This document shows, in pieces, positions 1 through 64,000 of a stretch of DNA of 64,000 nucleotides; position 1 is the first letter of the stretch, and the number at the start of each line of letters is the position of its first letter. Below the pieces are notes generated by a model. That model saw only the letters and a list, made by a program, of their open reading frames with translations, was not told where the DNA came from and did no database searches. The position numbers were made by a program, and so were the translations under genes. Source of the DNA: Rhodosorus marinus CCMP1338 (lineage: Eukaryota > Plantae > Rhodophyta); contig JAMWBK010000002.1 in the NCBI GenBank assembly GCA_029953675.1, forward strand, positions 744,001 through 808,000, read 5' to 3'.

Positions 1-933
1 CATCAGATTTAGAACCGCGTCCTAACAAGGATGGTGACATGTGGCCGAGGGGCAATCATCTTGAAACCTCAAACTTATATTTAAATTAATATAGTGGTAG
101 AGAATGTTTACTTGTCAGGGGGGTCGTGAACCGATTCTACGCTCGACCTGGTGTTCTAAAAGTTCTCAAATCTGAGCAGCATTTCCGTTTGCTTTGGCTC
201 TTCCCAACCCTCTACCCAACATGATAACAAATGTATTTTAAAATAAAAAGGCTATATACAGAGAACTAACCCCTCAAGTAAATGAACTCGAACCTAATCT
301 AAGAAATCTTTCTAAATTTGTTAAGCATGACGACGGGGAGCACTAGCAATGGATTTTGGACTCCTTCGGGATAGTGACAGGTAAACTTGATAAAGGATTT
401 CTAATCGCATATTAAGTAAATATTTTGCGTTTTTCAGTGAGGGTTGAAAGAGCAGAAATGATTTATGTGTCCTATATGGTAGTAGAGTTTCGCATCAGCC
501 ATTGATGGACGGCTCCTGGGTAGACGGTCGGGGATAAGAATCTTGTCTGGTGTTGCTGGTGCAACAGAGGTTGTGGGGGAGGTGGGGACGGGCTGACGAT
601 GTTGACTGGTATTCGTGGGGAGAGGTTGAAAAAGTGTCTGTCTCTCTTTCTCTAGTGAGTCTAGAGAGTTTTTCGGGCCATTGAGGAATTGTAGGTGTTT
701 CTTTGTTGTAGCCTTTTTTGGGAAGGGCTATACCGGGCATTGCCGAGAGTCGCTGGGATGCGACGCGGTTGGGTTGAGCAGGACGGGATTTGGTTTATGG
801 GGCTGGTAGTTGGTGGAGTGAACTCGGCTGATTTAGGTACTTTTGTGGTTGACGAGAGACTTGCCTTGGCCAAGAACTTGGCGTTCTCTTTCGAAAGGAA
901 GGAGGCATTCGGATAGCACGGTCATAAACGGAG

Positions 934-3681
934 ATGGCGCCGGTGCCACTTGAGCCTAAAGTATCTGGCGAGGTGAGTTGATTTACTTAAGAACTGGGTG
1001 AAGCAAGTTCTACGGACGGATCACGAACTGCTGGCTGACAGATCGTCAATTCGTTGAACCAGAATTTCTCGCAGACACCTACTATTTCTAACTCATCCGG
1101 GTTTGAGGGACCAGAGAAGAGGCTGGAGATATATTTTCGACCTGTGGATGACCTGACAAAGGTCATCGAGTTGACGGAGGGGCTTCGAACAGTTTCCAGG
1201 AATGAATGGACGGACATATTGCGCGATGCTCAATGCAGCATCTTGTCCGCAAAGAGCAACGATTATTTTGACTCTTATCTTCTGTCAGAAAGCTCCCTCT
1301 TCATTTTTTCCACGAAGTTTATGATTAAGACGTGTGGAACAACTACTCTGTTGAAAGTGGTGAGTAGTTTTCAAGATTTGAGCAGCGCATTGCGTTCAGT
1401 GAAACTCAACAACGGCTTTGGTGCTTCCTCTACAACAGATCCCGAGAGTTAATGCGGTTACTGAAAGGTTGGGCCTGGAGATGGACTATATGCAATATTC
1501 CCGTGCAAGCTTTACGTTTCCGTAAGCTGGTTGCACAATTGTGTTCGAATTACTGGAAAATTCGCTAAATGAAAATTCTCGCTGATCAATGTCTTAGGAA
1601 CCAGCAGCTGCACCCGCACACGTCGTTCCAGTCAGAAGTGGACTACTTAAACCGCTTCTTCAAAGGTGAATCGTACGTTCTCGGAACTCCGGACGGGGCT
1701 ACCAAGTGGCATCTCTATATTGCCGGAGATTGTCGAATCCCAACCAACGATCAAGGTTTTGAAATTTTCATGTTCGATCTGGACGAGCGTTGCATGAGTC
1801 ACTTTTTCAACGTGGACGCGGACGGAACGAAAAGGTTTGGCAGTGCTCACGGGGCCACCACGTCAGAAAATAGTGGAATCACTCGTATCATGTCCGAGGG
1901 ATCGATTCTGGACGCGTACAACTTTGAACCATGTGGCTACTCCATGAACGGACTTGAGAATAGCAGCTATTATACGATTCACATAACGCCGGAACCTCAG
2001 TGCTCCTACGTTTCGTTCGAGTGCATTCTACCGCTGGATGACTTCACCAGCATCCTTGCAACTGTTCTGGACGTGTTTAAACCTGGAAAATTTAGTATTG
2101 CCCTGCATGCGGATATAACCGCCCCAGCCGCAGTGTACGGTCTGAAGGAGTTGTTGGGCAAGGAATCTCCATGGGGATACCAGGCTGTAGGTGACAGCAC
2201 TTTCCTCCGCATGAAGACGGTCACTGGCCACGCTGTGTCTGCAACTGTCTGCAGTTATGTCGCTGAGAGGACTCTTCCCGTACCGACACCGGTCTTGAAG
2301 TCACCAGGACTGCGAACGCCGCGTCCTTTGCTCGACTTTAACGGGGGTTTGAAAGAGGTACTTTTTTTCGGAGCAACGTTGGGTTTTGTTCCACGATCTA
2401 TGTTATTGATAGCTAATTTCATCTGTGCAGGTCGCGATGACGTACCGAGCAGAGTTGGCCACAAAAGGCACCAGCGTGGAGGACTTTGTTGCTGAACTTA
2501 TAACAAAAAGGACTGTAATCGAGCATCCTATCTCTTTCGTTGACCTCACAGCCGTCAGCGATCGAATCGATCTCGTTCTGCAGAAGATGACGAAGCACCA
2601 TGAGTTGCGCTGTTCAGTCCAGCCGAGCTCTAATCCTGCCATTCTGAGGTTGCTCGACCATGCCGGCTGTATTTTCGACGCAAGCTCGCTGTCAGACCTT
2701 CGGAGGCTTCGAAGAGCTGGCATTAATCCTAAGCATGCAGTTCTGACGAATCCGATCTGTGGTCTAAGCAACGTCTCGAAGGCGAAGGAACTCTTCCATA
2801 CCATGCGCATATTTGATGATATGGACGAACCAACGGTGAGGCGAATAGGGTCCTCTTTCCCCGGCGCTGCCTTTGAGCTCCGTCTAATGAACCCTTTGGA
2901 GGTCTCGGTCGAATCCGTGATAGACACAGCTGAAGCCACGATCATGAACGCGATCAATGCGGGGCTCGAGCCTAGTGGAATCAGTTTTCAACTCCCTGAG
3001 GAGAGGGGCTGCAAACCGGAGGAATTCAGGAGAGCATTGGAGATTGCACACCGGCTCGTCGCAGGGTTTTTGAGGCCGGAGTGTCCCATTCCCCCTCATA
3101 AGGCTAGAGGAATTCGCCGGTTGTGCGCTGGATCGTCATTCCCCGGAGCGTCGTCTTTCTCCTGTGAAGAGTTTTCGTCTGGCGTCCGAACTGCTCTTGA
3201 CCTCGCGGACGAGTTCTTCCCACCGAGCAGCGGCATAGCAGTTGGACTAGATCCCGGAAGCTTTCTTGTTTCCTCGTCGCACTCGCTTTTGCTATCCATT
3301 GTTGCTCGACGGGATGTCCGGGAGGGAGGATTCGCGACTTACTACGTGAACGACGGGGTGTACGGGTCCCTCGCACGGCTGAAGGATCCGGCGAAGCGCA
3401 CATCGCAGGTTGCAGACCCGGTCTGCTTTGTTGGCGGCTCAAAGCAACCCTGCAAAGTGATTGGTCCCAGTTGCGAGGATGCCGACGAGCTTTGGTCTGG
3501 AGAACTCCCCCGACTGCAAGTTGGAAATTGTCTTCTGTTCCCCCGCCTTGGAGCAACGGTAGATGCGGACCCGTCCAAACACAGCATCGTTTACTTCCTC
3601 GCTACAGGGGATGGCCAACCGCAGGCCCCGCCTTCCATGCGGCTGCACGGCCATGGAAACGTCGTGAGCAGCATCTGCTAG
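934..3681 (+). CDS. SAMDC: S-adenosylmethionine decarboxylase proenzyme fused to a C-terminal ornithine decarboxylase-like (pseudoenzyme) domain; 5 exons
   Basis: Exons 934-972, 1042-1359, 1439-1521, 1598-2357, 2431-3681; all introns GT..AG and phase-compatible. AdoMetDC motifs GFEGPEKRLE, YLLSE|SSLF (pyruvoyl cleavage site), KTCGTT, YSRASFTFP, FEPCGYSMNG, TIHITPE. C-terminal fold-type III motifs YYVNDGVYGS, GPSCED, FFPPSSGI. Confidence 0.9.
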
Positions 3682-4492
3682 GTTTTGCCGAAGGCTGCTC
3701 AGTTATTATTAGGCTGTCGCTTTATTTTGTTTTAAAAATAAAAATTGGATTTGTGCAATCGAGTCAAGGCTGTCAAGCTACCTGTTCCACTTTAAATGTG
3801 GTATGTTATTCTGTGCGTACTCCACCTAAGCACTTCCTCCCCTCACCCTCCTCAACCTGCTTGCTTGCAGCCTTTGGTGGGTGGGTATTCCCAAGCTCTA
3901 GACAAAAGGCTAATAATTACTATTGTTCAATCACTCGTATATCGTTTCATAGATATTCAAGAGCCGACGAGAATAATTACGATTATACTATATATGTTTT
4001 ACAAATAATAAATTAAATTAAGCTACATCATTTGTATTATTTAAAGATGATATATTTATATCTTTTTGTGAAATTATTGTGACATCTAATAAAATATTTG
4101 GTTTATACTGGTAAAACTAATTCAATATTGTTTATTTATTATGGTATGTCTTTTATTGATTCCGCAGGTTTTGGACGCTGTCAATGGTTTTGAAGTCGCT
4201 GGGGTAGACAGAGTTTGGATGGAGGGGGCTGATTGTAGAAGGTAAGAAGAAATGCTCTCCTCTTTTAGGAGAGAAAAGAGCAAAGGGGTGATGGAGAATT
4301 CAGTAACGTGAAGTCAATATATTTAAGCAACGTGAAAAGAACGAGTTTTCTGAAGAAGACTCTTGAAACGACTTCGCCGGTAGCAGTCGGGAGAACTGAG
4401 GCTGGACGGGGTTAGGGCTTCTAGAAGGGGCGGCAAGCGAGGCTTTTCCTGACTAGTTGAGAACCTTGCTCGATTGGAGCACAGTCCTGGAC

Positions 4493-5241
4493 ATGCAAGG
4501 ATTCGGATTCAAGGTTAAAGGCCGTAAAGGTCAACAAACTGCGACGAAAAGCAATCAAAACGATGGGTTCAACGCGGAAGAAGACGACGATGAGAGGGGA
4601 ATCGCTGACGGAAGAAAGTACGTTGCCACAGTAGGACTGGAGGAGAACGAAGAAAAGAAGGAATTACAGGACAAGGTAGAAGACCGTATTATTCCTGTCG
4701 TTACCAAGGATAGCGGATCGTCACAGATCGAACGGTTGATGAAGAAGAGGCAGCAGTACGCAACACCCTTCATCGATAAGCCTCCGAGCATCGTGAACTA
4801 ACTACATCGCAACATTTACGGAATTTCTTCGAACTCTTAGGCTTAAACAGGAAGGAATTTCAATGGACGAGGATGCAATTTTCAGACGAGACATTGAATC
4901 TCTACCGGAAACCTCTGCGGACAGTTACAACAGGCTTCCAGTTGAAAACTTTGGAAAGGTGCGGAAGTCCGGAGATTTCAGAAAATCCAATAAAAACCCG
5001 GAGAGCACATGAGAAGTTCTATCTCAACTTTGGGTTTTTGTGTCATCTTCAGATGCTGCTGAAAGGGATGGGATGGCAGGAAGGCACTGACAAGCACGTC
5101 GAGGTGAAGCAGCCGAAGATACGACAGCCGAGATTAGGCCTGGGTGCAACGCCACTACCTCCAGATGAGGCGAAGCAGAAGAGAAAATTGGACAAGATAA
5201 AACTCGCGAAGATGGCTGCAAGCGTGGACAAGAAAACGTAA
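4493..5241 (+). CDS. Spp2/GPKOW/MOS2-like G-patch spliceosomal protein
   Basis: Exons 4493-4755, 4841-4958, 5053-(5237/5241) join in frame to give LPVENFGKMLLKGMGWQEG...PRLGLGA, a G-patch of the Spp2 type. Confidence 0.8.
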
Positions 5242-5440
5242 TCATCTCGCAAGAAAACAAACAACGGAGAAAATCTTTCCTTACCCGTTAAGAAACGCGT
5301 AGACTTTCAGCGTCAATAACGTGTTTGGGTGACGCCGTGTCCTTTCATTCCAGTGCAGAGATCCTCGTTTGGTTTGGAAGGAAGGTCAACGTGATCAGTC
5401 ATTTTCTCAGCAATTCCCTTTCGTATTGTTCCGTTTCCAG

Positions 5441-6142
5441 GAAAACTGGTGCAGAGAACGGAGGCAGTGGGCAGGATCGGTCAAATGAAAGGTATGAAGA
5501 TTGCTTTTGCCTCTCTGTGAAAGAGTCTTTCTGCGGTGCTCAGCTTGGCTTCTTGGGATTTTGACGTATGTGCAGGGATCGGATAAGTTGCGGTGGTGGT
5601 GATGCTGGTTCGCCCCAAGTGGATGTGAAGGATCTCGCGGAGGATCGGCGTGAAGGGAATGGAGTAGGCCCCGGGCAGGTTGGTAATGGCCGCGACCGCA
5701 ACCGTGAGCGATATCACGACTTTGGTGGCCATCGGAGGCGGGATAGAGAGAGAGATAGGGGACGACAGAGTGATAAGAAAGGGTACAGAGATAGAGACAG
5801 AGAGAGGGATAGAGACCGAGGGCGGGACAGCGAAAGGGATCGAGAGCGGGACAAAGTCAGGGATAGGGATACAGGCAGAGGAAGGGACAGCGACAGAGGC
5901 AGAGATAGAGCATGGGATTCAGAGAGAGGCGACAAAAGGGACAGGTACAGGGAAAGGGAAAGGGAAAGGGAAAGGGACAGGGACAAGGACAGGGACAAGG
6001 GCAGGGACAAGGGTAGGGACAAGGACAGGGACAAGGACAGGGACAGGGACACACATAGAGACAAGGACAGGAACAGAGAAAGAGACCGAGACAGGGACCG
6101 AGACAGGGGCCGAGACAGGGACAGGGACAGGGATAGGAACTT

Positions 6143-6213
<71 letters not shown>

Positions 6214-6317
6214 CACATAGAGACAAGGACAGGGACTCAGAAAGAGGTCTAGACCGGCGAAGGGATAGAGGAAGCGAAAGAGGAAAGGACAGGGACACAG
6301 AAAGGGATAGATCCTGA
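5441..6317 (+). CDS. Arg/Asp-rich (RD) low-complexity exons, probably the C-terminal part of the G-patch protein
   Basis: Donor gtaatc at 5238 to acceptor ttccag at 5440 is phase-compatible, as is intron 5492-5575. The ORF to 6317 is (DR/ER)n. No independent in-frame ATG model fits as well. Confidence 0.55.
5690..6310 (+). repeat. Coding hexanucleotide microsatellite (GACAGG)n encoding Asp-Arg
   Basis: Degenerate GACAGG/GATAGA units with a perfect run of ~11 copies at 6144-6209. Confidence 0.95.
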
Positions 6318-7080
6318 GCGCTAATTCCTGAGACCTTTTATGCAGAGCCTTGGGGTTCAATGGCCGGGTACTTTCGACTTTGCTTAAAAAGTCATTGGAC
6401 GTGCTGTCAAGTATACGAGCGTCGGTGAGGGGGTCTGGGGGTCTACTGTGTTAAAACTGAGCTTATCGGAACATTCCGAATCGTGACACATCTAACTTGC
6501 TTCGAACTCGTCGTGCGAAACCAAAATTTTGACATTCTGCGGTGAAAAAACGTAACTTCTGCTATATGTATTCAACGACATTCAGACCCTGCTTCCCAGG
6601 AAATCAAGGTCCGCAAACAAATCTTTTTTTGAAACATCACTGGTTCCTGGAGTAGCCGTCGGCGTCGGTCTAGTCGCTCCGAGACGCTCTGTCGATTCAC
6701 CGACTATTGCTCTGACCACGCCAGCAAGCTGGTCGGCAGCCGCCACAGCAGCACTTCCACTGATTTCATTGCGAAAATGTGAATCGCGTTACCACGGCTG
6801 GTCCTTGCGACCACCCAGCACCCAGACCTTGCAGGAACTCATCACGAGCTGCAAGCTTTCGTCCGGTAGCTCATATCCTCTTTCAGTACGCGCAGAAGAT
6901 TGTCCGATTACTTGCAAAAGACTAGCCACTAGAAAACGAGTAGAAAACGAGTACCTCATTGCGAACTAACAGCGCGTAGCTCACGTTCCTCTTTTACAAG
7001 AAGGGAATGTCGACCTTGCTAAGCTAGGGTTGCAACCGCCCACAACCTCCATCGTCCTCAGATCAACGGGTCGTATGTGA

Positions 7081-7312
7081 GTTGGGCTTTCTAATGGAGC
7101 TTCGCATTCCTGACTATGCTTGAAGGAGATTACCAGTATTGTTTTCTTCTTCCCCATCGAAGGGAGGGAACGGTGGTGAGGTTAGGTATCTCATATGATT
7201 TGAGTAAGAGGTCACATTTGCGTTGGTCTTTCGACTGGAACTTCACGTTCCTGACGATCCTTGAAGACATATCGATCAGCTTTGTATATTCTTCCTCATC
7301 GAAGGAAGGGAA
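7081..7312. repeat. Degenerate direct repeat, two ~90 bp copies with 141 bp period
   Basis: 7081-7170 and 7222-7312 share gttgg.ctttc, ttcctgac, cttgaa and catcgaagg.aggg; roughly 70% identity by eye. Confidence 0.7.
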
Positions 7313-7505
7313 AGGGGAGAGGATAGGAATCTCAATGGCTGAGGACGCTGCGTACAGATTGATTGGCGCTTGAGGAGGATATTGCCGTTCGAAGCATTTT
7401 TCCTTCCTGCTGGCCCCAAGTTCGGGGTTCGGGGGTTTGGTCGAGAGGAAAGCACCTTCGAGCTGAACGAAGGTGGAAAGGCCCGCCCTCAGGAGGAGGC
7501 CTCAA

Positions 7506-10500
7506 ATGGACAGGCCGAGGAAGAGTTTCAGGAAGGTTCTAGCTGACTGGAATTTACAATGGAAGCTTCTTGGGCAACAGCGGAGAGGATTCGGGCTAGT
7601 TCTTGTCGGGGTTTTGCTCACCGCCATCTTTCTTATTGTTTGGATCCGGGGTGGTCGGGTTTCTGTTCTTCAGAATCTTGTCTCGGCGGCAAAGAGGACC
7701 GCCTGTCCATGTCTGAGATCGGATTCGAACGCGAAAAGTCTACTGTCTGTAGCTGTAGGTGTTCGTGTGTTTTTTCTTCTGACTTTCCCTCTTCGCAATT
7801 CTGTCATCCACAAGACGCGTAGATTGTGCTGAATTTGGAACCCGTGCGTTGTCTGATTACAGGGATTCGTCTCAAAGGCATACCATAAAGGCTTTTCAAA
7901 AGATCGGTTGTACGCCATCTTCGGTACCCGGAGGATGTATTCTGGACCGCTTCAAGTCGCTCACCTTGACATTGCGGTGAAGCTCGATGACCTTCAGATA
8001 TGTACAAACCTCGTAACTGCGGAGGGAAGCGCTCTGGAAAGGCTCGGTGAGATCCCTACCGTCGTACTTTGACTCTGGGATGAGATGGGCCCGCGAGTCG
8101 AGAACCTCCACTGCGGACTCACCTCGGGGCCTCGAACATGACTGCAATTCCAGGAAATTACTTCTCCAAGGAAGAGTCCTACTTGATGATCGCCGGAGAC
8201 ACACAGAGCATCTCCCTCGTCTGCCAATGGAACACCAGAGAGGACCTGATCCTGTTGCAGCCGATTAGCTGTGGTTCAGTTTTGTTAACGAAATGGGCTA
8301 TGGTGAATCGCTCTGTTCAGAAGGTATTGAACAGAGAAGATGGTATGAGCAGACTTCCTCTCTTCGAGTCAGACTTCAGAAATGGAAATTTTGGCTAATC
8401 CAGTAGACTGCGTGCTGTTCTTCGTCGTGCTCCAGAATCAAATCGACAGCTGTGGTGGAGGCGGACTGGTCCTGCCGAACCAGAATCAGAATGGTAAGAA
8501 GATGAGTGTACAACTGACGTCCACTGGCCTGATCTTGAAGTACTAGATTCCCGCCATCTCTGTTATATGGGAGTTTCCCGCGAGGTGGACGGCAAAGGAA
8601 GTCATCTACTGTGATCTGGAAGCAAGCGCTCGAGTGCACCTGCACGCATGAGCGGAGGAAAGCCGCTCTGGTACTTCCTCTCAAGATCACAGCAGGCGCT
8701 TTTCACTGCTGCTTCCAAGCTTGGGTAATCTCACATACGCAGTGAGGTTGAGCCCAGTTCTATCTCTCGCATCGACTTGGCAAGGGGGAAGGCCCGATTT
8801 TCACTCGACTCGATGCGAAAGATTCCAACGCCCTTCCCCAATCTACACTTCGGTGGATTTTTAGTGACAATCTGCTTGCTATGCGAGGGCCTTCTTCTTC
8901 AAGTCTAAGCGCCTTCAGAACCACTGAGACATTCAGGTTTTCTTTCAATCTATTGCCGATATGTGCTCCGCGTTCGGCTCAGGTGGTTGGAGGACGGGAT
9001 AAGCATTGTCACTGCGGTTATGGATCGAACTGCACAGTTTATCGAAGCAGTGAAAAGCTGGAGCTCGGCTCAAGGCGTAGACGAGATAGTAGTGGTAGAT
9101 TGGAGTTCTCAGAGAAGCGTTAGATCTGAGTTGGCCAAAGCAGCACCTGAAATCCTCTCGGACCCAAGGTTCAGGATCTACCGCGTTGAGGTCTGTCATC
9201 AAGATTTAGTGAGGCTGCAATTTTTTCCTTACCCTCCAGCTGATAACCATCTTTTCGCGCTCTTGTATCTCACGTCGGTTTACCTTGCGTTTCACAGAAT
9301 GAAAGCAGATGGGTGTTGTCAAGAGCGTTCAATCTTTGCGCGAGATTGGCTCGGAGGAGGCAGATCTTTAAGGCTGACGGGGATACGGCGATAAGCGGGG
9401 ATTTCTTTAAAAAGCACAGATTGCAGCCGAACCAGTTCTTTGGGGGGGACTGGAAGGAACTGGATGATGTACATATGAACGGCGCACTATATCTGTACCG
9501 CTCTGACTTTTTTGGAGTGAATGGGTGAGATGACAAAGCCGCCGATTTCGCAATAGAAAACAGAGCTTTCTGAGCTGACCCGCTTTTTTTTTCGCTGCTC
9601 GTGTAGCTACGATGAAAGGCTTACAACCTACGGATGGGATGACAGCGATTTAGCTGCTCGGTTGGTAGAAGAACGAGGGCTGGCGTTCTCTGAATTCGAC
9701 CGTACCTCGCTGCACTCTGTCAACCACCCAGATTTTCTCAGGCTTCAAAAGCAAACTGTATGAACGGCCTACCCCGTAGTTTTCCTCGTACCCTTGAGTT
9801 CCCCAATATTCTAACCCACGCATGGCGCTACGTGTAGGCCCTTGCGCTTGTAGATGTGAAGAACGTGTTTGGCCCAGCAATCGAAGTACAGCGGAACAGA
9901 ATCATGCTCACGAAAATGGGCATCTCTCAGTGGGGAGATGGATACGCGGGTGTCCACTATAACCTGGAGATGCGAAGCATGTCCCTTCGCGGGCTACCAC
10001 CTCAAGAGCTGCAGGCTAGCACCCGAGTAGGGCCTCGCTTCAGTTATCGTCGGACACTGGACACGCTTCGGTTGTACTGACGCTGGACGAGCTTTCGCGT
10101 ACAGGTTAAATCGATTGAGGAGGAACTGACGAAAGAGCAGATTGAGGATGCTTCCAAACGCGCTATTCGAATTATACTGACCAGGAAGGCGATGGTGGAA
10201 CCTTTCCCGGCTGACTACTCCTTGAGTTTCTACCAGGAACTCGCAAGTGCTCTCGGCGACCCTAAGTCTTTTGTTCACTGGAACGTGATTTTGGACGGGA
10301 CACTTGCTGAGAGAATCCTTGCGCTCTCGGCTGTTAGGTAAAATTTCATATCCACATACTCTCCGGTTTTGTTGGAATGCGTATAAATTCTGCTGACCAG
10401 CAGTTTTACTTTTTTGTTCGTCAGGGCGTTGAAGGATACTACTAACAAAAAACACGCGTGGTATGTGACGTACACTTGGGTGTCGCCGACCGATTCCTGC

Positions 10501-11434
10501 AATTGCAATTTATCCTCATTGGTTAACCAGCATGATCTCCCGCTGAGGGAGGTTCGGAGCCCAGACTCGAAGTTTGACTATGAAGAGGTACGATCAATGC
10601 TTAGGAGCCTCCCTGCCTAGTACTTGTCACATTTGTAGTTTTCATGTGATAAACTATGTTGTTCCTTGTCCAGCAGGTTACCGACGTCACTGAAATGAAG
10701 TCTCAGGGCGAACTGGGAGACACTCTGAACGTGAGAATTCGTTGCGGGGTGCCCATTAATTTTGAGTTGAAGGAACAGGTTCGAAGGATGCTCCGGGATT
10801 GGATTCCGAGTGATTCAGCTCTTGTGAGTGATGCAAACATACTCTTAGCATACGTTCGAGCTTCGTTTGGGATTGTCTTTAGAGCCTGTCTTTAGAGCTG
10901 TGGGGCAGTTCTTAGTACTTTGACGTGAAATCCTCCCTGATGAATTCCACCTCGCACAACGGAGCATTGCTCGGAGGCTGGAATCGGCTGTTTCAGCTGT
11001 TTCTAGAACAGAGAAAGTCTCATCCGACGTTCTTTCGTGTCTCTGTGGGTTCTCGCAAAATGTCCAGGCTCCCTTAAGAAAGCTCAAGGTGAGAGCTCTT
11101 GACCGGCATCAGCGTTGGCGTGTGGACGATAGCGGCTTCATGGGCAAGTGGACTGGTCAATCAGAGGTGAGCATTCAACCCCAAAGCGAGTGTGAGGGAG
11201 TACTTACTGTTGGCTCAACACCTGGTTGACTCCTTCGTTGGATTATCGCTGTAGATACGCGAATTTGAGGATACGGTTGATATGTTTGTTAGCGAAGAGC
11301 GATCGCGGAAAGGCCTTCAGTACTGTGACAACTCGTCATCTCCAACGTTTGCAATTTACAAGGACTATCCAGAGCTCGCGATAATACTGACTGCGCTTTA
11401 CAAGGCAAGGATACCGTGCCTTGTGGCCACCTAA
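7506..11434 (+). CDS. Multi-exon type II membrane glycosyltransferase (GT-A fold, GT2/Glyco_transf_7C-like core); exon structure only partly resolved
   Basis: N-terminal TM helix GFGLVLVGVLLTAIFLIVWI. Core exons 9020-9780 give VDEIVVVDWSS, LSRAFNLCARLA, IFKADGD (DxD-like), FFGVNGYDERLTTYGWDDSDL. Further open exons end ...IPCLVAT* at 11434. It may be more than one gene. Confidence 0.65.
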
Positions 11435-11660
11435 TCGCTTCAGGATTATTCCGATTCCGGAAAGGGGTGGGGGCAGGGGAATTGAACATCGCCATCATTT
11501 GTCTCCCTGGGAACTGGCTGTGTACTATAGACGCGGAGACGGACTCCATATGCAAATAATGAGTTTTTCTCCACTGTACAAGAACAAATATAAAAGGTCT
11601 TATGACGCTCCTGTTTTGTTGAGCAAGCTTATCACTGTACATTTTCCAAGCCGCATCACT

Positions 11661-14600
11661 TCAGCAGCTCGCTTTCAGTGAGTACGTAATCAGAGGCACA
11701 CACTCCTCCTCATCTGCGAACGAAGGATACAATGGTTAGGTCAATTTCGAAGTCGCTCTGAACTGCTGCAGGGTAGATTCTCACCAGAGCTAGCGTCTCC
11801 AATCGCAACCGGCGGAGGATCATTGTGAGCCTCCTTGTGATTCAAATCGTCGCTGCTCACATCCGCACCCTGGTAATGCGCACAATATACGGATACGTTG
11901 GAACGTGTGTGTCTCAGAGAGTGAGTCTGGATTGATCGTATGGGGCTTTCTCTGTTCCTTACATGAAGCTCTATGCCGTCGACGAGTTGCATAGCAGCCG
12001 AATCCTCCAGCTCCGGTCGAAACTTTACTGTGAGGCTCTGAGACTCAGTGCCGTTCGTTTTACTCGAGTTGACTTCGTTGTCGGCCAATCCCGAGTCTGA
12101 CTGATCTGGCTCTGGGTCTTCATCGCTGAGCACCTGAAGAGTTCGTGTACCACGGTGCTTCCTCTCGGGCTCAGATTGGTTTCCCTCTTCACCAAGCAGG
12201 TCTCGAGCTTTTGCTTCGTGCTTTTTTGCCTTGAAATCGAACTCGCACTAGAGGAGAATTTCAGGGAATCCGCAGAGTCAGAGATTGAAACGGCTTGAGC
12301 GGGAGAAAGTTTTCCCTTCCTCACCTTTGAATGATCGCTTTCAATTTCACTGTCCTCTTCCGATAAGTACAGCCTCCGCTTCCTGATCTTCTTCAACCCC
12401 TGTTTCTGCTCGAAAGTACAGGTTTTCCGATGGTCAGGTTCGACTCTGAAAGGCCATCCAGGATGTGAAGGTGACAGAAAGAACGTAGCACTCACCAGGG
12501 GTTCATCCTTTTGTCTCCCTCCCGCATTCGATTGTGCGCCTCGCCTAATTCGGCGCTTGCCAGGTTCCTAGATGGAAGATGTCCGACCAATGGTCCGATG
12601 AAAAGAAACGTTCCTCCAATTGCTATGCCGCAGTTTTAAGTGCTCACCTTGACTTGTTTCTTTTCCTTCAACTTCTCCATGGTGATCTCCTCCTCGTCCC
12701 CAAGGCTGTCCAAGCTCTCTACGCGCTGCTGACTATCATGGGCTCCCTCCATGTGATCAGTAACATCGTCGTCGGACATGTCCGGCAGATGAAGAATTTC
12801 CTGCCTTTGAAAGTTGAGCTCCGATGGATCAACATTGCTTTCCCCATTCTCGCCGAACCTTTCACCAATGCCAGCTCCAACTATTCGAGCACCTTCGCCG
12901 TTCATATGGGACCCTGGCGTTATTCCTACTGCTCAAATTATCCACGAAAGAATACCGATAAGACTCTTCCCACGAGTAGCGTGGAGTAGGAGGCGCCGTA
13001 ATGGATAGGGAGGCAATACCCTCATTTTCAGTATCTGGGCGTCCTAGGGCTCGATTGTGGTCTACACAAGAAATCTTGTCATGAGTAAACAAGGTCTCAA
13101 CGGCAAGGGTGGGAAATCGCTTGACAGATGTTGTAAACTGCATCATGACGTCCTTCGCAACCGATCTCATTCGTTGCAAAATTGTCTGTTCTTCATCCTA
13201 GTGGAAAGGAGGAGGACAGTATGCACTCAGAAATCAGCCAAGAGGGGGAAGGGTTTGGGTCTAGTTCATCCCGGCCTACCCGATCCGGACCTGGTTCGCT
13301 GCCCAGTATTTCGTAGCACCACTGCAGCATGCGGAGCGAGAAAAAGCTCACAACTGATACTTTTTCAGTTGTCCTCGGAACTCTTGTCGCCAAATCCCAA
13401 AGCTCAACAAGGTTGAGTAGAGCTGTGCGTGATACAGCACAATTTTTGAGAAGTTTCGAGGTGGAATCGCCTCCCCCAATTTTGTAAGCTGTTGCTGGTT
13501 CCCTCTGGGCGACTACTGAAAGTTCCATCAGCAGGGCGAAACTGTTTATCGCTTTAGCAGTGCAGAAGCCAGCGATCTCCTTGTTCACATCGATTTCCTG
13601 CTCTACGTAATCGTCTTCATCAATGGTATCCTTCACCAAATCGAGAGCATGTGCGCGGCTGGTTAAGCTGGATGCACGCAGTTCGGAAAAGCAAACGGAA
13701 GACGACCGTACCTTTTCCTTGGAGTCGTCGTCGCTAATTAAGTCTCCTAAGTCGTCAGCTTCCAAACCTGCCGCGGCTTGCAGTCGGCTGAGCTCCGCTT
13801 GATCCCCCCTTTTCTTGTTTCGTTTTAAGACCGTAAATCTCGAGCCAATTGGTGCAGACTTCAGCAAGTCGAAAATGTTCCGCAAAAGGCGTGTACAACT
13901 GGCCAGGACTTGAGCAGTGTCGTTTTTCGGAGAGTAGGAAACGAGTCTATCGAACAGAACCTGCATCAAGGTTTCCCTCTGCAAGAGCTCTTGAAGAGCA
14001 CGCCGCGCTCTGCGATTTCCCCCTTCCACGTCCTCGGTCTAAAGGACAAGAGGACAGTTCGCGTTATGTCAAAATGTTTGCAATACAAAGGCTGAATCAC
14101 CGCCAGTGTATAACCTGGACATACTTTTGAAATAACGACCAGCATGTCGAAGGTATGATCCAACGCCTCTATTGCTTTTTCCAGTCGCGGCCCGCTTTTC
14201 TCCTTCGAAGCAATGTCCAGCATGAGGACTAGACTATCCACCTCCAGAGCAGCTGCGATGGAATCCCACTCGAATTCTGGAATCGAGAAGCACAGAAGGA
14301 TGTGGTTAGTTTCATTCCGTCGCCTCGCACTCGCAAAGGACGACTCCCATGCCACACCATCATCGGAGGTCGGTTCCGGTATCAAACGGGCATGGTCAAC
14401 TGTGGTTCCCATGTCTTTGATGTATTGAGCGAAATAGCCATCGCAAACCACAAGTCTCTGCAAAGCAACGAACAAAGCAGCGACGGAGAGAAAGGCAAAT
14501 TTATCTTCCTGAAGCTCGAACGACTCGTCCTCAAACTTCTGGCTTCTTAAGTTATCCCGCGCCCGAGTCAGCAAAGGATGGAAGCAATTCCCTGATCGGT

Positions 14601-16425
14601 TTCAAGAGGAGAGAGAATAAGGATGCAGACCTGCATATCGAGGGTCTTCTCCGATACAAGAGATCAGTAGGCGCTTACCAAGAACGGCCCGCGCAAACTC
14701 TACCAAAGCGGCGGTGGTGGCGTCCGTACTTTCTGCGTCGGAAGTCAGTGTCTGTTGAGCTGACACAATTTGCTTCCTTGGCGGGGCTTTTGGCCTCCAC
14801 CCCGGTCGTCTGCCTTTCATAGCAACGATCAAATTGTCCAGGTGGCGACCTATTTGCGGTCTCGGTTGCTTGAGAATGGTCCTTCCAATGTCCTTTATAC
14901 CCGCACCAGCTTTGTTGACCTTTGTTCCTGGTTGGAAAGCGAAGACTAGACGATGAGCTTCAACTATCGTCGCCGCAGCCTCCACAATGCTAGCATCGAG
15001 AGAAAACGGCTCACTTTCTTGTTTAACGAGTCCTCCAAAGCGCGTTTGCCATCTGCCAAAGCGTGCCCGCTTTCCTTTGGACGGATTGGAAACACCCCCG
15101 TTTTCTTCCGAGCGTATTTGTGCCTCTAGCGCTTTGCTTCTCATCGTTCTGAGGGCATTGTCGAGTTCATTTTGTGGCATTCGAAGAGCCGCAGCTAGCT
15201 CTCCGGGCTCAATTAGCCTAAACAAGGCGACATGAATACCGGGCTGATTGAGACCCCGCACACGCTCGGGGGAACTATTGCCGACCCCAGTGAAGGTCAA
15301 TACCTGAACGTCATGGCGAGAGTCTGCACAGCTAGGGAAATCATGCTATTGCACATCATCTCGACGACATCGCTTCCAGAGAAGAGGACGACAAAGCTTT
15401 GAAAAAAGTCGACCTGGTGGAGGGCTGATACCAGGGAAGGATGCAAGGAAATACCACGCACACGCTGCTCCGTGTCCTTCCATAGTACGGGAAGGTGCAG
15501 CAGATTACGAAACAGTGTGAGGAGCAGCTCGAGTGCCTTTGGTCGAGGAAAAGGAAAGAAGAGTGTTGCGCTCGGCGGCTTCAGCGGTTAGATTCCAGTG
15601 CCAAAGGAGAGCAGAATGCCGGGACAGGCTCACATTGTCTCCTTTCAGAGCATCGCTGTTTCCCTCCTGTTCGGTAGCGTCCAAGGCAGACAGTCTGAAT
15701 TCAACGCAGCTTTGAAAGTAGCTCACAAACGGTTCAAGAGCAGTGCATGTATTCGAATTCCCGGAATTCGAGAACACTTCTTTGCATTCCAGGATCTGCT
15801 TTTCAAGCGAGGCTTTGATCCATGCATCACATTCAAAATCAATTGGCATCAAGAGCCACACAACAACCTGATGAACAAGAACACCGAAAGTGAACCATGA
15901 GGTGAGCTTGAAACGAGCAAAAGCTGAAGCAGCTAATTTTCATTAGCTGAACGCGTTGATACATATATGTACGTATATATATAGATCCCTACCTTCGTAA
16001 TTTCGAAGAGAACCTTGTCCTTATCGAAATCAGAAAGATTGCTGTGATGAACAATGCAAGCCAAAGGAACAAGATCACGCCGAGCAACTCGCCATTTCCC
16101 AAGTAGCCTCCTGACAGGAAAAGTCTCTCTTGAATCCCTGTACAACAGAAACAGAGAGATTTCCAGTTTGCCTCAGCCAGCTCCCTCAAGGTACAAGGGC
16201 ATTGAAACCGTGCTTAGACGTTTACCTTTTCAAAGCATTCACAAGATCCTGACAAATGAAAGCCGCGTCGCTCAGGTTCGCACTGGGCTTTCTCATCTCA
16301 GCCAGGTCCGACAAGACCGCCGTCAACGTCCCAAGCAGCGACTTTGGGACATAGTCCAGCTCGTCGATCTTCTTGACACGTCCATTCGCTTCCGCCTCCT
16401 CCTCCGGTCTAGATTCCTCCTCCAT
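11661..16425 (-). CDS. TIMELESS: TIMELESS/Tof1/Swi1 replication fork protection protein homolog
   Basis: Spliced N-terminus DLVNALKR|DSRETFPVRRLLGKWRVARRDLVP...VLFEITK|...LLMP matches the Timeless N-terminal pattern. Also CFHPLLTRARDNL, a helical core and an acidic/basic low-complexity C-terminus. Last exon DEEECVPLITYSLKASC* ends at 11661. Confidence 0.8.
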
Positions 16426-16602
16426 GCTTCCGTTTCTGGGATGCTCTACAAGCTTTCAGCACCACTACAGGTTCTCCCAGATTTTCGAGTCGCGATCTCG
16501 ATCACCTTCATCAATCCCACGCTCAGTCCTCTCAGCCGGAAGTCCATACAAACAACATCCAGATGGAAAACCAGCCCAAACGATGCCTTTTTCTATGGTT
16601 TC

Positions 16603-16656
16603 TCCCGCCAAAATAGGATTCACATAGCGTTTGGTTGTGGGCGAGTTCCCGCCAAA
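16603..16656 (-). promoter_or_regulatory. Two E2F-type sites (TTTGGCGGGA) upstream of TIMELESS
   Basis: Identical decamer TCCCGCCAAA at 16603-16612 and 16647-16656, about 180-230 bp upstream of the ATG; matches the WTTSSCSS consensus. Confidence 0.55.
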
Positions 16657-17508
16657 ACCGACCCAGTGTTTTACTGGGAGTTTTTAGGTGTTTCGCAGTG
16701 AACATCGTCCAGCTGGCATCGCGATTCTCCTCGCGACCAGGTTCTACTTTTGGTGTTTGGAAATGTCTGTCCTCCTCTTTTTCGAAAAAAACTGATCGTG
16801 ACTCATCTCTCCTCTCAAGCGGACAGCTTCGTTGCTATGACTTACAGATCTTGAGATCAACTGCCGCAAGCTCTGGCCGTCGGGGGATGTGCTTGGAATG
16901 GCTTCCGGAAGCAGAAAAACGTGCGGAGAAATCGTGCATCTGCTAGCTCTTGTCTCGTGACTCACTCCACTGAATCGTCTGAACTATCATTCAAGCTCTA
17001 AGCTGAGTGGTATGCCCAAATTATCTAAACAGCGAAAGCTCCGCGAAACCGAGGATGGCCTAGACCGCGTTCAGGATCTTCTACTGACACATGCTTCCAC
17101 GGTGTATAGCAAGTTCTCCATCTTCCATTTCCCACCAGTTTAGTTTCGGGACTGAAGCGCGTTTGGCACTCTTTCCAACCCTGTTCGAGACTCAAAAATA
17201 CTCTCGGCTATCCAGGACCCAAAACGCGCCGGTCAGTAGTTTCTGGAATAGTTTTGACTGTCGAATTCGCTATCGTGCAGAAGACATGAGAAAAAGTTTG
17301 CAAGGCTTTCTCAATCACCCTTCAGTAGTTTTCGTTCCCTTAGCCGCTTGATCGGCCGCTTTGTGTTTTGGTCAGAGCTGGGCCTGAGAATCGCGTGGCG
17401 TGCTCATATTTTGGCTGAAGATGCGCTGAGGTTCGAATAGGTGAAAATAGTTGACGGTCCCTCCTCGCTGCACTGAAGTTCGAATTGGTGAAATAGTTGA
17501 CGCTCGTT

Positions 17509-17864
17509 ATGCGCTCGGTGGCAGTGCTGAGACGCTTTGTTTCCGGTACGGCTGCTCGCCGCGGAGCGTCTTACGGTGATGACGTTTTGAAAGAGCTAAG
17601 ACGACGCGGTATTACAAACACGGATGTTGAGGCTACTGTGGACTCGGATACGGACACGGACAAGCAGCCGACTGAGACTGGAAAGAGAATGCAAGAAGCG
17701 GTGTCAAAGGTAGGCAGAAACGCATTTGGTATGCGGATTCTGGAAGAAAACACTCATGGTGCTTTCTTCTCGCTTGTCTGAAGGTACGACGCGAGCACAT
17801 TTTAAACTCCAGGCTTAAGGGAAACACTGGGGCTGGAAAGATAGTGAAAAGACCTTCTACCTGA
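17509..17864 (+). CDS. Small hypothetical protein (~93 aa) with mitochondrial-presequence-like N-terminus
   Basis: MRSVAVLRRFVSGTAARRG is Arg-rich with no acidic residues. Phase-0 intron 17710-17783 (gtaggc..ctgaag) joins to VRREHILNSRLKG...PST*. Confidence 0.5.
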
Positions 17865-18623
17865 GTTTCCTAGATTTGCTGCGAAGACTTGGGAATTATA
17901 CGGGCGGCTGGCATCTAGTCCATCTACAGTTCTGTTCTGCCCTCATAGAACCTGTAGCTGCACTCAAAAATAGCAAGCCAGTACTGTGGGAAGGTGTGAG
18001 ACGACTGTCTTTCCTAAGCATTCATCCCCTCATACTCCTACTGAATCCCAAAAACCAAACTTCTACACATTTCGCCCTCGGTGAAAACGAGTTCCTCAAA
18101 ACTAGATATGTTGCTGCCCAAAATATATTAAATTCCATATTTGTTTTGAAAGAATCGTCCAAGAGTTTGATAATAGCAACTCTCAAATATAGGAATAAAT
18201 CCTGACTTCCATCCTAAGCATATCTATTATTTCTTCGTTTTTATTGAAACTGGATTCTACACGTAGAATTTAAAAAGAGTAAAATCTTCATTAGTTAGCG
18301 ATCTGATGAAAGTGATTTGGGTGCTTTCACAACTGACGTTCTCGATGGTCGAGGGGGGTGGGGAATGGGTAGGTTTTGGATTTCTGAAAACGCAAGGCAG
18401 GCTGATGACCTGGAGTCAAGAAGGACGTTTTCAATTCCTTAAGCAAGGTCATTTCATTTCTTTGAAATCTAATAGAAGGAAGGGTTAAACCACCGGTCGA
18501 ATCTGAAGATACCTTCAGGCTAGCGGAGGGAAGGGGTTTCGTTTATCTGACTGCCACCAGTTCCTTTGCGCTGATCGCGTGAAGAGTTGTTGCTTCGCTT
18601 TTTGAGAGGTAGTGTTGTCTTTC

Positions 18624-19754
18624 ATGGAGCTTCGAGAGTGCAGCAAGCGAACGGATGTTTTATCGGCCGTCGCTAGTGGGTTCGTCTTCACCTGGTTCTC
18701 GAAATTGGGCCATGGAAGGCGAGTCGAGATGTGTGTGGAGCAGAGGAAAGGCGACACCAGGCGCAAGATAAAGAGATTTAGAAAACGATGGGCGAGCAGG
18801 AAACCTGACGTAGACGTACGGGCGGACATAGGAAAGGTGCGCGCAGAGTCACGGTTGTTCCATGAAACTGGTATATAGAAGTGACTGAGTCTTGTTGAAC
18901 TTGTTCTCCTGTGCGTCATCAAACTCTCAGTACGATGAAACAACTACCGTAGTGCAAGATCCGAATATTGGTACGCGACTTGAGCTGTGCCCAGCTCTAG
19001 TGCTCAACTCTAATTATCAACCCCTAAGTTATATCCCGCTTAGCTTGTGGCCCTGGCAAGAGGTATCTCCCACTATTCGAGGAAGGGACGGGGTCATACG
19101 ATATCTAAATCTTAAAGCATTACTTCCCCACAGGTCGTGAAGGCAGTCTATCTCGAGAGGGTAGTGATTCTTGCAACATACGACATCCAAGTGAGGAGCC
19201 CTTCCATGTCACTGGAGCTGCCGAGCGTCATAGCTTTAAAGCAATATCAACCTCTGAGCGGAAAAAGACCGGCGTTTACCAGATACAATGTGTTTATTCG
19301 AGACAATTTTACTTGTCAGTATGCCACTTCTCACCAACTCCGACGCAGACGGCAGAGTGAAGTGGTCTCCTCGTTAAAACGCGTTGCGCTTGCTTTGCCA
19401 TGGCCCAGATACTGTCGTCAAAAGCTCCCCGGTCGGGACTTGACATTCGATCACGTGATTCCGCGATCAAGGGGAGGAACCAGTGGATGGGAAAACGTAA
19501 GTTTTGCGCCTGACAAAGACCTTTGCGTGATTTGCAACTAACGCCTATCTTGCTGCTGTCAAAAGGTGGTCACGGCATGCGTAGATTGCAACTACAAGAA
19601 AGGGCCCAAGCTCGTCAAGGATACTGATTTAAAACTGAGGAAACTACCCGCGGAGCCCTCATACGCTCAGCTGCAGAGCATGGCTCGAAAGTATCGCCCA
19701 AAACACGTGCATCGTACATGGGAGGATTATGTGTATTGGGATCAAACCCTGTAG
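18624..19754 (+). CDS. HNH endonuclease (bacterial McrA/HNH_5-like) with N-terminal extension; 5 exons
   Basis: Spliced product ALVLNSNYQPLSYIPLSLWPWQE|VVKAVYLERV...LPSVIAL...AFTRYNVFIRDNFTCQ|YC...LTFDHVIPRSRGGTSGWEN|VVTACVDCNYKKG; both CxxC pairs and the DH/N/N residues are present. Confidence 0.88.
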
Positions 19755-20217
19755 TTCCAATTAGGGTGCCATCAAGGATCCCGTTTCCTGATATTCTAGA
19801 CAGTTTAGAGCTCGGGAACCTCAAAAAATGGAGGCGTAGATAGATTAATGTTGGACGATGTATGGGAGTTCTGGAGATCGGCTTTTTGAGGACGCAGTCT
19901 CCCAGTATGCCTGTGCAGATATTCGAGTGGAACTAAACTCTGTAGATAGGAAGACGTATCCAAGACCGGGCGGAAGAGTGAACCTCAGACGGTATGTATG
20001 AGGCTTGGTTTCGTATCCCTTGACATCGCGGGAAATATCCCTTCGCCTTTCTACCGGCTACAGCCAGATAGGAAAAGGGTCCAACATACGCTGTACTTCC
20101 ATGGCCAGTAGGCTAGATCATGTGTCTTCCTTTGCGCGCATGATATGTCCATGATCATATCTCATGCAAAAGGCGAACATCAAACGAGATGTTTTCCTTC
20201 GTGAGGTGCTCCTAGTT

Positions 20218-20783
20218 TCAGAAAAAAAATCCATGCTCTGTTGTCTTGTTAAGGAAAGAGGGTCGTTCACCTCTAACGAAAACGATCATACTGGTAAGAC
20301 CTCGGTAGAGATAGCAGAGAGAGATGCCACCCGAAATTGGCACGCGAGCAGCAATTAGAGTACCATAATTTCTCAGGTTCTCGATCACCACATCCCTGGA
20401 GAGGGGGTTGCATAGGAACGTCCTCAATGATAGACTCCGGTTGCGTTCGTCGAATATCCTCATCATTTCCCTAGTACATCTTGCTTGATGCTCATGAATG
20501 AAGAACAAGTATTTGGGCTTTGGCGTGAGTGGAAGCCCCATTCTCCACTGCGACATCCAGTCGGGTGGACAAAGCCACCCTGCAGCGAACTCTCGATGTG
20601 AAACAGAGAAGACTATTGACGATGGTTTGAAAAGACGTTGGGACCAAAGAACCAGGAGATGAATGCGGAGATGATGGGTTATATCGAGTGATCTCGCTTG
20701 CTTTCTGAACTTGCCAGAGATACTGAGGATCCTCCGACCCGCAGAGAGACCGCAATCGCCAGGCCCACTTTCCCAGCCTCCAT
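20218..20783 (-). CDS. Possible hypothetical protein (spliced, poorly defined)
   Basis: ATG at 20783 and an open frame of >110 codons (20218-20600); no recognisable motif; boundaries uncertain. Confidence 0.3.
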
Positions 20784-22083
20784 AAACTGTCAGTTCCTAC
20801 TTCTACACTCCACACCTAGAAATTGAACCCCCAAAATATACACAATATTGATATGGACCAAAAAAAGGAACACTACGATCTTAATCAAATATCTACTTCC
20901 TCTAGGACGGTTGTACAAACACCCTTGGTCATACAATACGGGGAAAGTTGACGAATTGACGACCAGCTCTTGGTTGGATAAGTCAGTGTGTGGAATTCTA
21001 CCGACCGAAAGGCTGCCATTGGCTCGATCTGTTGTCGTTCATTGGTCTAAATTTCTTGAAACTTACACTGTAAGACTCCATCTGATCATTGACTGGAAGA
21101 GGAAGATTCAAACCGTGTTAGTGTTTTCAAAGGTTTTTGCATGCTTCTTCCCTCATTGGAAATGAACTGGGAAATTAGTTCAAATCGAAGGACAAGTCGG
21201 CTTGGCGAAAACTAAAAGAGTCCAAGTTTTTCACTAAAACTTTGAGGCCCCATTTTTCTGAGGAATGTCATCGTCGAGAAAACGAACAAGGGGGGGGTGG
21301 AGGGATAGGGGGGTGCGGGAGTTGCGCCTTTTTGGATCTGTAATGAAATTTGGATTTTTCCATGCCATTACGTAGTGCTCAGGCGTAATATCTCCGTGCG
21401 GGAAAATTCGCTTTTAGTGGTATTTATTTGTGTAGTGAGGGAGCTTGCAGCGCAGATTGAGTACAACAATCAATTCTGTTAATAGGCAGACAGCATACCA
21501 ACACGAAATTCTTGGAATCCTTGGCAATCACTGCGGCCGCGGGTGTCCTGCACTCCATGAAAGTTGATGCTCACGGGAGGATTTTTGGAAGCTCGTCTAG
21601 CCACCTGATATAAACTCGAGGACCTATTACAAAGAGTAAACTCCCTTCAGATAGCGTGGCTGCCTGGCAGTCAAAAATAAGGTCAGTATCGAGTGCAATT
21701 ACTAGCTTCGTCAGCGTTTTTTTGAATTGAATTCCTCTCCGAGCGTTGCGAGTTTGTACAGGTTCACCCCAGCTTGCATTCTTCCTCGTATGTCGCTTTG
21801 GCTTTTTGGTATGAATCCCAACACATATAAGCAGTGATGTGTTGGAACCGATTACCAAACTTGCACGAAGGTTGTGAAAACTACAAAGCGCGTTTTTCTC
21901 TCAGGCATCAATCCCAACCTAAGCAGCACGGACCAGAACCAGCCAAGGACCATAAATATAAATCAAAAGCAAAAAGATGTTGTACTATACGAACTCTACA
22001 TACCGGTGAGGCAGCTCAATGGTGAATGAATTCGAGATAAACGCCGTCAAACCGCACAAAAAAGAAGAAAAGACCTCCTGCGC

Positions 22084-22269
22084 AAGTCTTTTCTCCTTTT
22101 CGGGGGAAAACCTTGAAATCGCTGAGGACTACACTACACAGAGCTAATTTTTCCAATCTGCTTTTCCTCTTGAAGAAGTCTTTTCTTCTTTTAGGGGAAA
22201 AGCTTGAAATCATCGCTGAGGACCACACTCACCAAAACCGCAGCAGAGCTAATTTTTCCAGTCTGTTTT
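22084..22269. repeat. Imperfect tandem duplication (~90 bp unit, 2 copies)
   Basis: aagtcttttct...ggggaaaa.cttgaaatc..gctgaggac.acact...cagagctaatttttcca.tctg occurs twice. Confidence 0.8.
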
Positions 22270-25200
22270 TCTCGGGACAGATGAATTTAATATCCGGGAA
22301 GTACTGAGAAACATTTAAGAATTTCTGTTTTCCTCGGCAACTGTTCAGAACTACGAACAAAAACCGCGTTTTTCTGTAGTGGCCCTTGAAAAAAAACCAT
22401 ATTTCTGTAATGGCCTTTCATAAAAACAGCTTGAAATAATTACTGAAAATCCAGAAACCAACCAACCAGACACTGCCAGTATCTCTTCATCCAGCCGCCC
22501 TCAAGTAGACGTATCGATGAAAAACTTGTAAAACAAATGTCAGGGGGGCGCATATGATAAGCCGAACTTGTATGAAACAAGACCGAAAAAGAGCTGCATG
22601 GGACGTGAGAACGGTGAGCGAAATTTCAGAGGCTTGAAACTCTACCACAAAATAATGACGATTCAATGATTATCTAGGGTACGCATCTCATTCCTTGGCG
22701 TAAGTAGTTCGAAAAGGGCGTGAGAGTTGGAGCTCCGAGTCTAGATTAGTCAGCTAATGACCTAACCTCGGGTAAAAATAGGCTTTCGTTCTCCAGGAAA
22801 TAGATTGGCTGAGGTTTGGGGGTTTGATCCGGTCATTATTTTAGTAAATTCTGAAAACTTCTATTCCAGAAGTTTTGCTTTTGAGCTCCATACCCGTCAT
22901 TTTATGTCCAGAACATCAGACAGATATAACCTATAAATTAATAAATTTCAACTATTGAAACCTAGATAGATTCTCCCCCCCCCCAAAGGAGATCCAAAAT
23001 ATAATGGAATGGAATGGAAATAAAAATCATCACGAGACTTTTTTTTGAATGAACGTGTTTAGTCTCGTGCTCTAAAACAAGGAACCAGGGGGGGAAAACA
23101 ACAACACGATAAATGTGGATTCGCAACTGCTAAGTAACAGTCGTCACGCGAAAACACATAGTATGGGCCAAGAATGGGACTTCTCCGGAGGGGGTGTTGA
23201 CATGCCTGTAGCTATAAATATTCTGCATAAGTTCGAGTGTTTTATTTGCTTAATTCAATCTCTCGAGATACTCGCGGTTTTTTTTCATGATCCCAAACCC
23301 GTATATCGAGGACATACAAAATACTTCCGCTTAGAAGACGGCAACAGTTCGTGCCGCCCCTTCTCTTCTCCGGCTTTTCTTTTAGTCTCAAGCGTACTCT
23401 CGCTCACTGACATCAAACGCGGACTATTTCATAAGTGAGGAGAAACATATTAGGGGAGGAGTGATGCGCGGGGGAAGCTTGCTTTCGGGCCGCTTGCATT
23501 TTGCTGAGCAGCAAAGTAACAACTTGAATACGAAAAATTAATTATTAAAATTCAATATATTCGATCACCAAGTGACCGGAAGAAGGGGTTGCCCTGGTAC
23601 TGGTTTTGCTGTTTTATTTTGCAAATGTGCTACTTCTTTTTTGGTTTGGTTGAGTGGTAGACTTGTCCGCTCGCATTGTGGCTGAGCGATGCTATGCACG
23701 GAGCTGGCAGGTTGGGACTTCCCTTGAGCATCTCTGGCGAAGAAGGAACCTGGAGATTAGGTGCGAAGCGGGTGTCTTCCAGTACAGTAGGCGTTTAGCA
23801 AGGAGGTTTAGACTTGAATAAATCAGGGGATTTCTACGGCGGCAGGAATGCTAAAAAGAGTAGGTTTTCATATAGTCATGTCGACGCGCTTTTCATGTGA
23901 TTTTGGAGTGGAGTGGGAACAATTAAATTCCCTTGGGACATCCTTTTTTTTTTGAACTCCCTCTCAATGTTTTTAGTAATCGGCGGCCCCTGTCTGGTCT
24001 ACTTTCAGTTGACAATTGCCAAAAGGTCGTCAGAAAGTTGTCACTTGCCGAGGCGCACCAGACCACGACCCCTATCCAAGTGTTCGTCAAGCGAGAGAAA
24101 AAATCAGCTCAAACTGAAGATGATGAACTCAGTCCTTCAAGTCGTCGCACGAGGACGCTCACCGTGCGCAGGCAAAAGGGGGGAAAACCCCGTGCACCAG
24201 TGTGGTGTTCTTCTGTCGCCCGTTTCACTGTGTCTCTCAACGGTCCAAACCTCGCCGACGTATTGAATTCCATCCTCCAACCGGGAAACATATTACCAAC
24301 CAATTCTGACTCTCCCTCACTCAACAAGCAAAGCAACCCCCCACCCCTTCCCCACCCCCCTCCCTTGCTTTCTTGCCCGTTCATTAATTCTCGTTGATCA
24401 ACCTGAAGAAATTGTTCTTGCCACTCAAAGTATTTTGAGGGCGTGTAGCTTCCAGCTAGAAAACATTTAATCCAAAAGAAAAATTAAAGATCCCGGGGGC
24501 GAGCCCTTCATATCCGTCCCCCCGACAGAACTACAATTTTTTGATTGATAACAAAAAATTTAAGTTTTGCTTTGATTCCCTTTTTTGGGGTTAATTTTTG
24601 TTAGTACATATGAAAGATAATTCCATGCTCCAACCCACGCTGGACTCTCACCTTATTCCTTCCACAAAGGTTTAAAGTAGGGGAGTGAGGGGGGTTTGGT
24701 GGATGGGAGGGGGCGGTGGTGGGTAAAAAGAAAGAGAGAGAGTGGAAATGGATGGGGTCAAGGGGTGGATGGGGATTGAATTCTCTTTTTACTTCACTAA
24801 CTACAATCTCGGAAGGCTCCCGCCAGTTTCGCTTCAAATGATTTTAGCTTATTTTGTCAGAACTCTACGCCGTGAGAATAACCAGCAAAAAAAACGAATT
24901 TGTTCAGAGATCTTTTTAGCAGAAAAAAAAAGTAAATTCTGGAAGCATATTGCTTTTTCTGGGAGGGGGGTGGGGTATGAAAATTGGAAGGCTGAATTGA
25001 CTTATCTACCCCGTCTTTAGGGAAGGGAGAATCGCCGACTATGGCAAAAATTAGGAGAAAGGGAGAGGAAAGTGGAAGAGGAGAAGGGGAGGAGGAGGGG
25101 AGAAGGGGGAAGTTGAGGGGGTGTGTGTGGGTGCTGACCGTTAGGTGTAAGTGTCAGTGGGTAGGTTTGGAGTTAACTATATCAGGACAGTCAAGAAGAG

Positions 25201-25340
25201 TCTGGCAGTGGCTTGAAGACCTTTTCAGTGTATGTGGAGACGAGAGGGGGAGACTATGGGGTATCGAATAAGAAGGTTGATTTTGTCGTAGGAAGGTTGA
25301 GACATTGCGGGGCTTTCTCCAGAGGCGCGCGCCCGCAAGG

Positions 25341-26032
25341 ATGAGGAGGTGGAATGGGGCTAGGGTAAGTTGGCGAATCGACTTTTCGTCATTTTTGGCA
25401 TATTTTGGAAGTGTGTGTGTGTTTGTAGTTTGTTGAATTTTAATTTTTTCCGGTCGGATTTTTTTTTGGGTGGGGGGCCGGGTGCGGGTGGGGGTGGGGG
25501 ATTGCGTATAGCTTTCAAGTTTGTGGGGTTTGACTCTTTTGGGGTTGACCAGCATAGAGGAGAGAAGCTGGAGGTTTTTACGAAGCCCGTTGAGGGAGGT
25601 TGGATGGATGATGAGGATCGTCCAGGTGAAACTGGGGAAGGGAACATGTCAATAATTACTGACAGCGGGAAATGTCCAGTGTGCGGACGAGGATTTCGAC
25701 GGAAGTGGAATCTGAAAACCCACATGAGGATACACACGGATGTGCTCCCGTACGCATGTGATGATCCTGGCTGCAAGAAAAGATTTAAATGGAGCTCCAG
25801 CTTGCAGTACCACAAACGTACTCACGATCATGGGACTCAAACCTCGCGTCCCACGCGCGTAATAGACAGAGACAACGACAGATCCCGTCAAACCGGGCGA
25901 GGACAAGGCCAATCCAATGACGGAAACGGCAAGGCCACGACTTCCCGCAACCCAATGAGCATAAATTTCCTGACCAACCGACCGCGCAATTCACATGAAG
26001 ATGAGGAGAGACAGAGGGGACCAGCTAACTGA
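25341..26032 (+). CDS. C2H2 zinc-finger transcription factor (two fingers)
   Basis: CPVCGRGFRRKWNLKTHMRIH, linker TDVLPYA, CDDPGCKKRFKWSSSLQYHKRTH. Probable exon 1 25341-25364 with phase-0 intron 25365-25552 (gtaagt..cag); alternative start ATG 25604. Confidence 0.88.
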
Positions 26033-26611
26033 ATCAAGGCCAATATAGCAGCTCGGAATTCGAGCTACACCTTACAACGTCAATGTTGAAAAGCCTGTGC
26101 ACGATGCACCATTGCTGCAGCCGGTTTTACACATCTAAGGGTACAACCATAGGACACGCGACGCTTGAGGCCAAGTGTTTAGGTCGTGGCTGGGTGTCAT
26201 CCAGAGGAAGGGGCTGTACTCATTTCCTGCCCACCGCTTGATGAGACTCGCTTGGTGGTTGCTCCTGTGGTCGACTAAGGAAGAACCGCTCATAAAGGAA
26301 GTGATTCTCCTGCGTTTAAATAGTCTGGATTCTCGCACAAGACCACCGAAAGACGGCAGGGGCGTCCGTGGTGCTCCGCGGCGGTACCAGTAGTTGATAG
26401 GTTAAGGAGGGATCTGAATACAACCAACAATTAGAAGAGGATGCTTATTATTTAATTGCCGGCCATGGACGCTATTCTTCCCTCCCGCTGTAAAGAAAAA
26501 AGTTGTAGTTTTAAGGCAAATGTTTGTTTTGACCCGAGTATTGTTGGCATGAGTAGTTGCGCTGAGACGATTCTCGCTTGACCATGGTTCCATTCTGTTC
26601 ATGAATGAATA

Positions 26612-28457
26612 TCACGCCACCTGCTCCTTGGGGTCGTCCGTATCAAGCTCCTGCTTCTTGGGGTCGTCCGTATCAAGCTCCTGCTCCTTGGGGTCGTCCG
26701 TATCAAGCTTCTGCTGCTTGGGGTCGTCCGTATCAAGCTCCTGCTCCTTCGGGTCGTCCGTATCAAGCTCCTGCTCCTTGGGTTTGTCTGTATCAAGCTT
26801 CTGGTGCATGCAGAGGACGTGCTTCTCGCTGCTCCGTATTTGCTCAGCCAACGCGAGGATTTCGGTCTTCAGGACAAGGTTAGGGACTCCCAAGTCTCCC
26901 AGCGAGTCTGGAACTTCGATATAGAACATTGCAAGCACAAGTATCGACGCGGACTCCTCCGGTGTCATATGTATAGATGTCAGCCAGTCGGGAAGATGTA
27001 GCTCTGTAAGTAAAGTCAAGATTGAAAAAACTTTGAGCAATCTTTGATCACGAATACTAAAGCAAATGAGGCAAGCACCGTACCCTCCTTAGACTCCAAT
27101 TTCACCACCGCCTTGTAGACCAGGCTCTCCCGAGTCTGCTTGCTGAGTTCTGAGAAAATCGACTGGATGCTCTCCGTATTGCGCTTCGAGCAACTGCAGG
27201 ATTCCTTGCACTTACCGTCTTTCTTAAAAAGGGGATTGGGAGAACCCTCGGAACCGCTTTCAGGGATTCGAACTGAAGGGTGCATCTTCTTGCAGCAACC
27301 TCCGGTGGGTCCAGGTGGTCTGCTATTGCTCCCGCCGTCAAATTCCGAGACCCGGTTAATCAACTCGCCGACGACAGTCGCGAGAGAGTCAACTCTTTCG
27401 TCTTCAGATAGGTCACTGGAGGAAGACCGTCCGCATGTGAATGGTTTGAATCAAGATGTATTGAGAAGTGAATCTTGCACCATGTACAGCAATGGACTGT
27501 GGAAAACGCTCACCTTGTCCGGATAGCCTCGAAGAGCTCGGGTGTTATTACTTTGCGAACCCCTTTCATGGTGAGGCCAATTGTTTCAAAGGAAAATCTT
27601 AGCCTGCAGGACAAGGGTATACTGCCTAGTAAAGACCTTGACATGTTAACGTATCCCCGTGGCCGCTTTGTGACTTTGTCGAGCGGCATCATTGACTCGT
27701 ACATCTGCGTGACGGTTGCCCAGAAAGGAGAATACTTAAATCTGGCCACGTCCAAGACAAGCACTGAGTCTGTAGCTCTGTGAAAACTATACAATAGTCA
27801 AGGAAAACAGTCAGCAAGCTAGGATCCGACTTCCCGGTTAAGGTCTGCTTCTTTATACAATGCCCTTACGCTGCGATTGGAGAAAAGTGCCCGGACCCGG
27901 TCTGACCGATGCTCTGCCTATCGAAGGATATGACAGTGAACCGACTACTCGTTGAACAAATCTCCTCAACATCTTGCCTAAACTTGTGCAGTTGTACATC
28001 TCGAACTACTGCTGCTGATGCCCCGTTGCACCGTGCAATACATGCGAAGTCGTCTATCGTTGTTCCGTTTGTCATAACATGCTCCAATGGCAGGCAGCAG
28101 TCCAAGAGCTCTTCTGAGAACCACCTCCACGGGCCTTTCCATATCTACAAAACGTTCCCACCCACAAAAGAAATCAGACCCGCTCCCGAATAGCCGTACG
28201 AGACGTTCTTCGGGCGGTTTCGAGTTCAGCAAACAACGTACCCGTTGCGGATCAATAGCCAAGGCATTGAGAACCACAGAGAGACTAGTCAGACCACAGT
28301 ACGCCGGTTCCGACTGGGTCTGAAACTGCTCAACAAGCGGGAAGAACGATTCCGCCGTCCCATCAGATACTGCTTCAACAAAACGCTTCCGGCCCTCTGC
28401 ACTGGAAAAGGCTACAAGAGAAGACGGCAGAGGTCTCCTGTAGAATGACTTTGGCAT
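26612..28457 (-). CDS. PCS: Phytochelatin synthase (glutathione gamma-glutamylcysteinyltransferase), eukaryotic type with C-terminal domain
   Basis: [11 protein letters not shown]...[21 protein letters not shown] (catalytic Cys), [26 protein letters not shown] (His), [10 protein letters not shown] (Asp). C-terminal exons contain [13 protein letters not shown] and [13 protein letters not shown]. Confidence 0.92.
26621..26800 (-). repeat. Coding 30-bp minisatellite, 6 copies, encoding ([10 protein letters not shown])n at the PCS C-terminus
   Basis: Unit ctgctccttggggtcgtccgtatcaagctc repeated head-to-tail with no spacers. Confidence 0.95.
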
Positions 28458-30814
28458 GTATAGAAACCCGTAATCAGAAAACCAGAGAGAATACACTTGC
28501 CCTTTGCCCCGTGCGTGTACACCCTCCCCTCCCGCAGCCGTTCCACACGTCCCCAAGGCCACATGTGCAAAGTCTGGAGAGCATGCGGGCGTACACTTAT
28601 TTGAGAAGGGGATCAGCGTTTGGCAAGACAATCATTCCTTGTGTGAATGTCATTTCCTCTGGTTAGTCAAGACTTTACAAGCCATGCGCTCCAGTGGAAC
28701 TGTGCCACCGTTTGCAAGCCCTAGATCGAGTGGATTGGTTGCAACTTCACGAGCATCCTCGCTACCCCTCGCGGGAAAGGGAGCGTTCGAGATGTCCTTG
28801 TTGAATATACAAGCTGTTGGGGTTTTGCAAGACGGCAAAAATATCAGTAATCCACTCGACAGTTGAGCGTTCCAGTTAAACAATGCTCCTCCCTTCTTCG
28901 TTTACGGCCCGTGGGGAAAAGATTCATGACATCCTTCACTTGGAACTATACACAGCGGAGCTGACGCCGCAGAGCCTTTCCTGGACTGCTCCTTGTTCGA
29001 ACAATGCATTCTACCAGAGAGCTTTGGTAGAGGGTAATCCTACGGCATCTCTGGTTGTGAAGCTACTCAATGACAAGTATGTTCACACATGGCCAAATCG
29101 ATATCAGAATCTGCTTGATCGCTTTTGTTTCACATCGTTTTGGAGATATTCTGGAGGGCCCTTTCTGCCTGGAAAGGTATTTGTTCTCATAGTACTGGAC
29201 GGAGTTATCTAGATCCTGTCCTGAGCCGCAAGGGTGCTCGAGCGCTAGCCTGAGTTTAAACCTAAACGCGTTCTCACGAGAGTGGGACTGTCACTGACGG
29301 GCCGGCTTCATACTTCGCCACACACTTGTGGGACTCCGTAACTCGGTTGTGTTAGTCACCGCAAGGTTGAGAACTAGGACCCTTCACAAATTGCAATGAC
29401 TGAAAAACTGGTTCTCCTTTGATCTGTGTACAGCTTATAAGGCTTCCACTCGTTCCTACTGCTTTACCTCAAGGACCGCTGTGATACGCTGATACTAGTT
29501 GCAATGGACGAGAGGGACTTCGAACCAGTCCACCCAAAAAAACTCAAAAAGTACACGAAGGACGTTCTAGGTGGCTTTCCCCCTAGCGAGCTAGGCTGCC
29601 TGTAATACCTGAGTGAGCGTCGTAGGTACTTTCCTCTCAGGCGTTGTCCTCACCGGTGAGGGTCTTTCTGTAGTCCTTAAAGCGCTGATGAGAAATTTCC
29701 TCAGTATTTTGCCTGAGACGAGTAGCGATTGATCAAGTCTGAAACATCCTTCGCGTGGTTAAAGCGAGTCCATTCTAAACAAGCACGTGAATTTTTCAAC
29801 CGCACCTTCAGCCAGGCGACTATGTCGGTGCCTTGCGCAAACTTGGTTTCACGACTCCCTTCGCTTTGCCTTGGGGTTGGGCACTGCGGTATCATGTCAG
29901 TCTTCACATTGTCCTCGTCCTAGAGTCTAACCCTGCCTACACTGAGCTGATCTGATAATGAAACATACCGACGAAGCGAAACGGTGAGAAAATTCAATTT
30001 CATCAAACTCCGCCAAGCTATGTGTGAACCTCTGTAATCCCGCATACAGGTAAGCCAGACTAACTAATGGGGCGTCAAGCTACAGCTTCTAGTTCCAGAC
30101 GTTGTTCGGACGAAAAGTAAGAAGCGCATCCGTCCTCCAAAGTTGATTCAATAATCGAAACCCACCCACATCCGCCTCTCCCAAGCCGTGAAGGTCATCA
30201 CGTTGTCACCCATTACGCCAATCAGAAACCTGTTAGTTTTTTTTAATTGGTCCGAAAATTCTCGTAGTCCTATTTAATTGGAACATATGATCTTCAGTCA
30301 CCCAGTCATATTGCACGAAAGAGCCACATCGTCAAAAAAGTTAAGCGAAAAATAATTCACGCACAGATATTTACACCACCGACCCACGTGGTATGTTTTA
30401 GGCACTCATCACCGAATCCATTCGATAAAATAACCAAAAAAAAAGTCAGCCTGCTGGACTGGGAACTGAATGATCCTAGTTTATTGTAGAAGGGGAACTT
30501 AAGATATAATGAATGGGATTATTTTATAGTCGATTAACCTGCTTATGGCGTTCGTAATTATGAAATTTCAGATTCTATAATTGTGTTTATGAGTTGGATT
30601 TTTCATAATTATGATCTCACGGTAACTCGACTGTGGTCCACTGAACCGACAGAACGAATGGACGGGGGGCTTTCAGGTCAACATAGCGTTTAGGAGAGAG
30701 CGTTGCGGGAGCGGGGAGGAAGGTAGGATCAGTAGGGTGGGAAGAGTTATCTTTTGTGCGTTCGAATGGAAAAGTGATTTTCGTTTGTTTGAAAAAGAAG
30801 GGGAGAACAACACG

Positions 30815-33800
30815 ATGTTTGGTTCGCCTACAATAACTTTGATCCTGAAAATCCATTACCGGGTGAAGGATGGAGGTCAGATGATCGCGTCGGGCGAGAG
30901 CGACGCGTTTGGCAAGAATGTAGTCAACAAGGCGGTGAAGATGAGGTCCAGGGACGGTGAGAATTGGGAAGCCAAGGTAAACGTTCCTGTCGGTGAGACG
31001 CTGCTCGTCTACAGATATGGGTACATCACTGGCAATAAATCAAGATTTGAGGCGATCCAGTCTTTAAGATCCGTTTCGCTGGAAGGGCTGAAGAAGGGCG
31101 ATACTGTGATAATGCGAGATACATGGAGGTCGCCAAAGTCCAATGTGTTTGTATCGGCCGCCTTTCGGGATGCTATTTTTACCGGTAGTCCAGAAGGAAC
31201 TAACAACCGAGGGAGGCAAGACTCTGCCCTAGGCGATAAATCAGCCGCGACCAGATGGAAGGAGCCCGAAAGAAATTCTGTAGCCGTCCGCTTCACTGTG
31301 GTAGTGCCAAGACTCACCTATGGACATTCCATACGCTTAACCGGAGAACATGAGAAGCTCGGGTGAGTGTGGGCCTTTGGAAATCCTGTTTGTTTTCGTA
31401 GAAGACTAGATCTTGCTCATGGACTCCTCCCTTTGTGGCTACCTTGTATCTTATGCACAGCAAATGGGACATGGAGAGTACTCTAGAATTGGTGAACCTT
31501 GGGCGAAACGTGTACTCCCTGATGATTGAGATTCCTGCAGATGAGCTCCCGTTCGAGTACAAATACTGCATCTTTGACAAGGAAGGCGAGTTTGTGTTTA
31601 GAGAGAGAGGTACGCAAGCAAACTACAGTTCAAGAGAGGAATCAGCCGGCTGCGGACTTGTTCCCGCTGACTCACTTGAGCATGTCGCAATGGCTTCGGC
31701 GGGTTGTCGTCGACGATAAATAGGCACTCCGCGGGAGTTGGAAGCCACTACGGACAACGTGAAATTCTTGTCCGTTGATGAGGGCTTCAAGTACGAAAAC
31801 GTCTGGAAAGGAGCTGGTGTGGCCGTCCCGGTCTTCTCGCTGCGCAGCTCCAGGTCAATGGGCATCGGGGAGTTTTTGGATCTCAAAGTCCTGGTGGACT
31901 GGGCAGCAAAGGTCAAAATGAGCTTGATCCAGGTATGGGAGAATCTTTGTTAGGAGGAGCTTTTTGAGCACAACGTCTCACGAGTCGTTTTTACTTCCCG
32001 ATTTCATAGGTTCTTCCCGTGAATGATACAGGGGATAACCCTTCTCCGTACAGCGCGACCTCTGTGTTTGCCCTGCACCCAGTTTACCTAAATGTGCAAG
32101 AAGTTGCTGCATATACGTTTGGTGGGGAGGACAGGGTTCCACATGAGATTAGGCAGGAGATAGAGGACGGCATATCGAGCTTCAACGGACTGGAAGAAAT
32201 CGATTATACTGGTGTCCTTGGGAAGAAGGACAAGATCCTGAATATGATCTTCTCAGCAGGGGGGAATAATATCCTGGCTGAGGCCGAATGCAAAGCATGG
32301 CAAGAAAGAAACTCGTCATGGTAGGTGGCCAATTTAACCCTTTCAGTGACATGCGGCCAATTCGGTAGCTCACTTTCTTCCCCCCTTTTCACTCGTTGAA
32401 GGCTACCTGGATACGCATGTTGGAAGTCGATCATGGCGAAAACCGGCGAGTGGGTGTTTACTCAATGGGAACACTCCGCCAAAGACGTGCCCCGTCTTAC
32501 CTCAAGGGAAAGCGAGTTCTACGACAGCGTTAGATATCACGTGTTTGTACAATACAACTTACACCTGCAGCTGTTGAATGCGTCCAACTACGCAAAGGCG
32601 TAAGACAAGTCAACAGACAAATGTCTTTTTTGATTAGGTTCTACTTTCCTTGCTGATCCTCTGGCGTCGCTCATTCACAGACACGGCGTGGCTCTCAAAG
32701 GAGACTTGCCCATCGGGGTTGCGCGTTATTGCGCAGATACTTGGATTGATACCGACATGTTCCGAATGGATTGGTCAGCTGGAGCTCCTACACATGGACC
32801 ACCGCCGGCGCAAAACTGGGATTTTCCGCTGTACAATTGGGATGTGATGAAGAAGGATGGCTTCCAATGGTGGAGGTACGTTTATAGTTTGAAATGATGT
32901 TTGTCTCTTTACTGGGCAAGGCTTCAGTTAGTTGATTGAATCGTTGTGTATAATCGTACGTCCGCAGGAGAAGGCTCGCGGCCATGGAGGAGTACTTTCA
33001 GGCTTTCAGAATTGACCACGTTCTAGGGTTCTTCAGGATATGGGCAATCCCAGCCCACAACTATTCTGGGCTCCTGGGAAGGTAAGCTTCGTCTCCTGAT
33101 GGGGGTTCTTCTCCCGACAGCCTGGTGGGTTTACCACTCAAATGCCACGTCTCCAATATTTCCCAATGCAGGTATGATCCATGTCCAAAACCGATTACGA
33201 AAAGGGAGCTTGCTTCCATTGGCATCAAGGGCCAACTGGATCGCTACACGAATCCCTATATCCATGAATCAGATGTGGCTAAGAAGTATGATGGCCACCC
33301 AACCATGATCAAGAGATGATTGGGGACCGTTGTCGACTGTACTAACCATGGCTTTGTTAACAGGTTTGGTGAAAGTGCCAAATTCGTGCAGGAAAATTTC
33401 CTCAATGAACTTAAAGATGAGAAGGAGCTCTACAACCTACGCGATGAAGTTAGCACACATGAGCAAATACACACGCTTATACACGACCCGAAGTATGATG
33501 ATATTCTTACCGAGGACCAGCGAGTTATGATCAGGACGGAGCTCTGCAACTTTGTAGACGACCGCCTACTTATTCAGGACGAACAGGATCCCGACAAGTT
33601 CTACCTGGTCTGTCATATGTTCCATACGGCTTCCTACAAGGCGCTGAAGGATGAAGTACGTAAATTTTTGTACCAGAGCGGGCGTCGAATACGCGTACTA
33701 ATCAGCATATGCTTCTTGTTACAACATAGGAACTCAAAACGAACCTGGACCGACTTTGGCACAACTTCTTCTGGGAGAGACAGAAGTGGGGAGAGGACGG

Positions 33801-34611
33801 CTATGAGAAGCTCGCCGCAATGCAGGACGCGGCCAACATGATGGTTTGCGGTGAGGACCTTGGAGCTGTTCCAAGTGAGGCGTATGAAGTGCTCGATGCA
33901 TTGGGCATCCTTGGGTAACTACGGCAGAGCCTTTTGACCAGGAGAGTTTGTTTTTCTCACTGCCCAGCTCTTCTCTTTGAACGACGGCGTAGCTTGCGGA
34001 TCCAGAGATGGCCGATCAAGGGCGAATGGGGGGAACCAGCTAAGTATTCGTACTTGTCCGTGGCTGCTCCGAGTTGCCACGATTGTTCTACTGTCCGACA
34101 GTGGTGGACAGAAGACCGAGGAGCGCGTCAACATTTCTACAGGAGTAGGCCTCGCAAAATTTGATATCAGCGCCTCATGCTCCTTGAGTGGCATTCAAGT
34201 CATCGGCTACTTTCTGACTTGTGCATGACTGCATTAGGTAACTTTGGTGGAGAGGCCCCTTGGGAATGCTACGACTGGGTTTCGCAGAAGATCGTTGAAC
34301 AGCATCTCAACTCCACTTCCATGTGGACTATTATACCTATTCAAGACTTCCTGGATATGTGGGATGAACTCCGCAGCCCGGATCCTCTTAAGGACATGAT
34401 AAACAGACCTGGTACCATGGTATGTACCCCCGTCTTTTTTGTTTGCGGTCGCGGCTGGCGACGGTGCTGAAGCAGCTTTTTTGAACTCCATCAGGACGGC
34501 AACTGGGTATACCGGATGCGCCTCCCGCTTGAGACTCTTTGCGAGAAAACCGCGTTCAACAAGTTTGTTGGAGACATGGTTGTCAGGACGAAGAGAGTGG
34601 ATTCCTATTAG
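30815..34611 (+). CDS. DPE2: 4-alpha-glucanotransferase DPE2 (GH77 with two N-terminal CBM20-type modules), multi-exon
   Basis: CBM20-like YRYGYI and FEYKYCI segments; WKGAGVAVPVFSLRS, IQVLPVNDTG, SPYSATSVFALHPVYL, LKGDLPIGV, QNWDFPLYNW, FRIDHVLGFFRIW, CGEDLG, SCHDCSTVRQWW; last exon DGNWVYRM...VDSY*. Confidence 0.93.
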
Positions 34612-34875
34612 CGGAAGAGCACAAAGTTAGTGTTCGCGTTCACAGGATGCGTTCCAGACAAAGCACAAGTGCGTTGGCGGGAAATCTGGCGTTTCTGCGT
34701 TCAACCTCTATTACTACCTCCAAACCCTACCTTCCAAGCATGTTCTAGTTTCTACGTGCTGCTTGCCCATTTCAAACCGCGAGCGCCTTTCTAATAGGCC
34801 CGAACGCGGCTGCGGGCAATTGACACATTAAAAAAGCTGAAACCACGCGCAACTCCGAAAGCCAACTTCCCTGAG

Positions 34876-34971
34876 CTATCAAGGCGAAGTCTATCTTAGT
34901 CCATGAGGACCCTAACAACTCTACTATCAAGGCGAAGTCTATATTAGTCCATGAGGACCCTAGCAACTCTA
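34876..34971. repeat. 48-bp tandem duplication (2 copies, 2 mismatches)
   Basis: ctatcaaggcgaagtctat(c/a)ttagtccatgaggacccta(a/g)caactcta twice. Confidence 0.9.
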
Positions 34972-36525
34972 CTACAGGCACCCAGCTTCTTAGGCCAGAC
35001 AAATCTTTGACTCCGCGTTAAGACGCAGAGTTACATCAAGTCAAAACGAAGCCCCGCAACAGAGAGCTCCACGAGTGGACTCCTCCTGTCCCACGCCACC
35101 TGAAATGTCCCGTGTCCCATGCGAAACAGATTGGGCGGGGAAAAAGTGACTTACGGCCAAACTCCACTCCCAAACTAAGTTCGGGTACAACACTAAAAAT
35201 TTCTGGAACCGCCGATCCAAGTTTGGCCACGGCCAAAAAAAGTCAATGACGCTTAAGAATAGATTTCTCAAGCTCCATGGTAGTACACAATAGAAAAGCA
35301 GTAAAATAAATATTCAGATCCGAATACATTCATATTAGAAACGCATGAATTATTTATCTGTCACATAAATCGAACCAATCTGAAACTGGAATTTTTTTGA
35401 CGGGGCCATTTTCAGCGGGGGGGGGGAGGGTGGTGTTGTTAAGATGATGGACCCTGTGAACTCACGTTCGCTACTTCCCCCTAAAACTCCGACTTTTTTT
35501 TTTCTGAAGGGGAAGCCGTATAGGATCTCGCTTTTGTGAACCGATTTGAAAGAGGAACTCAACCCTCCCCCCAACCTGCCAATCCTCCCATCCGAGCGCA
35601 ACTTCTCGAACTATGGTCGTCATGGTAGGGCAATGCCTCCGCCGTGCGCAGCTCCAGCTTGAATTTGGAGGATTAACGAGCTGCTACGCGGTTGAGCTTA
35701 ATGACGCAGACAAGTTTTAGCAATGACCTCTTGTCCGAGCTCAGATCTCGTTCGAACTTGTTCATCACTCATGCACGGGCCTTCATCAACCCCGAATCCG
35801 TCATACCCTCCAAAATCAACCATAAAACGGAGGTTATCTAAATTAAACATAAATACATGAAAATGATTCCTATAATTCAGTAATTTAAAGTAAATATAGA
35901 AAATATTCTATTATTTTCATTGAAAAAGGAACACTCGCTTTCCCAAAAAATACCTAAAACAGGATTTATTTTTTCTTCTAATGGAATATTTTACTTGTTT
36001 TAAAGCCTAATACCTCGAATTTTTATGACAAAAGAAAATTGGTTTTGGTAGGGGAGAAGAAGATTAGGAGGCCCGTCATAAGCACATTTAAAGGAGGAGT
36101 TTTGGTGCTTTGGAGAAGGGCGGGTGGAAGACTAGATGGCATGAAGTCTCTTGATTATGTGTATAAGAGACGTTCAGAATCCTTTTTTGTTTGTTCATAA
36201 TTGTGAATTTGTTGGTGGAGGACTTTGAAAGGTGGTAGCGTTCTTGTTGGTTATGTTTGCGTCGATTAGGACGGGGTTGGCGTGCGGAGGGGTTAGGGAG
36301 CTGGTGGTTTTTGTCGCGGGCAAATCTGTTTTTTTGGACTTGGCGCTGGCGTTAGCACGAGTACCGTAGAGTTTTTGAGGCTGTAGGGTTTCTGCTCTTG
36401 TAGCTTTTTAATTGAGGGTTTTGAGTAGGCTGAACGATTTTGAGAGGATTGTCTTGATGGACGAGTTTTGATGACTGTTGGTGTGTAGATTGTGAAACGG
36501 TAGTTCATTTTTCGGGGCATACTCA

Positions 36526-39500
36526 ATGGTGAGGAAGCTAAATTTTGTGGCGCAAGCGCAGGCGCTAATGAACCCGTCTCTGGGTAAGGACGATCCCAGA
36601 ACTAGACGGTCCGGCTGAGAAAAGCCGAATCCGCCAGATCGCTAAAGGTCTGTTTTGTTGTGAACCTCATAGCTCCTGAAGAAAGACTCAAGCTGGTTAA
36701 CGAGGTTCGAGAAAACATCGAAGTTGGCCATAGTCCCGAATATGCGCTCTTTCTTCAGTCGATGTTCCCGGCGCTTCGACGAGTGCTCGAAGAGATAACA
36801 AAGCCGCAGTTCGTCGACGGCCCCGTTCAGAAGACCCGTCATCTTGTTCTTGACATCCTTCATCGGGTGCCATACAACGAGGTGCTTCTTTGCCAATTTT
36901 GATTCTGTTCTCGATCAGACGTACTTATGTATGTATGTTTTTGTTGTTTCTCAGGTTTTTCGTCAGTATGTTAGACCCCTAGGACAGCTCGCCATGAGCA
37001 TGCTACAAAAGGAGAACGAAGAGAATGCAGTCATATGTCTGCGAATAATTTTCGACCTATACAAGAGCTTTAAGCAGTCGTTGAAAGAACAGGTTCAGGC
37101 GTTTCTTACGTTTGTATGCACATTGTACAATAATTTTCCGCGTACAGTGGAGATCAACCTTGGGAACAGTTCGCAGGGGCATTCATCGGAGGGTAAAATA
37201 GCCAAGAGCACGGAGTCGTTCAAAGTCATGATTGAGTGTCCCATGATCGTGATGGTTTTACTGCAGCTGTACCAAGATCTGCTGATGCAGCCCAGCATCA
37301 AGATACTCCTCCCACTAATGATTAAGACGATTGAGATTAGAGCGCCGCATGGCGCTGCGAATAAGAAGGCTGTATACCAGGAGTTCATCGCAGCACAGGT
37401 GCGAAGAAGTCGTCCGGAGTTGTTTTGGTAGCTCCGTTGATACTGAAATGTACTGCTCTGCAGGTGAAAACTGTGTCGTTTCTGTCGTACTTGTTGAGAC
37501 ACTTTCGCGAGTTGATGGATCAGTACAAAGTGACGATACCGAAATCAATTGTCCAAGTGCTCGCCGCTTGTCCGGGCGATGCGGTGGCCAGCAGGAAGGA
37601 GCTATTAGTAGCAACCAAGCACATCCTCAACACTGAATTTCGACAAGTCAGCGCTTGCTTCAATTAATTTATTTAGGCCTCGAACTATGATACCAAAGCT
37701 AATCGCGGATCGCTTCGGTGTCGCAGGGTTTTTACGATCAAATCCAGATGTTTCTAGACGAGAAGGTGCTGATTGGTACTGGTCGAGCTGCGTACGAAAC
37801 ACTGAGACCACTGGCGTATTCGTTCTTGGCGGAGCTCGTACATCATGTACGGTCTGCTCTTAACCATAATCAGTTCAGCCTTATCATCTATATTTTTTCG
37901 ACGAATGTGCACGATCCATCGCTGAGCTACGTTATTAAGACGACCTCAGTCCGGCTTCTTGCAAACCTTGTGGAAAGCATCTATCACAAATCAGATATGA
38001 AAGATGAGGAAAAGCGACAGCTTCTAGTTCGGATTGTTGACACGATCGTCAACAAGTACTCGTCAATGACCGTCCAAGTAAGCTTGCTTGTAAACAGTTT
38101 CGAAATTTCCGTTCCTACTCAGCACGGAGCTGCTTTTGTTATTTGAAAGGTTCCGAGAATTCTTAAGCGAATCGAGGACAGCAAGAAGCCCGAAAGCAAA
38201 GACAGTAGGCTGCTGCCGCTCACTGAAGAACCGCTCACAGATCCGCTGAGAGAATTGAACGACGCAAAGCAGCTCCTAAAGGCGCTAACACTCGGCCTTA
38301 AAACGGTGAGTCTTAGTTTCTTTGTTTTCTGTTTTTATTCAAAAACTTTTTGTTTCTATGTATCTAACAAGACTTTTCGAACCCCAGGTTGTTTGGAGTG
38401 TCAACAACCTTACACTACCGACACAATCAGGAGTCCCTTCTCGACACAAAAAGGGGCTGCTCGAGGAAGAATGCGTCATGCTCGCGAAGATGATGACTTC
38501 TGTACCTGAGTGCTTCAAGCTGTACGGTACGACTAGAACTTGACTGGAAGCTGCAAGGTAGGGGCGGACTAACCTAGAATGGAGTTTTACGGATTGATTT
38601 TTTACCGCTGTTCCAGGCTATCGAAGCGGTGATGAAGAAACAAAAGCGCGAGAGGAGAAAGAAATTTTGGACAATTTCGCCCTCGTCTTCACCTATATCG
38701 AACCGAGAAACTTCCAAGATATCTTCGGGTCCAGAATGCAACAGCTATATGAATACATGGTCTACAACGCAGCTGCGTTAACGATTCCTCAGCGTTTCCT
38801 CGCATATCCCAACATTTCGAAGTTTTTCGCGGATATTTTGTTGAACTTCCTAGTCAAGAAACTGCCCAACCTATCGGTCTCTGAAAAGACTGAAGCCGAG
38901 CAAAAGACCATTTCGCGACTTTTCAAAATGGTGTTTGCTTCTGGTAAGCATACTCCCACGATTTGAGCATCCTCTCCTGTTCTCAGTACAACCCTTCCTC
39001 GTCTGTTCACCAGTGCAAATCATGACGGCGGAAAATGAACCCGTTTTAAAGCTGCATCTTTCTTCTATTGTTCACGGGTGCATTCGACATTCGACGTCGT
39101 CAGAAGATCCAATTAATTGGCTGAATCTGCTTAGAGCATTATTTAAGAGTTTGAGAGGAGGAAAATACGATCTCTCGTGCAAGGAGTTTGTTCCGCTTCT
39201 AGTACCTGTCCTGGAAGCCTTGACAAAATTGCTTAGGAGCCCGCATGGGGTAGCGAACAGGTGCGTGTTTGTCGTAGTGCAACCCATTGACAGTCCTGGT
39301 CATGATTCTCATAAACCTTTGTCCACGATCTTAGGGATCTGCTCATCGAGCTGATTCTTATCGTGCCGGCGAGGCCGAGCACGATCTTGCCACACCTGGC
39401 GAAGTATCACATAAAGGCGATAATAGCTGCTCTTCAAGCTGGGAATGATCTCGTCGTGTCCCTGGGCTTGACAACTTTGGAGTTCTGGATCGACAACCTT

Positions 39501-42500
39501 CAACCAGAGTTTCTCGCGTCAGCCCTGGAAAGCGTTGAGAAGGGTTTAATGACAGAGTTGTGGCGACTTTTGAAGCCTGGTGTCGGACAGTACAGGCAGC
39601 CCGTACTCCGAATATTGGGAAAACTGGGTGGCAGGAATCGGAGGTACATGATCTTAGACATTGGTTGCTTCATGGAAGTGGCAATGGTGCACGTGAGGTT
39701 AAGCTTTTGCGCGTATCGTTTCTGGAACTGTCGCTTTTCTCATAGGATTGCGTCCGAATTGCATGCCGTGAAGTGCAGGGAAATACCGGAGAGTAGAATT
39801 GGTTTGTTGCTTTCTTGGACTAATGGGACTGATTTTAAAGTGGACGTCGACACGGTTGCCGAGACTTGCGTGTCGATTATATTGGATGGTGTAGAGGACG
39901 ATCGGAGGAAGTTCGCTGTGCTCGAGAAGCACGCAGCGTTTGAAATACTCCAAGTACTTGCATCCTTGTTCGTTGGGGGAGGAACTGAAGGCAGAGCTCT
40001 TCGTCGGCCATCAAGTCAGAAGGTAGGTAACTGGTTCGCACCAAACGCTGAGCAGAAAAGTCGATTAACAATGATTTGCGCAACCATGCGTGAACACTCT
40101 AGGGTAATGGAACACTGGTAAAGGTGGCTTCCCGAGACAGGCGTAGTGTAGACCATGGGCTTGTGAAGAGTGTTTTCCACGCTTTGCTCGTTGCTTGTGG
40201 CGATGGAGAAGTGGAATACGATGAAGAAGCAAAGACGTTTGTGAAAAACTTGTGCACACACTTTGCTTCTCTTCACGTTTTGCAACTAGCCGGTTCCAGT
40301 CGGCCAGCGGTAGGTGTAACTGTGCAACATCCAATTGCTTCCTGCTCATATTAGCGGTTTGCTTTTAAGCTGCTCATGTTGGCGGTTTGCTTTGAGCTGA
40401 GTCAGTCATTATCTTGGCTCTGCCAATTCGCATAGGCCTTTTTGCCAATAGCCACTGTTTCGGGAAGCTTCTCCGATAGCTCTGACCTAGATCCGGATAT
40501 GTTCCTGGATGCGTTGGTCGCGAGTGCTTGTTCGGAGGCTAGGGAGCACGCCGCAGAAGGCATAGCAAATTTGACAGTATTCGTGGAAGCGATGCTCGAC
40601 GAGGGCTCCAGTGCTTCTTGCCTGCCAGGAATTGGGGCTCTTCTGGGTCGACTTAGTCACTGCTGTTATCAAGCTGATTGGCGTGCCAGGTGGGCTGGAG
40701 TAGTAGGTATGGAAAGCCCACGATATCGTAAATTTTTTCTTGGCTTTGCTTCCTCACGGGTACGATTGTGAAGCTATTCACCTCACCTCCCAATGCTGAT
40801 TCTCATCTTCTGAACTGTAGGCATCAGAAAACTCCTGCCGCTGTGCCCGAAAGAGTTGTTCGCCCTCCGAAATGGGATTTGGGGCGAAGCCAACCTCATA
40901 AGGTCCTTGTTAAACGTCATGAAATATTCATATGCAGAGTATCTTGGACCGATCACCCCCGAAGCTAAAGAAGCCGTAAAAGATGTTTTGCGGAACAAGC
41001 GACAGTACGAAGGGGACGAGCGGACCCGCTTGAGGAGGGAATTAGCGAATTCCTTAGCCGTTGAGGTAGTAATTCACCAGTTATCAATAGTCAACGACAT
41101 CGTGACTGAAACAAGTCCTTTTCTTCATTAAGCTGTGCTCTGAGTCCGAGGACGTTAGGGAGTGTGCTGAGTCCGGTTTGCAGTTGTTAGCTGAGCTTGA
41201 GAATCAGCGAACGAGTGCTGTTCTTCAGCTTGTCAAAGACCAAATTCTGCGTTCGTTTACGAAGCGACCGCTTCGAACGTTGCCCTGGTTGAATCAAATA
41301 GGTCAAGTGAGTGCGTTGACGTTCTGTGTCCGACATCGACCTATGTTCGCCAACGAGATGGTTAGCGTGAACCCTACCACTCCCCGTGCAATTTTCACCG
41401 GTGCTCTTGAGATTTTGGAGGACTCGACGGTCGCGAATCTGGTAGAAGTTGAGGATGCCAAGGTTAACTACCTTGTGGACAAGAATTTCGTGGCCCTTAA
41501 TACGGTTAGCTTGCTTCTGCCTTTACGGCTGAAGTGCGTTGAACTTCTTTGTGAAGTGACGGCGTCCTTCCCGAAGCTTCGATTGTCGGACTCGCAGAAC
41601 GAAGAGCTGCACCAAAAAATGCTCACTGTTTTCTTCCATTCGCTGCAATCCCGAAGAGAGCCTATTGTGAAAGTTGCAAAACAGGCGCTGAAAAACGTTA
41701 TTGAGCACGATAACCTCCAGAAGAACTTGTTGGCCACCAACCTAAGGCCGATTCTCTTCAAGCTGGGCGATCCAAGCAAGCTAAATGTACAGTATCTTCA
41801 GTGCCTGGCGGGGGTTCTGGAGACTTTATCTCATTGGTTTAACGTGATGTTGGGAGACAAGCTCTTGCAGCACTTGAAGTACTGGACAGATGCGGCTGCT
41901 GCTGTAAATAGAAGGCAAGCTCCCGATCCGTTGGTAGCAGCTGCTATCCTGGACCTTCTCCACCTGCTCCCTCCGCAAGCGAACACGTTTCTGGAGAAGA
42001 TGGTGCACAGCGTGATTAAGCTCGAGCAGTATGTGTGATGGAGAACGCTCCCGGACTTTCGTTAGAGTATTCGTTTTGGTTTGAGTGTTTGACCTGGCTC
42101 ACTCTTATATTTCATTCTTTCCCTAGGCTCTTGGACAACGCTAGACCTGGTGCGGCACATTTAGGTTTGAAAGGAAGGGATGCTGCCAGCACGAGCCCGT
42201 ACCGGGAACCCCTGCTGAAGTTCTGCAACGTCCATGCAGAAGAAGCATGTCAGTTTTTCCTGCAGAGGGAGTCAGGGCAAATCCGGCATCTGTTTTTGTG
42301 TCTCATATCCGCGGATGATGCTGGACCTTTGAGACTCAAGCTTGAGCAAAAGAAGAAGGATATCATTCAGCTGATGCGACCACGAAGTGAAGGACCGTCC
42401 AAGTCATCAATTTATGGCTTGAAGATCATTGAAGCTATTTCGAGGGAAAATCCCGAGTGGCTCGGGAACAATAGAGACGTGTTCGACTGCCTGCTTCTTA

Positions 42501-45500
42501 CGTGGAGATCGCAGGAGAGACAGGAAAGACTGAAAAGGGAGGAGATACTGCCCTTGGAGCAGTTAAGAGAGTCGGAGATGTTGGCTCAATGCTTTCTACG
42601 ATACTGTCGACGACACCATGAGGAAGTGTCTGTTTTGTTCACAATCCTGAGCGTATTTTCTATTCGATCCCGGAGCGATTTCACCTTCATTAAGGACTAT
42701 TACATGGACTACATCCCAGAGCACTATTCGGTTCAGCACAGAAAGGAAATCGTCGTGTGTTTCTTAGGACTGTATATGGACTCAACTGTACCGCATGAAG
42801 AGAAGGTATGTGTGCATTCCGGACCGGCCAGCTACGCTCTTATCTTCGCAGATATCTTAGTTGTACCACTTTTCCGTTTCTCTATGTAGGTGCACGCATT
42901 GCAGTTTCTTATTATTCCTATGCTGGAGAAGTCTTTCAAGGCAGGCGAGACCAGTTCAATATTGGACGAGGAAATCATCGGGAGGATTGTTCGGGACTTG
43001 CTTGTGTTTCGCGGTCTTAATGCGACTGATGAGTATCTCAGCGCGGAACTTCTCCAGCTCTCGATTTTGGTCATGCAGTATATGCCCAACGAGTGCCAAC
43101 AGCATAGGAAGGACTTGATCAGTCTCGGCTGGAATCATTTGAAGAAGGACAATATAACCGCAAGGAATTGGGCCTTTTTGAGTGTGTCAAGGTGAGCTCT
43201 CAGAAGCTTTGTCCGTTGAGCGGAAGCGGGGCTCGTGTGAATACGGAATACTGACTTGTGGTTGGGACCGTGGACGCCAGGTTCTTTATTGCGTACACTG
43301 CTCCTGACAAGGTCATTTTGCAAGTCTATTATGCTCTTCTCCGCGCTTTCCAGCCCGAAGGCAGAGCTCGCGTTAGACAGGCTCTTGACGTCCTTGTCCC
43401 GGCACTCCCTCATAAGCTGCCACATGATCGAAAGGAGAACAAGTACCCAATTTGGATCAGATACACAATGAGAGTGATGGTTGAGGAAGGACATTCGATT
43501 CAGAACCTTATTCACATCTATTATCTTATCGTACGGCATGGGGACCTCTTCTATGGTTCGAGAGCACAATTTGTTCCTCAGATGCTTTCAAAGTTAAACC
43601 ATCTGACGTCGACGAACTTCCAGTCACCGGAAAACCGACGGCTCGCCTTGGATATGACGAAACTCATTCTCGACTGGGAGGAGAAGCAAATCGATCAATC
43701 GGCAACGGGAACAGCTCAAGGATCAGATGGCGCTGTGCTGGGCAGCAAACGAGACCGAGATGAAGACGAGGCGAAAGCAGCTGACCCAGCTGCAAAGCTA
43801 AGACGAACGGATGCGAACGAACACCCGTCAACAGCTTCGACTTCCGACCAAGAAGCGAAAGGGAAAGCGCAGATTACGAAACCTTCAAGGCAGGCTTGTG
43901 GGACCCGTGAGGTAGAAGCTGCGGCAGCAAAAGAAAGCACCGCACAGGTGAATTCTGAAAGCAAGCCCAAGCCAGCCGAGCTTGCTCCTGCCAAAACGGA
44001 AAGAGGTGCGGAGGCGAATCCCTCCACTGCTGAGGAGGAGTTTAAGCTCTCGGAATTTATGGTGGACAAGCTGTTGTCGTCTCTGATTTCGGTGATGCTG
44101 CTCAAGTCGGATTTGAGGGAAAGGAATCTAATCGCGGAAAGATGCAAGGTGCTGATACAGAGGGCTTTGCGTTTGTGGCCAAAGACTCCAGTAAGCTTGA
44201 ATAGTCGGGTTGAAAAGTTGCTGGCGCCGACACCAGAGGCTCAAATTAAGGGTAAACTGCTGAAGGCAGAACCAACGGGACAGACTCAAGGATCTAGGGG
44301 TGTCCCACAACCTGGTGCTGGAAGAGGAGCCCAAGTTCAAAACGTTATGAACGTCCCTTCCCGAGTGGCGACGACCACGACAACACCGAGAGTGGGAATG
44401 CAACAAAAGACTAGTCCTGACACATCGAGATCAGCGCAGTCGGAGGCTAAATCTGAAGCTCATTCGCGTAATGACCTTCAAGAGAAGCGCCTAGCATTGA
44501 AAATCGTACTCGACGTTAGCCACGTGTTGATTGACCATCAAGCGGCGCTGTTTGTCAAAGTGAATGCGGACGCGATAAAGGCAATGGTCAAAGCTGCAAT
44601 GATCAGTGGAGTAGTCCCACTGGTCGATTCATCGTGCTCGCTTCTCGAGAGGGTTTTGGAGGCGTGCCCGCCCGTAAAGGCAGACCTCTCTGAGGCAATT
44701 TGCAAGGACATCGCATCGAATCTTAGCAAGTGCTTGAAAGGCGCGGACAAGGTTGGGGTGTACGCGAGTTTGAAAATCCTTACCATTTTCCAACAAGCTT
44801 ATCCACGCGTTGTTGGATTGCACCTAAGCGAGCTGGAGAACATACATAGCACTCTTTCTGATGGTGTGAGGCCCCTCCCTAGAAGTCAAACTGAGTCGCA
44901 TCAAGTCGCTGCCGCTAAGAGTCGAACAACAGAAAAGGAGAAGCTCGAGGCGAAACTGGATTGCGACTGCCTCTGCATGTGTATGTCGCTGCTTAGCTCC
45001 TGCTTGCAGACGCACGCCGAATCGAAGAAGAAGTTCTTCAAGAACCTTTTCAACGTTATCGAGAAGTGCAACAATGTTGCGGTTTTAATCGAGGTTGTGA
45101 AGCTCATCAGCAAGTGGGTGGAGATACGGCCTGGCAGCGAAGGCGATTATTTTTCTGTCAAAGAAAAGTCCCAACTTTTGTTGAGGACGAGCGTTTTCGA
45201 GAGGCTCCCGGCTCCAGAAGCAGGTGAGCTCCAAACTGCGTGCTTGATGATCGTCTATCGGATATTTGGAGGTGAGGGTGAGGAGAAGAAGAGGACAGAG
45301 TTGATGAGCAAACTGGAGCGCTATTTCATGCTCGGGCTTCGAAGCTCGGATCTCGATACTCGACGAAAGTTCCTGGCGATGTTTGGTGAAACGGTGCGGG
45401 CGAGCCCGACGAATCACATTGAATACATAATTTTGCACCAGGAATGGCAGCCACTGCGGGATTCCTTTTGGATCGAGCAAGCAACAGAATTGCTTCTGCT

Positions 45501-48500
45501 GGAAGTAAGCCAGGGGTCGCTCAAACTGGAAACCGGCTTTCCGTCGTTCCCGGCAGGCGCACAGTCGGAATCGGAGAAGTTGATGACAACGATGCTGTTG
45601 GAATCGAGTAAGCCGGCCGACCTGAACGCGATGTTAATGAAATCGCTGCGGAGCTTAGTACAGGTCAATCCGAGCATTGCGCATCAAACTTGGATTCAAC
45701 TATTTCCTAGAGCATGGGAAAACTTGGAGGTGAGGACCCAGAACCTCTTGTTTCTCCAAGCAGACATCCCTAAGTTTTCTTCTTGGTATTTCCGAACAGG
45801 AACCGGTGTTGTCCAATTTGGAGAGGGGGCTTTGCCAGCTGCTTGCCAAGGAGTATCACGGAAGTCAAATGAATCGTGACCGAAACGTTATCCAGTCCTG
45901 GCTTGAGGGCTTGATTCGATTGGACCGTCCCCCAGTGCTGGATGCGAATCTTATTGCTCACCTAGCCCAGCGGTTCAACTCGTGGCATTGTGGTTGTCAA
46001 TTGCTAGAGAAACAATTGGCAGGGAATCCTTCCGACACTGACCGGGAGAATCTACAAGATGCTCTCTGCTCCCTACTTACGCAGTTGAATGAAGGTGACC
46101 TGGTAGCGGGTATTTGGAAGCAAAGAGCCAACGTTCCGGAAACGAGCTCTGGTTTGATATCCCAACTGACAGGGGATCATTCAGCCGCACAGGATTACTT
46201 CCTGGAGGTAAGGTCCATATAGTGCTGAAAGTGTCATTCCTATTTCTTAGCGGAATTTGTGCACTTGCATATTGTTGTCAGGCCATGGGAAAGGCGCAGA
46301 ATGGGCGACTTGCAAAGGATGCAAAGAAGGCCGAAGTCTTTTTGTGGGAAGAGCGATGGATCGAAAGCGCGAAGCAAATGTCTCAGTGGGATATGCTAAC
46401 CGAGTTTTCGCGCTCAGTCACTCATGCAAGCTTATTGCACGAGTGCTTATGGCGCATTCCAGAGTGGGCAGCACTTCGGGAGCTGACTTTCAAACATACG
46501 ATTGAAGACGATACGCAGCTCAGAATTTATCAAGCTTACTATCACTTGCAAGAAAACAAAGGGGATTATGCTGACCAATCCAACTCGAACAAGATTGATT
46601 ACGTAGAGCAGTCCATCGCGAGAGGGATGCAGAAGGCGTTGTATCATTGGACTTCACTTCCGCAAGGCAGTGGAATTGATCCGTTCATTCCATCGTTGGT
46701 GAAGTTTCAGCAACTCGTTGAGCTTCATGAAAGCAGTAAGATTCTAAGCGAGATGAACACCTATCTACAACCAGAAGCAAACTCGGAAAAGCCGATTGAC
46801 AACATTCGAAACTACTTTGCGATGTGGCGGGAGCGGTAATGAACGAACGCCGATGGCTTTAATCTTTGTCTTACTGCAGCCTGTTCTAAGCACTCTTGAA
46901 CTCTCTCCTACGCGCCATAGGATGCCCAACACGTGGGATGAGCCGCTCGTGTGGAGCGACTTGCTCACATGGCGCCATCATGTTTACACCGCTATAACCA
47001 ACTCAATTCAGGCCCTAAAGGATAGCGGGCTGCGGGACTATAATCAGTCGATCATGAGTTTAAGCGTCAATGAGACCGCGCATAGTGTGAACTCCTTCGC
47101 CCGGATGTGCCGTAAGCAGAACCTGCTGGATTGTTGCATCAATGCCCTGCAAGGGTTTTACCCGTATCGGAGCATGCACTACGACGACCTCTTGGTGAAG
47201 ACAAAGCAGCAAGTGAAGGCGTACTTACATGGTGAGTTCTTTCCTTACGAGCGGGCATTCAGAACCAATGCTTACGGAGGATTCTACTTGCAGGCCCCCA
47301 AAACGTGGATAACCCGTTGCAAACTGGACTGAATTTGATCAGCACGAGCGCAGTCGATCGTCTTAGTAAGCGACAGACTGCTCAGTTGTTTGCTCTGAAG
47401 GGTGACCTGTGCCGCGCGTTGGGAAATAGCGAGGAGGCAAACCAAGCTTACGCAACCGCTACCACCACCGCGCCGGAGCAGGCATCTGGCTGGTTTGCTT
47501 GGGCTCAGCATTGTGATCGCGTATATGTGGAGAATAGAAGCGACTTGTCATGGGCAGAGGCTGCCTCTGTGTGCTACTTTCAATCTGTCCGCTTTGGGTC
47601 TAGGAGGGGAAGGTATTGTCTAGCACAGTCGAATTGCTTTGCCTAGGAATTTTTGTAGCCGCAGCGCTGAGGCGATTCTCTCTTTATGCAATAGGCGGCA
47701 CTTGTCTCGAGTTTTGAACTTCCTATCGCAAGGTGCTGATGTGCGCCGATCAAAGAAGGGCCCTGACAGAGGAAAGGACGCTTCTGTTGGGGTTCCGTCC
47801 TTTGCAAACCAAACCCCACAGCAGACTGCCGAAGATCCTAAGGACATTGAGAAGGGTGCAGATGGAGGAGGAATATTTGTCGTATTTGAACGTTTCCAGG
47901 ATGTACTACCACCTTGGGTATGGTTGCCATGGATACAACAGTTGATTCCCATGCTTGCGAGAGGAGAAGCCCTGCAAGCACGAGCCATACTTATCCGCGT
48001 CGCTCAGCAATATCCGCAGGCAATTTTTTACCAGCTCAGGGCATTTTCGGAGGAATACAAGCCTGCAGGGCGCGCGACGCCCGGGTTTACCGCTGAAGCT
48101 TTGAATGCGCCGAGGGCGAACACTCAGTACTTGCTCCCCAGTGCATCGCAATCAAAACGAGGGGAGAGCCTGCAAACTGCCCAGCAGGATGCAGCAAAGT
48201 CGAAGGAGAATGCGGCGAAAAGCTTACAAACGCAGCAGGCAGCTGTGCGGGCCGTCAAGAGTGCCGAGAATATGAAGGGGGCTGCAGCGGCAAAGGCGCA
48301 GAAGCAGTTAGAGGAGTTAGCCAAAAAGAGACAGGAATTGCAAAGAAAAGCGCAAGAGGATCAAAAGAAGCTCCAGGAGCTTACCAGACAGGAAGGAAAG
48401 TTGGCAGAGTCAGCGGCTTCTATGAACGTTGCCGCCAAGACTCCGTTTGATCATGCAGACGTTATTCTGGCACAGCTCGTGAGGCACAATTCTCAAACCC

Positions 48501-51500
48501 TCTACTTTGAGCTAGAGGCAATCTGCCAGCACATGGCGGAAAGGTTGAAGCCGGTCGCGGAAGAAACACTCCTGGGTCTCATGAACGCGTTACTGCATAG
48601 ATGCTATCATTTGCAAGCGCCAGGAAAGGAGGTCGGGCAACCGTTGAGGACTGCCCTGGAGGAGGTTTCAAGAATGTACTTTGGCACTCATACGCAGAGG
48701 TCGACAGCCGGAGCTCCACACAACGTTCAGGGACTGCGGACCGGCAGTCCCCAAGCGCAGGCAGCAGGGCACCCACCTTCTGCTAAAATCCCTCGAACTG
48801 ATGTAGCCAATGGGCGGCCAATGGAACCTATTCAGCATGAGTCCAAGGTGGAGGCGACCTTGGTGCCCTCAGCCCGAGAGCAACCCGGAACCGCGCAGCA
48901 GCCCGGGCAGAATCTCCCGCCTGGTTCGTCGACCACTGGGGCAAATTCGACCTCTGCACAGCCGGCTGCGGGAATGCATAGACCTCAGCTTATGCGGACA
49001 ACTCAAGCAATAACGCAAGGCGTTGGGCTCGCGGCTCCTGTTCTGGCAGTGGAAGCAGCCCAGAAATCTGCACAGGCTCAGCGGAGATTCCCGGCAACAC
49101 AACCAACGCAGACAACAAAGGCTCTGCAAGGAACGCAGGTGCCGCAAGCGATGCGCGGACCGCAGGCAATGCAGTCGAACGTGCCCATGGGAGCACAAGC
49201 TCAACAAGCTCAACAAGCTCAACAAGCTCAACAAGCTCAACAAGCTCAACAAGCCGAACAACTTCAACAAGTTCAACAAGCTCAACAAGTTCAACAAGCT
49301 CAACAAGCTCAACGGGCTCAACAAGCTCAACAAGCTCAACAAGCTCAACAAGCGCAACAAGCTCAACAAGCCCGGCAGCCACCGCCAACGCAGCCAACAC
49401 AGCCAACACAGCCAACGCAGCCAACGCAGCCGACGCAACCAACGCAGCCGACGCAGCCAACGCAGCCGACGCAGCCAACGCAGCCAACGCAGCCAACGCA
49501 GCCAACGCAGCCAACGCAGCCAACGCAGCCAACGCAGCCAACGCAGCCAACGCAGCCAACGCAGCCAACGCAGCCAACGCAGCCAACGCAGCCAACGCAG
49601 CCAACGCAGCCAACGCAGCCAACGCAGCCAACGCAGCCAACGCAGCCAACGCAGCCAACGCAGCCAACGCAGCCAACGCAGCCAACGCAGCCAACGCAAC
49701 CGTTGCAGCCACCGCAGCCAACGCAACCGTTGCAGCCACCGCAACCAATGCAGCCACTGCCACCAACGCAGCCACCGCAGCCAGCGTCACCAACGCAGCC
49801 AACGCAAGCAGCGTCACCAGCGCAGCCAACGCAAGCAACGCAGCCAGCGCAGCCAGCGCAGCCAGCGCAGCCAACGCAGGAATCGCAGGTACCAGAGCCA
49901 TGGCAGCCAACGCAACCACAGCCAGCACCACCGGTGCCAGAACATTCGCAGTCAGAGGGCGGGCAAGAACAAGAGACAGCACAGATACAGAACGCGAAGG
50001 AAGCACCGCAGCCATCGGCACCAACGGCACCAACACCAGCAACGCCGTCACGGCAGCCAGCGCCAACCCAGCCGACGCCTGCAACAGCAACACCTGCTAG
50101 AGCAACGCCTGCACCAGCAACGCCTGCACCAGCAACGCCTGCACCAGCAACGCCTGCACCAGCAACGCCTGCACCAGCAACGCCTGCGACAGCAACGCCT
50201 GCGACAGCAACGCCTGCAACCGCAACGCCTGCAACCGCAACGCCTGCAACCGCAACGCCTGCAACCGCAACGCCTGCAACCGCAACGCCTGCAACCGCAA
50301 CGCCTGCAACCGCAACTCCTGCAACGGCAACGCCTGCAACGGCAACGCCCGCAACGGCAACGCCTGCAACGGCAACGCCCGCAACGGCAACGCCTGCAAC
50401 AGCAACGCCTGCAACAGCAACGCCTGCAACAGCAACGCCTGCAACAGCAACGCCTGCAACCGCAACGCCTGCAACCGCAACGCCTGCAACCGCAACGCCT
50501 GCAACCGCAACGCCTGCAACCGCAACACCGGCAACAGCAACGCCTGCAACAGCACCGCCTACAACAGCAACGCCGTCACAGCAGCCAGCACCAACCCAGC
50601 CGACGCCTGCAACCGCAACGCCCGCACTAGCAACGCCTGCAACCGCAACGCCTGCAACCGCAACGCCTGCAACCGCAACGCCTGCAACCGCAACGCCTGC
50701 AACAGCAACGCCTGCAACCGCAACGCCTGCAACCGCAACGCCTGCAACCGCAACGCCTGCAACCGCAACGCCTGCAACCGCAACGCCTGCAACCGCAACG
50801 CCTGCAACCGCAACACCGGCAACCGCAACGCCCGCGACCTCAACACCTGCAACCGCCATACCTGCAACCGCAACGCCCGCGACCGCAACACCTGCAACCG
50901 CAACGCCCGCGACCGCAACACCTGCAACCGCCATACCTGCAACAGCAACGCCTGCAACAGCAACGCCTGCAACAGCAACGCCTGCAACAGCAGCAACAGT
51001 AACGCCTGCAACGACAACGCCAGAAACGGCAACGCCTGCAACAGCAACGCTTGCAACAGCAACGCCTGCAACAGCAACGCTTGCAACAGCAACGCCTGCA
51101 ACGACAACGCGTACAACAGCAACACCTGCAACAACAACGTCTGTAACAACAACGCCTGCAACAACAACGTCTGTAACAACAACGCCTGCAACAACAACGC
51201 CTGCAACAGCAACGCCTGCATTCCAGCCACAGCATCCAATACCGAGTCATGAGCAAAACGAGCCCAACGCCGGAGGAAGGAGCGTCCCGGTAACGAAGGC
51301 TTCTGAGATGGGAGTCGCGCCAGCTCGTGCAGCGACAGGGACTCAACTTGCGGAGCAGAATGTCTCGCGTCTTACACCCTACCAGAAGGAGGGAGCGGAG
51401 CCTGAGGGGCTAGGGCAAACAGTCGGCAGAAGAAATCTGCCAGCACATCGAAGCGCATCGTTACAAGGACACGGAGCACAATTGCAAGGGCAGTCTGGTC

Positions 51501-53257
51501 TTTCTCAGCAGAGTCCGCAAGGAACTGCTAGGCCTGGGATTTCTGTTGGATTGCCTCATCGAAGATCTGCCGATCCTGCCTCAGTAGGTCAGACAGGAGC
51601 GAAACGTGGTGCACCAGCTTCATGGGCCCCTGCGGGTTCGAGTGGAAGCGGAGCATCGCACGCTGCATCACCGACCCCGCACAAGATAGCGCCGTCCATC
51701 GCGGATCTCAAATTTGCTTTTGAGGCTGAGCTTGCCCCACAAACTGCCAAGGACTTTCCGAGCACGATTGAGCCATTCATAGAACGGCTCATAAAGTGGA
51801 AGGGTATATTCCAGAAAAGGGTGGATTCTATGCCAGATGTTCAGCGGCTTGAGCTTCTATGGAGGATTTTTGCGGATACTCATAACGACGTAGAAGTGTT
51901 TGGCCAGTACTTGGACATCGATGACGAACCAAACTTGGATAACCATGTCAGGATCGAGCGCTTTTCGGCGGATGTGCAGGTCGTTCGAAGGCACGCAGGA
52001 GCGTCGCGGCGAGTGAAAATTTTTGGAAGCAATGGGATAGTCAAGAGTTTTGTGCTGGAGACTAGCGTGAACGCAGCGACACAGAGATCGGAAGAACGTG
52101 CTACTCAGCTCTGCAGGCTAATAAATCGCCTTCTCGACGGAGACTGCCAGACAAGGAAGAGGAGACTGTCTATGTCTGTGCCCGTGCTTGTGCCCACAAG
52201 TCAAAATACACGGCTTGTGGGAGATGATCCATCCGCAGTTTCTCTTTCGGAAGCGTTGGAGTGGTACATGGAGCGGAAAGGCGTCACCATGGATGAACCC
52301 TTGCTTATGTTCAGGAGTGCTTTTGCCCAGATATTTGGCCCTAAGAAAAGTCAACTCCCTGCAGGAGCTCAACCATCTAGGGAAACCTACCGCGCAGCTC
52401 GCCTGGATGCATTCAAAAAGGTCTGCGATGATGTCGTCCCCGACTACTGCTTAAGTTCATGGGTTGAGAAGAGCATACCGAACGCGAACTCTTTGTTTAT
52501 GTTGAAGAAGCAAGTTGCACAGGGCATCGGCGTCAGCGGAATTCTTTGCTACGCGTTGGCTATTGGATATAGGTAATCTAGCTCGTTTCGATCATTATCT
52601 ATTGATTTGTTCACTTATCGGATCTTTTGTTTCGACATGCTGTCACTACAGGAGGCCGCAGCACATTATGCTCTCGAGGAGAACAGGGAAAATCACTCAG
52701 TCGTTCATAAGAGCAAACGTTTCGCAGGGCATCGTTCAATTTGATGAATCCGTGTACGTACCGTTCAGACTAACCCGGAACATTCACAAACTACTCGGCA
52801 ACTTCCTCGTGGACGGCGTCATGTCACTATCTATGGTGGCCGTCATCGAAGCAATTCTTCGGAACAAATCATTGTTCTCCCACTATCTTCACGCTGTGCT
52901 GAGGAACGAGCTGATGCCTCGGGCACCTGGTCGTGGTGACAGAAACGTTGCAATTGGTAAGCCGAACTTGGAGCATTCACCTGTTAGAACAATTTTGTCG
53001 TTTATGTTTGTAGTCTTATTAGTTTGCTACGTTGAACCGATCTAGGGCATAACGATTTGGACGCGGTAGAAGACAACTTGGAAAAGAGCGTGCGATATGT
53101 CTTCAGAAGGTTGGAAGGATCGACGGACACCAATGCCGCTTCCGGTTCCACGCCCGCCCCGGTGAGCGCGATCTCTCGCGTAGAGGAATTACTGGCTTCT
53201 GCTCAGAACCAGCAGGCCCAAAGTCAAATGGAACCTAGCTGGCACGCTTGGTTCTAA
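36526..53257 (+). CDS. TRRAP: TRRAP/Tra1 (PIKK-family pseudokinase scaffold of SAGA/NuA4), multi-exon
   Basis: N-terminus RLKLVNEVRENIE...KPQF...RHLVLDILHR, ENEENAVICLRIIFDL, VKTVSFLSY, LGLTTLEFWIDNL, ILGKLGGRNRR. FAT region WIESAKQMSQWDML and WLPWIQQL. PI3K-like domain VPFRLTRNI and FATC end MEPSWHAWF*. Confidence 0.95.
49193..49369 (+). repeat. Coding 9-bp repeat (GCTCAACAA)n encoding (AQQ)n
   Basis: Directly visible tandem units within the long TRRAP exon. Confidence 0.95.
49385..49699 (+). repeat. Coding 9-bp repeat (CCAACGCAG)n encoding ~35 x PTQ
   Basis: 315 bp of near-perfect units; degenerate continuation to ~49880. Confidence 0.95.
50080..51220 (+). repeat. Coding 15-bp repeat (GCAACGCCTGCAACC/A)n encoding (ATPAT)n
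   Basis: About 1.1 kb of pentapeptide units with subtype blocks (APATP, ATATP, TTSVT). Confidence 0.95.
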
Positions 53258-54174
53258 CACGCGTCAGTCTTTTCATTCCTGTAAACGGTCTAGAAGGCTC
53301 CGCCGGTGGGGCTTCCTTTCTCAGAGCTACGTCTTAAGCTCTTGGATAAGCCAGGAGCCGAAAGAGACGATTTCTTTCTTTTCTCTCCTCTCCTTTGCGT
53401 CAGGTTTGAAATGTCCTTGAACCGAATAAAAATACCTTGAAAGCCAAAAACAGTAAGACTTTGAGAGCATCCCCAAGCTTTGTATAAAGTTAGGAGCAAG
53501 ATTCCAGCGGAAGGGGGATCAACATTGCAGCCCTTAGCGAACCGCGAAGTTGAAGAAGACCAGTCACTGCGGTTAGACAAGCGCTGACCTAACTAACCTA
53601 GAACATTATCTATGAAGGCTGTCCAAACAGAACAATAAGGACTTGGGAGCCTTCACGAAAGCCCGATTCTTGCAGGCTCAAGAGGGAGTCTAGACGTCTG
53701 TCCAAGTCGTTAAGCCTAGGCATCCCTTCGGCTTGACTCGGTTGCATTTCTCACTATCGAAGTTGTCGGCTTCTGATCCTAGTTAGGCTAATGCGAACTG
53801 AGCGCGGCTTTCAAGGCGCGCCTAAAGACAAAACTCAAGCCTGTATTCAGGTCTGCCACTTCGTACAAGCGAGTTGCAAAGTTTAGCAGACAAATGCGTC
53901 GTCTAGACGTCGGCCGAGTTTCGAAGTTTGGGGCTTTCTGCGGTTGCGTAAGTTTGCGTTGAACGGGTTGCTGTTCTCTTTCTCTGCTGTACGTTCGTAC
54001 AAAGACAAGAGCCAAAGCTTGCAAGGGGGTTGGTGGCGGGGGTGCTCAGGCTGGAAGGATGGATGTCTGTCTTCCTCGAAGGTCTCCTCGGAAGTAGAAA
54101 GTACTATGGGTGCCGTTGTGGCTTTGGTCTGGTGTATGGACTTGTTTTGAAGTGTGAAAGGCGATGTTGAGAGG

Positions 54175-55788
54175 ATGGCCAGGGACGACTGGTGCATTGG
54201 GTACGCTGTGTTGCCTGGGTTATCCTGCCGCAGGCCTTTTGGCACCGCTCGCGGTGGTTTTGTTCTTGTTCGATCGGTTGCAAGATCTCGACAGGGCTTG
54301 AACGCGTCTTTGGTGAATCACGTGCTTGAGTTAGCTCGGAATGGGGGGGACGAAAGTGAGTTTAGGGAGTATTGGGAGCAGGTCCATGGGTTTGACGAAC
54401 GAAACCAACTGCTACAGAGGGTTATCAAAGGGGGATCCATGGAATCGACGGAAAAATGCGTCTTCATCATGCTTCAAGGGGGAACCAAAGTATCGGTCGA
54501 CTCTATGAGAGCGCTGATGGAGTTGGCTCATGGGGACGTGGCCACTGTGCTGGCAATGCTCTCGAGATGCAGATCAAGCACTCAACCTGTACGGATGGGC
54601 TTCTATATGGCGCTTTTGGAGTCTGTAAACGGACGGGCAAGGGCCGAGCAAGTGGTGGACGAGATGGAAATGGTTTTCGGGTGTAGGACACGCACAAGCC
54701 TGGTTCTTTTATTTAAGAAATGTGCTGATGAAGGTGATAGGGACTCTATGGTGAGGATTCTGCAGGACTTTAGCCGATCGCAGTATCGAATTGATGAAGA
54801 GGTATATCTCTCGCTTTTGCGAACCATGCACAAGGCTTGTGGTTCGCTCGAGGAGGCTGTGACGAAGCTCTTACTCATTCTCAAAAGAAACCGCCTCGTT
54901 GACTCGAAGAGTGTTGAGCAGATCGGGAAAGCGCACCTCGATAGGGGCGAGCTGCATCTCCTGCAGATCATCTCGCAGAATTGTATACTTGAAGGGAGGC
55001 TTGCTGCGCTTATGGTACGCGCCTGCGCTGAGAAGGACGATCTCATGGGAGCAGAAATGATTGTGGATGAACTCGAGCGCTCCCGAGGCGGTTTTGGCTC
55101 TACATGTATTTTCGCCTACAACGCGCTATTGGAATCCTATGTAAAAGCCGATGATCTGGAAATGGTCAAAGAGACGTTTGACAGAATTCGAAGGTCTTCG
55201 AAACTAAAGCCAAACGCGAAGACGTTTCACATTTTGATCAACGCGTTCAGAGCAGATGGCGACCTTAGCGGGTGTGAGGCCACCGTGGAATCGATGATCA
55301 ATCACGGCATCAAGCCAAGGAGTGGCATTTTCAATACGCTGCTTAAATCCTATGCCGAGTCTGAGGACGATGTTGGTTTCGAGCAGTGCCTTCGGAGAAT
55401 GTCGCGGTCTAGGATTGCGCCCAATCAAGTCACCCACTCCATCGTGATTAGCTCGTACGGCAAGCTTGGATATCCGGAAAAGGGCGAGAAGTGGTTCAAG
55501 CGGATATTGGAGAGAAAGATTTCGCCTGATACCGTTGTATGTACCAGCCTAATGCAGTTGAGGATTGAGGACGATCGGCTGACTGATGCAGTGGAGGTGC
55601 TTCTGAAAACGATGCCTGAGCTCGGGGTGGAACCGGATGACGTTAGCTATCGAGCCGTTGTCCGGGCGCTGATCGGCAAGAACCACATGCAACATGCAAG
55701 GCTGCTTGCTAAGGAGGCCCGTGATCGAGGAATTTTCGTATTCGTGCCCAAGAGGAACACAAAAGTTGGTGAAGAGTACCTCTTCTGA
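54175..55788 (+). CDS. Pentatricopeptide repeat (PPR) protein, probably organelle-targeted, intronless
   Basis: 35-aa repeats: IFAYNALLESYVK..., KPNAKTFHILINAF, KPRSGIFNTLLKSY, APNQVTHSIVISSY, SPDTVVCTSLM, EPDDVSYRAVVRAL. Basic/hydroxylated N-terminus. Confidence 0.9.
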   Translation: MARDDWCIGYAVLPGLSCRRPFGTARGGFVLVRSVARSRQGLNASLVNHVLELARNGGDESEFREYWEQVHGFDERNQLLQRVIKGGSMESTEKCVFIMLQGGTKVSVDSMRALMELAHGDVATVLAMLSRCRSSTQPVRMGFYMALLESVNGRARAEQVVDEMEMVFGCRTRTSLVLLFKKCADEGDRDSMVRILQDFSRSQYRIDEEVYLSLLRTMHKACGSLEEAVTKLLLILKRNRLVDSKSVEQIGKAHLDRGELHLLQIISQNCILEGRLAALMVRACAEKDDLMGAEMIVDELERSRGGFGSTCIFAYNALLESYVKADDLEMVKETFDRIRRSSKLKPNAKTFHILINAFRADGDLSGCEATVESMINHGIKPRSGIFNTLLKSYAESEDDVGFEQCLRRMSRSRIAPNQVTHSIVISSYGKLGYPEKGEKWFKRILERKISPDTVVCTSLMQLRIEDDRLTDAVEVLLKTMPELGVEPDDVSYRAVVRALIGKNHMQHARLLAKEARDRGIFVFVPKRNTKVGEEYLF

Positions 55789-56117
55789 TTTCCTGATCAG
55801 CTGGATATGTCAAGGTGGTTCAAAACCACGCGCCCCTTGACCCTCCATCCCTCCATCAGTGGACTTCCCTGCAGACCAGCAGCAGGGGCAGAATCGGCTA
55901 TAGAAGCCCGAGTACGAGCGGGGATTCCAATCTTTATGTCTCTCTCTCGAAGTGGGGAGGACTCGTCATTGCCAAATTCCGTCGTGTCTGCCTCTGGGCT
56001 TCGAGCTCTCCTCAGTAGGAGTGCGCTTCATACGCAGTTCCTCCTTCGATTTCTTGGACGGCTTTTACCCGAGCTTGGCTACGTAGAACTATGTAACACC
56101 AGTATTGAGATAGGCAG

Positions 56118-56640
56118 TTAATGTACAGTAGAGTAAACATCTAGCGTATCTAGTCTTCTTCCAAAAGCCAGCCTAAACTTATGGACTAATTCTGTCATGG
56201 ATCGAACAGGGTTGCTCTTAGCGGACCCAAATATCAGTTCCACAGCGTTCCAGGCAGAATTGGGAGACCAGGAGAGCAGGCTCAGGCGGGGGGGGTTATG
56301 CTTGATTGCGGGAGTGTTACCACGAACGCCCTTGATGCTCTTTTCTCGTCTGTACAGTTCTTTGAATCTGACTCTCTGGCTGTATAAAGTTGCCTTAGTT
56401 CTGGAAGCGCGTGCGCGTTCTCTCTTTGTGTCCTTCAGAGAGTACATCAACTCGCAAGGACGCCGTACGCCTCCTTCGATCAGACCCGATCTGTTCCAGT
56501 AACTGACTCAGAGATTCTTGTATTGTCTTACCGGTTTGTCCCCATTTTTTCATCATCGAGTGCTTTGCTTGGTTTATAGTGTAGGTTCTCGATTGGCGCT
56601 GCGCGGGGCTCCCTTTTGTAGCGACCCAGGGCGCATCTTG
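56118..56640 (-). CDS. Possible coding segment of a hypothetical spliced gene
   Basis: Two open frames join in phase across gtaaga..aacag (56531-56491, only 41 nt); no recognisable domain; start and end unresolved. Confidence 0.3.
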
Positions 56641-58203
56641 ATATCCTACTCAAAGAACTGTCTTTTTTGACCCTCTGGCGTTAAAGAAATGGCTGTCTTC
56701 ATTGTTGGACACGCGTCAGTGGGGATCCCGGCATGGAGGAGATTGTAAGGTTGAGTGTGCGTGGGGTCGTGCATGTTGAATGCAACGCTCTCAGGAACAC
56801 GTTTGAGGACTTAACACTCCCTTGCCCCCTTGCGGTCCGGTAACTGCCTGCAGCATCCCCTCGTAGGCGTGCAGCTGCCAACTACTATGGCTTACCAAAA
56901 CGCTGGGGGTTTGCAGTCCGCCCTTCCTTATCGGTTTTTGTCCCATTCGCCACAGAGGTCTTTGGATTCTTAGATCGAGCTGGGGTGCTTGGTTTGCAGG
57001 AGTGTTACCGCGACCGTTCTGATCCCCTTTTCAGACTGAATGTTTCTTTGAGTCTGATTCTCTGGTTTACGGGGAAAACAAACAACCCCGGGGGTGGTTG
57101 TCCCACGAGAAGGAGGTACAGGTACCGAACCACAAGGGGACACGGGAACGTTAAGTACGTGTTCCTGATCCCGTTGGCGTCCCAATGACTAGACCCTCAA
57201 GTCTATGCGCACCAACCGTACCATCCTTAGTGACGGGATTCCACTGACGACGCGGCAGCAAGGACAAGTTGTTCGCAGAGCTGTCCTTGGGATGCTGGAA
57301 AACTAACAAACCGCGGGGGGGTGTCCCACCAGAGGGAAAGAGAAGCCACACACAGTGTGTGACTACTAAATCATCAGTAAGCTGTCTTTGCCGCTTCAAT
57401 GCTGCCCTAGGTTTGAATGCACCTTTCCTAGAGTACCTCAGTCGGGGACCTTAAGCCTCCGAATAATAACCGATGTGTGTGTGTGGTGTGTTAATGCATC
57501 CCAAGTCTGTTAGGGGAAGTAGTAGTTGCAGGGGTAGTAGTGAAGAGGTGAGAAAGAGAAAAGGGAGATAAAAGATAAATGTCAGAATTCAACCTTAGAA
57601 TTTTCAAGTCTTCGGAAGGATAGTTTTGTGGGTTGACGAAAGTTCCTGTCCCGGACGAGTGGACATCCACTGAGTGCTTAACGTTTGCTCGTGAGGTGTG
57701 GCTCGAATATTCGTCATTCGCTTGTCAAGATTGGGGTCGAATCGGGTGATTCTTCATTTTCCCCTCTAGAGGACCTGTTGGAGGAAGGATCGTCGGTACA
57801 CTTAGTTTTATGCTGTGCACTCGTCAACACTCTAGAGTCTGATTTCCGAATAGTGGTTAACAAAGTCTGACTAAGGAGATCGAAGCTCGACGGGTTTGGG
57901 AAGATCGGGTAGTGAGATCGATTGAGTGAGGATATATATAAATGAGGGTTGGGGGTTTGCCGAGGGAGGAAGGAGACTGTATGGGTGTGATCGGGTCGTT
58001 TTATGGTAACAGAGGTATTTGATGATGTTGTACGAGTCTGCGCATCAGCACTCCAAAGGTGGGGCGTTGTTGTTGTTCTCTGTTTCTTTTTGGTGTGGAT
58101 CATGGATTCGTGGGGTGCGGGGGTACAGCGTTGAAGGCGTGGGGATAGAGAAGTAGACCGCTGTCTTCACGTCGACTGAGGGAGGAAAACGGGTTTGGGC
58201 AGG

Positions 58204-61200
58204 ATGAAGGCCAATGACCAAGGATCGAGTGGATCGAGGATCTCTGGATTTGTCATTGGCACCGATGGTGTTGGAAGTGGACGAAGGGGTTTGAGAATAA
58301 GTCCTCGGAGTCTGCGAAGTGGATTTAGAGCGTGTAGAGGTAGAAGACTTGTCGTCAGGTCTTTGTCCGACAAATCGTCAACTGGTGAAAAACCGCGATC
58401 GCCGACGAGAAACAACCGCAGTGCCCGCGAAGATTTCAAGGGTTCCTTCGACTCGGAGCCACGCGACGAGGATGTTGTGCAAGCAGAGTACGAGATAGCA
58501 TGTCCAGATTACGTCAGGGTACGCATGCCTCTAGGTGAACCTTACGAACCTGGTGAGTCTGACGATGGCGACGGTGATGAGTCGATCATGTACAAACTGG
58601 AATGGCGGCGGAACCTTGAAGAGTGGAATATTTATGGAGATGGCACGTTTGTGTCCGAATCAAGGTACCTTGCTAAGTCTGAAGAAGTTTGGGTGTACAA
58701 ACCCGAAGCGATTCCCATCGATGAACTTGGGCTTGATGTGCTCCACCCAGGGTGAGTACGCACGGTTCGAGAGCAATTCCTTCCCTGAAGTTTGGTAGAA
58801 GAAAATGAGAGTCTGGCTAAGCGTTTCTCGTTTTCATTTTCCATCTGGATCACCTTGAATGTTTCAGGAGCTCATTGGATCAGGCACAGGTTGCAGCGAT
58901 CAGGGCCCTATGCGAGCGACGGAGCGTGATCTACTCTTCTCCTGAACAGGATAGCGAGCTGGTGATAGCTCGAGATGTTTCCTTGCGTTCGTTGCTAGGC
59001 GAAGGGAGGATGATCTATTGTAGTCCTAGTCGGAGGAAGACGGAGAGAGTTTTCGCGCTGATTGCGGAGACCATTGGGGAAGAAAATGTGGGCCTGGATC
59101 TCCACGACGTTCGCGAGAATATCGAGAGCCTTGAAAGGGACTGGCCCTGCGCTCTTATAGTCAGTCCAGAAATTCTACACGAAATGATTTTCAACGCTGA
59201 AAGGCGAGCGCTGCATAAAACCGATGTAGTCATCTTGGACGATTTCGTTCATCCGGAGCACTCGTATAGGCTGTGGGAGGAGATCATTGTGGCGATGCCT
59301 ACGAGAATTTTGGTAGCGTTGCTCTGTAAGCGACTGAGTGAGCGGGACATGGTAGAAATTCCGCTCTGGTTTAACCACGTCATGAACGCTTGCTGTAAGG
59401 CCTTTAGGTTAACTCGCGCGGTACCGTGTAAGGCGTTCGTCGTCAACGCCCTGACGGACACCTCACTTCGCCAAGTCCTAATCGATTCAGCTGGGAGGAG
59501 ATCGTATGAGGAGTTCTCCAGCGCTCTCCAGATTGCTGAGGAGGCCGAGGAGCAGGCTGACGAGGAAGTGTTGGCAACCACCGAAAAAACTGCGACCGAA
59601 GCTGCCGAGCGGTTGCTTTCGGGTAGACCTGGTCCGGCACTGACCCTTCGAGACAGTCTCATCCTGTCCAGTATGGAAATTGAATCAGATAGCGCAACAG
59701 TCGCGCAGATTCTTGTTCGTGGGGGTAGCAACCTACCCAATCCCAGAGTAGAGCGCCTTCCATTGCTTGCTCTTGTTTACGGAAGAGACGAGACGGAAAT
59801 GACCGTGCGCGCCCTTATCTCTGCCCTTCGCGGAGAGTCGATTGTTGACGTTGAGGATGAGGTATGGAATACAAGCGATTCGCACGTATGCGTCTTGCGA
59901 AAGGATACATGTGAATGTGGCTCAAGCTTGCCCGGCGGCAAACGAATAGTCCACTGTAGAAAACTAAGAATCGCTTGTTCCGTTTCTGCAGACGGCGATT
60001 AGAGCAGCGATGGCGAACGCAAAGGATGCTTTGGAGGATGCTGGAGCTATGACAGGTGACGTCGAAGAGTGGTTTGACAGCGCGCTTACTGGCTGTACAT
60101 GCATCCATAGAGGACTCTTGCCGGTGCAGAATGCTCTCGCAGACGAGCTTTTCCGGGCGAATTTGGTCAAAGTTTTGGTGGTGGACAGTTTCATTGGTAC
60201 GAGGGATTTATCGAACCTACCCGCCGCCAGGACGGTTGTTGTTGATGCTGTTACTATATCGCATCACGCAAGAGCTGGCAAAGGAGTCGTTCATGGATCA
60301 ATTGTAAAGGATATGGTGGGACGTAGGGGCGAGGATGAGGAAGGCATGCTTGTGGTATGCTGGGAGGATCAGGAGTTCACCCCGAATGAGATGGCAGTGG
60401 AAGCTGTTGCAGCGCTGACTTCTCCGTATCCCGTGGTCCTGGCCGAGGGCGTAGGCTCTCATCCCGTCAGCATTCTCAGAACGATTCATCGCTTCGGAGG
60501 TGAGGACTGGCAGCAGCTGTGGACTTTGAGCCTCGGAGAACTTCGCAGAAGTATCGACTGCGAGCCCCTTTCGGTGGAAAAGATCAGAAAGGAGCAGGAA
60601 CTGACGGACTTGAAACGGGAGCTCGGCGAGGTGGATTGGCTGAGCATGGCAAAATATGCTAGAATCGAGGCGAAATTACAGGAACGGGCGAGGATCTTAT
60701 CCGAGATGTTCAGCCAGATGAGTAACCTATGGGAACACTTTGTATATGAGACACTATTTATTGCTCCCATCGGCGCAATTGTCGGGCTGAAAATCCCAAA
60801 AGACGACGGGGAAGGAGAGGAAAAACGAACGGTTTATGGAGATAGGGCGGAAGCACAGGTAGGGTTACCCAATTACGAGCTCATGGACGAAAAAACGCAA
60901 CCTGCGGTGCTCGTCGAGGTACGCAGAGGTCCAGGTGGTGGTGATGACTACGCGATCGTGATCGGTTCGGACTCGTTGTTTGCGCGAGTGCCGCTGTCCT
61001 GCATCTATACCGTCGAGACGGAATACCAACCCATTACCGTTCCAGGTGAGTTCACAAGGTCCCAAATAGCTCAGTTTGTATCGCTTGCAAAGTTCCCAAG
61101 ATGGCAAGGCGTACACAAGTCTCACCTGTGGGGACTCCTCATGGCGTACGTGGTTGCTGATAGACCCGCTTCTTCCCTGTTTTTTTATTCTCTTCTTGTT

Positions 61201-62430
61201 GATACTGCGCGGCCCCCTTGTCGATCTAACCTAGACGATCTGCAAGTTCCTCTGGATGCTGAGTTCGATCTAACGTCGGAGTCATCTTGGGGTATCTGCA
61301 AGAGCGCGGACGCGAAGGCAAACAACCTCGCCGAAGCAGTAGCAAGCGAGCTGAGAAATCTGCAGGTAGTCTTGTTCAGGCAGTACCCTGGCGAGCTCGA
61401 AAACCAAATTGTGCGCTATGACAGGGCTCGTCGGGAGCTCCAGAGCAACCCCTGGTTCGGCATGGATGATGAGATGGCAAGACTTCGTCTTATGCGACGT
61501 GAGATGCTGATAAGGGAGAGGGATATTGGAGACCTTCAAAAACAAATCGACGTCGTTATGGAGGGTGCCCCACGGCGCCGATCCCTTCCGAAACGAGTAG
61601 AAGGACGTTTGCGTCTCCTAGACGAGCTGAACTGTACCTCCCCCGAGACTAAGGAAATTTCCCCAATGGGAATGGTTACGCTTAGCCTGTGCTGTGAGTC
61701 GCAGTTTTGGGTTATGGCCGGGATGATGCTAACAGACGCCGCCAAGTCCGACTGGTTCGAACTTGCCGGTGCACTCGTAGCGCAATGCTCAAACTTCAGC
61801 AAGACGCTGGGACATCTTTACGAGGGTGGTGAGTATAGGGAGGAGTTCTCTTCAGGCCCAGTAGTATCGCAGATGCTAGATCTCCGAGATAATATTCGCG
61901 CTGTAGAAGACAAGCACGAAATCGAACTCGACGGTCGCATGTTAACACCCTTAGACACGAGATTGTCCAGAATGGTCAGGAACTGGGTCCAACAGGATCA
62001 GTGGGAGGTAAGCTTATTACCAGCTGATGGGCCCGGGGGGGGTTGCTATAAGGTTGCCAGGAGGAGGCTAATCTGATGTTTAATGTTGTTCTTTTGCTCG
62101 TAGGCCGCTCTTCAGAGAGTTGACCTCGGAGGCCTCGGACCAGGGGACGTCGTTGAAGTCCTTCGGAACGCGATAGGTATCGCTCGTCAGTTTGCGGATG
62201 CGGAGCGACAGCCGTGGATTGTAGATGATCTGCAGCGCAAGATGCGGAATGTTGCGAAGGGACTTGACCGGATTCCAGTGAAGGACTTCGAGTTGCTGAA
62301 GGAAACAGATCGCCTTGTAGTACAGGCCAGGGAAGACACGCCGGACGTGGAAGACGTTCGGACCTGGTGGAGCAGTGGCAAAGGTCGGAAGGCAAAGAGC
62401 AGTAGGAAATCTCGGCCGCGAGAGACATAG
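58204..62430 (+). CDS. ISE2/HelY (Ski2-like) RNA helicase homolog with degenerate ATPase motifs; transit-peptide-like N-terminus
   Basis: Order and spacing of Ski2-like segments: QVAAIRAL..RSVIYSSP, RMIYCSP, IGEENVGL, VVILDDFVH, WEEIIVAMP, IHRGLLP..ELFRANLVKV, VGRRGEDEEG, and DSHCT-like GDVVEVLRNAIG. In-phase intron 58752-58867. Confidence 0.8.
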
Positions 62431-63315
62431 GTTTGTTTCTCGGTAGGGAGATGTGAATGAAGCAAATCCGGAGTTGAAAACTGAGTGAAAGCGGTTCAAA
62501 TTCTCCAACTTGTTCTGCAGCGCCATGCGCTTTCCCTGATGTCGCTTCATCCCACATCCATGATGTCGGTTCCCGCTTCCGCACTTCTCAACAGATCCGT
62601 GAAGCCTCTTTATCGGGTCTTAGTACGTCTGTACTCGCGCTGCGACAGGGTTAAATCCGCTATTCACAATGACCCTTGAGGCACAATCGTTCTTTTGTTT
62701 GTTTAGCACACCCCATTCCATTGTGGACCAACTGCCATTGAAAAGCCTTTCCCTGGCCTTATGTAAAGAAGCTTCGTTTCCGAACACATCTAGTATACAC
62801 GTACACCAGGACAAAACAACACCGGAGGCAATAAACGCACATCTATGACAAGCAAAGTGAATTTATCCGGCGTTGACTACCACTACGCTCGGCACTACCA
62901 AAGACGCAACTTTCTCTGCACGCTGCTCGAAACCGTTCTTTGCAAACTGGCCTTTTGCAGTTGTACGATCCCAGGCTTTCGCAATCTGCCAGCCATTCAA
63001 ACCCTTCCTTAGCTTTCATACAGGATTACCTCTGTCGCCAAAAAAAAAAGGGCCTTCTCTTCCGGCTCAATCCCCATTCCAACGGCCTGGTTCCTCCCGA
63101 GAGAGCTCCAATTCCATCCAAAGAATCCCTCGATCGCTTTCTCTAAGTATATTCAAAATAATTCCATTATTCAATTATTTCGAACACCAATCCAATCCTG
63201 TTACCTCTTCAAGAGACCGTTTCCTTGATTAATAAAAAGGAATAATTTATGTATATCACGAATTTTACTTCCATATTTCAAGCTCGTTGTAGAGATTTTT
63301 ACTGGTTTCCAACCT

Positions 63316-63577
63316 TGAAAGAAGCTGCACCAAGCGAACTTCGATGGTTTCTTTATTGGTTCCCCTGACCCTTGTGTTCGATATCTACCACTTAAGTATC
63401 CTACTATTCTATGGGGAAGATCGATACCTTGTACTGTTCAAACTATTTCAAATGTTTGAACCTCTATATGGTTTGTCTACCGTATGCTGTTTGCACATCG
63501 GTCCTACCGTATGTGTGACCATATGTGCTGGATGCTGAGAGCGTATCGTCACCGTTGATCGCGTGACCGTTTCAACA
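63316..63577 (-). repeat. Putative 3' LTR (~260 bp)
   Basis: Starts TGTTGAAA right after the PPT, contains AATAAA and plausibly ends ...CTTTCA at 63316. The distal end is uncertain because the 5' LTR is off-window. Confidence 0.6.
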
Positions 63578-63590
63578 CTCCCTCTCGCTC
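63578..63590 (-). other. Polypurine tract of the retrotransposon
   Basis: GAGCGAGAGGGAG lies directly after the pol stop codon and directly before TGTTG. Confidence 0.8.
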
Positions 63591-64000
63591 TCATGCCACT
63601 AGGTGAGGACGATCTACAACACCCAGGCCAGGTGTAAAAGCCATCATCCTTTCCTTCGTGAGCGCCTTGGTTAACATATCTGCTGTCATCTCATCGGTGC
63701 TGAGATACCTTAGCTGTACCTCTTCCGATGTGCATCTCTCACGGGCGTATTGCAGCTTAACAGACACGTGACGCGACATCCTGCTATCTTCAGACGTCGC
63801 CCATCGCAAACACGACACATTGTCTGTGTACGCCACGAATGGCATACTTGTATTCCTCCCGGTCTCAGTGATGAACTCCTGAACCCACCGTTGGGTCGTC
63901 AACATATCCCCTAACGCCTGGTACTCTGCTTCCTCCGTCGACTGAGCAACGGCCCTCTGCTTCCACGACCTGTACGCCACCGGCGATCCGTTGACCATTA
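63591..64000 (-). CDS. Copia-type RNase H domain (C-terminus of Pol)
   Basis: SWKQRAVAQSTEEAEY, YTDNVSC, SRHVSVKLQYARE, LRYLSTDEMTADMLTKAL are Ty1/copia RNase H signature segments. Confidence 0.93.
   Translation of the reverse strand, partial: MVNGSPVAYRSWKQRAVAQSTEEAEYQALGDMLTTQRWVQEFITETGRNTSMPFVAYTDNVSCLRWATSEDSRMSRHVSVKLQYARERCTSEEVQLRYLSTDEMTADMLTKALTKERMMAFTPGLGVVDRPHLVA

Follow-up and report, generated by a model that had tools for sequence, protein, structure and literature searches.

An AdoMetDC fused to a probable ODC pseudoenzyme in the red alga Rhodosorus marinus

AdoMetDC and ODC are the two rate-limiting decarboxylases of polyamine synthesis. A gene in which a seemingly intact AdoMetDC continues in frame into an ODC fold that appears to have lost its catalytic residues raises the question of how such a fusion arose and what its second half may do. 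The gene lies in a stretch of 64,000 nucleotides of Rhodosorus marinus CCMP1338 (contig JAMWBK010000002.1, positions 744,001 to 808,000), which we call the window and whose numbering is used throughout; all features described here are on the + strand.

The gene (934-3681, locus NDN08_007560) has five exons, and all of its introns are GT-AG. Exon 1 (934..972) holds the start codon (MAPVPLEPKVSGE) and is followed by intron 1 (973..1062, 90 nt). Exon 2 (1063..1359) encodes the N-terminal part of AdoMetDC with the self-processing site LLSE/SS, including the codon of Ser90 (1291-1293), and the motif KTCGTT (Cys104). Intron 2 (1360..1438, 79 nt), exon 3 (1439..1521), which is given by both the model and the alignment of transcript L001, and intron 3 (1522..1597, 76 nt) lead to exon 4 (1598..2357), which contributes the remaining AdoMetDC (PCGYSMNG, TIHITPE) and a Pro-rich linker (aa 365-385, window 2271-2333) predicted by AlphaFold2 to be disordered. 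Intron 4 (2358..2430, 73 nt, phase 0, gtactt...gctaat...tgcag) sits at the domain junction, and exon 5 (2431..3681) encodes the ODC-fold domain (aa 394-809) and the stop codon. At the 3' end of intron 1 there is a second in-frame AG at 1073-1074; use of an acceptor at 1074/1075, giving 805 aa, was ruled out, as the GenBank model and the transcript use 1062/1063, giving 809 aa. The four residues that this acceptor adds are NFSQ in the window and NVSQ in a sister strain, and they are present in the GenBank protein and in MMETSP ORFs. The spliced 809-aa product is identical to KAJ8907449.1, an R. marinus "hypothetical protein".

The preliminary description of this DNA had predicted a single polypeptide composed of an AdoMetDC, a Pro-rich linker and an ODC-fold domain, brought into one frame by removal of the 73-nt phase-0 intron, and had proposed splicing between 2357 and 2431 as a check. 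The spliced ORF, KAJ8907449.1 and transcript L001 (JGI 3300017118) all confirm this architecture. L001 comes from a sister Rhodosorus strain with ~93% nucleotide identity and lacks all four introns: it aligns in five blocks whose ends are the predicted exon borders and skips 2358-2430, joining both sides of an intron with the described GT...AG structure, whose removal links ...GGLKE to VAMTYRAEL.... Its alignment begins at 593 and ends at 3723, which sets the minimum extent of the 5' leader (593..933) and of the 3' UTR (3682..3723). Another transcript from the same sample, L002, is identical to L001 save that it retains the 73-nt intron 4, and its ORF of 438 aa encodes AdoMetDC only. Retention in the window would likewise lead to a stop at 2495, 65 nt into exon 5, and to an AdoMetDC-only product of 434-438 aa. 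A second red-alga-like genomic contig, L009, carries an intron at the identical AdoMetDC/ODC domain junction.

The first half of the protein had been described as an intact AdoMetDC, and every processing and catalytic residue was indeed found. Pfam SAM_decarbox matches the spliced protein at E=1e-97 (327.8 bits against a cut-off of 22.2), aligning aa 21-311 to profile positions 2-301 of 343, and phmmer against the PDB matches human AdoMetDC at E=8e-58. With Foldseek, the half matches the four-layer alpha-beta-beta-alpha fold of 1msv and 1jl0 (E ~1e-30, target TM 0.87-0.91). The self-cleavage site is present, YLLSESSLF aligning to human YVLSESSMF with the Ser at aa 90, and the motifs FEGPEK (pattern FEGxEK), LSESS, KTCGTT, PCGYSMNG and TIHITPE are conserved in the alignment to the human enzyme. 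So are the putrescine-site acidic residues and the catalytic and processing residues corresponding to human E8, E11, C82, S229, H243 and E247, the latter being invariant across 60 aligned fusions. The comparison strongly indicates that the N-terminal ~360 residues form a complete eukaryotic class-2 AdoMetDC. By homology, the proenzyme would cleave itself at Glu89/Ser90 to yield a pyruvoyl enzyme and a beta chain of ~10 kDa, and the alpha chain would then bear the disordered Pro-rich linker (~20 residues) and the well-folded ODC-type domain, made up of a TIM barrel and a beta-sheet domain.

The second half matches Pfam Orn_Arg_deC_N (PF02784) partially (E=4e-7, 30.1 bits, cut-off 23.4) and Orn_DAP_Arg_deC (PF00278) at E=2e-8 (35.2 bits, cut-off 23), and phmmer against the PDB retrieves ODC and AZIN1 at E ~1e-17 to 1e-18; judged by these scores, the matches to the ODC family (PLP enzymes of fold type III) are far above chance. 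Foldseek places it at a target TM of 0.76-0.85 to human, mouse and T. brucei ODC, with ~20% identity, and the AlphaFold2 pLDDT is mostly 85-95 for this half; the model is that of a monomer with a pTM of 0.56 and is uninformative on contacts between the halves or on dimers. The domain length of ~415 aa given in the preliminary description is borne out, at ~416 aa in a continuous ORF of 418 codons.

At the 13 canonical ODC positions K69-D88-R154-H197-G235-G236-G237-E274-R277-C360-D361-D364-Y389 (mammalian numbering), the window reads Q-D-R-Q-G-S-S-D-S-C-E-D-T. The Schiff-base lysine K69 is absent, its place being taken by Gln457 in the window (codon 2620-2622, exon 5) and by Arg in the sister strain, and the alignment of this region from the GFDCAS-equivalent motif is gap-free. 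Sites that contact the PLP phosphate or ring are changed: GGG to GSS (loop codons 3130-3138, exon 5), R277 to S, Y389 to T, H197 to Q, S200 to E and E274 to D. Retained are D88, R154, D320, C360 and D364, D320 being the Asp of the VNDGVYG motif; Y331 and D332 fall in the LYDHA motif, D332 being alignable solely with a one-residue gap. Among the positions that act in trans in ODC, C360 is kept (codon 3472-3474, exon 5) and D361 is Glu. Altogether, of the 15 canonical residues that were scored, 6 remain in the ODC half of Rhodosorus. Because K69, H197, G236/237, R277 and Y389 are lost, it is very unlikely to be catalytic, as had been suspected from the first reading, and the residue pattern strongly indicates a pseudoenzyme and not a PLP-dependent ornithine decarboxylase. 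Between the two strains, dN/dS is 0.145 for the ODC-like half and 0.135 for the AdoMetDC core (dS 0.22), and such purifying selection on the ODC half fits a non-catalytic role.

Could the domain still be an enzyme, a decarboxylase or another PLP or non-PLP catalyst that works with different residues or on a different substrate? The well-predicted fold, the five retained residues and the purifying selection would be compatible with this, but the Schiff-base position is not conserved even between the two strains, no lysine lies within five residues of the end of strand beta-1, and substitutions also affect R277, Y389, S200, H197 and the Gly loop that binds the phosphate. Moreover, the substitutions at active-site positions differ among red algae, which has the look of relaxed selection on the active site and not of a new one, and we consider such catalysis very improbable. 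At the other extreme, the C-terminal half might be a functionless, decaying relic, or the fusion a gene-model artefact joining two genes. Pfam matches the barrel domain only partially here and misses the ODC half altogether in Porphyridium, and Cyanidium is without the domain; however, the ORF is continuous and constrained, the fold prediction is of high confidence, both halves lie on a single spliced mRNA, and full-length transcript-derived fusion ORFs come from many species. We give this reading hardly any credence.

The fusion had initially been taken for an independent event, which the distribution of its homologues does not support. Recovering them required an exhaustive HMMER search and the full-length query; a word-indexed search with the ODC-like half returned one unrelated Tara Oceans ODC (P0001) and missed the 93%-identical orthologue. 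Proteins with AdoMetDC followed by ODC occur in at least six red algal classes, glaucophytes, many green and streptophyte algae, Selaginella and the Diphylleia and Leptophrys data sets. The red algae that keep the domain belong to the Stylonematophyceae, Compsopogonophyceae, Porphyridiophyceae, Cyanidiophyceae (Galdieria), Bangiophyceae and Florideophyceae. Both domains are carried by 122 retrieved proteins, and 60 of the 122 have 15/15 canonical ODC residues, a set that takes in all named green-lineage fusions; K69 is absent in all named red algal ones. The ODC half is fully or nearly canonical in the green and streptophyte algal, Selaginella and glaucophyte fusions. As the same architecture is shared across the red, glaucophyte, green and streptophyte lineages, and L009 has its intron at the same junction, we place the gene in an old fusion family that is widespread among algae, and we infer from the sequences that the ODC half of this family degenerated in red algae.

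Nor is the fusion new as a gene model, since it is already annotated across red algae (KAJ8907449.1, KAA8494991.1 and GJQ08405.1, besides entries from G. sulphuraria, Pyropia and Gracilariopsis), labelled there 'hypothetical protein' or 'AdoMetDC proenzyme' and nothing more. In the literature, we found neither an AdoMetDC-ODC fusion outside Plasmodium nor a dead ODC half, although subscription journals could hold a mention, and the conserved dead ODC half of red algae seems to be undescribed. The module is evidently dispensable in some red algae, because in Cyanidium caldarium and two related sequences AdoMetDC stands alone. In a crude NJ tree of algal and unnamed sequences, the red algal AdoMetDC halves cluster. 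An equally crude NJ tree of the ODC domain, likewise of algal and unnamed sequences, does not settle whether the fusions go back to one origin: canonical fusion halves are mixed among stand-alone ODCs and degenerate halves fall together. The clustering of the degenerate halves may be real or a product of long-branch attraction.

The bifunctional AdoMetDC/ODC of Plasmodium falciparum, reportedly described by Muller et al. in 2000, resembles the Rhodosorus protein in having an N-terminal AdoMetDC, a hinge and a C-terminal ODC fold on one polypeptide, and both AdoMetDC halves are of the self-processing pyruvoyl type (in Rhodosorus by homology). In the Plasmodium enzyme both halves are active, it reaches ~1400 aa with parasite-specific inserts, and its arrangement has been called unique (PMC3253432). 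The Rhodosorus protein, in contrast, has 809 aa and an ODC half without K69 and the PLP-binding residues, and its two domains do not both appear competent. The fusions of green and streptophyte algae, Selaginella and glaucophytes, such as the Klebsormidium nitens 'Ornithine decarboxylase-like protein', Selaginella LOC9650684 and those of Picocystis and Cyanophora, have the same domain order, a length of 750-900 aa and 28-33% identity over >90% of the length. Of the 15 canonical residues, 13-15 are present in the ODC halves of these fusions and 6 in that of Rhodosorus, and in a table of 24 residue positions the green-lineage fusions deviate from the canonical state by K294R alone. On this evidence, the green, streptophyte, Selaginella and glaucophyte fusions are presumably bifunctional.

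Dead relatives of these enzymes are known to regulate polyamine synthesis. AZIN is an animal, free-standing dead ODC homologue that has K69 and acts by sequestering antizyme. AZIN1 (3btn, 4zgz) is the top PDB sequence match of the Rhodosorus C-terminal half (E=2.9e-18, target TM 0.76), which is no more similar to AZIN1 than to ODC. Like AZIN1, the Rhodosorus domain would be an ODC fold without decarboxylase activity, but it is fused to AdoMetDC and its K69 is gone. The trypanosomatid prozyme, a dead AdoMetDC paralogue on a separate polypeptide, activates via heterodimerisation (PMC5201418, PMC6221367) and provides a precedent for control of the AdoMetDC step by a pseudoenzyme, whereas the dead module here is an ODC homologue and is covalently attached.

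With moderate confidence, we favour the explanation that an old bifunctional AdoMetDC-ODC gave rise to this gene and that the red algal ODC module is a pseudoenzyme serving in assembly or regulation. The ancestral fusion, which in green and streptophyte algae, Selaginella and glaucophytes still seems to be catalytic in both halves, would have had its ODC module inactivated in the red algal lineage, with purifying selection keeping the domain. The dead module may retain the dimer-forming habit of ODC and so provide AdoMetDC with an assembly or regulatory module; a role in dimerisation or regulation is what we predict as probable. Two fusion chains might pair with each other, or the module might dock onto a free active ODC subunit, and either arrangement would tie the production of decarboxylated AdoMet to the supply of putrescine. 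Across 54 degenerate fusions, the sheet-domain residues C360, D361, D364, K/R294, Y323, G387 and F397, which in ODC reach across the dimer, are mostly kept and the barrel residues K69, K169, H197 and G236/237 are lost. The dimer argument is weaker in Rhodosorus than in Florideophyceae or Pyropia, because several reach-across residues are changed here (D361E, Y389T, F397 unalignable, K169 lost). The GPxCDxxD and GAY motifs, which AZIN1 retains as well, may be conserved for structural reasons alone. Mutual modulation of the two domains has been described for the Plasmodium enzyme (PMC3253432).

A more specific possibility, which we regard as unlikely, is a heterodimer resembling that of prozyme, in which the dead module would pair with a free active ODC and lend sheet-domain residues (the equivalents of Cys360 and Asp/Glu361) to the PLP site of its partner, so that a single composite ODC active site would be physically linked to AdoMetDC. 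The active site of ODC is built across the dimer, with K69 and PLP from one chain and C360 and D361 from the other, and the Foldseek matches of our domain include 2tod and 1szr (K69A and dimer-interface mutant ODC structures). Besides Y323 and F397, the degenerate fusions keep C360 in 44 of 54, D361 in 47, D364 in 50 and R/K294 in 46, next to the barrel losses given above, and the ODC partners of D364 and K294 (K169 and D134) are lost, as expected if just one half-interface is maintained. For Galdieria sulphuraria, ODC accessions are given separately from the SAMDC accession (Lin & Lin 2018, PMC6356823). However, Rhodosorus itself has E at D361 and T at Y389 and has lost the FNGF motif, C360 is wholly lost in Galdieria, Porphyridium and Rhodochaete, and retention of C360 and D361 need not imply trans-complementation, given that both are also present in AZIN1, a dead ODC that is monomeric. 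If this pairing were true, both rate-limiting polyamine decarboxylases would sit in one jointly regulated complex, an arrangement in which a pseudoenzyme had evolved out of an ancestral bifunctional enzyme that green algae still have in active form. Rather improbable, in our view, is that retention of intron 4 acts as a switch between free AdoMetDC and the fusion, attaching the dead module conditionally. L001 and L002 (introns 1-3 removed, intron 4 retained) do occur in one transcriptome, and intron 4 falls precisely between the two domains, in a position conserved in L009, and leads, when retained, to the early stop in exon 5. But the MMETSP isoforms P0155, P0157 and P0154 have ORFs starting within exon 2 or 3, consistent with retention of upstream introns, so retention looks like general unspliced background, and intron 4, with 85% identity between the two strains where the aligned coding exons 2-5 reach 92-95%, bears no sign of extra constraint.

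As an additional layer of control over the AdoMetDC with its dead module, occasional retention of the junction intron, giving AdoMetDC alone, is conceivable, and so is a conserved uORF. This uORF of 52 codons (758..916, from MRRGWVEQDG to ERKEAFG and a stop codon) ends 17 nt ahead of the main ATG; 51 of its 52 residues are identical in L001, in a leader with just 86.6% nucleotide identity overall. L006, another red algal fusion transcript, has a 52-codon uORF too, ending 18 nt from its ATG, and uORFs of red algal AdoMetDC have been mentioned before (PMC2811004). Rfam and tRNA scans of the window gave no matches.

In the parasite literature, the AdoMetDC/ODC fusion is considered unique to Plasmodium and a parasite-specific feature for drug targeting (PMC3253432). 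It is instead common in free-living algae and extends to the land plant Selaginella. On a practical matter, pathway reconstructions could wrongly count the ODC-like half as a functional ODC. Across red algae, the ODC half seems to have become a conserved pseudoenzyme, and the fusions with an active ODC half, those with a dead one and the absence of the domain from Cyanidium would together make a natural series in which to study how a bifunctional enzyme becomes a regulated monofunctional one. After animal AZIN and the trypanosomatid prozyme, the red algal module would be a third independent case of dead paralogues controlling polyamine synthesis.

The gene at 934-3681 (+), which encodes an AdoMetDC joined to an ODC-fold domain, has five exons (934-972, 1063-1359, 1439-1521, 1598-2357 and 2431-3681, all on the + strand; assembled from window positions 1-4500) and four GT-AG introns of 73-90 nt. 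The intron at the domain junction (2358-2430 (+), 73 nt, phase 0, gtactt...gctaat...tgcag) matches the preliminary description in length, phase and motifs; its removal fuses ...LLDFNGGLKE to VAMTYRAEL..., and if it is kept the frame ends at a stop at 2495. With the intron 1 acceptor at 1062|1063, the product equals at every residue KAJ8907449.1, the 809-aa GenBank 'hypothetical protein NDN08_007560 [Rhodosorus marinus]' (Rhodophyta, Stylonematophyceae). When the ODC-like half was used as query for an exhaustive HMMER search, an 806-aa protein matched at residues 391-806 with 93% identity, and KAJ8907449.1 belongs to its 90% cluster. The fusion is thus not unannotated: its gene model is not new, being already present in GenBank and UniProt, and equivalents for other red algae exist under uninformative names.

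The 2862-nt contig L001 from the transcriptome of a sister strain (JGI 3300017118) aligns to the window in blocks 593-972, 1058-1359, 1438-1522, 1598-2359 and 2429-3723, with all four introns gone, bearing out both the splice over 2358-2430 and a single mRNA. A second contig, L002 (2935 nt), is the same except that it retains the 73-nt junction intron (L002 1530-1602, window 2358-2430); its ORF encodes only AdoMetDC (438 aa, with a 45-aa tail), and the ODC-like ORF lies behind it, out of frame. In other MMETSP isoforms of the gene the ORF starts within exon 2 or 3, which would fit retention of upstream introns, and we therefore read retention of the junction intron as background and not as a demonstrated switch. 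No separate transcript start was seen near 2430, and one mRNA encoding one polypeptide is strongly indicated.

The leader contains a 52-codon uORF (758-916 (+)) ending 17 nt before the main ATG, of which 51 of the 52 residues are kept in the sister strain at a leader nucleotide identity of ~87%. A uORF of 52 codons is likewise present in L006, a further red algal fusion mRNA (76-234, ending ...KRPG), and the Gloeochaete mRNA L007 has one of 27 codons (179-262) with the end ...KFKSSRFIGFSREPS. AdoMetDC uORFs usually have a penultimate proline (PMC2811004); the Rhodosorus peptide, which ends ...EAFG, differs in missing it.

The remaining window is ordinary eukaryotic nuclear DNA with a Tra1/TRRAP gene, a PPR gene and a G-patch gene. 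The last adjoins the AdoMetDC gene (4457-6317 (+); PF12656, E=7e-7, ORF 4873-5241) and encodes a G-patch domain with a long tail of Arg-Asp/Arg-Glu dipeptide repeats behind it (5568-6317); its product is probably an RNA-processing factor. Between the two genes lies an intergenic AT-rich island of ~200 bp (3950-4150; aataataaattaaattaagc...tttatttattatgg), in contrast to the window GC of ~50%. Upstream of its PI3K-like kinase domain, the Tra1/TRRAP-like gene carries ~2.2 kb of in-frame low-complexity repeats (~49200-51200 (+), inside ORF 47639-52576), made up of (QA)n, ~50 PTQ copies and ~100 ATPAT-like units, with a local GC of 0.59-0.60 and an AT skew of 0.41-0.45.

In the spliced protein, Pfam identifies SAM_decarbox (E=1e-97) and a complete Orn_DAP_Arg_deC sheet domain (E=2e-8); Orn_Arg_deC_N is matched in part (E=4e-7). 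Alignment to the human proenzyme strongly indicates that the N-terminal half is an AdoMetDC with every catalytic residue: all functional motifs are kept, namely FEGPEK (E8, E11), the self-cleavage site YLLSE|SS (Ser90), KTCGTT (K80, C82), PCGYSMNG (C226, S229), TIHITPE (H243, E247) and the acidic residues of the putrescine site. The C-terminal 416 aa match AZIN1 and ODC structures (E ~1e-17 to 1e-18), in agreement with the ~415 aa proposed earlier. An AlphaFold2 model built from an alignment of 60 fusions (mean pLDDT 83) contains two well-folded bodies, whose mutual orientation is undefined at a pTM of 0.56, and disordered stretches at residues 1-25, 365-385 and 791-809. The second of these is the Pro-rich linker already recognised, strongly indicating a flexible connection between the halves. 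By Foldseek, the N-terminal body matches human AdoMetDC (target TM ~0.9) and the C-terminal body human, mouse and T. brucei ODC (0.76-0.85) and AZIN1 (0.76).

With the ODC half aligned to a canonical stand-alone ODC profile, we read the residues at the well-known functional sites of ODC (mammalian numbering). D88, R154, D320, Y323, C360, D364 and G387 are kept; K69 is Q (R in the sister strain), H197 is Q, S200 is E, G235-237 is GSS, E274 is D, R277 is S, D361 is E and Y389 is T, K169 is lost and the FNGF motif is absent. Around K69 the alignment is without gaps from the GFDCAS-equivalent motif onward, the equivalent position lies where the first barrel strand of the model ends, and there is no substitute lysine near it. 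Because the phosphate-binding loop and K69, the Schiff-base lysine, are missing, the ODC-like half, judging from its sequence, cannot be a PLP decarboxylase, and the changes at K69, G235-237, H197, R277 and Y389 uphold the suggestion that it is inactive. Between the window and L001 (dS 0.22), its dN/dS is 0.145, near the 0.135 of the AdoMetDC core, which strongly indicates purifying selection and not decay.

An N-terminal AdoMetDC was also present in ~30 of the best 150 ODC-like representatives; with the full-length protein as query, PF01536 together with PF02784 and/or PF00278 was found in >80 further proteins, and 122 sequences gathered overall have both domains. Fusions occur in red algae (Rhodosorus, Rhodochaete, two species of Porphyridium, Galdieria partita, G. 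sulphuraria, G. phlegrea, Pyropia vietnamensis, Gracilariopsis chorda, Gracilaria changii and Eucheuma denticulatum), glaucophytes (Cyanophora, Gloeochaete), green algae (Picocystis, Pyramimonas, Dolichomastix, a Nephroselmis-like MMETSP entry, Trebouxia, Apatococcus), streptophyte algae (Klebsormidium, Mesotaenium, Spirogloea, Netrium), the lycophyte Selaginella and the Diphylleia and Leptophrys data sets. Many of these sequences derive as ORFs from transcript assemblies and are therefore not merged gene models. The independent fusion initially postulated is not supported, as the same order is common to red, glaucophyte, green and streptophyte algae and Selaginella. All 15 canonical ODC residues are present in all named green-lineage fusions and 13-14 of 15 in those of glaucophytes; K69 and most barrel-side residues are missing in every named red algal fusion. 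On L009, a genomic contig from a relative with identities of 70% in AdoMetDC and 44% in the ODC-like half, an intron lies precisely at the corresponding domain junction (...ISE|gtaatg...ttcag|VATTFRA). The NJ tree built on the AdoMetDC half places most named fusions of red algae in one group and Florideophyceae (Gracilariopsis and relatives) in a separate cluster; the stand-alone Cyanidium enzyme sits inside this red fusion group, which suggests secondary loss of its ODC-like domain. The simplest reading would be a fusion at least as old as the Archaeplastida, with the ODC half inactivated early in red algae; the resolution of the ODC-domain NJ tree is too poor to prove a single origin.

Some database proteins have peculiarities of their own. 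The Porphyridium fusions P0065/P0177 are annotated merely as AdoMetDC proenzyme, and their ODC-like half, too diverged for Pfam detection, is recognised only by the Rhodosorus sequence (E ~6e-14). P0190 and P0201 from Leptophrys vorax (EukProt) form, with their relatives P0187-P0189, a separate small fusion group with its own degenerate pattern (R/K-V/T-R-H...D-x-E-R/Q-K, DCDDF); the source is transcriptome data of a vampyrellid amoeba that feeds on algae, and the gene could be the amoeba's own or from prey. Among the HMMER matches listed, the top-scoring canonical ODCs against the Rhodosorus pseudo-ODC were P0006 (718 aa) and P0007 (1170 aa), both with tandem ODC units in which PF02784 and PF00278 each match two stretches.

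Self-cleavage of the proenzyme would yield an alpha chain of ~79 kDa bearing the pseudo-ODC domain. ODC itself obligately forms dimers in head-to-tail arrangement. The complex of the Plasmodium fusion is held together through its ODC halves, and its domains influence one another (PMC3253432). We therefore propose that the red algal domain may be kept as a non-catalytic assembly or regulatory module, a role that we consider reasonably probable. Across 54 degenerate fusions, the sheet residues that in an ODC dimer reach over to the partner (C360, D361, D364, K/R294, Y323, G387 and F397) are for the most part kept, and the barrel-side residues K69, K169, H197 and G236/237 are lost, a pattern that supports some kind of ODC-type interface.

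This asymmetry is as expected if the dead domain docked, prozyme-like, onto a live ODC subunit at its barrel, and separate ODC accessions are listed for Galdieria (Lin & Lin 2018); a symmetric homodimer of dead ODC domains would fit it less well. However, the retention pattern is weaker in Rhodosorus itself, and AZIN1 shows that such motifs can persist for structural reasons; we therefore regard the heterodimer as rather unlikely and favour the assembly or regulatory module in its general form.

The closest described system is the bifunctional AdoMetDC/ODC of Plasmodium, which has the same domain order and, unlike the Rhodosorus protein, two active halves, and whose arrangement was termed unique. 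AZIN, a dead ODC, and the trypanosomatid prozyme, a dead AdoMetDC paralogue, offer functional analogies from outside its family. In the full-text literature searched we found no description of the wide algal and plant spread of the fusion, of consistent ODC-half inactivation across red algae or of selective maintenance of the dead half; a prior mention of any of the three elsewhere is possible (e.g. Green et al. 2011). The algal spread of the fusion overturns the view that it is unique to Plasmodium, and the red algal fusion provides a testable pseudoenzyme.

Follow-up and report, generated by a model that had tools for sequence, protein, structure and literature searches.

An AdoMetDC gene of the red alga Rhodosorus marinus ends in an exon that encodes an ODC-like domain, and the locus raises the question of what this domain is and why it is kept. 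AdoMetDC makes the aminopropyl donor for polyamines. An initial annotation, made from the DNA letters, had read the domain as a pseudoenzyme whose PLP-binding residues are systematically lost, and had proposed that it serves as a tethered allosteric regulator or polyamine sensor of AdoMetDC, or as the partner of a separate active ODC. The loss of the residues of PLP chemistry, the retention of the ODC fold and purifying selection on it all hold in our analysis, while the proposed roles are hypotheses.

Gene structure and domain layout

The window analysed here is a stretch of 64,000 nucleotides of contig JAMWBK010000002.1 (positions 744,001 to 808,000, strain CCMP1338). Positions 934-3681 of its forward strand hold one gene of five exons encoding an 809-aa protein, which agrees at 809/809 positions (100% identity) with the Rhodosorus marinus entry KAJ8907449.1, listed in GenBank as a "hypothetical protein". 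In this protein an AdoMetDC domain that is intact is joined through a disordered linker to an ODC fold at the C terminus. Besides KAJ8907449.1, the spliced transcript L001, from a relative with 93% identity, supports the gene model. Its features are as follows.

758-916, + strand: conserved upstream ORF of 52 codons in the 5' leader, ending 18 nt before the main ATG
934-972, + strand: exon 1, start codon and residues 1-13, with GT at 973; agrees with KAJ8907449.1 and the L001 transcript
1063-1359, + strand: exon 2, N-terminal part of AdoMetDC with FEGPEK, the self-cleavage site between LSE and SS, and KTCGTT; Pfam SAM_decarbox E 2e-35
1439-1521, + strand: exon 3, AdoMetDC; matches L001 transcript 684-768
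1598-2357, + strand: exon 4, C-terminal part of AdoMetDC (CGYSMNG, TIHITPE) and linker; Pfam SAM_decarbox E 1.3e-50
2277-2327, + strand: Pro-rich disordered linker, residues 367-383 of 809; pLDDT <50 in the full-length AF2 model
2358-2430, + strand: intron 4, 73 nt, GT..AG, exactly at the domain boundary; spliced out in L001
2431-3681, + strand: exon 5, encoding the ODC-fold domain read here as a pseudoenzyme (residues 394-809), and the stop codon

The exon 2 acceptor at 1062/1063 is backed by both KAJ8907449.1 and L001, and comparison with the two led us to discard an alternative intron-1 acceptor at 1041/1042 that gives 816 rather than 809 aa. Exon 5 runs from its first base at 2431 to the last base of the stop codon at 3681 and, as the initial annotation had noted, is uninterrupted; an open frame of 416 codons is expected by chance with a probability of about (61/64)^416, roughly 2e-9. 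In the relative, part of the transcripts still contain intron 4, and such intron-retaining transcripts give rise to the MMETSP/JGI isoforms P0266 and P0269, which comprise AdoMetDC only with a 45-aa read-through tail, and P0263, which comprises the ODC-like ORF only.

The peptide of the upstream ORF is identical at 51/52 positions to that of the L001 upstream ORF (173-331), with four synonymous codon changes and one non-synonymous; nucleotide identity is 97% within this ORF and about 84% in the flanking leader. Upstream ORFs of red-algal AdoMetDC are mentioned in PMC2811004. An Rfam scan of the window returned no match.

The AdoMetDC half retains F7, E8, E11, S68, C82, S229, H243 and E247 when aligned to human AdoMetDC, a complete catalytic and self-cleavage set, and is accordingly predicted to be a working enzyme. 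No second Rhodosorus AdoMetDC appeared among the best 120 matches. In search of hints of an interdomain interface we looked in this half for residues specific to the red-algal proteins, and found only a few conservative changes, none of them interpretable.

The exon 5 domain adopts, by profile and structural measures, the two-domain fold (TIM barrel plus beta-sheet) of eukaryotic ODC, a member of the group IV, alanine-racemase-fold PLP decarboxylases. It scores 32.2 bits against Pfam PF02784 (gathering threshold 23.4) and 36.3 bits against PF00278 (threshold 23), and phmmer against the PDB returns AZIN1 (3btn) as best match (E 2.9e-18) together with human ODC (E 2e-17). The structure prediction that the initial annotation had named as a check agrees: AF2 models the domain with pLDDT 89.7 and pTM 0.87, and Foldseek matches the model best to human ODC 9b8n (E 5e-28, TM 0.73-0.75, about 405 columns), with AZIN structures also matching well. 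The full-length protein was modelled as a monomer, a form that cannot reveal dimer-mediated effects. Both domains are confident in this model, although no confident packing between them is seen (pTM 0.55, disordered linker), which leaves a fixed intramolecular allosteric contact unsupported.

Catalytic residues of the ODC-like domain

Residues were mapped with MAFFT L-INS-i alignments of human ODC residues 62-393 (reference sequence taken from the PDB alignment) with 25-70 homologues, and are numbered as in human ODC (hODC). The sites concerned are listed below.

2608-2622, + strand: R-C-S-V-Q, strand beta-1 and Schiff-base site; the R at 2608-2610 is a clade-specific conserved Arg (R65)
2875-2883, + strand: E-L-R, clade-specific Glu at hODC 152 and retained R154
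2989-2991, + strand: Q for H197 (MAFFT alignment)
3130-3138, + strand: G-S-S for the G235-G236-G237 phosphate loop (MAFFT alignment)
3250-3261, + strand: D-P-G-S for E274-P-G-R277 (MAFFT alignment)
3472-3501, + strand: C-E-D-A-D-E-L-W-S-G, the C360 loop; C360 kept and D361 changed to E (3472-3477), D364 kept, then clade-invariant W and G
3556-3558, + strand: T for Y389, a PLP phosphate ligand in ODC (MAFFT alignment)

The substitutions claimed by the initial annotation (K69 to Q, H197 to Q, G-S-S, D-P-G-S and Y389 to T) are thus borne out by translation and alignment. The place of the Schiff-base lysine is taken by the CAG codon (Q) at 2620-2622 in CSVQPS; an alternative register, given by HMMER against human ODC and by a 3-sequence MAFFT alignment, places the R of ELRCS there instead, and in neither register does ELRCSVQPSS offer a lysine at this site. 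In ODC, H197 stacks on the PLP ring. The domain hence lacks K69, an intact G235-237 loop (G236 and G237 are lost) and the PLP ligands R277, Y389, H197 and E274 by which an ODC is recognised. The absence of the dimer segment KFG is likewise confirmed, K169 having gone with a 7-residue deletion, and we find further losses at the ODC dimer interface in that Y331 is changed and the FNGF motif absent. D332, which binds the substrate in ODC, reads as P or D, depending on a one-column alignment shift. Also as described earlier, D88 (FDASS), YYVNDGVYGS and C360 are retained, as is R154.

Altogether, the Rhodosorus domain keeps 4-5 of 15 signature residues, compared with 15/15 in the green-lineage fusions (n=28). 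The ODC half most likely keeps the two-domain fold but would be unable to bind PLP or to form a Schiff base. Catalytic motifs are absent while the fold and an open frame are kept under purifying selection, which is what defines a pseudoenzyme operationally; judged from its sequence, the exon 5 domain fits this definition, within a protein that goes back to an ancient bifunctional AdoMetDC/ODC.

R. marinus has, in addition, a free-standing ODC of canonical type, KAJ8904739.1, with 21/21 checked residues and 49% identity to human ODC, so the separate enzyme envisaged by the initial annotation does exist. Ornithine decarboxylation would be carried out by this protein, encoded elsewhere in the genome. 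The top stand-alone ODC match, P0001, was dropped for its origin in a Tara Oceans metatranscriptome rather than in Rhodosorus.

Constraint across the red-algal clade

Homologues of the AdoMetDC-ODC fusion were found in red, green and glaucophyte algae and in Diphylleia; a Micromonas fusion was reportedly noted by Green et al. 2011 (Mol Microbiol). In Rhodosorus, both the GenBank model and the relative's spliced transcript place AdoMetDC and then the ODC fold on one polypeptide, with catalytic residues complete in the first half only. In a simple NJ tree the degenerate fusions form a single clade, made up mostly of metagenome or SRA assemblies, that holds all six named red-algal genera, and every named red-algal homologue (Galdieria, Porphyridium, Rhodochaete, Pyropia, Gracilaria) carries a degenerate ODC domain. 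As far as these sequences tell, the dead ODC domain is what red algae have made of an old AdoMetDC-ODC fusion that spans the Archaeplastida and whose active form persists in green algae. The family came to light only through a full-length query and an exhaustive search, the dead domain alone, as a word-index query, returning four distant ODCs only. Two proteins with unusually high scores, P0127 (mayfly) and P0128 (frog), are ordinary ODC-like sequences with the full catalytic set, unrelated to the dead clade.

Drift of this copy was the counter-case that the initial annotation had set against its own reading. In the single sequence pair from which dN/dS was drawn (dS about 0.22), omega is 0.145 for the ODC-like domain and 0.092 for AdoMetDC; the domain is constrained while the position of the catalytic lysine varies. 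Position 69 is Q here and R in the 93%-identical relative, and it differs even between two Rhodosorus strains; elsewhere in the clade it is K, R, E or H. The former PLP pocket as a whole is not conserved among the red-algal domains, which argues against a conserved ligand sensor at that place.

What is conserved lies elsewhere. Residues absent from active ODCs have become characteristic of the clade, namely R65 (94%), E152 (91%), where active fusions have L or V, and L98, W367 and G370 (100% each); W367 and G370 occur in 32/32 degenerate-clade sequences and in none of the active fusions. R65 and E152 lie in barrel strands, and W367 and G370 beside the C360 interface loop, G357-P358-x-C360-D361-x-x-D364, which is retained in the clade (D364 97%, C360 84%, n=32). 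The conservation of the ODC-like half relative to AdoMetDC is 0.63 in the degenerate clade vs 1.19 in active fusions, so the constraint on this half is altered and not abolished. With the reading frame open in every red-algal lineage sampled, the dead domain is apparently kept by selection in red algae generally.

Possible roles and known systems

The role of the domain is most likely structural or regulatory: the domain probably dimerises AdoMetDC or regulates it, perhaps by pairing with the free ODC. The explanation that we favour for the whole, with confidence somewhat above even, is that the dead ODC half is a non-catalytic scaffold or regulator of AdoMetDC, ornithine decarboxylation being left to the separate enzyme. 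The domain would be kept since the AdoMetDC half depends on it non-catalytically, most likely as a scaffold that dimerises in the manner of ODC, brings two AdoMetDC domains together by way of the flexible linker and may tune AdoMetDC processing, stability or activity. With K169 deleted, Y331 changed and FNGF absent, dimerisation of the ODC type is not assured; AZIN1, which is without similar dimer contacts, is monomeric.

The pairing could instead be with the stand-alone ODC, in the manner of prozyme. The dead domain would heterodimerise with that enzyme and supply the C360/D(E)361/D364 loop in trans to one active site, physically coupling the synthesis of putrescine and dcAdoMet. ODC active sites span the dimer, each combining one subunit's barrel with the other's C360 loop, and K69A/C360A heterodimers of ODC regain activity. 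In the red-algal domain the PLP residues of the barrel are lost, yet no segment is better conserved than the C360 loop, to which the invariant W367 and G370 have been added; the genome also encodes a canonical ODC. Nonetheless, AZIN1 keeps the GPSCD loop in our alignment and does not pair with ODC, so that the loop may have been kept for structural reasons alone; moreover, Rhodosorus has D361 changed to E and has lost K169, Y331 and FNGF. We regard such pairing as unlikely. The stronger formulation, a red-algal "prozyme for ODC" that pairs through the C360/D364/W367/G370 loop and tethers a half-active heterodimer to AdoMetDC, appears to us doubtful to a similar degree; if true, output of putrescine and dcAdoMet would be stoichiometrically coupled in one complex, and dead-paralogue control would have been invented independently a third time in polyamine synthesis.

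Sensing of a ligand, in which the remodelled former active site would bind ornithine, putrescine or a polyamine and signal to AdoMetDC, has in its favour that animal AdoMetDC is activated by putrescine and that many clade members have, in place of the PLP pocket, a recurrent acidic set (E88 81%, D or E197 75%, E236 34%) that could suit a polyamine. Pocket residues nevertheless vary across the clade, position 69 being Q, R, K, E or H; Rhodosorus itself has Q69, Q197, S236 and S237 in place of the acidic set, and the structural model predicts no fixed contact with the AdoMetDC domain. We consider a sensor improbable. That the domain is still an enzyme of altered chemistry, with a migrated lysine or another cofactor, finds a precedent in the relocated catalytic residues of some pseudoenzymes, as covered in a review (PMC10211241), and is compatible with the retained C360 and R154. 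It would have to accommodate the joint loss of the phosphate ligands G237, R277 and Y389, the ring-stacking H197 and the Schiff-base lysine in a clade without any conserved lysine, and is thus very improbable. Most remote, and disfavoured, is a relic under neutral decay that is slowed by its attachment to an essential enzyme: relative to AdoMetDC the domain does evolve about twice as fast as active ODC domains, but the low omega, the frame open in all sampled red-algal lineages, the gain of residues 100% invariant in the clade and the confident predicted fold speak against it.

Among the closest known systems are Plasmodium AdoMetDC/ODC and the active-looking fusions of green algae. The red-algal protein groups with the fusions of Archaeplastida and shares with these green-algal proteins and with Plasmodium falciparum AdoMetDC/ODC the same order of N-terminal AdoMetDC, linker and C-terminal ODC fold. 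In Plasmodium the complex is built around the ODC dimer, and each domain influences the other, AdoMetDC activity being modulated by the ODC domain (review PMC3253432). Both halves are active in the Plasmodium and green-algal fusions, whereas the red-algal ODC half is without K69, H197, the Gly loop, R277 and Y389, and a separate ODC would cover ornithine decarboxylation. The Plasmodium arrangement, usually called unique, as in that review (PMC3253432), looks like a branch of an old and widespread fusion of which green algae kept both activities and red algae only one. Automatic annotation may count the red-algal fusion as an ODC in metabolic reconstructions, where the decarboxylation of ornithine belongs to the separate ODC gene.

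Like AZIN1/2, the domain has an ODC fold and is predicted to lack PLP binding and activity, and R277 and Y389 are lost in both. It is not an orthologue of AZIN, being fused and grouping with the red-algal fusions, with AZIN scoring similarly to ODC in the PDB; AZIN, a paralogue that stands free in metazoans, retains K69 and sequesters antizyme, whereas the red-algal domain is tethered to AdoMetDC. Antizyme is not known in algae, and antizyme binding by the domain is on that ground unlikely. The trypanosomatid prozyme and DHS dead paralogue are likewise dead polyamine-pathway homologues under selection, kept as partners of active enzymes (PMC5201418, PMC3663545); prozyme differs in being a separate polypeptide and a paralogue of AdoMetDC, where the red-algal module is a covalently fused ODC fold. 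Human spermine synthase is a further polyamine-pathway fusion whose decarboxylase domain lost catalysis: its dead, AdoMetDC-derived N-terminal domain is required both for the dimer to form and for the other domain to be active (PMC12803844, PMC2811004), though its fold is that of a bacterial class 1b AdoMetDC and its partner an aminopropyltransferase.

Our literature search turned up no account of red-algal AdoMetDC carrying a dead ODC domain. With antizyme inhibitor, prozyme, the DHS paralogue and the spermine synthase N-domain, polyamine synthesis is already a textbook case of regulation by dead homologues, to which a tethered dead ODC, conserved in 6/7 red-algal classes sampled, would add a further and apparently very old example. 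Together, the active fusion, the dead fusion and the unfused enzymes provide a natural series for probing the effect of the ODC half on AdoMetDC.

Gene structure and the AdoMetDC half

The ODC-like finding of the initial annotation coincides exactly with the last exon of a longer gene on the forward strand.

Exons of the AdoMetDC-ODC-like gene (positions in the window)
934-3681, +, AdoMetDC-ODC-like gene, one gene of five exons
934-972, +, exon 1
1063-1359, +, exon 2
1439-1521, +, exon 3
1598-2357, +, exon 4
2431-3681, +, exon 5 (ODC-like domain)

The introns measure 73-90 nt and have GT..AG ends. The 809-aa product matches GenBank KAJ8907449.1 at 809/809 residues; that entry, from Rhodosorus marinus, is titled "hypothetical protein NDN08_007560". 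R. marinus is unicellular and belongs to the red-algal class Stylonematophyceae. Databases name such fusion proteins "hypothetical protein" or "adenosylmethionine decarboxylase". Since a transcript contig of a 93%-identical relative (L001; 2,862 nt, JGI sample 3300017118) aligns in the same five exon blocks, the AdoMetDC and ODC-like parts lie on a single spliced mRNA in one frame.

Pfam SAM_decarbox hits in exons 1-4 have E 2e-35 and 1.3e-50, and human AdoMetDC structures match there at E 8e-58. Alignment to the human enzyme shows that F7, E8 and E11 (FEGPEK), the self-cleavage site E67-S68 (LSESS), C82 (KTCGTT), S229 (CGYSMNG), and H243 and E247 (TIHITPE) are retained, and by these residues the AdoMetDC half seems to be a functional enzyme. 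Among the best 120 homologues of the full-length query there is no second AdoMetDC from Rhodosorus.

Intron 4 (73 nt, 2358-2430, +) sits precisely at the AdoMetDC/ODC-like boundary and is kept in assembled transcripts of a related Rhodosorus strain (P0263, P0266, P0269). With it retained, the product is an AdoMetDC-only protein of 438 aa that ends in a read-through tail of 45 aa, and the ODC-like domain becomes an ORF of its own further downstream; the read-through frame is also open in the window (ORF 1569-2495). Such transcripts may be pre-mRNA not yet spliced, or may reflect regulated switching between a fused and an unfused product. The 5' leader carries a 52-codon uORF (758-916, +; MRRGWVEQDG...ERKEAFG) that ends 18 nt upstream of the main ATG. 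Its peptide is identical at 51/52 positions in the 93%-identical relative (four synonymous codon changes, one non-synonymous), with 97% nucleotide identity vs ~84% in the surrounding leader. Conserved-peptide uORFs give polyamine-responsive AdoMetDC translation in plants and animals, and the 758-916 uORF resembles them, although it is without their usual penultimate proline.

Elsewhere in the window, a large Tra1/TRRAP-like gene (~39360-52580, +) matches Tra1 HEAT (central and ring regions), and its 1645-aa ORF (47639-52576) ends with a weak PI3/PI4-kinase match. Within this ORF, a low-complexity block of ~2 kb (49195-51220), built from tandem repeats with units of 9 nt and 15 nt and encoding (AQQ)n, (PTQ) ~59 times and (TPATA) ~77 times, accounts for the anomaly at 48-52 kb (GC 0.59-0.60, AT-skew +0.4). 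A 249-aa ORF (5568-6317, +) consists nearly entirely of Arg-Asp/Arg-Glu dipeptide repeats (RDRDRERD...), of which the long overlapping ORFs in other frames and on the opposite strand are a side-effect. A 544-aa pentatricopeptide-repeat ORF lies at 54154-55788 (+; PPR_2 E 7.7e-24).

Fold and catalytic residues of the ODC-like domain

The ODC-like half scores above threshold, though weakly, for both Pfam ODC families, and its top PDB sequence matches are antizyme inhibitor 1 (AZIN1; E 2.9e-18) and human ODC (E 2e-17). Structure prediction and superposition on ODC and AZIN1, proposed in the initial annotation, agree with this: AlphaFold2 models the domain with confidence (mean pLDDT 89.7, pTM 0.87), helped by an input alignment that includes true ODCs, and Foldseek matches the model to human, mouse and T. 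brucei ODC and to AZIN1 (E ~1e-25 to 5e-28, TM 0.7-0.75, 20-22% identity). Alignments for the residue comparison used human ODC residues 62-393 as anchor.

Human ODC residues and their equivalents in the window
K69: Q (codon 2620-2622; R in another alignment register)
D88: D
E94: D
R154: R
K169: deleted, along with a 7-residue segment
H197: Q
G235-G236-G237: G-S-S
E274: D; R277: S
D332: P or D (alignment ambiguous)
C360: C; D361: E
D364: D
Y389: T

Every residue claim of the initial annotation, which had described a pseudoenzyme stripped of its PLP-binding residues, is reproduced here. The ODC-like half therefore lacks, all at once, its Schiff-base lysine, the ring-stacking residue of the cofactor site and every one of the three phosphate ligands, and a domain of this composition would be incapable of PLP chemistry by the known mechanism.

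An exhaustive search with cluster look-up, answering the suggestion that the genome be searched for a separate active ODC, found KAJ8904739.1 (456 aa), encoded on another contig of 3.19 Mb. It shares 49% identity with human ODC and only ~30% with the dead domain, and has all 21 checked catalytic and interface residues, with K294 conservatively R. Judged by these residues, R. marinus has a separate active ODC.

Selection and the red-algal fusion family

Against L001, Nei-Gojobori dN/dS (one sequence pair) comes to 0.145 over the 416 codons of the ODC-like domain, where dS is 0.22, and to 0.092 in the AdoMetDC core. This bears out the earlier view that the uninterrupted ORF reflects selection on the fold. 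The K69-equivalent site is Q in the window vs R in the 93%-identical relative, and the next relatives (P0125, P0006, P0126, P0007) have K, R or E there; P0125 shares the fusion architecture, because it lies immediately downstream of AdoMetDC exons on its genomic contig. By this comparison the site is unconstrained, although the domain overall is constrained. Neutral drift of this copy beside orthologs that retain the lysine, once raised as a possible refutation, is disfavoured by this comparison.

The full-length query recovers 68 fusion proteins of at least 700 aa among its best 120 homologues, and 15 signature positions sort them into two groups. The active-looking group (28 sequences, 15/15) has Chlorokybus, Mesotaenium, Cymbomonas and Coccomyxa as its named members; Cyanophora (glaucophyte; P0015) and Diphylleia (P0012) are near-complete at 13/15 each. 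The degenerate group (~32 sequences, 2-9/15) forms one clade in a simple neighbour-joining tree of the AdoMetDC half. Its named members, a minority of the clade on which its red-algal assignment rests, are all red algae of six classes: Galdieria, Porphyridium, Rhodochaete, Pyropia, Gracilaria and Rhodosorus. On this distribution, an old AdoMetDC-ODC fusion persists in red algae with its ODC half dead. A full-text literature search turned up no account of dead ODC domains in the AdoMetDC of red algae.

Most members of this clade have R or H in place of K69 and D or E in place of H197, and all of them lack the K169 segment. G357, P358, C360 (84%), D361 (88%), D364 (97%) and the YYxNDGxYG motif are retained. 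The clade has also gained R65 (94%) and E152 (91%), without counterpart in active ODCs, as well as L98, W367 and G370 (100% each), missing from active ODCs; the window has all five. Median identity is 54% in the ODC half vs 46% in the AdoMetDC half of active fusions, and 26% vs 42% in the degenerate clade. As these alignments read, constraint on the degenerate ODC half has changed, not vanished, and the domain is kept by selection, with invariant residues of its own, across the sampled red-algal lineages.

Partly or strongly degenerate ODC halves also occur outside the red-algal clade: P0073 and P0090 (K69 to S, 6/15 each), P0057 and P0071 (K69 to D, 2/15 and 3/15), P0020 (K69 kept, score only 6/15) and P0056 (9/15). 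The ODC half of such fusions may have died more than once.

Proposed role and comparison with known systems

By analogy with known enzymes, the dead domain is most likely a non-catalytic partner of the AdoMetDC half, probably as a dimerisation scaffold: the ODC-like domains would dimerise in the ODC manner, serving the AdoMetDC half, and would also tune AdoMetDC. The Plasmodium bifunctional enzyme assembles via its ODC dimer, with AdoMetDC modulated by the ODC domain (PMC3253432), and human spermine synthase needs a dead AdoMetDC-derived domain for its dimerisation (PMC12803844; PMC2811004). In the full-length AlphaFold2 model both halves are well folded, the Pro-rich linker between them (residues 367-383) is disordered and the pTM is only 0.55, which argues against a rigid intramolecular contact.

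The main rival is that the dead domain pairs with the free ODC as prozyme does, in a heterodimer with one composite active site. Loss of the barrel ligands, together with a trans-acting C360 loop that is retained and elaborated, would suit such pairing; however, AZIN1 keeps this loop too, and several interface residues are lost in Rhodosorus. A conserved ligand sensor in the former PLP pocket is less likely, because the pocket residues differ across the degenerate clade.

In architecture, the window protein belongs with the AdoMetDC-ODC fusions. Its ODC-like domain fails the defining chemistry of ODC, however, so neither "ODC" nor "truly bifunctional enzyme" is a fitting class for the protein. 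It would work much as the AZIN and prozyme families do, yet it is a member of neither.
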